A stretch of DNA of 35,367 nt from Burkholderiaceae bacterium (GCA_039925165.1 JBDSZM010000035.1:1-35367), one strand, 5' to 3'; positions 1 to 35,367 are shown, counted from the first letter of the stretch. Numbers and translations: made by a program. The notes: a model not told the origin generated them from the letters alone.

Positions 1-278
1 AGCGCCTACGACAGCGTCGTGCGGCTGCATGACCGCAAGGCCGCAGGCTGCCTGGCCCACGCGAGGCGCAAGTTCGACGAGCTGATCAAGGACAGCCGAA
101 GCCCCGTGGCAACGCAGGCCGTGCAGCAGTAGACGTCGCCACGCGCACCGTTTTGTTGCTGCCCACGGCGTTGGCGCGCCACGTGGCCGCGGCGGTGGTG
201 TTCACTGTGGCACACGCGCGGGGGCCTCGGGCGCAGCTTGAAGTCATCCTGTGCCTGTGCCGCGATCAGCCCGCTTAG
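1..278 (+). pseudogene. IS66-family transposase (TnpC-like) remnant, internally deleted or frameshifted
   Basis: Frame 1 (1-132) reads SAYDSVVRLHDRKAAGCLAHARRKFDELIKDSRSPVATQAVQQ then TAG. C(W/L)AHARRKF is the hallmark IS66 TnpC motif. Frame 3 (135-278) reads ..RTVLLLPTALARHVAAAVVFTVAHARGPRAQLEVILCLCRDQPA*, which loosely resembles the TnpC C-terminus (GRKNWLF..RAAA..YL..VL.RI.DHP). The piece is open at the window edge, and roughly 100 aa expected between the two pieces are missing. Confidence 0.6.
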
Positions 279-306
279 ACGCGGATTTTCATAAACACCG
301 CTTAAG
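271..306. mobile_element. candidate right terminal repeat of the IS66-like remnant
   Basis: CCGCTTA occurs twice (271-277 and 298-304) immediately after the decayed tnpC stop. From memory, IS66-family ends read GTAAGCG... / ...CGCTTAC; here the sequence is ..CACCGCTTAAG. The evidence is one-sided and weak. Confidence 0.25.
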
Positions 307-438
307 TATCGAGCGCATTATTGTTGATAGAACCGCAGCGATCGTCATGCAATGATGACTCATCAGCGAGGGAGCGACTCGGCTCGCGACAGGGGGATCC
401 AAGCCAGTGAGCCGTCCCTCCATCAGGACCCAGGAACG
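307..438 (+). promoter_or_regulatory. probable promoter/leader of the carboxylase operon
   Basis: Locally AT-rich stretch (gcattattgttgatagaacc) between the IS scar and the first gene of a tightly packed 7-gene + strand operon. No convincing -35/-10 pair could be assigned by eye. Confidence 0.3.
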
Positions 439-2055
<1,617 letters not shown>

Positions 2056-2111
2056 CGGCCGTCGCCACCGAAGGCGCCATTCGACATTCAGTTCACCGCA
2101 AGGAGACTCCC

Positions 2112-3095
2112 ATGACTTTCGACAGACGACAGACCCTCGGCATGCTTACCGCGCTCACGGCAGGCTGGGCCGTTCCCGCCCTGGCTCAGACAGAAGCCTG
2201 GCCCACCAAGACGGTGCGCTTCATCGTCGGCGCGGCCGCCGGCGGCTCGGCCTCCGACGTCGTCACGCGTTACTACGCCGAGCAGATTGCACAGCGCTCG
2301 GGACAGACCGTCCTGGTCGAGAACCGCCCGGGTGCCGACGGCAACCTCGCGGCTGCCTTCGTCGCCACTTCGGCGCCCGATGCGCACACGTTCCTGGTCA
2401 CGGGCAACAACACCCACGCGGCCAACGTGCACCTGTACAAGTCCATGTCCTTCGATCCGGACAAGGACTTTGCGCCCGTGACCACCTATGCCCGCGTGCC
2501 CTATGTGCTCTTGATCAATCCAAACCGGGTGGCCGCGCGCAACTTCAAGGACTTCATTGCGCTGGCCAAGGCCAACCCCGGCAAGCTCACCTACGCCAGC
2601 GCCGCCGTAGCCAGCCGTGTTGGCGTTGAACAGCTCAAGCTGATGGCGGGCTTTGATGCGCTGAACGTGGTCTACAAATCGGGTGCGCAGGCCATGACCG
2701 ACTTGTTGGGCGGCCACGTGGACTTCTACATCTCGGATGCCGCCAACGGCCTGAAGCAGGTCCGCAACGGCCGCCTCGTCGCCTTGGCGGTCACCGTGGC
2801 GCAGCGCCTGCACGTCGCACCCGATCTGCCCACCATTGCCGAGTCGGGTTTCCCGGACTTCGACTTCGCGTCCTGGCTGGCCATATGGGCACCCGCGGGC
2901 TCACCGCCCGCCCTGGTGAAAGCGGCGAGCAAGACGATCAACGAAGTCATGGGATCCGCTGCCGGCTTGCAGCACCTGGACAAGCTCGGTGTGCTGCCCT
3001 TTCCAGGCTCACCCGAGTCGCTGCTGGCGCTGCAGCGCCGCGAGACCGAGCGTTGGGGCCAGGCGATTCGCGCGGCCAAGTTGCAGCCGAACTGA
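2112..3095 (+). CDS. Bug-family (TctC-like) periplasmic solute-binding protein of a tripartite tricarboxylate transporter
   Basis: 327 aa. Signal peptide MTFDRRQTLGMLTALTAGWAVPALAQ, then WPTKTVRFIVG..AGG, ENRPGADGNLAA and YKSGAQAMTDLLGGHVDFYISD, the canonical Bug fold signature. AAGGAGA RBS upstream. Confidence 0.92.
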   Translation: MTFDRRQTLGMLTALTAGWAVPALAQTEAWPTKTVRFIVGAAAGGSASDVVTRYYAEQIAQRSGQTVLVENRPGADGNLAAAFVATSAPDAHTFLVTGNNTHAANVHLYKSMSFDPDKDFAPVTTYARVPYVLLINPNRVAARNFKDFIALAKANPGKLTYASAAVASRVGVEQLKLMAGFDALNVVYKSGAQAMTDLLGGHVDFYISDAANGLKQVRNGRLVALAVTVAQRLHVAPDLPTIAESGFPDFDFASWLAIWAPAGSPPALVKAASKTINEVMGSAAGLQHLDKLGVLPFPGSPESLLALQRRETERWGQAIRAAKLQPN

Positions 3096-3103
3096 ATACG
3101 ACC

Positions 3104-3907
3104 ATGTCCGAATCGCCTTACCAGACGCTGAAGTTCGAGGTGACTGGACGCGTCGGCGTCCTCACCCTGAACATGCCCGAACGACGCAATAGCCTGAACG
3201 AGGATCTCAAGGTCGAGTTGCGCCACCTGCTCGCCCGGCTGGCGCACGACCGCGAGCTCGCCGCCCTGGTTCTCACTGGCGAGGGCCGCGTTTTCTGCAG
3301 CGGCGGCGATTTGCGCGAACTCGCCGCCATGGAGCGCACCCCCGAGATAGACCGTCGTCGTCTGTACCAGTCGCACGACTTCGTGCAGCCGCTGATGAAC
3401 CTGGAAATGCCGGTCATCGCTGCGGTCAATGGTCCGGCGGTGGGCGCCGGCTTTGGCATGGCGCTGGCGGCCGACTTCATCCTGTGCGCCGAGGATGCGT
3501 GGTTCCGGGCGTCCTTCAGCCGCGTCGGCCTGGTGCCGGACACCGGGCTGATGTTTTCCCTGCCGCGCGCCGTGGGCTTGCAGGTCGCCAAGGAGCTGAT
3601 CTTCACCGGGCGCAAGGTCGACGCAGCCGAAGCCCTGGCTCTGCGGATGGCAATGGCGGTACACCCGGGACCGCGGCTGCTCGACGAGGCATTGGCCTTC
3701 GCCCGGCGCTTCGAGGCTGCACCGACTGGCGCGATCGGGACCAGCAAGCGCATCCTCAACCAGTCTTTCCACCTCGACGCGCGTGCGTTGGTCGAGATGG
3801 AAGCCTCGGCCCAGGCCATCTTCTTCCACTCCGCCGCCCACCAGCAGGCGCTGGACGACTTTGCCGATGGGCGACCTTTCCGATTCGACTGGGAGCGGCC
3901 GGCCTGA
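3104..3907 (+). CDS. enoyl-CoA hydratase/isomerase (crotonase) family protein
   Basis: 267 aa from an internal ATG of ORF 2885..3907 (MSESPYQTLKFEVTGRVGVLTLNMPERRNSL). Oxyanion-hole segments VFCSGGDL and AAVNGPAVGAGFGMALAADF. Begins 8 nt after the Bug stop. Confidence 0.9.
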   Translation: MSESPYQTLKFEVTGRVGVLTLNMPERRNSLNEDLKVELRHLLARLAHDRELAALVLTGEGRVFCSGGDLRELAAMERTPEIDRRRLYQSHDFVQPLMNLEMPVIAAVNGPAVGAGFGMALAADFILCAEDAWFRASFSRVGLVPDTGLMFSLPRAVGLQVAKELIFTGRKVDAAEALALRMAMAVHPGPRLLDEALAFARRFEAAPTGAIGTSKRILNQSFHLDARALVEMEASAQAIFFHSAAHQQALDDFADGRPFRFDWERPA

Positions 3908-3960
3908 GCTGGCTTGCCCGATCCGCGCGTCCCCGCGCCTTCATACACCTCAAGGCCGCC

Positions 3961-5124
3961 ATGTTCACCTCCGATCACATCGCACTGCAAGACAGTGTTG
4001 CCAAGTTCATAGCCCGCGAGATCACCCCGCATGTCGATGAGTGGGAAGCTGCCGAGATCTTCCCCGCCCACGCGCTGTTCAAGAAGCTCGGCAACGCCGG
4101 CTATCTGGGCGTCAACAAGCCGGTCGAGTTCGGCGGCATGGGCCTGGACTATTCGTACGAGATCGCATTCTGCGAAGCCATCGGCGCCGTCGGGGCTGGG
4201 GGCGTCGGCATGGCGATAGCCGTGCAGACCGACATGGCCACGCCCGCACTCGCGCGTTTCGGCTCGGACGAACTGCGCGAGCAGTTCCTCAAGCCCACCG
4301 TCGCCGGCGACTTCGTGGTCTGCCTGGGCGTGTCCGAGAGCGGTGCCGGGTCCGACGTCGCGTCGCTCAAGACAACGGCACGCAAAGACGGTGACGACTA
4401 CGTAATCAACGGCTCGAAGATGTGGATCACGAATGGCACCCAGGCCGACTGGATGTGCCTGCTGGCCAATACCGGTGGCGACAACGCGCACCGCAACAAG
4501 TCGCTGATCTGTCTGCCGCTGCGCGAAAACGGCAAGCTCCGCCCGGGCATCACGATGAACAAGATCAAGAAGGTGGGCATGTGGTCTTCTGACACTGCCC
4601 AGGTCTTCTTTGACGACGTGCGTGTGCCGCAGCGATTCCGCATCGGCGAAGAGGGCCAGGGCTTCACCTACCAGATGAAGCAGTTCCAGGAAGAGCGGCT
4701 CAGCGGTGCCACCCGGCGCGTGACCGCGCTGCTCAAGGTCATCGACGAAACCATCGACTACACACGGCAGCGCATCGCCTTCGGCCGGCCGATCCTGGAC
4801 AACCAGGTGGTGCACTTCCGGATGGCCGAGCTGAAGACCGAAGTCGAGTTGCTGCGTTCGCTGATCTACCGCGCCGCCCAGATCCATATGAACGACGGTG
4901 ACATGACCGAACTCGCCTCGATGGCCAAGCTCAAGGCCGGCCGCCTGTGCCGCGAAGTGACTGACTCCTGCCTGCAGTACTGGGGCGGCATGGGCTTTAC
5001 CTGGGACAACTCGGTCTCGCGCGCCTGGCGCGATCTGCGGTTGATCTCGATCGGCGGTGGTGCCGACGAGATCATGCTGACCATCATCTGCAAGCACATG
5101 GGCATCCTCCCCAAGCGCGGCTGA
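3961..5124 (+). CDS. acyl-CoA dehydrogenase (isovaleryl-/citronellyl-CoA dehydrogenase-like)
   Basis: 387 aa from an internal ATG of ORF 3484..5124 (MFTSDHIALQDSVAKFIAREITPHVDEWE). Motifs: GVSESGAGSDVASLKT, YVINGSKMWITNG, QFQ..R, IGGGADEIM. Confidence 0.9.
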   Translation: MFTSDHIALQDSVAKFIAREITPHVDEWEAAEIFPAHALFKKLGNAGYLGVNKPVEFGGMGLDYSYEIAFCEAIGAVGAGGVGMAIAVQTDMATPALARFGSDELREQFLKPTVAGDFVVCLGVSESGAGSDVASLKTTARKDGDDYVINGSKMWITNGTQADWMCLLANTGGDNAHRNKSLICLPLRENGKLRPGITMNKIKKVGMWSSDTAQVFFDDVRVPQRFRIGEEGQGFTYQMKQFQEERLSGATRRVTALLKVIDETIDYTRQRIAFGRPILDNQVVHFRMAELKTEVELLRSLIYRAAQIHMNDGDMTELASMAKLKAGRLCREVTDSCLQYWGGMGFTWDNSVSRAWRDLRLISIGGGADEIMLTIICKHMGILPKRG

Positions 5125-5126
5125 CC

Positions 5127-7103
5127 ATGCGATTCGACACCTTGCTCATCGCCAATCGCGGTGAGATCGCCCTGCGCGTCATGCGAACGGCCCGCCGCCT
5201 GGGGCTGCGCACCGTGGCGGTCTACTCCGACGCCGACGTCGACGGCCTGCATGTGCGCGAGGCCGACATGGCCGTACGTCTGGGCCCGGCCGAGTCGAGC
5301 GCCAGCTACCGCAACATCGACGCGATCCTGCAGGCCTGCCGCCGCACAGGCGCCCAAGCCGTGCACCCGGGTTATGGCTTTCTGTCTGAAAACGCCGGCT
5401 TTGCCCAGGCCGTCGCCGACGCCGGGTTGGTGTTCGTCGGCCCGACGGCGAAAGTCATCCAGCTGATGGGCAACAAGGCGCAGGCCAAGCTCGCGATGCA
5501 GGAAGCCGGTGTCCCCACCGTGCCCGGCGCCCAGGGTTGCAGCAGCGACGCCGATGTGCTCGAGGCCGCAACGCGTGTGGGCTACCCGCTGATCCTGAAA
5601 GCCGCGGCCGGTGGCGGTGGCCGAGGTATGCGGGTGGTGCGCAGCGAGGACCGGTTGCTGGACCAGTTTCACGTCGCGCGGTCCGAGGCGAAGGGCGCGT
5701 TCGGATCCGACGAAATCATCATAGAACGCGCGATCGAACAGGCCCGGCACATCGAAATCCAGGTGCTGTGCGACGAACACGGCAACGCCTTGCATTTGGG
5801 GGAACGCGACTGCTCCACGCAACGCCGTTTCCAGAAGGTAATTGAGGAAGCGCCGTCACCGGCGGTGGACGAACCGCTGCGCCAGGCCATGGGCGAGGTC
5901 GCACGCCGCGCGTGCGCCGCCATCGGCTACACCGGCGTAGGCACGCTGGAGTTCCTGCTCGCGTCCGACCGGTCGTTCTATTTCATGGAGATGAACACCC
6001 GGCTGCAGGTGGAGCATGGTGTGACCGAGCTCGTCACGGGACTGGACCTGGTGGAGCAACAACTGCGCGTCGCGCAAGGCGAGCGTCTGGGGTTCGAGCA
6101 GGCCGACGTGCGCCTGACCGGCCACGCCATCGAACTGCGCGTCTGCGCCGAAGATCCGGCCGCCGGCTACCTGCCCCAGGTCGGGCGTGTCGAGCGCTGG
6201 CAGGCGGCTGACGGGGTGCGCACCGACACCGCGCTGGAGAGTGGCAGCGAAATCAGCGTCCACTACGACTCGATGATTGCCAAGATACTGGCCAGCGCGC
6301 CTAGCCGCGACGCATGTATCCAGAAGCTGGCCGCCGCCTGTGACCGCACGGTGCTGCTAGGCATCCGGTCCAACCTCGGCTTTCTTCGCCAATGCCTGCG
6401 CCACCCGGCGTTTCGCACCGGCTCGGTAACCACCGACTTCCTGTCGCAACAGGATCTGCACGGCGCCCACTGGCGGGCCGAACCGTCGACGCACGCGCTG
6501 GCCGCGGCCGCGCTGGTGCTCGGCGGCCTGGCCCGGCGTCACGCCGACGCGCTGGCACCACCGACGGCACTGTGGTTGCTGCAGGGCGCCGCCAACGCAC
6601 CAGGCAGCGGCTCATCGGCAGCCGTTCAGGTGCTGCTGCATCCGCAGGCCGACGGCAGCCTGTCGTTCACTGCCGGCACGGAGGTTGGCGACGTTGGCAC
6701 GGCGCAGCGGGTCGACAACCTGCGCTGCGAGACGCAGGAGATCGGCCTTGCGCTCGATGGCCTGTTCCGCCGCCTCGCCTGGGCCCAGCCCGATGCCGAA
6801 AGCGTGTGGATCCAGGATGACGCCAACGCCTGGCAATACCAGCGCGTTCAGCGGTTCGCCCGAGCGGGTGAAGGCAGTGGCGAGGATCTACAAGTGCGTG
6901 CGCCGATGAGCGGCCGCGTGATCGCCGTGCCGGTGGCCGAAGGCGACTTGGTGAAGGCCGGAACGCCGCTGCTCGTCATGGAGTCGATGAAGATGGAAAT
7001 GCCGCTGTGCGCTACGGGCCCTGGGCGTGTCGCGCGCCTGCTGGTGGAAATCGGATCGCAGTTGAGCGCCGGCCAGCTGCTGGTGGAACTGGAAGCCGAA
7101 TGA
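5127..7103 (+). CDS. acyl-CoA carboxylase alpha subunit (biotin carboxylase plus biotin carboxyl carrier domain; MccA/LiuD/AtuF-like)
   Basis: 658 aa. LIANRGEIALRV, HPGYGFLSEN, ATP-grasp loop AAAGGGGRGMRVV, EMNTRLQVEH, and a C-terminal biotinylation motif LLVMESMKMEMPL. Starts 2 nt after the ACAD stop. Confidence 0.95.
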   Translation: MRFDTLLIANRGEIALRVMRTARRLGLRTVAVYSDADVDGLHVREADMAVRLGPAESSASYRNIDAILQACRRTGAQAVHPGYGFLSENAGFAQAVADAGLVFVGPTAKVIQLMGNKAQAKLAMQEAGVPTVPGAQGCSSDADVLEAATRVGYPLILKAAAGGGGRGMRVVRSEDRLLDQFHVARSEAKGAFGSDEIIIERAIEQARHIEIQVLCDEHGNALHLGERDCSTQRRFQKVIEEAPSPAVDEPLRQAMGEVARRACAAIGYTGVGTLEFLLASDRSFYFMEMNTRLQVEHGVTELVTGLDLVEQQLRVAQGERLGFEQADVRLTGHAIELRVCAEDPAAGYLPQVGRVERWQAADGVRTDTALESGSEISVHYDSMIAKILASAPSRDACIQKLAAACDRTVLLGIRSNLGFLRQCLRHPAFRTGSVTTDFLSQQDLHGAHWRAEPSTHALAAAALVLGGLARRHADALAPPTALWLLQGAANAPGSGSSAAVQVLLHPQADGSLSFTAGTEVGDVGTAQRVDNLRCETQEIGLALDGLFRRLAWAQPDAESVWIQDDANAWQYQRVQRFARAGEGSGEDLQVRAPMSGRVIAVPVAEGDLVKAGTPLLVMESMKMEMPLCATGPGRVARLLVEIGSQLSAGQLLVELEAE

Positions 7104-8947
7104 ACACGCCCAACGCATCCTCAGACTCGGCGCGCACAGTCGTCATCGGCAGTGGATCGGGCTTCTGGGGCGATTCGGCCCTGGCCGTGCCACAACTGCT
7201 GACCGCGCCACGGCTCGACTACATCGTTTTCGACTACCTCGCTGAGACCACCATGTCGGTGCTGCAGCGGGCGCGTCTGAAAAACCCGGAACTCGGTTAT
7301 GCCACCGATTTCGTCACCACAGCAGTCAAGCCGAACCTGAAGGCCTTGATGGCGCGCGGCGTACGCCTGGTTTCCAATGCCGGCGGCCTCAATCCGGCCC
7401 GTTGCCGCGATGCACTGCTGGCATTGGCTCGTGAGCAGGGCCTGGAGCCGCGCATCGCGATCGTCGCCGGCGACGACGTGCTGGATCGGGCCGACCGGCT
7501 GCAAACGGCACAAGGCGATCACGCCAAGCTACCGGCCGCACCGCTGATGTCCGCCAACGCCTACCTCGGCGCGCTACCCATTGCCGAGGCGCTGCGCCAA
7601 GGCGCCGACATCGTAGTCACGGGCCGCTGCGTCGACAGTGCCTCGCTGCTCGGGATCGCGGCCTACGAATTCGGCTGGTCCTTCGACGACTACGACCAGC
7701 TCGCACAGGCCAGCCTGGCCGGCCACCTGGTGGAGTGCGGCGCGCAGGCCACGGGAGGCTTGTTCACCGATTGGGAAACCGTCCCCGACTGGGCCAACAT
7801 CGGCTACCCGATTGTGGAAATGCGCGCGGACGGCAGCTTTGAACTGGGCAAGCCACCGGGCACCGGTGGCCGGGTCGACCGGGCCACCGTGGCCGAGCAA
7901 CTGCTTTACGAGATCGGAGATCCCGCGGACTACGCACTGCCTGACGTGGTGTGCGACTTCACCCAGGTGCGCATCCGCGAGATCGGGCCAGACCGGGTGC
8001 ACGTCGATGGGGCGCGCGGCCATGCACCCAGCGGGCAATACAAGGTTACGGTGACCTACCCGAGCGGTTTCCAGATTGCCATCATGATGGCAATCCGGGG
8101 CCAACGCGCCAAAGCCAAGGCCCAGCGCACTGCGCAGGAACTGCTGGCGCGCACGCGTGCGCAAATGGCCGCCGCTGGCCTGGGCGACTACAGTTCCACG
8201 CTGGTGGAACTGCTGGGCGCCGAGTCGATGTACGGCGCGCATGGCCGGGTCGCTGAGAGCCGTGAAATCGTGCTGCGCATCGCCGCGCAGCACGACGACC
8301 GACGCGCGCTGGCCTTTCTGCAGAAGGAATCAGCGTCTGCCGGCACCTCGATGGGGCCTGGCACGCGCAGCCATTTCGGCGGGCGCGCAGACATCCAGGG
8401 TGTCATCGGTACGGCCTCGTACTTCATCGCCAAGGATCAGGTCCCCGTCCATTTGCAGACTGCGCCCGACGCAGACCCGATCACCCTGCGCGCCGAGCCG
8501 TCACGCAGGCCGGCTGGCGCAGCACCCTTTGCCGCACCGGCTGTCGCGTCACCGTCAGGCGGGAGTCAGGCCGAGGGCGCCGACACCGTTCCGGTGGCGC
8601 TGTCGGTGCTCGCGCACGGACGCAGCGGCGACAAGGGCAACGACGCCAACATCGGCATCATCGCCCGACGTCCGCAATGGGTTGCCGTTCTCGAACAGCA
8701 GTTGACTGCGGCACGCGTGCAGGACTACTTCGCGCACCTGGTCGAAGGGCCGGTCACCCGGTTCGCGGTGCCGGGCATCGACGGTTTCAATTTTTTCCTG
8801 GAACAGGCGTTGGGTGGGGGCGGCTCGTGCAGCCTGCGCTCCGACCCGTTGGGCAAGTGCTACGCACAGATGCTGCTCGACCTTGAAATCGCCTGTCCAC
8901 GCAGCCTTCTACCGGAGGCGACCGAGCCTGCCGCGCCTGCGCACTGA
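7100..8947 (+). CDS. AtuA-family protein (DUF1446 N-terminal domain with a DUF4387-like C-terminal domain); biochemical function unknown
   Basis: 615 aa from the internal ATG at 7100, which forms an ATGA overlap with the alpha-subunit stop. VVIGSGSGFWGDS..LDYIVFDYLAETTMSVL matches my recollection of DUF1446/AtuA. The C-terminus ..LAHGRSGDKGNDANIGIIAR..FNFFLEQALGGGG resembles the small DUF4387-type module. Confidence 0.75.
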   Translation: MNTPNASSDSARTVVIGSGSGFWGDSALAVPQLLTAPRLDYIVFDYLAETTMSVLQRARLKNPELGYATDFVTTAVKPNLKALMARGVRLVSNAGGLNPARCRDALLALAREQGLEPRIAIVAGDDVLDRADRLQTAQGDHAKLPAAPLMSANAYLGALPIAEALRQGADIVVTGRCVDSASLLGIAAYEFGWSFDDYDQLAQASLAGHLVECGAQATGGLFTDWETVPDWANIGYPIVEMRADGSFELGKPPGTGGRVDRATVAEQLLYEIGDPADYALPDVVCDFTQVRIREIGPDRVHVDGARGHAPSGQYKVTVTYPSGFQIAIMMAIRGQRAKAKAQRTAQELLARTRAQMAAAGLGDYSSTLVELLGAESMYGAHGRVAESREIVLRIAAQHDDRRALAFLQKESASAGTSMGPGTRSHFGGRADIQGVIGTASYFIAKDQVPVHLQTAPDADPITLRAEPSRRPAGAAPFAAPAVASPSGGSQAEGADTVPVALSVLAHGRSGDKGNDANIGIIARRPQWVAVLEQQLTAARVQDYFAHLVEGPVTRFAVPGIDGFNFFLEQALGGGGSCSLRSDPLGKCYAQMLLDLEIACPRSLLPEATEPAAPAH

Positions 8948-8972
8948 CTTCCAATCACCCAAGGAGACAAGC

Positions 8973-9950
8973 ATGCCGATCAGTAGAAGAGAGTGGATGG
9001 GAATGGCCGCCGCGACGGCCGCCTCGGGATGGCCTGCGCTGGGCTTTGCCCAGACGCTGGACAAACCCGTACGCGTGATCGTGGCCTATGGCGCGGGCAG
9101 TGTCAGCGACATCCTGGCGCGCTTTCTGGCCGACCGCATCGCCAAGAACGGCGGACGCAGTGCGGTCGTCGAAAACAAGGCCGGCGCCGACGGCAACATC
9201 GCCGCCGAAGCCGCGGCGCGCGCTTCCGCCGATGCCTACACTCTGCTGGTATCCGGCTCGTCGACGCATGCCGCCAACGCGACCATCTACCGCAAGCTGC
9301 CCTTTGACCCGGAAGCCGACTTCAGTCCGATCTCCACCCTGGCGGTCGCACCCTTCATCCTTCTGGTCAATCCGCAGCGCATCCAGCAACGCTCGCTCAA
9401 GGATTTCCTGAGCTGGGCGCGCGCGGGCGCAGGTCATAACCTCTCGTTCGCCAGCACAAGCGTCGGCAACCGCGTGTCGGGTGAGCGCTTTCGGCAGATC
9501 GCCAACCTAAACGCGGTCAATGTGCCTTATCGCTCCAGCGGCCAGGCCATGACCGACCTGCTGGGCGGCCAGTTCGACTTCTACTTCTGCGATGTCACCA
9601 CCGCGCTGCCGCAGATCCGGGCGGGCAAAGTGGTTCCGCTGGCCGTGTCGGTCCGCGATCGGCTGGCGGCGCTGCCTGATGTGCCCACTCTGGCCGAGTC
9701 GGGATTCACCGATTTCGACATCGCATCCTGGATCGCAATGTGGAGCGCGGTGGCATCCACGCCCCCGGAGGTTTCGGCCCGACTGGCGCAGTGGGTCAGC
9801 GAAGCGCTGGACTCTGCCGAAGGCCGTGAGTTCGTCGCCAGCAAAGGCCTGCTGCCGGCCCCCAGCGGAGTCGATGCGCTACGTCAGCTGCAGCGCCGCG
9901 ACACTGCGGTCTGGGGCAAGATCATCCGCGAAACGGGCATGCAGCAATAG
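8973..9950 (+). CDS. Bug-family (TctC-like) periplasmic solute-binding protein
   Basis: 325 aa from an internal ATG of ORF 8814..9950. AAGGAGA RBS. Signal MPISRREWMGMAAATAASGWPALGFAQ, then ENKAGADGNIAA and YRSSGQAMTDLLGGQFDFYFCD. Confidence 0.92.
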   Translation: MPISRREWMGMAAATAASGWPALGFAQTLDKPVRVIVAYGAGSVSDILARFLADRIAKNGGRSAVVENKAGADGNIAAEAAARASADAYTLLVSGSSTHAANATIYRKLPFDPEADFSPISTLAVAPFILLVNPQRIQQRSLKDFLSWARAGAGHNLSFASTSVGNRVSGERFRQIANLNAVNVPYRSSGQAMTDLLGGQFDFYFCDVTTALPQIRAGKVVPLAVSVRDRLAALPDVPTLAESGFTDFDIASWIAMWSAVASTPPEVSARLAQWVSEALDSAEGREFVASKGLLPAPSGVDALRQLQRRDTAVWGKIIRETGMQQ

Positions 9951-9974
9951 GCTGCAGAGTCGGCACTCAGGGCA

Positions 9975-10823
9975 TCAGCGCCGGGAAATCAGGGCGCTGA
10001 ACTTGCGTGCGCTGTCGCTGCAGTCGTTGACCCGCGAATACAGACGGTAGCTGATCGGCGGCAGCCCGGGCAGGCCGAGGTCCTGGTCCATCACCTTCAG
10101 GTCTGGGGTCAGCATCTCGATCGTGCGCGGCGTGATGCCCAGGCCGGCGCGCAGCGCAGCGCGCACGCCGGTCAGCGTGGAGGCCTGGAACGCGGCCCGC
10201 CACGGCCGCCCTTCCTGGGCGAGCGCCTCGATGGCCATGGCCCGGAACGGGCAGCCCGAGTCCACCAGCACGAGGGGCACCGGGGCGCCCGGTTGGGCGT
10301 GGAACCGGGCGCCTGCCACCCACACCACGGGCGAGGTACGCAGGACGAGATTGTGGAATTCCTCGTGTTGCGCCATGTCCAGCATCAGGTCGACGTCGCC
10401 ACGCCGCAGTGCCGAGGCCAGCCAGCGGCTGCGCCCGACCTGGATGTCGATGCGAAGTCCCGGGTAGGTCTCGGCACATATCGAGAGGTACTCGGGCAGC
10501 AGGGTGTCCACCGCGTCGACACAGGCACCGATCTTGACCGGGACTTCGAAGACCTCTTGCGTCAAGGCCCGATAGGCCTCGTCGTTGAGACGGATGATCC
10601 GGCGCGCATATTCCAGCAGGCGCAAGCCCTGGTCGGTCAGCCGCTTGTTGCGACCGACGCGCACGAACAGCTCGCAGCCGATCGCTGCCTCCAGGCGTTG
10701 CATCTGCTGCGACACGGCGGCCTGGGTCCGAGACACCTTCTCGGCAGCCAGAGCAAAGTTTTCCCGCTCCGCGGCGGCGGCAAAAGTGCGCAGCAGGGCC
10801 ATGTCCAAGTTCCTAATTCCCAT
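9975..10823 (-). CDS. LysR-family transcriptional regulator
   Basis: 282 aa. N-terminal wHTH LRTFAAAAERENFALAAEKVSRTQAAVSQQMQRLE followed by a LysR substrate-binding domain. Divergent from the CoA-transferase operon. Confidence 0.92.
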   Translation of the reverse strand: MGIRNLDMALLRTFAAAAERENFALAAEKVSRTQAAVSQQMQRLEAAIGCELFVRVGRNKRLTDQGLRLLEYARRIIRLNDEAYRALTQEVFEVPVKIGACVDAVDTLLPEYLSICAETYPGLRIDIQVGRSRWLASALRRGDVDLMLDMAQHEEFHNLVLRTSPVVWVAGARFHAQPGAPVPLVLVDSGCPFRAMAIEALAQEGRPWRAAFQASTLTGVRAALRAGLGITPRTIEMLTPDLKVMDQDLGLPGLPPISYRLYSRVNDCSDSARKFSALISRR

Positions 10824-10890
10824 AAGACTTGATTAAGTGTTTCGCCGAATTTCAGGATTATCTAACTGGATTCCTGGCTGGCAAATTCCT
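10824..10890. promoter_or_regulatory. divergent LysR / CoA-transferase-operon control region
   Basis: 67-bp AT-richer spacer between divergent starts. Interrupted palindrome ACTT-gatt-AAGT at 10827-10838, and ATTCC repeated three times. No experimentally defined box was recognised. Confidence 0.4.
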
Positions 10891-12147
10891 ATGATGATCT
10901 CAACCCATAAATCCTACGGAGGTTCGTTGACTGCGACCGCACCCACCGGACTGCACCGCGCTTATGCGGGACTCCATGTGCTGGACCTCTCGCAAGGGGT
11001 TGCCGGCCCGTACTGCGCGCAGATGCTGCAGCAGCTGGGTGCCGATGTCGTCAAACTCGAGCCGGTCAGCGGGGACTGGAGTCGCGCCATGGGCGCAACG
11101 CGCGACGGCATCAGTGCGCTGACCATGGCCTACAACCGAGGCAAACGCAGTGTGGCTTGCGACCTGCGCCGGCCTGAGGGCCAGACGATCCTGAACCGCC
11201 TGGCTGAACGTGCCGACATCCTTGTACAGAGTTTCCGCCCGGGTGTCGTCGAGCGCCTGGGGGCAGGCTACGCACAGCTCAGTGCACGCAACCCCGGCCT
11301 CATCTATGTCTCGATCTCGGGCTTCGGGCCGACAGGGCCGTACGCCACGCGGCCGGCAACCGACTCCATCGTCCAGGCCTTGTCAGGCATGGCCGGGCTC
11401 AATCGCGCGGCCGACGGCTCACCTTCTGGGGCTCGCCCCTATGCCGCCGACATCGTCAGCGGGATATACGCCGCCAATGCGGTCGGGGCCGCGCTGTTTG
11501 CCCGCGAGCGCAGCCCGGACCAGGACGGCACGCACATCGATATCAACCTGCTGGCCTGCCTGGCGGCATGGCAGAACTGCTTGCTGCTGGAGCGTGCGTG
11601 GAACGGCAACCAAGAGCCTGTGCCCGCCGCCGTGCCGCAGGGCTTTTTCGAGACACAGGACGGTCACATCGTGCTCGTCGCGCTGGACGACCGAATGTTC
11701 GGATCCATCGCGCAGGTACTGGGTCGACCCGACTGGGCCGACGACGCCACACTGCAGCGGGCCGGCGGGCGGAAGCAGCAGGCCGAAGCCTTGAACCGGC
11801 AGATCGCAGCGATCCTGCGCTCGCGCCCGTCGGCGCACTGGCTGTCGGAATTCGCACGCGCCGACGTCCTGTCAGCGCCGGTTGCCCAGCTTGCGGAGTT
11901 GGCCGACGACCCGCAGGTGCAACACCTGAACCTGCTGCAGCGCATGCCCTCCCCAGACCCGCAGATCGCCTCGTTGCCGTTCGTCGGTCTTCCCGGCGTG
12001 GCACCCGGGGCGCGGCCCGCCCAGGAGAGCGTGCCCGCTATCGGCGCCCATACCGCAGAGGTTCTGCGCGCCCTGCAGTACGACGAATCCACCATTGCCC
12101 GCTTGGCGTCGGAGGGTGTCGTCGCTCTCGCCGCGGCAGGCACCTGA
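10891..12147 (+). CDS. family III CoA-transferase (CaiB/BaiF/Frc type)
   Basis: 418 aa. GLHVLDLSQGVAGPYCAQMLQQLGADVVKLEP is the typical N-terminal signature. ATG 10891 is preferred over the ORF-track GTG 10837. Confidence 0.88.
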   Translation: MMISTHKSYGGSLTATAPTGLHRAYAGLHVLDLSQGVAGPYCAQMLQQLGADVVKLEPVSGDWSRAMGATRDGISALTMAYNRGKRSVACDLRRPEGQTILNRLAERADILVQSFRPGVVERLGAGYAQLSARNPGLIYVSISGFGPTGPYATRPATDSIVQALSGMAGLNRAADGSPSGARPYAADIVSGIYAANAVGAALFARERSPDQDGTHIDINLLACLAAWQNCLLLERAWNGNQEPVPAAVPQGFFETQDGHIVLVALDDRMFGSIAQVLGRPDWADDATLQRAGGRKQQAEALNRQIAAILRSRPSAHWLSEFARADVLSAPVAQLAELADDPQVQHLNLLQRMPSPDPQIASLPFVGLPGVAPGARPAQESVPAIGAHTAEVLRALQYDESTIARLASEGVVALAAAGT

Positions 12148-12178
12148 ATTCACCGAACTTCCAACCCAATGACCTGAC

Positions 12179-13078
12179 ATGGACATCGCTTCGCCATCGC
12201 CATCGCCATCGCCATCGCCAATGCCAATGCCAATGCCATCCCCAGCGTCCTCAGACGTTGCGCCGCTTCGCATCTTGCAGCGCGGCGCCGTCTTTCACAT
12301 CGAGCTCAGTCAGCCCGAGGCCCGAAACCCGCTGGGCCACGACATGATCGCGGCCCTGAACGCAGCGCTCGACGAGGCCGATTCGGGCCCGGCGGTTCGG
12401 GTGCTGCTGTTCACGGCGGCGGGACCCGCCTTCAGCGCCGGCGGCAACCTCGGCAACCTGAACGAACGGCTGCAGGCGCTGCCTGGGCCCGACGGCCAGG
12501 ATCCCATCGCCGTGGGCAACCGGCAGTACGGAAGCTTCCTGGCCCGTTTGACGGCCTCGCCCAAGGTCAGCGTGGTGGCGGTGCAGGGCCACGCCGTTGG
12601 CGGCGGTGCGGGGCTCGTCTGTGCCGCGGACATCAGCATCGGGATCGCATCCGCGCGTTTCGGCTTTCCGGAAACTTCGATCGGACTGGTTCCTGGGCAG
12701 ATCCTGCCCTTCGTTGCAGCGCGCATCGGCGTGCAGGCGGCGCGGCGGCTGATGCTGACCGGTGAGCGCATCACGGCCGCAGAAGCACATCGACTGGGCT
12801 TGCTGGATGAAGTGGTCGACGATGCGCAGGCGCTGGCCAGCCGCACGCGCAGCGTGGTCGAGTCCATCCTGGCCTGCGGTCCGGTGGCCAGCGCCGCCAC
12901 CAAACTTCTGCTGCGCCAAGTGGCCGGTGGCGCCGGCGCCGAAGCGGGCGCATTGACAGCCTACCTTGACGAAGCGTCCCGGGTTTTCGCGCGCCAGATG
13001 CGCAGCGAAGCCATGGAGGGCGTGTCCGCCTCTCGCGCCAAACGCAAACCCCGGTGGGCGGTGCCCGCCGACCTCTGA
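12179..13078 (+). CDS. enoyl-CoA hydratase/isomerase family protein with a low-complexity (SP)5(MP)3 N-terminal extension
   Basis: 299 aa. Crotonase segments AFSAGGNL and VAVQGHAVGGGAGLVCAADI. The true start is ambiguous: ATG 12179 or one of the ATGs inside the repeat at 12221, 12227 or 12233. Confidence 0.85.
   Translation: MDIASPSPSPSPSPMPMPMPSPASSDVAPLRILQRGAVFHIELSQPEARNPLGHDMIAALNAALDEADSGPAVRVLLFTAAGPAFSAGGNLGNLNERLQALPGPDGQDPIAVGNRQYGSFLARLTASPKVSVVAVQGHAVGGGAGLVCAADISIGIASARFGFPETSIGLVPGQILPFVAARIGVQAARRLMLTGERITAAEAHRLGLLDEVVDDAQALASRTRSVVESILACGPVASAATKLLLRQVAGGAGAEAGALTAYLDEASRVFARQMRSEAMEGVSASRAKRKPRWAVPADL
12191..12238 (+). repeat. coding hexanucleotide microsatellite: (TCGCCA)5 followed by (ATGCCA)3
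   Basis: Read directly: tcgcca x5 (12191-12220) then atgcca x3 (12221-12238), flanked by the related units atcgct and tcccca. It encodes SPSPSPSPSPMPMPMP in the hydratase reading frame. Confidence 0.95.
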
Positions 13079-13098
13079 CAGCGACCAGGACCACATCC

Positions 13099-14280
13099 AT
13101 GGCTCAATCCACTCCCACGACAAACGCTGCCACGGACCTCGGGCCGATCCGCGAAGCCGTCGCCGCGCTCTGCGCACACTTCGACGATGCCTACTGGCTG
13201 AAGAAGGACACCGAGGGCGGTTTCCCGACCGAATTCCACCAAGCAGTCGCGCAGGCAGGCTGGATGGGCATCTGCATGCCGCCTGAGTTTGGTGGCGCCG
13301 GGCTGGGCATGCGCGAGGCGGCGACGCTGGTGCAGACGATCTCTGCCTCCGGTGCAGGCATGTCGGGCGCATCGGCCATCCACATGAATGTCTTCGGCCT
13401 GCAGCCGGTAGTGGTGTTCGGTAGCCATGCACAGCAGGCGCGCATGCTGCCGCCGCTGATCGCGGGGCAGGAGCGGGCCTGCTTCGCAGTCACCGAACCC
13501 AGTGTGGGTCTGGACACGACGCGGCTGAAGACGCGGGCCGTGCGCGACGGCGATCACTATGTCGTGCATGGGCAGAAGGTCTGGATTTCGACGGCGCAGG
13601 TGGCCGAGAAGATGCTGCTGCTGGCCCGCACCCGCCCGATCGAAGAATGCGCACGTCCGCAACACGGCCTGTCGCTTTTCTACACCACGCTCGACCGGAG
13701 TCGCGTGCAGGTGCGCGAGATCCACAAGATGGGCCGCGCCGCCGTGGATTCCAACGAGCTGTTCATCGACGGCCTGCGCATTCCGGTGGAGGATCGCATC
13801 GGCGAGGAAGGCCGCGGTTTCGAGTACATCCTCCACGGCATGAACCCGGAGCGCATCCTGATTGCCGCCGAGGCGGTGGGCCTCGGCCGGGCGGCGCTGG
13901 GCAAGGCCGTGCAGTACGCTAAGGAGCGGGTGGTATTCGACCGGCCGATCGGCAAGAACCAGGCGATTCAGCATCCGCTGGCGGAAAGATGGATGCAACT
14001 GGAAGCCGCCGACCTGATGGTCCAGCGCGCCGCCGAACTCTACGACGCCGGACAGGAATGCGGCGCCCAGGCCAACAGTGCGAAGTTCCTGGCCGCCGAA
14101 GCGGGCTACCAGGCCTGCCTGACCGCGGTGATGACGCACGGCGGCTTCGGCTATGCGAAGGAGTACCACGTAGAGCGCTACCTGCGCGAATCGCTGATCC
14201 CGCGCATCGCACCGATCAGCCCGCAGATGATCCAGTGCTACATCGCCGAAAAGGTACTGGGACTGCCCAGATCGTATTGA
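13099..14280 (+). CDS. acyl-CoA dehydrogenase family protein
   Basis: 393 aa from an internal ATG of ORF 13054..14280. FAVTEPSVGLDTTRLKT, YVVHGQKVWISTA, ..RPIGKNQAIQHPLA.., and C-terminal GGFGYAKEYHVERYLRE. Confidence 0.9.
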   Translation: MAQSTPTTNAATDLGPIREAVAALCAHFDDAYWLKKDTEGGFPTEFHQAVAQAGWMGICMPPEFGGAGLGMREAATLVQTISASGAGMSGASAIHMNVFGLQPVVVFGSHAQQARMLPPLIAGQERACFAVTEPSVGLDTTRLKTRAVRDGDHYVVHGQKVWISTAQVAEKMLLLARTRPIEECARPQHGLSLFYTTLDRSRVQVREIHKMGRAAVDSNELFIDGLRIPVEDRIGEEGRGFEYILHGMNPERILIAAEAVGLGRAALGKAVQYAKERVVFDRPIGKNQAIQHPLAERWMQLEAADLMVQRAAELYDAGQECGAQANSAKFLAAEAGYQACLTAVMTHGGFGYAKEYHVERYLRESLIPRIAPISPQMIQCYIAEKVLGLPRSY

Positions 14281-14305
14281 ACTCCATCGAACAAGGACTG
14301 TTGAA

Positions 14306-15508
14306 ATGACTGCACTGGACGGACTGAAGGTTGTCGACCTGTCGCGCGTGCTGGGGGGGCCGTTCTGCGCCCAGATCCTCGGTGACCATGGAGCGCGTGT
14401 GATCAAAGTCGAGGGCCCTGACGGCGACGAGACGCGCACCTGGGGCCCGCCGTTCAAGGACGGCATGGCCTCGTATTTCGCGGGCATCAACCGCAACAAG
14501 GACGCGGTCTGCGTCAACCTGTCGAAGCCCGAGGGCCGCGAGGTTCTGTTCCGGTTGCTGGAAGATGCCGACGTCATGATCGAGAACTTCAAGACGGGCA
14601 CCCTGGAGCGCTGGGGTATCGGCTACGACGACGTGCTGGCGCCGCGCTTCCCGCGCCTCATCCATTGCCGCATCACAGGTTACGGCGACTCCGGACCGCT
14701 GGGCGGTGTGGCGGGCTACGACGCCGCCGTGCAGGCTGTCTCGGGTCTGATGAGCATCAACGGCACGCCCGAGGATCCGCCGACACGACTGGGCGTTCCG
14801 ATCGTCGACGTGAGCACCGGCCTGAACGCGACCATCGGCGTCCTGCTGGCGCTGGCCGAGCGCACCCGCAGCGGGCGGGGCCAGCAAATTGAAGCGACGC
14901 TGTTCGACTGCGCACTCGCATCCTTGTACCCGCACTCGATCAACACCCTGTTCACGGGCCGGCCGCCGCAACGCTCCGGCAATGGTCACCCCAACATCGC
15001 CCCCTACGACAGTTACGCAACGGGCAGCGAGCCGCTATTCCTGGCCGTCGGCAACAACGGCCAGTTCAAACGCTTGAGCGAAGTGATCGGCCGGCCAGAC
15101 CTGCCGACAGATCCGCGTTTCCTCACCAATGCCACCCGTGCCGCGCATCGCTTCGAGCTGCGCACGGAACTGGAATCGGCCCTCGTCGCATTCGAAGCGG
15201 ACAGCCTGTTCGAGAAGCTGATCGCCGTCGACGTGCCCTGTGGCGTGATTCACAACGTGGTCGAGGCGCTGGCGCATCCGCACACCGCGCACCGCCAAAT
15301 GATTGCCGAGGTGGCCGGTCATCGGTCGGTGGCCTCGCCGATCAAGCTCAGCCGCACACCAGCCAGCTATCGCAGCCGGCCGCAGGAGATGGGTGAGTCC
15401 ACCGTCCGAGTGCTACAGGAGGCTGGGCTGGATACGGACACCATCGACAAGCTGCTGGCCGCTGGCATCGTGCACCAGGCCCCTGCGGACCAGGGAACGA
15501 ACTCATGA
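14306..15508 (+). CDS. family III CoA-transferase (CaiB/BaiF/Frc type), second copy
   Basis: 400 aa. [40 protein letters not shown]. Confidence 0.9.
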
Positions 15509-16686
15509 GCGTGGATGCACTCATCGTCTCGACGGCTCGCACGCCGATCGGCAAGGCCTACCGCGGTGCATTCAACGACACGCAGGGCACGGTGCTCGGC
15601 GCCCACGTCATCCGCCATGCCGTGATGCGTGCCGGGCTGCAACCCGGCGAGGTTGAAGACGTGGTCCTGGGCACGGCGCGGCCGGAGGGGACCACGGGCA
15701 TGAACATCGGCCGCACGGCTGCGCTGCGCGCCGGCTTGCCGGCGCAGACGGCCGGGCTCACGGTCAACCGTTTCTGCAGCTCAGGGCTGCAGGCCATCGC
15801 CATCGCTGCCAACAGCATCCGCAATGACGGTGTGCCCGTTGCCGTGGCCGGCGGCCTGGACGTGGTCAGCCTTACCGTCAACAGCCACACCAATCTGCAC
15901 CGCCAGCGCGACCCCTGGCTGGAAGAGCAGGTGCCGGGCCTGTATCACTCGATGATCCAGACCGCCGAGACGGTGGCCAGTCGCTACGGCATCACACGCC
16001 AGGCGCAGGATGAATATGGTCTTCGCAGCCAGCAGCGAGCCATCGCGGCGCGCGACGCGGGTGCCTTCGCGCAGGAGATCGCGCCGCTGTCCACACGCAA
16101 GCTGGTCGTCGGCAAGGACGGTAAACAAGACAGCTTTGTATCCGTCGACCTCATCCATGACGAAGGGCTGCGCGCCACCTCGGCGGAGCAACTCGCCGCG
16201 TTGAAGCCGGTGCTGGAAGGAGGCTCGATCACGGCCGGCAACGCCAGCCAGCTCAGCGACGGCGCGTCCGTCTGCGTGCTTGCAAGCAGCCGCTATGCAC
16301 AGCAGCACGATCTCCGGCCCCTGGGCATCGTGCGTGGCTTCGTCGTCGCGGGCTGCGAACCCGACGAGATGGGCATCGGGCCGGTCTTCGCTGTCCCGCG
16401 CCTGCTGGCACGCTGCGGCGTGCGTGCCGACGACGTCGGACTGTGGGAGTTGAACGAAGCCTTCGCGGTGCAGGTGCTGTACTGCCGTGACCGCCTGGGC
16501 ATTCCCGAAGAGCGCCTGAACATCCATGGAGGCGCCATCGCCATGGGCCACCCGTTCGGCATGTCCGGCTCACGGCTGGTGGGACACGCTTTGATCGCAG
16601 GCAAAGCCATCGGTGCGCGCTACGTGGTGGTCACGATGTGCGTCGGTGGCGGTATGGGCGCCGCCGGACTGTTCGAGGTGATCTGA
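15505..16686 (+). CDS. acetyl-CoA C-acyltransferase (thiolase)
   Basis: 393 aa. Active-site Cys context [12 protein letters not shown], then [24 protein letters not shown] and [18 protein letters not shown] overlap with the upstream CoA-transferase. Confidence 0.95.
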
Positions 16687-17034
16687 GCCTGCGAACAACG
16701 CCCAGCCGCGCAACCGCGTCCGCTCGTCGCGTCGCGCTCCAGGTGAGCGTCGTCACGCTGACCGCCCGCTCTCCACAACCCCTCGGTTCTTGCCCGCCGC
16801 CATGGCCCGTCGCGCCGCCGCGCAGGCAGCGATTTGGACGTGCGGCGCGAACGCGCCGACGCCTTTGCTTCAGATCACGAGCACGCGCGGACTGTTGCTC
16901 CGCCATCAGCGCGCTCATCTCCGACACGATGCACGAGGCAATCGCGTTGCCATCCCAGGCGCTGCCGTCGGCATCGCGCGTCACTGGCACCACGGCCGGC
17001 CGCGCGGCGATCATTTCGCCCACGCACGGACGAG

Positions 17035-17300
17035 CACGGCTTTCACGCCACCGGCCCATGCGGCGCGATTCGAAAGTACCCTGCCAGGCCGCGGCACGCC
17101 GAGTGCGGGGCAAGCTGCGCGCATCACCGCCCAGTGCGACTGAGCTGGGTCAAGCTGCTCAGGCGGGTGTTCGATCTCGACCTTGAACACTGCCTGGCCT
17201 GCGGGGGCCAGCTGAAGATCATCGCCGCGATCCAGGAACAGCCGGTGATCGCGAAAATCCTCACCCACCTGGGGCTGCAGGCCAGTGCACCGCCGCGTGC
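17035..17300 (+). pseudogene. C-terminal remnant of an IS91/ISCR-family rolling-circle transposase
   Basis: In the frame of ORF 16834, the stretch ..CAHHRPVRLSWVKLLRRVFDLDLEHCLACGGQLKIIAAIQEQPVIAKILTHLGLQASAPPRA matches the conserved C-terminus of IS91-family transposases as I remember it (..RLSWAKLLKRVF.ID.E.CP.CGG.LKIIAAI.E.PVI.KILTHLGL..). The core is 17122-17300. Everything N-terminal of it, more than 300 aa, is absent. Confidence 0.7.
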
Positions 17301-17556
17301 GCTCCCGTGGGTCGCAGCTGCAAGCACCCTGACCGTCTCCTTCCATCGCCATTCAGGCGGCCCTGAGCGGGGGCTACGGGGACCGGCTGCGCCCGGGCTT
17401 CGCGGAGCCGAGGATCGGAGCCTCACTGCACGGGAAAACCCGGAGGCGGCCGCTGCGAACGACGCGCTTCGGGGCTGCGGTCGATCCTCAACAGGCCGCT
17501 GTCGACCCCAAGGGCTGCCCGATGGGAGTCTTGCAGGGGACCCTGGGGAGAAAAAA

Positions 17557-17579
17557 GTGCGTTTGAACTTCCTATCCCC
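17557..17579 (+). mobile_element. oriIS-like terminus of the IS91/ISCR remnant
   Basis: gtgcgtttgaacttcctatcccc lies about 260 bp downstream of the transposase remnant. It is preceded by an A6 run and a small hairpin (caggg-ga-ccctg). It resembles the ISCR/IS91 oriIS consensus I recall (..GCGTTTGAACTTCCTATAC..). Confidence 0.55.
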
Positions 17580-17734
17580 GCGTGGCAATGTCGGTGATGG
17601 GGTTCATTGGCCGCACCCCCGCGAACTTGACCGTGGCGCACAGGCTGCACCTCAGATCTCCACTGACCAACGACCCGGGGAATTCGCCCAGGCGATCAGG
17701 TTTGCATCTGCAGGTCGCACGCACGCGTCACGAC

Positions 17735-18913
17735 TCAGCCCACTTCAAACACCACCTCGTCGGCAATCCAGGCAGGCAGTCCCCGTTCCAGCCGACTTCG
17801 TTCACCCACCGCCTGACCGGCCAGCACGAAGCCAATCGGTGCCTGCGGGTCGCCATACAGGGCCTTCAGTCGCTCGGGACCTGCCTCGAACGTCCAGCCT
17901 CCAGCGTGCTCGCACTGCGGTGGCGCGATGGCCAGCGGCAGTGAGGCAGTCTTGACGATGATCGGCATGGCCGGATAGACCACCGGCGTCGGGTTGCCGG
18001 TCAACGTCTGCGCGAGGGCGCGCGCCGACTTCATGATGGGCATGACATAGGGAAGGATCCGCCCCTGCAACTCGGCGCAATCGCCGATGGCATGGATGTG
18101 CGGGTCCGATGTCTGCATCAGGCGATCGACGACGATGCCGCTGGCTGTGCGCAGGCCGGCGTCATGCGCCATTGCAATGCGGGGTCGCAGACCAATCGCG
18201 CCCAGGACCACATCGACTGACACCGGCAGACCCTGCGCGGCCTGGATTTGGAAGCCGTCGCCAACGCGGTCGATGCGCTGCACGGCGTTGCCGAGCTGCC
18301 AGTGCACCCCGGACCGCGCCATGGCGTCGCGCAGCGCTTCGCTCACCAGCGGGGGCAGCAGCCTGGACAGTGGTAACGGGGCGAGGTCGAATACCGTGAC
18401 CTCGAAGCCCGCGCGCGACAGATCGTCGGCGATCTCGCAACCGATCAGGCCGGCGCCGAGGATTGCCACCCGCTTGCGCGACAGCAGCGCTTGACGCAGC
18501 CGCTCGAAGTCGGTCAGGTCGTTGAGCTGCAGCAGGTCCTCCGGCAACAGGCCGGGAATGCGCGGCTGCACCGGGTCGGCGCCGACGGCCAGAACCAGCT
18601 TGCGGTACCTGACTTCTCGTTCGCCGATGCGCAGGATGCAGCGCGCCGGGTCGATGGCGTCCACGCCGGTGCTGACCGACACGGTGGACGTCAGTTGGGC
18701 GGCCATGGCCGACGCACTGTGCATCACCAGTTGAGCGGCCGAGCGCCCACCCGAGATCGCTGTCGACAGCATCGGCTTCGAATAGAAGGCGCCGTCGTCG
18801 CGGGTCACGATCAGCAACGGGACGGCCTTGTCGAGCTTGCGGATCTCGCGCGCCAGCGTGTACGCCGCCATGCCGCTGCCGACGACGACGATCGGGTCGA
18901 CTTCGGCGGTCAT
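17735..18913 (-). CDS. FAD-dependent ferredoxin-NAD(P)+ reductase component (pyridine nucleotide-disulfide oxidoreductase, rubredoxin-reductase-like)
   Basis: 392 aa from the internal ATG 18913 (MTAEVDPIVVVGSGMAAYTLAREIR). A second dinucleotide fold VAILGAGLIGCEIADDL, and AIGDCAE. ATGA overlap with the ferredoxin stop. Confidence 0.9.
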   Translation of the reverse strand: MTAEVDPIVVVGSGMAAYTLAREIRKLDKAVPLLIVTRDDGAFYSKPMLSTAISGGRSAAQLVMHSASAMAAQLTSTVSVSTGVDAIDPARCILRIGEREVRYRKLVLAVGADPVQPRIPGLLPEDLLQLNDLTDFERLRQALLSRKRVAILGAGLIGCEIADDLSRAGFEVTVFDLAPLPLSRLLPPLVSEALRDAMARSGVHWQLGNAVQRIDRVGDGFQIQAAQGLPVSVDVVLGAIGLRPRIAMAHDAGLRTASGIVVDRLMQTSDPHIHAIGDCAELQGRILPYVMPIMKSARALAQTLTGNPTPVVYPAMPIIVKTASLPLAIAPPQCEHAGGWTFEAGPERLKALYGDPQAPIGFVLAGQAVGERSRLERGLPAWIADEVVFEVG

Positions 18914-19239
18914 GTGGCGGTTCCGCCGCCGTGCAGCAGCACCCGGCCAGCCTGGATCTGGACCCGAAAGGTGCGCAGGTCCACCACGCACGGCGCGCCT
19001 GTCGCCTTCCCGGTGCGGATCGCGAAGCGGCCCATGTGCATGGCGCACTCGATCTCTTCACCGCAGATCGATCCTTCGGACAGCGAGCCGCTGCCGTGGG
19101 TGCAGGCGTCGCTGGTTGCGAACAGGCTGCCGTCCAGGTTGTACAGGGCCACTGCGGAATCGCCGGCGAAAACCTGCACCACGCAGCCTGACGCAAAGTC
19201 GTCGACGGCGCCGACGTCGTAGGGTTTGGAATCGTCCAT
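18910..19239 (-). CDS. Rieske-type [2Fe-2S] ferredoxin component
   Basis: About 109 aa. CTHGSGSLSEG ... CAMHMGRF is a CxH..CxxH Rieske ligand pattern. ATG 19239 lies 1 nt after the beta-subunit stop. The ORF-track start 19248 is a GTG alternative. Confidence 0.88.
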   Translation of the reverse strand: MDDSKPYDVGAVDDFASGCVVQVFAGDSAVALYNLDGSLFATSDACTHGSGSLSEGSICGEEIECAMHMGRFAIRTGKATGAPCVVDLRTFRVQIQAGRVLLHGGGTAT

Positions 19240-19240
19240 G

Positions 19241-19750
19241 TCAGACACAGTAGAAATCGATCATGCCGGGGATGTGGTCGTTGAGCAGTTCACAGCGCCG
19301 TGCCGCGATGCGCCATGGCGACTGCGCATCGGCACGCACGAAGCGGTGCAGCGTTCGCCCGAAGTGCGCATACGAACGGCGGGCGCGCAGATCGTGGATG
19401 TCGCAGTGCAGCGCGGCATGGCAGTGAAAGGCATCAGGCCCGTCGGGCGTGGCGCTGACGTTGGTGTAGGCGTGCAGCGTCCTGCGCGCGATGCTCGACG
19501 CCAGCGAGCGCCCCGATCGCGCACGGGCGACGCGCTCTTCCAGGCCTGACCGGCTCTCGTAGTAGATGAGCGACAGCTCTCGATCGGGGTCGCGCGTGGT
19601 TTCGAAGTCGCTGGTCCACGCCGGCACCCAGTAGACGACGGACGGATGCAGCATCGCCAGCCAGTCGTCCCAGCGCCGCTCGTCGAGTGCGCGCGCTTCT
19701 GCGTACAGCAGTTGCGCCGCTTCGGCGTGGCGCGTTGCGGTGTCGTTCAT
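19241..19750 (-). CDS. aromatic ring-hydroxylating dioxygenase beta (small) subunit
   Basis: 169 aa, the C-terminal part of spurious ORF 19241..20869. It starts MNDTATRHAEAAQLLYAEARALDERRWDDWLAML.., an NTF2/SnoaL-like small-subunit pattern. ATGA overlap with the alpha stop. Confidence 0.88.
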   Translation of the reverse strand: MNDTATRHAEAAQLLYAEARALDERRWDDWLAMLHPSVVYWVPAWTSDFETTRDPDRELSLIYYESRSGLEERVARARSGRSLASSIARRTLHAYTNVSATPDGPDAFHCHAALHCDIHDLRARRSYAHFGRTLHRFVRADAQSPWRIAARRCELLNDHIPGMIDFYCV

Positions 19751-21108
19751 GCCGCATCGCCCGCCGCTGCGCCGGCGCCCTTGCGCAGCAGCCGCTGCCA
19801 CTCGCGGTAACCGGTGTGCAGGCAGGTCTCGTCGCCCTGACTGTAGGAGCCCTGGACAGCATCCACGGCCTGCACGCCCAGCGCCTGCGCCTGCGGGCTG
19901 GTGGTGTTGCCGCGCGCTGTCATGCCACGCGAGTAACCTTGCTGCCATTCGATCACATGCGCCGCGTGGCCACGCTGACAGGCTTCGTAGACGGCCGTGT
20001 CGTCGGGGGTCGCCATTCCGCTCGGGTTGTAGAAGTCCTCGTACTGGCGGATGCGGCGACGACGTTGCTCCAGCGGCTCGCCCCGTGGCCCGATGCACCA
20101 GGTCAGGACCTCGGTGCGGTCGACCGCCACGGGACGCAGCACGCGCAGTTGCAGCGACGCGTTTTCCACGACCTGCAGATTCGGGAACACCACCAGGTTG
20201 CGCACCTTCAACATCCACTGTGCAGCCGTCTCGCCGACACGGCTTTGGATCTCGTCGAACGCGCAGGCAAGAGGTCGTTCCGACCCCTTGGGGTTGTCGC
20301 CCCAGTAAGCGACGTGGCCGTGACGGAAGCTCAGCGTGCCGCGGCCCGACTGCTGCTGGGACGCCAGGTCTTCGTAGATGGAGCCTGGCACTTCGGCCGC
20401 TCCTGCGGCCCGGCGCTCGCCGCGCTTGTGCAGCACGTCGATATACGACGGGTGGGTGGAAGTGAAGTGGTACAGGTCCAGCGCATTTTCGAGCTGCATC
20501 TTCCAGTTGCCAGCGTATTCGTAGCTGACGGCACCGGGGATCACCTCGATCCCGTCGGGTCCCTGGTCGACGACCAGGTCGAGGAATCGGGCGGCGCCGT
20601 CCAGGTGCTCCTCGAGCGCCGGCACGTCGGGCGCAAGGCTTGCGAACAGAAAGCCGCGGTAATTGCCGAACCGGGCCACCGGGACCAGGTCGTGGTTGTC
20701 GCAATCGAAGGCCGGCGCGTAACTGCCTGCGTCCCGGTCCTTGATATCGACGCACTTGCCACCGGAGTCGTAGACCCAGCCGTGGTACGGGCAGGCGTGG
20801 TAGCGCCGGTTGCCCTGCGTGGCATTGAACACGGTGGCGCCGCGGTGGCGGCAGCTGTTGAGGAAGCAATGCAGCGCACCCGTTCGATCACGCGAGACGA
20901 CGACCGGTGCGCGGCCCACGAAAGCAGTGAAAAAATCGTTGGGCTTGGGCGCCTGACAAGCCAGGCCGACGAAGACCCAGCTGCCTTCGAAGATGTGCTG
21001 CATCTCTGCGTCAAACACCGCCGGGTCGCGCATCGCATCGCGGTGCACGCTGAAGATGCCTTCGTCGACGCGGTCGTCCACGAGGTCTGCGATGCGGGTG
21101 GTCGTCAT
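19747..21108 (-). CDS. Rieske non-haem-iron ring-hydroxylating oxygenase alpha subunit, benzoate/anthranilate 1,2-dioxygenase-like (BenA/AntA family)
   Basis: 453 aa. Rieske motif CRHRGATV..(17 aa)..CPYHGWVY. Catalytic-domain segment YAGNWKMQLENALDLYHFTSTHPSY. Followed by a beta subunit. Confidence 0.92.
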   Translation of the reverse strand: MTTTRIADLVDDRVDEGIFSVHRDAMRDPAVFDAEMQHIFEGSWVFVGLACQAPKPNDFFTAFVGRAPVVVSRDRTGALHCFLNSCRHRGATVFNATQGNRRYHACPYHGWVYDSGGKCVDIKDRDAGSYAPAFDCDNHDLVPVARFGNYRGFLFASLAPDVPALEEHLDGAARFLDLVVDQGPDGIEVIPGAVSYEYAGNWKMQLENALDLYHFTSTHPSYIDVLHKRGERRAAGAAEVPGSIYEDLASQQQSGRGTLSFRHGHVAYWGDNPKGSERPLACAFDEIQSRVGETAAQWMLKVRNLVVFPNLQVVENASLQLRVLRPVAVDRTEVLTWCIGPRGEPLEQRRRRIRQYEDFYNPSGMATPDDTAVYEACQRGHAAHVIEWQQGYSRGMTARGNTTSPQAQALGVQAVDAVQGSYSQGDETCLHTGYREWQRLLRKGAGAAAGDAA

Positions 21109-21121
21109 GGCAGTGCCCCGC

Positions 21122-22096
21122 TCAGTTCATCGCGATGCCGGAATTCTTGGCGAAGCTTGTCCAGCGTTTCGTTTCCTGCTCGATGTAGGCAGCGAAGTCC
21201 TTGGGTGTACCGGCCTGCAGCACAACGCCGTTCTTCATGAACTGCTCGCGCAGTTCGGGCGCTTCCGTGATGGCCCGCACTTCCTTGGCCACGCGTTCGA
21301 CGATGGCCGGCGGCGTTCCGGCCGGCGCCAGGATGCCCCACCAGGCCGTCACGTCGAATCCGGGAAAACCGGATTCGGCCATCGTCGGCACGTCAGGCAA
21401 GGCCGGAAAGCGTTGCAGCGTCGTCACGGCCAGCAGCTTGAGCTTGCCCGAGGCCACATGGGGCAAAGACGACGTGCCGCCGTCGAACATCATCTGCACG
21501 CGCCCGGCCAGCAGGTCGGTCAGTGCCGGTGCGCTGCCCTTGTACGGCACATGGGCGAGATCGAGCTTGGCCTCCTGCTTGAACAACTCGGCCGCGATGT
21601 GGGTCGAACTGCCGGGGCCGATCGACGCGAAGCTGAGCTTGCCTGGGTGCGCCTTGACGTAGGCCACGAGTTCCTGCACCGACTTGGCGGGCACCTCGGC
21701 CGGCGTCACCAGCAGCAGCGGTGCATGGAACAGCCGTGACACCGGCGCCAGGTCACGCACGGGGTCGTAGCGCATCGGGATGCCGCTGGCAGGGTTGAGG
21801 CTGAGGCTCGTCACGCTGCCGAGCAGCAGCGTGTAGCCGTCCGGGGTTGCCTTGGCCACGTTCTCGGCCCCGATCATCTGTCGCCCGCCGGCCTTGTTGT
21901 CGATGATGACGACTTGTCCCAGGCGCTGTGACAGCCGCTCGCCGACGACGCGGCTCAAGGTATCGGCAACGCCACCCGGTGGGTAGGGAACCACCAGCCT
22001 GATCGGCTTGTCGGGATAGTCCGCATGAGCAGCCGTGCCGCAGAGCAGGAGCGTGGCAGATGTCAGCGCAACGCGCAGGAAATTCAGCAAGTGCAT
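21122..22096 (-). CDS. Bug-family (TctC-like) periplasmic solute-binding protein
   Basis: 324 aa. Sec-type signal MHLLNFLRVALTSATLLLCGTAAHA, then YPDKPIRLVVPYPPGG, DNKAGGRQMIGA and YKGSAPALTDLLAGRVQMMFD. Confidence 0.92.
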   Translation of the reverse strand: MHLLNFLRVALTSATLLLCGTAAHADYPDKPIRLVVPYPPGGVADTLSRVVGERLSQRLGQVVIIDNKAGGRQMIGAENVAKATPDGYTLLLGSVTSLSLNPASGIPMRYDPVRDLAPVSRLFHAPLLLVTPAEVPAKSVQELVAYVKAHPGKLSFASIGPGSSTHIAAELFKQEAKLDLAHVPYKGSAPALTDLLAGRVQMMFDGGTSSLPHVASGKLKLLAVTTLQRFPALPDVPTMAESGFPGFDVTAWWGILAPAGTPPAIVERVAKEVRAITEAPELREQFMKNGVVLQAGTPKDFAAYIEQETKRWTSFAKNSGIAMN

Positions 22097-22146
22097 GTCG
22101 ATTCCTTGTGGTTCATAAGATGCCGGTGCAGCCCACCGGGCGGGGG

Positions 22147-22923
22147 TCAGGTGCGGTAATCGGCGCCGGTGCGGGCCAGCAGACGCAGCAGGGCGGGCCA
22201 GTCGCGGTCCTCGACCGGCGTGCGGCCGGGGTTGCTGAATTGCGCTGCAACCTTGCGGGCGACCGCCTCAGGTGCTTCGACCATGTCGCCCATGGCCTGG
22301 GCGTCGGTCTGGATCTGGCAGGCCAGTTCCAGGAAGTACATGCGCTCGAAGGCTTCCCGCACCGTGCGGCCGACGGTGAGCAGACCGTGGTGTCGCAGGA
22401 TCATGGCGCGGTGCGCACCCAGGTCGGCAACCAGCCGCGCGCGCTCGTCCAGGTCGAGCGCGACACCTTCGTAGTCGTGGTACGCCAGTGCGCCGTGGAA
22501 GCGCATTGCATGCTGGCTGATCGGGCGCAGCCCGCCGCGCTGCGCTGCCACAGCAATGCCGGCGCGGGTGTGGGTGTGCATGACGCAGCCGGCATCGTCC
22601 AGTGCGCCATGGATTGCGCTGTGGATGACGAAACCGGCCCGGTTGATGCCCAGCCCGGTGGCGTCTTGAAGCACCTGCCCCTCCAGATCGACCTTGACCA
22701 GCAATGACGCCCGCACTTCGTCGAACAGCGTGCCGTAAGGATTGAGCAGCAGATGTTCGGTGCCGGGAACCCGAGCCGAGATGTGCGTGTAGATCTGGTC
22801 GCTCATCCGGTAGTGGGCGGCAAGCCGGTAGCAGGCCGCCAGTTGCACGCGGGCCTGCCATTCGACAGAAGTGACCGTTCCCTCCAGCGTGACGGTGCTG
22901 AAGTCTTGGGGCTGGGCGATCAT
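22147..22923 (-). CDS. class II aldolase/adducin N-terminal domain family protein (aldolase or non-oxidative decarboxylase)
   Basis: 258 aa, the C-terminal part of spurious ORF 22147..23625, starting MIAQPQDF. Metal-ligand His pattern HSAIHGA..GCVMHTHT and MILRHHGLLTVGRTVREAF, typical of the fuculose-phosphate-aldolase fold. Confidence 0.85.
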   Translation of the reverse strand: MIAQPQDFSTVTLEGTVTSVEWQARVQLAACYRLAAHYRMSDQIYTHISARVPGTEHLLLNPYGTLFDEVRASLLVKVDLEGQVLQDATGLGINRAGFVIHSAIHGALDDAGCVMHTHTRAGIAVAAQRGGLRPISQHAMRFHGALAYHDYEGVALDLDERARLVADLGAHRAMILRHHGLLTVGRTVREAFERMYFLELACQIQTDAQAMGDMVEAPEAVARKVAAQFSNPGRTPVEDRDWPALLRLLARTGADYRT

Positions 22924-23948
22924 GGCTGCTGGCCCTCGGCCCACGCAGCATCTGCCGCTGCGGCGCGCAGCACGATCTTGCCGAAGTGGGCGCCGCTCTC
23001 CATCAGGCGGTGCGCGTCGGCCGCGGCGGCCAACGGCAGCACGCGTTCGACCTGGGGCTTGCAAAGACCTTGGCGCAACAGCGGCCACACCTGCGCACGC
23101 AAGTCGGCGGCGATGGCGGCCTTGTGTGCGCGGCTGCACGGTCGCAGCGTGCTGCCGGTGATGGTGGCACGCTTGCGCAGGATCGGCAGCACGTCGATTT
23201 CGGCGCGTGCGCCGCCCATGAAGGCGATCAGCGCGATGCGTCCGTCGAGTGCCAGGGCCTCCAGGTCGCGCGCGATGTACGGGCCCGCCACCATGTCGTT
23301 CACAACGTCGACACCACGGCCACCGGTGATGTCCATGGCGCGAGCGACGAAGTCCTCGGTACGGTAGTCGATGGCGTGGTGGGCGCCGATGGCAAGGCAT
23401 CGCGTCGCCTTGTCCTGCGACCCTGCCGTCGCGATGACGGTGGCGCCCATGGCCCGTGCGAGCTGCACGGCCGCGTTGCCGACACCGCCCGACCCGCCAT
23501 GCACCAAGACGGTTTCCGTGGCGCGCAACCGGGCACGCCGGAAGACGTTGTCCCACACCGTGAACAGCGCCTCGGGCAGGCAGGCGGCGGCCTCCAGCGA
23601 CCAGCCGTCGGGCACCGGCAGGCAATGTGCAGCCGGGGCCACGCAGTATTCGGCGTAGGCGCCGCCGGGGGTCAGTGCGCAGACCAGGTCGCCGGGCTGC
23701 CAGGTGCCCACATCGGCGCCGACTGCGACGACCCGACCCGCCACTTCCAGGCCGAGCACCGGCGATGCGTCAGCGGGCGGCAGGTAGCGGCCGATGCGCT
23801 GGGCGCAGTCGGGCCGGTTCACGCCGGCATAGGCCACTTCGATCAGGACTTCATCAGCCGCGGGCGTGGGCCTGGCGGCGCGCATGGCGCGCAGCACCTC
23901 GGGGCCACCGCCCTGGCCGTGGTCGATATAGAACATGTCGGACACCAC
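22920..23948 (-). CDS. NAD(P)H:quinone oxidoreductase, PIG3/zeta-crystallin type medium-chain dehydrogenase/reductase
   Basis: 342 aa. GGPEVL, EVAYAGVNRPD, PVLGLEVAGRVVAVG, cofactor loop VLVHGGSGGVGNAAVQLA, and C-terminal GKIVL. GTG 23948 has a GAGGA RBS about 9 nt upstream; ATG 23936 is the alternative start. Confidence 0.88.
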   Translation of the reverse strand: MVSDMFYIDHGQGGGPEVLRAMRAARPTPAADEVLIEVAYAGVNRPDCAQRIGRYLPPADASPVLGLEVAGRVVAVGADVGTWQPGDLVCALTPGGAYAEYCVAPAAHCLPVPDGWSLEAAACLPEALFTVWDNVFRRARLRATETVLVHGGSGGVGNAAVQLARAMGATVIATAGSQDKATRCLAIGAHHAIDYRTEDFVARAMDITGGRGVDVVNDMVAGPYIARDLEALALDGRIALIAFMGGARAEIDVLPILRKRATITGSTLRPCSRAHKAAIAADLRAQVWPLLRQGLCKPQVERVLPLAAAADAHRLMESGAHFGKIVLRAAAADAAWAEGQQP

Positions 23949-23960
23949 CGGCTGTTTTCC

Positions 23961-24974
23961 TCAGCGTGGCCGCGCCAGCGCGGAGGCCGCGCGGGCGATG
24001 CGGTCGGCATTCGGGATGACCGCTTCCTGCAGATGCGGTGCGGACGGCATCCGCAGGTCGGGCAGCCCGAGCCGGCCCACGGGGGCAGCCAGCCTGCCGA
24101 AGCATTCCTGCTGCACGCGCGCAGCGATCTCGGCGCCGAAGCCGCCGGTGACATTGGCTTCGTGCACCACCAGCAGGCGCCCGGTCTTGCGCACGCTGGT
24201 GTAGAGCGTGTCCCAGTCGAAGGGCGCAATCCAGCGGGCGTCCAGCACCTCGACGTCGACGCCGGATTCGTCCTTCAGTCGAGCGGCCGCTTCCAGCACG
24301 CGCAGCAGCATCGCGCCCCAGGTCACGATCGTCAGGTCCGACCCCGCACGCACGATTCGGGCGCCTAGGGCGGGCTGGATCGCGCCGTCGATGCGCACCG
24401 GCTCTGCCGCGCCGTGGTACAGGCCGCGGTTCTCGATGACAAGCGTCGGGTCGTCGCAGCGCACTGCGGCCAGCAGCATGTCGTAGGCGTCCTGAGCCGT
24501 GGTCGGAATGCCGACCCGCAGCCCCGGCACGTGCGCGTACAGCGCCTCAAGGTTCTGCGAGTGCTGCGCGCACGAGCCGGGCAAGGCGCCCTGCTGCGTG
24601 CGGATCGTCAGCGGCGCACCCAGGCGCCCGGCGGAGACGTAACGCACGTTGGCGGCCTGGTTGACGATCTGGTCCATCGCCACCAGGCTGAAGTCGATCC
24701 ACATGATCTCGACGATCGGCCGCAGGCCGCACATGGCAGCGCCGACGGCGGCACCCAGCATCGCGGTTTCGCTGATCGGCGTGTCGAAGACGCGCTGCGC
24801 GCCGAAGTCACGCTGCAGGTCCTTGGTGACACCGAACACGCCGCCCGGTGCGGCGAGGTCTTCGCCGTAGAGAAGGGTCTTAGGGTCTTCAGCAAGCGCG
24901 CGGCGCAGCGCCGCGTTGACGGCCTTGGCATAGCTCATCTCGACCGTGCTCACGGCGGTGTTCTCGTCACGCAT
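23961..24974 (-). CDS. 2-oxoacid/acetoin dehydrogenase E1 component beta subunit (transketolase-like)
   Basis: 337 aa. MSYAKAVNAALRRALAEDP..LYGEDL, RVFDTPISETAMLGAAVGAAMCGLRPIVEIM, and the C-terminal transketolase domain. 8-nt overlap with the E1 alpha stop; alternative start at 24938. Confidence 0.9.
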   Translation of the reverse strand: MRDENTAVSTVEMSYAKAVNAALRRALAEDPKTLLYGEDLAAPGGVFGVTKDLQRDFGAQRVFDTPISETAMLGAAVGAAMCGLRPIVEIMWIDFSLVAMDQIVNQAANVRYVSAGRLGAPLTIRTQQGALPGSCAQHSQNLEALYAHVPGLRVGIPTTAQDAYDMLLAAVRCDDPTLVIENRGLYHGAAEPVRIDGAIQPALGARIVRAGSDLTIVTWGAMLLRVLEAAARLKDESGVDVEVLDARWIAPFDWDTLYTSVRKTGRLLVVHEANVTGGFGAEIAARVQQECFGRLAAPVGRLGLPDLRMPSAPHLQEAVIPNADRIARAASALARPR

Positions 24975-25947
24975 ACAGGTGCTCCATCACGTGCTTGGGA
25001 TCGGCAAGGGGTGCAGCAAGTGCACGTTGCGTCGCCGTTTCGATCGCACCGCGGGCTTCGGCTTCGGCGCTGCTGAGCCGCGCAGCGTCTACGCCGGATG
25101 CGGCCAGGCGTTCGGCCAGACGGACGATCGGCTCGCGCCCTTTGGCTTCGGTCAACTCGCCGCGTGGGCGGTAGCTCTGCATGTCGCCGTAGTAGTGGCC
25201 CACCAGGCGCTGGGTGGTCATCTCGATCAGCGCTGGGCCCTCACCACGGCGCGCTGCGGCCGCGTGGTAGGCCACGCAGTCGCGCACGGCGTGGATGTCG
25301 TTGCCGTCGATGCGCACACCCGGCATGCCGTAGGCGGCGGCGCGCTTGTACAGGTCGGGATCGCAGACCATGTCGGCGATCGGCGTCAGCTCGGAATAGG
25401 TGTTGTTCTCGCAGACGAACAGCACCGGCAGCTTGCGGTAGGCGGCGAAATTCAGAGCTTCGGCCACGGCGCCTTGGTTCATGGCGCCGTCGCCGAAGGC
25501 GGTCAGCGCGATGCTGCCGTCGCCAGCCAGCTGGCTGGCCAGCGCGGCACCGCAGGCGATCGGCGCACCGGCGCCGACGATCGAGTTCTCGCCATAGAAG
25601 CCCCAGTCAGGCGCGCTGAAATAGGCAGAACCGCCGCGGCCCCTGCACACACCGCTTTCGCGGCCCAGCAGCTCGGCCATTACGCCTTCGGGCGGCACGC
25701 CGCAGGCCAAGGCCCAGCCGTGGCCCCGGTAGGTGGAAAAGACACGGTCCTGCGGCTGCAGCGCCTCGCACGCGCCGACGTAGATCGCCTCCTGCCCGTT
25801 GCACAGGTGGATCGAGCCCTGGATCGTCTGCGCCTTGCGCAGTTCGGTGATCTTTTCTTCCAGCAGGCGGATGCGGTGCATGCGCCCGAGCAGCAGCAGC
25901 GCGTGCTCGATGTCGGCGGGCGCCAGGGGTGGAGTCGTCATGTTCAT
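24967..25947 (-). CDS. thiamine-diphosphate-dependent 2-oxoacid/acetoin dehydrogenase E1 component alpha subunit
   Basis: About 326 aa. TPP motif GDGAMNQGAVAEALNFAAYRKLPVLFVCENN. ATG 25947 shares one base with the TGA of the upstream aldolase (TGATG); ATG 25941 is an alternative. Confidence 0.9.
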   Translation of the reverse strand: MNMTTPPLAPADIEHALLLLGRMHRIRLLEEKITELRKAQTIQGSIHLCNGQEAIYVGACEALQPQDRVFSTYRGHGWALACGVPPEGVMAELLGRESGVCRGRGGSAYFSAPDWGFYGENSIVGAGAPIACGAALASQLAGDGSIALTAFGDGAMNQGAVAEALNFAAYRKLPVLFVCENNTYSELTPIADMVCDPDLYKRAAAYGMPGVRIDGNDIHAVRDCVAYHAAAARRGEGPALIEMTTQRLVGHYYGDMQSYRPRGELTEAKGREPIVRLAERLAASGVDAARLSSAEAEARGAIETATQRALAAPLADPKHVMEHLYA

Positions 25948-26759
25948 CAGGGGGTAGGTGCTTTCTGTGAAACAGGGGATGTGGCCGGGTTCGCACGGCA
26001 CCTGGTCGCGAGCGTGTCGGCGGCACGGACCAGCAGGCCCAGGTCGGACCCGAGCGCCAGCACGCTGGCACCGGCCGCGGCATACGTGCCCGCGTCCGCT
26101 TCGCTGCAGAGCACGCCCGCCGCCTTGCCTGCGCGGCGGATGCGCCGCAGAGCGTCCTTCAGCAGGCCGACGACCTGCGGGTGCGCCGGCTGTCCGAGGT
26201 GGCCCAGGTCTGCGGCAAGGTCGTTCGGACCCAGGAAGACCGCATCGACGCCGTCGACCGCGGCGATTTCGTCAACGCTGTCCAAGCCTGCGCGCGACTC
26301 CACCTGAATGAGCACGCTGACACGTTCGATGGTCTGTTGCAGCTGGCCTGGATGGCGGCCGTAGTCGGTGGCACGCACGCTGCCGGCCATGCCGCGTCGC
26401 CCTTCGGGGGGGAAGCGGGTGTAGCTGACGGCCGTGCGGGCCTGCTCGGCACTGTCGACGTTCGGCACCATCAGCCCGGTGACGCCCAGATCCAGGTACA
26501 GCTTGAAGGCGGCCAGGCTGATCTCCGGCACGCGCACGATGGCCTCGGTGCTGCTGCCGGCCAGCGCCACCAGCTGCGCATGCAGCAGCGGCAACGAGCC
26601 CGGCGTGTGCTCGGCGTCGAAGATCAGGAAGTCGAAGCCGCTCGGCCGCAGCGCTTCCACGATCTGCAGGCTGTACGAACAGCAGAACAGACCCCATTGC
26701 GGGGTGTTCGCCAGCAGCCGTGCCTTGAAGCCCGAGGGGTGCATCAACGTCAATGTCAT
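25947..26759 (-). CDS. HpcH/HpaI-family 2-keto-3-deoxy-acid (pyruvate) aldolase
   Basis: About 270 aa. FKARLLANTPQWGLF.., GFDFLIFDAEHTPG, ..RVPE.., VESRAGLDSVDEIAAVDGVDAVFLGPNDLAADLG. ATG 26759 lies 4 nt after the upstream stop. Confidence 0.88.
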   Translation of the reverse strand: MTLTLMHPSGFKARLLANTPQWGLFCCSYSLQIVEALRPSGFDFLIFDAEHTPGSLPLLHAQLVALAGSSTEAIVRVPEISLAAFKLYLDLGVTGLMVPNVDSAEQARTAVSYTRFPPEGRRGMAGSVRATDYGRHPGQLQQTIERVSVLIQVESRAGLDSVDEIAAVDGVDAVFLGPNDLAADLGHLGQPAHPQVVGLLKDALRRIRRAGKAAGVLCSEADAGTYAAAGASVLALGSDLGLLVRAADTLATRCRANPATSPVSQKAPTP

Positions 26760-26763
26760 GGCG

Positions 26764-28083
26764 TCACTTCTGCCCGACATAACCTGCGGCGTCTCCAAAG
26801 CGTTCGACCATCACGTCGGCCAGCTTCGTGTCTCCGGCAGCGACCCAGCCGCCCGAACGCAGCGCATAGCGCTCAGGGTGTTCGGCGCCCAGTGGCGCGG
26901 TGCCGTCGCGTTCCAGCGCCCGGGCGCAACCCAGCAGCAACTGCCGTGTCTTGACGACACCGATGTCGGTGGCGAAAAGGTGCTCGCGGCTGCGGTCGAC
27001 GATGGGACCCTGTCCGTCCTGGACGGCTGCGTCCTGCTCCGACACCCCATGGATGCCGGTAAAGCTGCTGTGCTTCTGCACCGTTCGATCGAGCCCGTAT
27101 TCGTTGCCTTTCGTGCGCAGCGGGACGTAGTGTTCGTCGACCTCGGCGTGCACGGTATGGCCGTGGCGGCAGGCTTCGCGCTCGGCTTCCGTCAGCGGCC
27201 TGTCGGGGTTCCAGGTGTAGGTGTAGATCCAGCAGTTCTCGTCGCTGAAGGGCACCCAGGTCTGGCCGTGGTAGTTCTCACCGGGGAAGGCGCTGGGCAC
27301 CAGTGCGTGGTTGGGCATCAGGAACTGCGCAATGCGCCAGTAGCGCTCTTCGTCGTCGGCGCGGCGCGCGCCGCCGATCGTCAGCCCCACGTCGGTGGCA
27401 TTTACCTCGAAACGCGGCATGGGGTCGTCGCGCACCCAGCGGATGCGGTCGTTGCGTTGGCCCTGTGCGCCGATCGCGGCATGGCTGAGCAGCTTCAATG
27501 CGGCTTCGCTGTCCTGCTCCAGCACCATGTGCAGGAACGAGAAATGCGCCGTGTCGATGGCGCCTTCCACGCATTGCATCCAGTTGCAGTCCTGCCACTT
27601 TTTGGACACGTAGCGGTGCGACTCCGGCACCTGTGCGAACTCCATCTGCGGCAGTTCCCGCACCTGGTCGGCCGGCCCCATCCAGGCCCACACGATGCCG
27701 CCCCATTCGCGCGTCGGGTAGGCCTTGATGCGCATGCGGTCCTTGTTGGTGCCCGCCGGCGCGATTGGAATGTCCACGCAATGCCCGTTGACGTCGAACT
27801 TCAGCCCGTGAAAGACGCAGCGCAAGCCGCATTGTTCGTTGCGGCCCAGGTAGAGATCTGCGCCGCGGTGCGGACACACCGGGTCGACCAGGCCCACACG
27901 GCCGTCGGTGTCGCGGAACGCCAGCAGCTTTTCACCCAGCAGCTGCAAGCGCTTGGGCGGGCCGTCCGGCTCGGCCACTTCGGCCGACAGCAACGCGGGC
28001 ATCCAGTAGCAGCGGAATAGCTTGCCCATCGGCGTGTGTTCGCCGGTCCGGGTCAGCGCTTCGTTGTCTTCGCGGCTCAGCAT
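26764..28083 (-). CDS. Rieske [2Fe-2S] oxygenase, phthalate-dioxygenase family (alpha-only type)
   Basis: 439 aa. N-terminus LTRTGEHTPMGKLFRCYWMPALLSAEV, Rieske motif CPHRGADLYLGRNEQCGLRCVFHGLKFD, NWMQCVEGAIDTAHFSFLH, and C-terminal GVSEQDAAVQDGQGPIVDRSREHL. No adjacent beta subunit. Confidence 0.9.
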   Translation of the reverse strand: MLSREDNEALTRTGEHTPMGKLFRCYWMPALLSAEVAEPDGPPKRLQLLGEKLLAFRDTDGRVGLVDPVCPHRGADLYLGRNEQCGLRCVFHGLKFDVNGHCVDIPIAPAGTNKDRMRIKAYPTREWGGIVWAWMGPADQVRELPQMEFAQVPESHRYVSKKWQDCNWMQCVEGAIDTAHFSFLHMVLEQDSEAALKLLSHAAIGAQGQRNDRIRWVRDDPMPRFEVNATDVGLTIGGARRADDEERYWRIAQFLMPNHALVPSAFPGENYHGQTWVPFSDENCWIYTYTWNPDRPLTEAEREACRHGHTVHAEVDEHYVPLRTKGNEYGLDRTVQKHSSFTGIHGVSEQDAAVQDGQGPIVDRSREHLFATDIGVVKTRQLLLGCARALERDGTAPLGAEHPERYALRSGGWVAAGDTKLADVMVERFGDAAGYVGQK

Positions 28084-28264
28084 GAAATTCTCATTGGCTT
28101 GTGTCCTTCACGACGAGGCGCGTTGCACAGAGTGGTAGCCGTGCCCGATTCCGGGTTGGGCCCATGCGCCTGGTTCAAACCGAAGGATCGGCCAACACCC
28201 GCTCGGCGCGAAGCGGCGGGTAGGATGTGCAGAAATATGTTCGACTATGCAGAATCGGATCGCC
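28084..28264. promoter_or_regulatory. divergent control region between the oxygenase operon and the IclR gene, with a candidate IclR operator
   Basis: Direct repeat TGCAGAA at 28228-28234 and 28248-28254, 20 bp apart, flanking atatgttcgacta. The TGTTCGA core recalls PcaR/PcaU-type IclR boxes as I remember them. The second repeat overlaps the first ATG (28247) of the IclR ORF. Confidence 0.4.
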
Positions 28265-29071
28265 ATGCCTGACCACCACGCGTTGCACGAAGCCAGCCCA
28301 GACAGCCAGAGCAACGACCGCCAGTTCGCAACCACGCTGGCCCGCGGGCTGAATATTCTTCGGTGCTTCACGCCGGACGAGCCGACGCTGGCCAACGGCG
28401 AACTGGCCGCACTGACCGGCTTGTCGAAGGCGACGATTTCGCGCTTCACGTACACATTGACGATGCTGGGCTACCTGAAGCTGGAACCGCGCACACGGCG
28501 CTACCGACTGGGCTCGGCGGTGCTGTCGCTCGGCTACCCGATGCTGGCGACGATCGGCGCCCGGCAGGCCGCCCGGCCCTTGATGAGCGACCTTGCGGAC
28601 TATGCGCAGGGCTCCGTGTCCCTGGGAATCCGGGACCGTTTGGACATCGTGTACATCGAAACCAGCCGCAGCCGCTTCGTGTTTTCCTCACGCATGGCCG
28701 ACATCGGCATGTCCCATCCGATTATTGCTTCGGCGATCGGGCGGGCCTATCTGTGCGCCTGCACGCCGGAAGAACAGCGCGCTCTGCTGAACGAAATTCG
28801 CGTCAAGACACCCGAACAGTGGGCCCGCCATGCACATGCCGCACAACAGAGCCTGGCGTCTTTCGCCGAACTGCGCTTTTGTGTGTCCTACGGCGACTTG
28901 CGTCGGGAGACCCATGCAGTGGCAGTGCCTCTGCGTCGGTCTTCGAATGCCGAAATCGTCGTGGTCAACTGCGTGGTCCAGTCATTCCAGATGAAACCGG
29001 GGCAACTAGTGGGGGATCTCGGCCCGCGCCTGGCGGCGATGGCTCGAACCCTGGAATACGGCTCGACATGA
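28247..29071 (+). CDS. IclR-family transcriptional regulator
   Basis: 274 aa. TTLARGLNILRCF..ELAALTGLSKATISRFTYTLTMLGYL (wHTH), then an IclR effector domain. Alternative start at ATG 28265. Confidence 0.92.
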   Translation: MQNRIAMPDHHALHEASPDSQSNDRQFATTLARGLNILRCFTPDEPTLANGELAALTGLSKATISRFTYTLTMLGYLKLEPRTRRYRLGSAVLSLGYPMLATIGARQAARPLMSDLADYAQGSVSLGIRDRLDIVYIETSRSRFVFSSRMADIGMSHPIIASAIGRAYLCACTPEEQRALLNEIRVKTPEQWARHAHAAQQSLASFAELRFCVSYGDLRRETHAVAVPLRRSSNAEIVVVNCVVQSFQMKPGQLVGDLGPRLAAMARTLEYGST

Positions 29072-29236
29072 ACGCGCGATGCAGCCCCCGGCTTTCTGGC
29101 GAATGGCATTGAACCCAGTCGCAGCTGCCGGCAGTTCCTACAGAGGCGTTGCGACAGAGCTGCCAGGTGGGAGCAGCGTGGCGGCACGCGCCACAAACAA
29201 GCCAGGCTGAGAGCTGTCAGCGCAGCGTCGAACACC

Positions 29237-29482
29237 TTGCGCTGGGTCGCTCGGCGCCGATGGGCACAGGTGGCCATCGTCTGGGAGGACGGCATCGGCA
29301 GCGTCGGCACGCTGCGCTACGGCGAATTGCAAACGCAAGCCGACCGCCTGAACCACGCACTGCGCCGGCTGGGTTTGCAGCGCGGGCAGCGGGTGGCGGT
29401 GGTGATGCCGCAGCGCCCGGAGACGGCCATCGCCCACATGGCGCTGTACCAGTTGGGCGCAGTGGCGATACCGCTGTCGATT
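29237..29482 (+). pseudogene. N-terminal fragment of an AMP-dependent acyl-CoA synthetase/ligase
   Basis: ..VAIVWEDGIGSVGTLRYGELQTQADRLNHALRRLGLQRGQRVAVVMPQRPETAIAHMALYQLGAVAIPLS is a typical adenylate-forming-enzyme N-terminus. Similarity stops abruptly at about 29482, and the AMP-binding core is absent. Confidence 0.65.
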
Positions 29483-29770
29483 CGCCCACCTTGGTCGCCA
29501 CGTGCCGCTTGGGCGCGGCCGGGCGCGGGGCGGCGGCTTCACGGTCCTGGGCTTCATGAAAGTTGGCTTAGCTGCAGTGGCCTTGGTGGCCGCTGCCCTG
29601 CGCCGGGGCGCCACTTCCGCCGCCGCCTCGGCCCGCGCCGCCAGCGCCAGCTTGCGCACGCGCCGGATGTCGGCCTCGGTGATGATGCGGTCGGCGCCCG
29701 AGATCGCGGCCTGCTTCATGCCGTGCTTCTTCAGTCCCAGCTGGTAGATCTCGCCCACCTTCTCCCATTG

Positions 29771-30022
29771 GTGCTGGACATCATGAAGGCCAAGCCCGGC
29801 TGCGTCATCACCGACGTGGCGCGGCCGCTGGACCTGCCGGCCGATGAAGTGGCCAAGCGGCCCGACGTGCTGGTCATCGAGTCGGGCGAAATCCAGCCAA
29901 CCGGCAAGGTGAAGGTGAAGAACATCGGGCTGCCGCCCGGTGTGGTCTGCGCCTGCCTGGCCAAGACCATCGTGCTGGTGCTGGAAGGCCGCTTCGAGAA
30001 CGACACCATCGGCCGCGCCATC
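29771..30022 (+). pseudogene. C-terminal fragment of an NAD(P)-dependent oxidoreductase (acyl-ACP-reductase / shikimate-dehydrogenase-like family)
   Basis: ..VLDIMKAKPGCVITDVARPLDLPADEVAKRPDVLVIESGEIQPTGKVKVKNIGLPPGVVCACLAKTIVLVLEGRFENDTIGRAI resembles the ..CDVARP..DVLVI.GG...P......G.P.G..FAC.AET..L.LEGR.E.FS.GR.. C-terminus that I recall for this family. There is no N-terminal Rossmann part. Confidence 0.4.
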
Positions 30023-30204
30023 GGTTGCGGCAGAGAAGAAGGCGGCACCGGCGCAAGGCCGTGGCGGCGAAGAAGACGGCACCCCCCGCCAAGGCCGCGC
30101 CGCGCGAGCGCAGCGCGCCACCGGGTTGATCGTTAGGCACCGTCGGCAGGCGCTGCCCGCACTGAGGGCCGGGCGCTTGCCGACGGCGTCTCGCTGGGCG
30201 ACAC

Positions 30205-31188
30205 TTACTTCGCGTTGTCCGACCAGGGCTTGGCTTTCCACAACGTGTTGAACTCGGCCGTGGCCTTGTCCAGGCGGGTCTTCCAGGCGGCGCCTTCCAG
30301 GTAATCCATCTCGGTGAACTGCAGCGTCATCTGCTTCTGGAACTCGGGGTCGGCCGCCACGGCTCGCAGGGCCTCGGTCAGGCGGCGCTGCACGTCGGCA
30401 GGCAGGCCCACCGGCGCCACGATGCCGCGCTCGGAGCTGAACACCAGGTTCACGCCCTGCTCGGTGAAGTCGGGCACATCGGGTGCCAGCTTCGAGCGCC
30501 CGGCGCTGGCCTGCGCCAGCACGTGCATCTTGTTGCCCATAGGCATGACTTCACCCAGGTTCATGCCGGCGATGACGATGTGGCCGCCCAACACCGCGTT
30601 GCGCAGCGGGCCGGCGCCGTTGAAGGGCACGTGGTTCAGTTGCGTGCCGGTCAGGCGTTCGAACAGCACCATCGCCAGGTGGTCGTCGGTGCCGGTGCCG
30701 GTGGATCCGTAGCTGAGCTGGCCCGGGTTGGCCTTGGCATCGGCAACCAGATCGGCCAGCTTCTTGTACTTGCTGCTGGGCAGCACGCTGAAGGCGCTGG
30801 GATCTCGCACCAGGTTGGCGATGTAGACGAAGTCGCTGCCCTTGAACTGGGTGCGGCGCTCGATGGGCAGGGTCACCAGGCCAGGCATGTTGGTCATGCC
30901 CAGCACGTAGCCGTCAGGCGCCGCCTTGGCGACATAGCTCAGGCCCAGTTCGCCCGATGCGCCGGGCTTGTTGACCACCACCACCGAGGTACCCAGTTGC
31001 TTGCCCAGGAAAACGCCCAGGCTGCGCGCCGTGATGTCGGTGCCGCCACCAGGGGCGAAGCCGACCACGATTTCGATCGGGCGTTCGGGCCATGCGGCCA
31101 GGGCCGGCGCGCTGGCCAGCGTGAGCGCGCCCAGCGCGAGGACAAGGCTGCGGCGTGTGCCGGAAAGCAGCTTCGAATGGCGGTTCAT
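30205..31188 (-). CDS. Bug-family (TctC-like) periplasmic solute-binding protein
   Basis: 327 aa from the internal ATG 31188, with an AGGAGA RBS. Signal MNRHSKLLSGTRRSLVLALGALTLASAPALAA, then WPERPIEIVVGFAPGGGTD, NKPGASGELG and FNGAGPLRNAVLGGHIVIAG. Confidence 0.9.
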   Translation of the reverse strand: MNRHSKLLSGTRRSLVLALGALTLASAPALAAWPERPIEIVVGFAPGGGTDITARSLGVFLGKQLGTSVVVVNKPGASGELGLSYVAKAAPDGYVLGMTNMPGLVTLPIERRTQFKGSDFVYIANLVRDPSAFSVLPSSKYKKLADLVADAKANPGQLSYGSTGTGTDDHLAMVLFERLTGTQLNHVPFNGAGPLRNAVLGGHIVIAGMNLGEVMPMGNKMHVLAQASAGRSKLAPDVPDFTEQGVNLVFSSERGIVAPVGLPADVQRRLTEALRAVAADPEFQKQMTLQFTEMDYLEGAAWKTRLDKATAEFNTLWKAKPWSDNAK

Positions 31189-31223
31189 GTTGTCTCCTGT
31201 TGAATCTAGGGTTGTCGCGGGAA

Positions 31224-32123
31224 TCATTTGGCGCGGGCCGGCACGGTGGGGCATCCCCAATCAACCCAGAGTTTGGCCACGGCGGCGTAGTCGTCGCGGC
31301 CGTAGCCTGCGGCGGCGGCCATGTCGTACACGCTGTGCGAGCCCTGGATAGCGAACAGCGGCACGCCCAGGGTCTGCGCAAGTTGCAGCGCCAGCACCGA
31401 GTCCTTGCGCGCCGCGTCCAGCGGCATGCCGCCGGCGTAGTCACCTTGCACGATGCGTTCGGCATACCGGTAGGTCAGCGGGCGATGCAGGCCCATGTGC
31501 TTGTCGGACAGCAGCGCGATGAGCTTGTCGCAGCTCACGCCACTGGCTGTGGCCAGCGCGCCGGCTTCGGCGACGACGACCATCACCGCATGCGCGACCG
31601 CGTTGTTGATGACCTTGGCGGCCGCGCCCGCGCCGCTGGCGCCGAAGTAGATCTGCTTGGCGGCGATGGCGTCCAGCACGGGCTGGGCACGGCGGATCGC
31701 TTCGGGTGACCCGCCCAGGGCCAAGGACGCGCTGCCCGCGGCCATCTGGCTCACGCCGGCCATGATCGACGTGTCGACGAGGTCGATGCCGTAGGGCGCC
31801 AGCACGCGTTGCGCGGCGTGGATGTGCTCGGGGTTCACGGTGCTGGTTTCCAGCACCACGCTGCCCTCGGGCAGGTGCGGCGCGATCTGCGCGAGCACGG
31901 CTTGCGAGATGGCCGGGTTGGGCAGGCACAGCACGACGACGTGGGTGTCGATGAGGTCGGCGGGCGCTTCGATGCGCGTCGCGCCAAAGTCGGCGCTGGC
32001 GCGCTGCAGGGCGCCTTCATCCGGGTCGAAGACCTGGGTCGGGAACTGGCTGGCAATGCGCTGGGCCAGCGGAAAGCCCATGTTGCCGAGACCGTAGATG
32101 GCGACTCTTTTCGGTTTGCTCAT
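31224..32123 (-). CDS. NAD(P)-dependent oxidoreductase of the 3-hydroxyisobutyrate / tartronate-semialdehyde reductase (beta-hydroxyacid dehydrogenase) family
   Basis: 299 aa. N-terminal dinucleotide fold RVAIYGLGNMGFPLAQRI, ..VLETSTV.P.., GASGAGAAAKVINN, and the C-terminal 6PGDH-like helical domain. Confidence 0.88.
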   Translation of the reverse strand: MSKPKRVAIYGLGNMGFPLAQRIASQFPTQVFDPDEGALQRASADFGATRIEAPADLIDTHVVVLCLPNPAISQAVLAQIAPHLPEGSVVLETSTVNPEHIHAAQRVLAPYGIDLVDTSIMAGVSQMAAGSASLALGGSPEAIRRAQPVLDAIAAKQIYFGASGAGAAAKVINNAVAHAVMVVVAEAGALATASGVSCDKLIALLSDKHMGLHRPLTYRYAERIVQGDYAGGMPLDAARKDSVLALQLAQTLGVPLFAIQGSHSVYDMAAAAGYGRDDYAAVAKLWVDWGCPTVPARAK

Positions 32124-32207
32124 GGTGTTTCCTGAGTGCGGGTGGGCTTTGCAAAGCCGGGCGCGGACGGCGCCGCCGATGGCGCGCGGGCCGCGTCCGG
32201 TGGTGGG

Positions 32208-33644
32208 CTACTTGGCGACGGCCAGGGGCTGCTCGTGCAGGCCGAAGTACAGGCTCTTGACCTGCGCGTACATGCGCAGCCCGTCGATGCCCTTTTCGCG
32301 GCCGATGCCGCTGCTCTTGAAGCCGCCGAACGGCGTGCTGACGACTGACTGCTTGTAGGTGTTGATCCACACCGAGCCGGCCTCCAGCGCGCGGCCGATG
32401 CGCCAGGCGCGCTTGAAGCTCTCGGTCCAGATGCCGCAGGCCAGACCGAACGCGGTGCCGTTGGCCTGCGCGATCAGGTCGGCTTCATCGGTGAAGGGCA
32501 GCACCACCAGCACCGGGCCGAAGGCCTCTTCCTGGCACGACAGGGCTTGCGGCGCCAGGCCGTCGATCACCGTGGGCAGGTAGAAAGCGCCCCGGTCGTA
32601 GACGCCGCCCGTGGGCGCTGCGCCACCGCACAGCACGCGGCCGCCTTCGGCGCGTGCGCGGTCGACGAACGCGGCCACGCGTGCGCGGTGGTGGAACGAA
32701 GCCAGCGGGCCCACCTCCACCCCGTCGGCATCGGGCAGATCCACGCGCAGGCTGCGGGCCCGCGCCACCACGGCGGTCAACACCTGGTCGTAGATGCCGG
32801 ACTCGATGAACAGACGCGAGCCGGCGACGCAGGATTGACCGGCAGAGCCGAAGATGCCCGCCACCACGGCGGCCACGGCGTGTTCCAAGTTGGCATCGGC
32901 GAACACCACATGGGGCGACTTGCCGCCCAGTTCCAGCGCCGCAGGCACAAGCCGATCACCCGCCACGCGGGCGATGGCGCGGCCCGAAGCGGTGCCGCCA
33001 GTGAACGAGATCATGCGCACGCCGGGGTGGGCCACCAGGGCTGCGCCGACGTCGGCGCCGCGCCCCTGCACCACCTGAAGCAGGTCCTTGGGCAGGCCGG
33101 CGGCCAGCGCGATGCGGGCCAACTCGGGTGCCAGCAGCGGCGAGTCTTCCGAAGGCTTGAGCAGCACCGCATTGCCGGCCGCCAGCGCGGGGGCGACCTT
33201 GGTGGCGTCGTTCATGATGGGTGAATTCCACGGCGTGATCGCAGCCACCACGCCGAACGGTTCCAGCACCGTCATCGACACGTAGTCGCCGCGCGAGGGC
33301 GTGACCTCGCCTTCGATGGTTTCGCACACACCGGCGTAGTAGCGGAAGGTGCCGACGGCCGAGTCCACCATGCCACGGCATTCGCCCAGCGGCTTGCCGT
33401 TGTCCTGCATCTGCAACCGCGCAAGCGATTCCTTTTCGGCCAGCAGACCGTCGGCGACGGCATGCAGCACCAGCGCGCGCTTGTGCGGCAGCATCGACTT
33501 CCAGCCGGAGTGCGTGAACGCCTGCCAGGCACGCCCGACCATGGCGTCCAGTTCGGCAAGTGAGGTCACCGCGACGCGGGCAATTTCAGCGCCCGTGGCG
33601 GGGTTGGTGCTGACGATTTCCTGGGCGGTGCCGGACGGAGTCAT
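32208..33644 (-). CDS. NAD(P)+-dependent aldehyde dehydrogenase
   Basis: About 478 aa. VSTNPATG, FTGGTASGRAI, ELGGKSP, and catalytic Cys context GQSCVAGSRLF. ATG 33644 is preferred; the ORF-track start 33662 is a TTG. Confidence 0.92.
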   Translation of the reverse strand: MTPSGTAQEIVSTNPATGAEIARVAVTSLAELDAMVGRAWQAFTHSGWKSMLPHKRALVLHAVADGLLAEKESLARLQMQDNGKPLGECRGMVDSAVGTFRYYAGVCETIEGEVTPSRGDYVSMTVLEPFGVVAAITPWNSPIMNDATKVAPALAAGNAVLLKPSEDSPLLAPELARIALAAGLPKDLLQVVQGRGADVGAALVAHPGVRMISFTGGTASGRAIARVAGDRLVPAALELGGKSPHVVFADANLEHAVAAVVAGIFGSAGQSCVAGSRLFIESGIYDQVLTAVVARARSLRVDLPDADGVEVGPLASFHHRARVAAFVDRARAEGGRVLCGGAAPTGGVYDRGAFYLPTVIDGLAPQALSCQEEAFGPVLVVLPFTDEADLIAQANGTAFGLACGIWTESFKRAWRIGRALEAGSVWINTYKQSVVSTPFGGFKSSGIGREKGIDGLRMYAQVKSLYFGLHEQPLAVAK

Positions 33645-33662
33645 GAAGGGTCCTGGGGTCAA

Positions 33663-33804
33663 AAGTGTGCGGCAGTCTAGGCAGCACCTTGACGAATCGC
33701 AACGAGCACGTTGTCGCCAAGATCGGCGATAGAACTATCGATAAGGCTAGGGTCGGCAGAGGCCGCCGCAGGCCAGCGCGCACAATTCAGCCGCCGCCCA
33801 TTCC
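33663..33804. promoter_or_regulatory. divergent control region between the aldehyde-dehydrogenase operon and the GntR gene, with palindromic candidate operator
   Basis: CGATAG-aa-CTATCG (33727-33740) overlaps the perfect 8-bp palindrome TATCGATA (33736-33743). It lies about 60 bp upstream of the GntR start. Confidence 0.45.
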
Positions 33805-34497
33805 ATGAGTTCTTCCAAGACTTCAGGCGCCACAACCGGCGCGTTCCCACACGCCTTGCTGCCCGCGCAGGTGGCTGCGGTCATCGCGGCCATCGAGACC
33901 GACATCATTCGCGGCCGCATCCTGCCTCGCCATCGTCTGATCGAAGACCACCTGATGGACGATTACGACGCCAAGCGCCATGTGGTGCGCGCCGCGCTGA
34001 CCGAGTTGCAGCGCCTGGGCGTGGTCGTCAAACCCCCCCATCTCGGCGCGCACATCCGGCGCTTCGACGCCAGCAGCCTGCAGGCGCTGTACGACTTTCG
34101 CGCCGTGTTGCATGGCGCCGCCGTGGCGGGCATGGGGTTGCCCCTGGCGCCCGAGCGGCTGGCGGCGGTGGACCAAGCCGCTCAAGCCCACGCCGAGGCG
34201 GTGGCGACGGGCGACCTGATCGCCATCCATCGCGCGAACATGCGTTTTCACCGCCTGCTTTTCGGCCTGTGCGACAACCCGTACCTCGAAGAGTCCATCC
34301 GACTGCACGACTGGATCAGCTTTCCTGCGCGCGCCTACGGCATTGCCGATCCGCAGGCGCAGCAGCTTGCCTGCGCCGAGCACGCGGCCATGGCGGCGGC
34401 CTTGCGTGGCTGCGACCGCCCGCAACTCGATGCACTGACCAAGACACACATGAACCGGGCGCGCGGCCTGTACGCCGAAAAGTTCCTGGTCCGTTGA
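33805..34497 (+). CDS. GntR-family transcriptional regulator (FadR/FCD subfamily)
   Basis: 230 aa. N-terminal wHTH region ..IETDIIRGRILPRHRLIEDHLMDDYDAKRHVVRAALTELQRLGVV, followed by an all-helical FCD-like domain (..FHRLLFGLCDNPYL..). Confidence 0.85.
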   Translation: MSSSKTSGATTGAFPHALLPAQVAAVIAAIETDIIRGRILPRHRLIEDHLMDDYDAKRHVVRAALTELQRLGVVVKPPHLGAHIRRFDASSLQALYDFRAVLHGAAVAGMGLPLAPERLAAVDQAAQAHAEAVATGDLIAIHRANMRFHRLLFGLCDNPYLEESIRLHDWISFPARAYGIADPQAQQLACAEHAAMAAALRGCDRPQLDALTKTHMNRARGLYAEKFLVR

Positions 34498-34594
34498 GGC
34501 ACTGCGCTCTTGATCGGCGATGGCCGCAGCTGTCGCGGTGGTCGCGGTCGCGGTCGCCGGTAGCCCTCGTCGGCCAGAAAGGCCTGCACTGCCT

Positions 34595-34990
34595 TCAACC
34601 CTGCCGCCGCGCTTCTTCCTGCGGCACGTGCCCCACGCCCTGCAGCAGCACCAGCGGCGCCCGCGCCAGAGCACGCAGGTAGTCCTGGGCGTTGGCCACC
34701 GGGATCATGCGGTCCTGCTCACCCCACAGCAGCAGCGTGGGCGCGGTGATCTGCGGCAGCATCGGCTCCGGGTCCTGCAGCACCAACTGCTGCATGCGCG
34801 CGATGAGCGCGCTGCACACCTGCCGCGCCAGCATCATGTCGGGGTAACGGGTGACGAGTTCGTCGGTGGCCACGCCGGGGTCGGCACAGGCCGGCAACAG
34901 GCTCCAGCGCAGCACGGCCTGGGGCAGCGCAAACTGCATCAGCTTGACCGAAGCGCCGACCTCGGGTGCCCTGCCGCATAGCGCCAGGCC
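34595..34990 (-). pseudogene. C-terminal half of an alpha/beta-fold hydrolase (5'-truncated)
   Basis: ..ITAPTLLLWGEQDRMIPVANAQDYLRALARAPLVLLQGVGHVPQEE is the typical end of an alpha/beta hydrolase carrying the catalytic His. The nucleophile-elbow half is missing. The frame stays open upstream but loses protein-like character beyond about 34990. Confidence 0.6.
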
Positions 34991-35166
34991 AGCCGGCCGC
35001 GCGGTCCTATCCTCGTTCGGATATGAGTTGTGAACCGGTGTCTTCGATCGAAGGAGCCTGCGCTTCGCGCGAAAGGCGACGACGCGTCGCGGCTGCCGGC
35101 GCGATGCTGCCGCGCTGTACGCGTCGCCTGGAACGTACAGGCAGCGGGGGTGCCGGCTGGGCCTCC

Positions 35167-35367
35167 CTTCGCGCGCCGCTTCTTCTCGACGTACTCACGA
35201 AGTGCCTTCGCCAGCGTTAGTCCGTCTTGCCGTTGTGCCTGCTCGCGCGCGGCCACTGCCGCCCGCAGTCGCGCTTCCTCCTGCGCGGGCCAGTCCACCC
35301 CGTCGCGCGCAAGCGCCCGGATCCGAGCCGCTTCGGCACAGGCGGCGGCCAGCTTCATCTGGCCGGG
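35167..35367 (-). pseudogene. fragment of the N-terminal (arm-binding, P4-type) region of a tyrosine integrase-like protein; open at the window edge
   Basis: ..KLAAACAEAARIRALARDGVDWPAQEEARLRAAVAAREQAQRQDGLTLAKALREYVEKK follows the pattern ..A.AR..A..L...G.DP....(helix)..TF/L...L..Y.. seen in P4-type integrase N-termini. No catalytic domain can follow, because the hydrolase fragment starts about 180 bp downstream. Confidence 0.4.

Follow-up and report, generated by a model that had tools for sequence, protein, structure and literature searches.

What does an operon do that sets two Rieske oxygenases beside a thiamine-dependent E1 pair and a pyruvate aldolase? In the window, by which we mean the whole 35,367-nt stretch of DNA analysed, the minus strand from 28083 to 17735 carries eleven intact ORFs, each with a near-full-length Pfam profile match (Table 1), as the original prediction had described, and every family call made there was upheld by Pfam/NCBIfam profile matches. 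Its count of six overlapping junctions held in part: with distances computed from the most parsimonious ATG starts, five overlaps are certain, and the sixth, OxB/Fd, exists only with the GTG start at 19248. The remaining gaps do not exceed 50 nt, the largest being AldII/Bug, and a terminator scan returned fewer matches than in shuffled sequences and none at the gene junctions. An ORF at 22268-22951, considered as the class II aldolase, proved to be a wrong-frame, Arg/Pro-rich reading; the true gene is contained in a long ORF, 22147-23625.

Table 1. Features of the locus, with the distance from each operon gene to the next in nucleotides (negative values, overlaps)
Feature	Coordinates	Strand	Profile evidence and remarks	Junction with next gene
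IclR-family regulator	28247..29071	+	Pfam HTH_IclR and IclR_C; divergent from operon	
Operator-like double palindrome	28219..28255	.	iclR/Ox1 intergenic; overlaps iclR start codon	
Ox1, phthalate-family Rieske oxygenase, isophthalate-dioxygenase-like (439 aa)	26764..28083	-	Pfam Rieske and LigXa_C	+4
HpcH/HpaI-family pyruvate aldolase, HpcH (270 aa)	25947..26759	-	Pfam HpcH_HpaI, positions 1-220 of 221	-1 (TGATG)
TPP-dependent E1 alpha subunit (326 aa)	24967..25947	-	Pfam E1_dh	-8
TPP-dependent E1 beta subunit (337 aa)	23961..24974	-	Pfam Transket_pyr and Transketolase_C; 8-nt overlap with E1 alpha	+24
PIG3-type NAD(P)H quinone/enone oxidoreductase, QOR (338 aa)	22920..23936	-	TIGR02824, 438 bits (cut-off of 297 exceeded)	-4 (ATGA); spans module A/B boundary
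AldII, class II aldolase/adducin family (258 aa)	22147..22923	-	Pfam Aldolase_II; ATGA-coupled to QOR	+50
Bug/TctC (TTT) periplasmic solute-binding protein (324 aa)	21122..22096	-	Pfam TctC	+13
OxA, benzoate-group Rieske oxygenase alpha subunit (453 aa)	19747..21108	-	Pfam Rieske and Ring_hydroxyl_A	-4 (ATGA)
OxB, oxygenase beta subunit (169 aa)	19241..19750	-	Pfam Ring_hydroxyl_B; ATGA overlap with OxA	+1, or -8 with GTG start at 19248
Fd, Rieske-type ferredoxin (109 aa)	18910..19239	-	Pfam Rieske	-4
Red, NAD(P)H:ferredoxin/rubredoxin reductase (392 aa)	17735..18913	-	Pfam Pyr_redox_2 and Rbx_binding C-terminal domain	

Gene order is conserved in Comamonadaceae at 47-77% protein identity, including the cultured Hydrogenophaga sp. 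YM1. The complete order, whose recurrence in other genomes had been proposed as a check, was found with all eleven genes and the IclR gene syntenic in three Comamonadaceae MAG loci (L001-L003), in strain YM1 (L088) and in L092. Repetition of the order and of several overlaps in independent genomes at these identities argues that the layout is not due to chance, and the eleven-gene arrangement is a real operon, conserved in Burkholderiales. Comparison of the loci further indicates that it is a fusion of two modules. Module A, the core (IclR, Ox1, HpcH, E1 alpha/beta, QOR and Bug), occurs widely among Comamonadaceae and Alcaligenaceae and stands alone in Pusillimonas-type loci (L089, L173), in Pigmentiphaga humi (L090) and in seven metagenome loci (L095, L096, L098, L101, L102, L105, L106); module B comprises AldII and a BenA/CadA-like alpha/beta oxygenase, OxA and OxB. 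The single unit originally proposed is thus conserved in its fused form, with the refinement that the modules also occur as two divergent operons and A also by itself. All 15 sufficiently long loci have HpcH, E1 alpha and E1 beta together with Ox1, and these three are therefore not passengers. Linkage of the operon genes fades with sequence divergence: OxA relatives of at most 53% identity (80 genomes) lack the other operon genes except the beta subunit and occasional Bug paralogues, and those Ox1 relatives without module A, of about 62% identity or less, lie in a different gene cluster.

Profile searches of the window found neither a cis-diol dehydrogenase, SDR or otherwise, nor a ring-cleavage dioxygenase, E2 or E3, in agreement with the gaps noted at the outset. 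The claim that no characterised pathway is known to have such a gene combination likewise stood, as a full-text literature search gave nothing relevant on the combination, nor on a precedent for TPP-dependent ring cleavage; two Rieske oxygenases, a stand-alone thiamine enzyme and an aldolase appear not to occur jointly in the described pathways that we found.

Our preferred reading, to which we give a probability of roughly 0.55, is an IclR-controlled operon, built by module fusion, for catabolism of an aromatic carboxylic acid, probably one with a meta substituent or with more than a single carboxylate; both the substrate and the role of the E1 pair are what we infer. The Bug protein would capture the acid in the periplasm, and electrons would pass from NAD(P)H through the NorW-like reductase and the Rieske ferredoxin to both oxygenases. 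OxAB may dihydroxylate a precursor, and dehydrogenation by the PIG3 oxidoreductase together with decarboxylation by the metal-dependent AldII would trim it to the acid accepted by Ox1, although we know of no precedent for a PIG3-type reductase as cis-diol dehydrogenase. Ox1 would bind this acid through R250 and T178 and dioxygenate it; the E2-less E1 pair would act by itself on an alpha-keto or acyloin intermediate, as a TPP-dependent decarboxylase or lyase, and the HpaI-like aldolase would release pyruvate and an aldehyde. The operon has no gene for ring cleavage, a step that is therefore either encoded elsewhere in the genome or unconventional.

The thiamine enzyme resembles AcoAB and PdhAB in being a TPP E1 of the heterotetramer type, its E1_dh, Transket_pyr and Transketolase_C domains all full-length, and its best solved relative is human PDH E1; unlike them, it scores under the PDH equivalog cut-offs (E1 alpha against PDH_E1_alph_y, 301 bits versus 394) and is flanked, inside an oxygenase operon, by aldolase and reductase genes. 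E1 beta is the operon's most conserved protein (70-78% identical across loci), the 8-nt overlap of the two genes recurs in L001, L004 and L088, and the best 120 relatives listed for E1 alpha, some from cultured Hydrogenophaga, Pusillimonas, Pigmentiphaga and Pollutimonas, have identities of 61% or higher. Neither the operon nor any related locus contains an E2 or E3. Elsewhere, a related E1 alpha/beta pair (61% identical) adjoins a cupin protein and an ABC transporter, again with no E2/E3 called nearby, which indicates that stand-alone E1 pairs exist in this clade; alternatively, the operon's own pair could use a housekeeping E2 as its docking partner. In five sphingomonad loci a different TPP enzyme, an MdlC-like benzoylformate decarboxylase, precedes the OxA-clade gene (48-52% identical), suggesting that a TPP decarboxylase belongs in the pathway. 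The neighbouring aldolase has GarL, HpaI and YfaU as PDB relatives. It shares its fold with HpaI/HpcH of the lower homoprotocatechuate pathway, and HpaI is its nearest equivalog model, but at 234.6 bits against a cut-off of 368.8, and the partner genes HpaD, E, F, G and H are absent.

These same genes invite the reading that the E2-less E1 opens the ring itself, so that a ring-cleavage dioxygenase is unneeded. Ox1 would form an ipso cis-dihydrodiol, which QOR or an SDR would convert to 1-hydroxy-2-oxo-cyclohexadiene-1-carboxylate, an acyloin; E1 would cleave its C1-C2 bond, in the manner of acetoin-cleaving E1 enzymes, to a linear C7 2-oxo acid, and after reduction and hydration the HpaI-like aldolase would yield pyruvate and a C4 aldehyde. 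All core operons lack ring-cleavage dioxygenase and E2/E3, the aldolase has as its closest model HpaI, which acts on a C7 4-hydroxy-2-oxo diacid, and one NAD(P) oxidoreductase (QOR or SDR) lies beside Ox1 in every architecture; the cupin-associated E1 pair points the same way, as does a SnoaL/NTF2-like protein added in A-only operons, whose fold occurs in isomerases and dehydratases of cyclic ketols. However, the route was drawn from chemical reasoning alone, the literature search offered no precedent, and the proposed acyloin is a beta-keto acid that would normally decarboxylate spontaneously to a catechol. In Pigmentiphaga humi, moreover, a LigAB extradiol dioxygenase and a hydrolase adjoin module A, which fits conventional ring cleavage outside the operon. 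We consider ring opening by E1 unlikely.

For the preferred reading, module B would supply the upstream steps. OxA lies far under the equivalog cut-offs of the benzoate group (BenA, 411 bits versus 781; AntA, 322 versus 672), and OxA, OxB, a Rieske ferredoxin and an FAD reductase make up the component set of AndA and of CadABC from pCADAB1. In contrast to BenAB/AntAB, AndA and Cad, the operon has no BenD-type dehydrogenase, and OxA, which also falls far under the AndAc cut-off, shares its locus with a class II aldolase-like protein and module A. Fd has AndAb and HcaC as nearest equivalogs, both under cut-off. Red, predicted simply as an FAD reductase, is a reductase but of a more specific kind, with NorW (NADH:flavorubredoxin reductase) as best NCBIfam match at 324 bits (HcaD, 147; lipoamide dehydrogenase, 78), so that a rubredoxin reductase is the closer description. 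Electron-transfer genes are interchangeable among relatives: A-only operons carry a phthalate-dioxygenase-type reductase, as expected for a phthalate-family oxygenase, and others a rubredoxin with a NorW-like reductase in its place. Some relatives encode an SDR, SnoaL-like protein, rubredoxin or phthalate-dioxygenase-type reductase that the window lacks.

A combination of this kind could also serve dealkylation, with the oxygenases acting as monooxygenases that cleave ethers or O- or N-alkyl groups, as CadAB/TftAB or VanA do, and HpcH, E1 and QOR assimilating the glyoxylate or formaldehyde thus freed, through an aldol addition with pyruvate and subsequent decarboxylation. OxA is 44% identical to the phenoxyacetate-type oxygenase of pCADAB1, which has the same reductase/alpha/beta/Rieske-ferredoxin set, and 41% to annotated BenA; the phthalate family includes many demethylases, and HpcH-family aldolases accept glyoxylate and formaldehyde. 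Yet Ox1 has true ring dioxygenases as its closest kin, four conserved genes for a C1/C2 by-product would be unusual, and the demethylated aromatic product would still require a pathway of its own, all of which makes dealkylation quite improbable.

AldII, the other component of module B, belongs to the adducin-like PRK07044/3ocr clade (348 bits, exceeding the PRK07044 cut-off of 207), with the function-unassigned 3ocr as top PDB match. It carries HxH and RHHG metal motifs as read from the sequence, and the decarboxylases PhtC, NovR and HMPDdc are distant matches only. The Gram-positive phthalate 3,4-dioxygenase pathway (PhtAaAbAcAd-PhtB-PhtC) similarly combines an alpha/beta Rieske dioxygenase, a ferredoxin and a reductase with a class II aldolase-fold protein, the dihydroxyphthalate decarboxylase PhtC. 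The operon differs in lacking PhtB; AldII reaches just 36.6 bits against the PhtC model's cut-off of 200, and the pathway's alpha subunit (9jp5) matches OxA weakly (E 3e-36).

Are the two modules functionally unrelated neighbours fused by chance, with no single substrate for the operon? Many genomes have A without B, QOR closing module A in the A-only operons, and in L085 the AldII-Bug-OxAB genes adjoin IS66 genes with no module A within 10 kb. Against this, the nine loci whose OxA is at least 59% identical (L001-L004, L085, L086, L088, L092, L097) all have module B beside module A or an IclR remnant, in three arrangements: fused, divergent around the same IclR (L086 and L097, where A and B form two operons) and as the IS-flanked remnant of L085. 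By size match alone, the longest contig of a 57%-identical OxA homologue (44,994 bp) has the figure given for E1 alpha and AldII homologues, and that of the L085 OxA (291,485 bp) the figure for an E1 alpha homologue. Within the window, the ATGA coupling of QOR and AldII crosses the module boundary, and one Fd/Red pair is the sole electron supply for both oxygenases. A chance fusion of unrelated modules is accordingly hard to credit.

For the nature of the substrate we turn to Ox1, whose top PDB match is 9ina, the isophthalate dioxygenase IPDO-KF1 of C. testosteroni KF1 (E 8e-107, 44% identity). That this should be its closest solved relative bears out the predicted resemblance to iph/tph operons. 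Ox1 retains the anchor for one carboxylate (R250 and T178, corresponding to R234 and T175 of IPDO), and an aromatic carboxylate as substrate would fit this conserved Arg/Thr pair. The His that holds the second carboxylate in IPDO, H257, is Q274 in Ox1, which makes strict isophthalate specificity unlikely; V178 is F181, the F333 position is Val, and Q274 and F181 are invariant in six orthologues. Like the Comamonas iphACBDR operon, which has an IclR, Bug and oxygenase layout, the locus combines an IclR regulator, a Bug/TTT solute-binding protein and a homotrimer-type phthalate-family oxygenase, but it delivers electrons through a Rieske ferredoxin and NorW-like reductase and adds HpcH, E1 alpha/beta, QOR, AldII and a second oxygenase. 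The Bug protein has among its PDB relatives the terephthalate-binding proteins, BugE, BugD and AdpC, each scoring roughly 200-226 bits. Were this an ordinary operon of iph/tph type for isophthalate or a phthalate isomer, with the additional genes as passengers, the closest solved relative and the shared layout would be accounted for, but such an operon is very unlikely given an identity of only 44%, the substitutions at H257 (essential in IPDO for the second carboxylate and Gln in all orthologues), V178 and F333, the absence from the window of an IphB-type dehydrogenase and IphD-type reductase, and the constant company of HpcH and E1 described above. The substrate may instead be a non-aromatic compound, as the nearest Ox1 paralogue clade (57-62% identical) adjoins a Cys/Met-type PLP enzyme and a GST.

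Regulation under the preferred reading would fall to the divergent IclR gene, which Pfam confirmed where it had been predicted. Its nearest NCBIfam model is the PcaR/PcaU/PobR subfamily (124 bits versus a cut-off of 285), and of the 22 related loci with a module-A-type Ox1, 20 have an orthologue (48-67% identical) transcribed divergently from that gene. The regulator would sit on the double palindrome over its own start codon and be released by a pathway inducer. Read on the minus strand, the window's operator is ATTCTGCATAGTCGAAC (28255-28239) followed by a degenerate second copy, and a tandem pair of RTTC-N9-GAAY units, for example GTTCTGCATAGTCGAACAGTGTTCTGTTAATCCGAAC, is present in 16 of 19 related intergenic regions, making this conserved double palindrome a putative IclR binding site.

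The eleven genes form a Rieske-oxygenase operon, probably for an aromatic acid, with an uncharacterised, widely distributed core. [quoted passage not shown] With ATG starts, the junctions from Ox1 to Red measure +4, -1, -8, +24, -4, +50, +13, -4, +1 and -4 nt, so that none exceeds the anticipated 50 nt; five of the six start/stop overlaps claimed previously are certain, and the sixth exists only if the ferredoxin starts at GTG 19248. An ORF at 22268-22951, entered as the class II aldolase in a mechanical list, is a wrong-frame artefact. A consensus scan of the window (35,367 bp, ~67% G+C) placed no terminator at any gene junction and returned fewer hits than shuffled sequence, and an Rfam scan of the window found no riboswitch or other RNA family.

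Coordinates of features in the window and in related loci
Feature	Sequence	Coordinates	Strand	Basis
Operon of eleven intact genes	Window	28083-17735	-	ORF reading
Ox1	Window	26764-28083	-	
AldII (class II aldolase)	Window	22923-22147	-	ORF reading
Bug	Window	21122-22096	-	
iclR, divergent from the operon	Window	28247-29071	+	Pfam
First palindrome	Window	28255-28239	-	
Acyclic-terpene-utilisation-like set	Window	331-16686	+	
Carboxylase with biotin/lipoyl domain	Window	4965-7103		
Gene-poor gap, thiolase end to reductase end	Window	16686-17735		
Peptide LSWVKLLRRVFDLDLEHCLACGGQLKIIAAIQEQPVIAKILTHLGLQASAPPRA	Window	17140-17301	+ (frame)	tblastn
ORF right after the iclR stop	Window	29072-30136	+	Pfam
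Opposite-strand ORF	Window	29138-30241	-	
GntR/FCD regulator and divergent operon	Window	30205-34497		
Rubredoxin gene	L001	2903-3103		
Rubredoxin gene	L088	7655-7855		
Rubredoxin gene	L089	6724-7014		
TctC/CoA-transferase/DUF35/thiolase operon	L089	1797-5746		
TctC/CoA-transferase/DUF35/thiolase operon	L173	1882-5810		
Tandem Ox1-like pair	L139	8695-13346		
Tandem Ox1-like pair	L148	7340-12014		
E1 alpha/beta pair and its operon	L172	9403-16681		
OxAB relatives and preceding MdlC-like gene	L174	5401-8838		

The divergent regulator predicted for the operon was confirmed as IclR by Pfam; it lies nearest the PcaR/PcaU/PobR subfamily, with a score under that subfamily's cut-off. The iclR-Ox1 intergenic region carries two tandem RTTC-N9-GAAY palindromes in 16 of 19 related loci (e.g. 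GTTCTGCATAGTCGAACAGTGTTCTGTTAATCCGAAC). In the window the first palindrome is intact and contains the iclR start codon, read there as CAT, and the second copy is degenerate. This double palindrome, at 28219-28255, is a putative operator of IclR.

Pfam and NCBIfam confirmed every family assignment made earlier. Ox1 has Rieske and LigXa_C domains (Pfam), and alignment of its sequence to the solved structure 9ina places the Rieske CxH...CxxH ligands at C70/H72/C89/H92 and the mononuclear-iron site at H180/H185. The nearest model to HpcH is HpaI, yet its score against TIGR02311 is 234.6 against a cut-off of 368.8, which leaves HpcH as an HpcH_HpaI Pfam member and not an HpaI equivalog. Similarly, E1 alpha and E1 beta are PDH-like and score under the equivalog cut-offs (301 vs 394 and 302 vs 321, respectively). 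QOR is a PIG3-type quinone oxidoreductase (TIGR02824, 438.3, above the cut-off of 296.8). AldII belongs to the PRK07044 subfamily (348.2, above the cut-off of 207), which carries no assigned reaction; its metal-binding His motifs HTH and RHHG are present in the sequence, and its closest solved structure, 3ocr, is a protein of unknown function. A 65%-identical AldII paralogue in Variovorax sp. YR750 sits beside an amidase and a peptide ABC transporter and was uninformative. Bug is a TctC-type binding protein (Pfam), with a 52-55%-identical counterpart in the operons that have module A alone. OxA and OxB fall in the benzoate group, where OxA scores 411 bits against BenA (cut-off 781), 322 against AntA (cut-off 672) and 130 against AndAc (cut-off 750). 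Fd is a Rieske ferredoxin, and Red, a flavoprotein reductase, has a C-terminal rubredoxin-binding domain (Pfam); among NCBIfam models Red scores best against that of the NADH:flavorubredoxin reductase NorW (324 bits), ahead of HcaD (147) and lipoamide dehydrogenase (78; cut-off 409).

The cis-diol dehydrogenase, ring-cleavage dioxygenase and E2/E3 components originally noted as absent from the operon were not found anywhere in the window; its sole biotin/lipoyl domain belongs to a carboxylase. No rubredoxin was found in the window either, neither the eleven operon proteins nor the flanking ORFs tested matched SDR, PdxA or FNR-plus-Fer2 models, and tblastn of the window with related SDRs returned nothing.

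The closest solved structure to Ox1 is 9ina (E 8e-107; 44% identity across 388 aligned residues), the isophthalate dioxygenase (IPDO) of Comamonas testosteroni KF1. In IPDO, R234 and H257 salt-bridge the two meta carboxylates, T175 donates a hydrogen bond to one carboxylate, and G172, V178, I246, F249, I294 and F333 line the pocket (PMC12445078). Ox1 retains the Arg/Thr anchor as R250 and T178 and differs at V178 (F181) and F333 (V347); unlike isophthalate dioxygenase, it has a Gln (Q274) for H257. Both Q274 and F181 are invariant across six orthologues. The retained R250/T178 together with the pocket changes suggest that the substrate of Ox1 is very probably flat and hydrophobic and is bound through a carboxylate. 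As for isophthalate specificity, its defining feature is the R234/H257 pair, by which Ox1 is predicted to fall outside it. A plasmid search with Ox1 gave a best match of 54%, in Variovorax VAI-C, in an unrelated context.

We compared the operon with related loci (handles L001-L174) and found the gene order conserved elsewhere: all eleven genes and the divergent IclR recur in one Comamonadaceae MAG and two Logan assemblies (L001-L003), in a metagenome contig (L092) and in the complete genome of a cultured strain, Hydrogenophaga sp. YM1 (L088, CP070223.1). Across these full-order loci, protein identity to the window is lowest for OxB and Red (48%) and highest for E1 beta (77%). Other loci hold parts of the set or rearrange it. 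L004 has the first nine operon genes, without ferredoxin and reductase, and L086 and L097 split the same genes into two divergent operons around IclR, one Ox1-HpcH-SDR-E1a-E1b and the other QOR-AldII-Bug-OxA-OxB. These arrangements can be described by a module A (IclR, Ox1, HpcH, E1 alpha/beta, QOR, Bug) and a module B (AldII, OxA, OxB). Module A occurs alone as rubredoxin-Ox1-HpcH-SDR-E1a-E1b-reductase in Pusillimonas sp. TS35 (L089) and L173, as Ox1-HpcH-E1a-E1b-QOR-TctC-SDR adjoining a LigAB-type extradiol dioxygenase in Pigmentiphaga humi, and as Ox1-Bug-HpcH-E1a-E1b-QOR in six metagenome loci; four of the six continue with a SnoaL-like protein, and two with an FNR plus Fer2 reductase of the phthalate-dioxygenase type. 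Another metagenome locus with module A only, L095, reads Ox1-HpcH-E1a-E1b-Bug, with a reductase of that type nearby. In L085 just AldII-Bug-OxA-OxB is present, next to IS66 genes and a fragment of IclR.

The best 120 E1 alpha relatives listed are all at least 61% identical, several of them from cultured Burkholderiales, and every relative at least 66% identical whose context was checked lies in this operon. By contrast with these orthologues, Ox1 relatives at 57-62% identity sit in a different soil cluster, and a genome-collection scan with OxA, which served only as a negative control, listed matches all at most 53% identical and no cluster: among the matches listed, these relatives at 80 genome loci had no operon partners except the beta subunit and occasional Bug paralogues. 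Since module A is found alone and linkage is lost beyond orthologues, the unit under selection is, as judged from these comparisons, predicted to be module A, which module B accompanies as an accessory. In the window the two are present in fused form, and the ATGA overlap of QOR and AldII straddles the module boundary. Module A is present in cultured members of Hydrogenophaga, Pusillimonas, Pigmentiphaga and allied genera that come from soil and activated sludge.

The soil clade of Ox1-like proteins at 57-62% identity is very common (L107-L171) and often encoded as tandem pairs, for example in L139 and L148. In L139, the sole annotated locus, genes for a Cys/Met-metabolism PLP enzyme, a GST, a lactonase and TctA/TctB flank the pair. 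Clusters of this type, too, seem to be uncharacterised, and they are a hint that the substrates of the Ox1 oxygenase subfamily extend beyond aromatic acids.

Among relatives, electrons reach Ox1 by three interchangeable solutions: a classical PDR-type reductase, seen only in relatives with module A alone; a rubredoxin gene directly upstream of Ox1 combined with a NorW-like reductase; and a Rieske ferredoxin with a NorW-like reductase, which is the window's whole set. The Fd/Red pair is thus the predicted sole electron source in the window for both oxygenases. Rubredoxin lies directly 5' of Ox1 in the Comamonadaceae MAG L001, in YM1 and in TS35, and in the same three loci the last gene of the operon encodes a NorW-like rubredoxin reductase; it would be unusual for a Rieske oxygenase to draw its electrons from a rubredoxin chain.

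Several described systems resemble parts of this operon. The expected likeness to the isophthalate and terephthalate (iph/tph) operons of Comamonas held up: the IclR regulator, the Bug/TTT binding protein and the first oxygenase, nearest IPDO, are shared. However, unlike iphACBDR, the window has neither an IphB-type cis-diol dehydrogenase nor an IphD PDR-type reductase. The trio of OxAB, QOR and AldII is like that of the Gram-positive phthalate pathway, but AldII is only remotely related to PhtC, the 3,4-dihydroxyphthalate decarboxylase (NF053537, 36.6 against a cut-off of 200). The four-component second oxygenase is like the And/Cad systems and, unlike BenABC/AntABC, is served by a Rieske ferredoxin and a NorW-like flavoprotein instead of a BenC-type FNR plus plant-ferredoxin reductase; a BenD-type dehydrogenase (SDR), present with BenABC, was not found in the window. 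Unlike a 2-oxoacid or acetoin dehydrogenase complex, the E1 pair has no lipoyl-bearing E2 and no lipoamide dehydrogenase E3 at the locus. By its sequences, therefore, the operon would fall outside IPDO specificity, BenA/AntA, PhtC, HpaI and the 2-oxoacid dehydrogenase complexes. The riboflavin/lumichrome (lum) cluster likewise has an aldolase and a TPP enzyme beside a four-component Rieske dioxygenase, yet was rejected: the TPP enzyme there is made up of two subunits of 20-23 kDa, and the cluster depends on a P450, a xanthine oxidase and an extradiol dioxygenase. The dipicolinate (dip) cluster was rejected on its GntR/DipR regulation and its different organisation, with 12 structural genes in six transcriptional units. 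A full-text literature search for the gene combination or for a precedent of TPP-dependent ring cleavage found nothing relevant. Literature on YM1 describes atenolol and propranolol degradation via an amidohydrolase and TfdA; we found no work there on this cluster and nothing under the genome accession.

What is demonstrated is the set of parts and how it is conserved, and from this a catabolic route for an aromatic carboxylate can be proposed. Bug would take up the aromatic carboxylate; OxAB, QOR and AldII might act as a dioxygenase, dehydrogenase and decarboxylase trio, as in the Gram-positive phthalate pathway; Ox1 would next dioxygenate the acid left by them; the E1 pair would serve as a stand-alone TPP decarboxylase or lyase; and the HpaI-like aldolase should release pyruvate. 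The role proposed for the E1 pair is suggested by the absence of E2/E3 from the related loci, where they were also searched for. In one of these, L172, a single operon joins a 61%-identical E1 alpha/beta pair to a small cupin protein and an ABC transporter of the branched-chain type, with a TetR gene divergent upstream and no E2/E3 called within 10 kb. Independent support for an association of a TPP decarboxylase with the OxAB clade comes from sphingomonad OxAB relatives (48-52% identical), which an MdlC-like benzoylformate decarboxylase precedes in five loci (L174, L015, L021, L022, L041). In L174 a LysR regulator stands over the OxAB relatives, and two NTF2-family genes are close by. Upstream of module A in Alcaligenaceae (L089, L173), a divergent operon encodes TctC, 3-oxoacid CoA-transferase A/B, DUF35 and an SCP-x-type thiolase, which hints at a 3-oxoacid end product and a possible downstream branch.

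There is a modest chance that the core holds new ring-opening chemistry. In the boldest reading, which we put at roughly one chance in eight, Ox1, an NAD(P) oxidoreductase, the E2-less E1 alpha/beta pair and the HpaI-like aldolase would constitute a new mode of aromatic-acid degradation: after Rieske dearomatisation, acyloin cleavage of the oxidised ipso cis-diol by E1 would open the ring without a second dioxygenase, keeping the carboxyl carbon and yielding pyruvate and a C4 aldehyde, with rubredoxin and rubredoxin reductase feeding the oxygenase in some relatives. Such ring opening would be compatible with the genes present and with the preference of HpaI for C7 substrates. As module A is common, assigning its substrate or pathway would allow a catabolic trait that recurs in Burkholderiales to be annotated, and would define what a stand-alone E1-type TPP enzyme and a clade of bacterial adducin-like class II aldolases do; it might also bring to light a ring-opening route that departs from convention, or an unusual way of supplying electrons to a Rieske oxygenase. 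Cultured Hydrogenophaga sp. YM1 carries the full operon, at about 2.399-2.410 Mb of CP070223.1, which makes it directly accessible to experiment.

Directly downstream of the operon, in a gene-poor gap of about 1 kb, a junk-like ORF contains the peptide LSWVKLLRRVFDLDLEHCLACGGQLKIIAAIQEQPVIAKILTHLGLQASAPPRA, which resembles what would remain of the C-terminus of an IS91/ISCR-type transposase. It matches no Pfam model; by tblastn it matched more than 5000 plasmid records, and of the eight matches listed, one lay under a 'transposase' feature and six under none. On the other side, the ORF that follows the iclR stop matches the AMP-binding (acyl-CoA synthetase) model only through residues 58-137, over the model's first 78 positions, and the opposite-strand ORF has no Pfam match; a ligase gene may have been truncated or frameshifted here. 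Beyond it, a GntR/FCD regulator is divergent from an operon for an aldehyde dehydrogenase, a 3-hydroxyisobutyrate-dehydrogenase-like protein and TctC, which could process an aldehyde product; these genes are not conserved beside the operon in relatives. The upstream half of the contig holds an acyclic-terpene-utilisation-like set (carboxyltransferase, biotin carboxylase, AtuA, acyl-CoA dehydrogenases, family III CoA-transferase, enoyl-CoA hydratase, thiolase), interspersed with two more Bug binding proteins and a LysR regulator.
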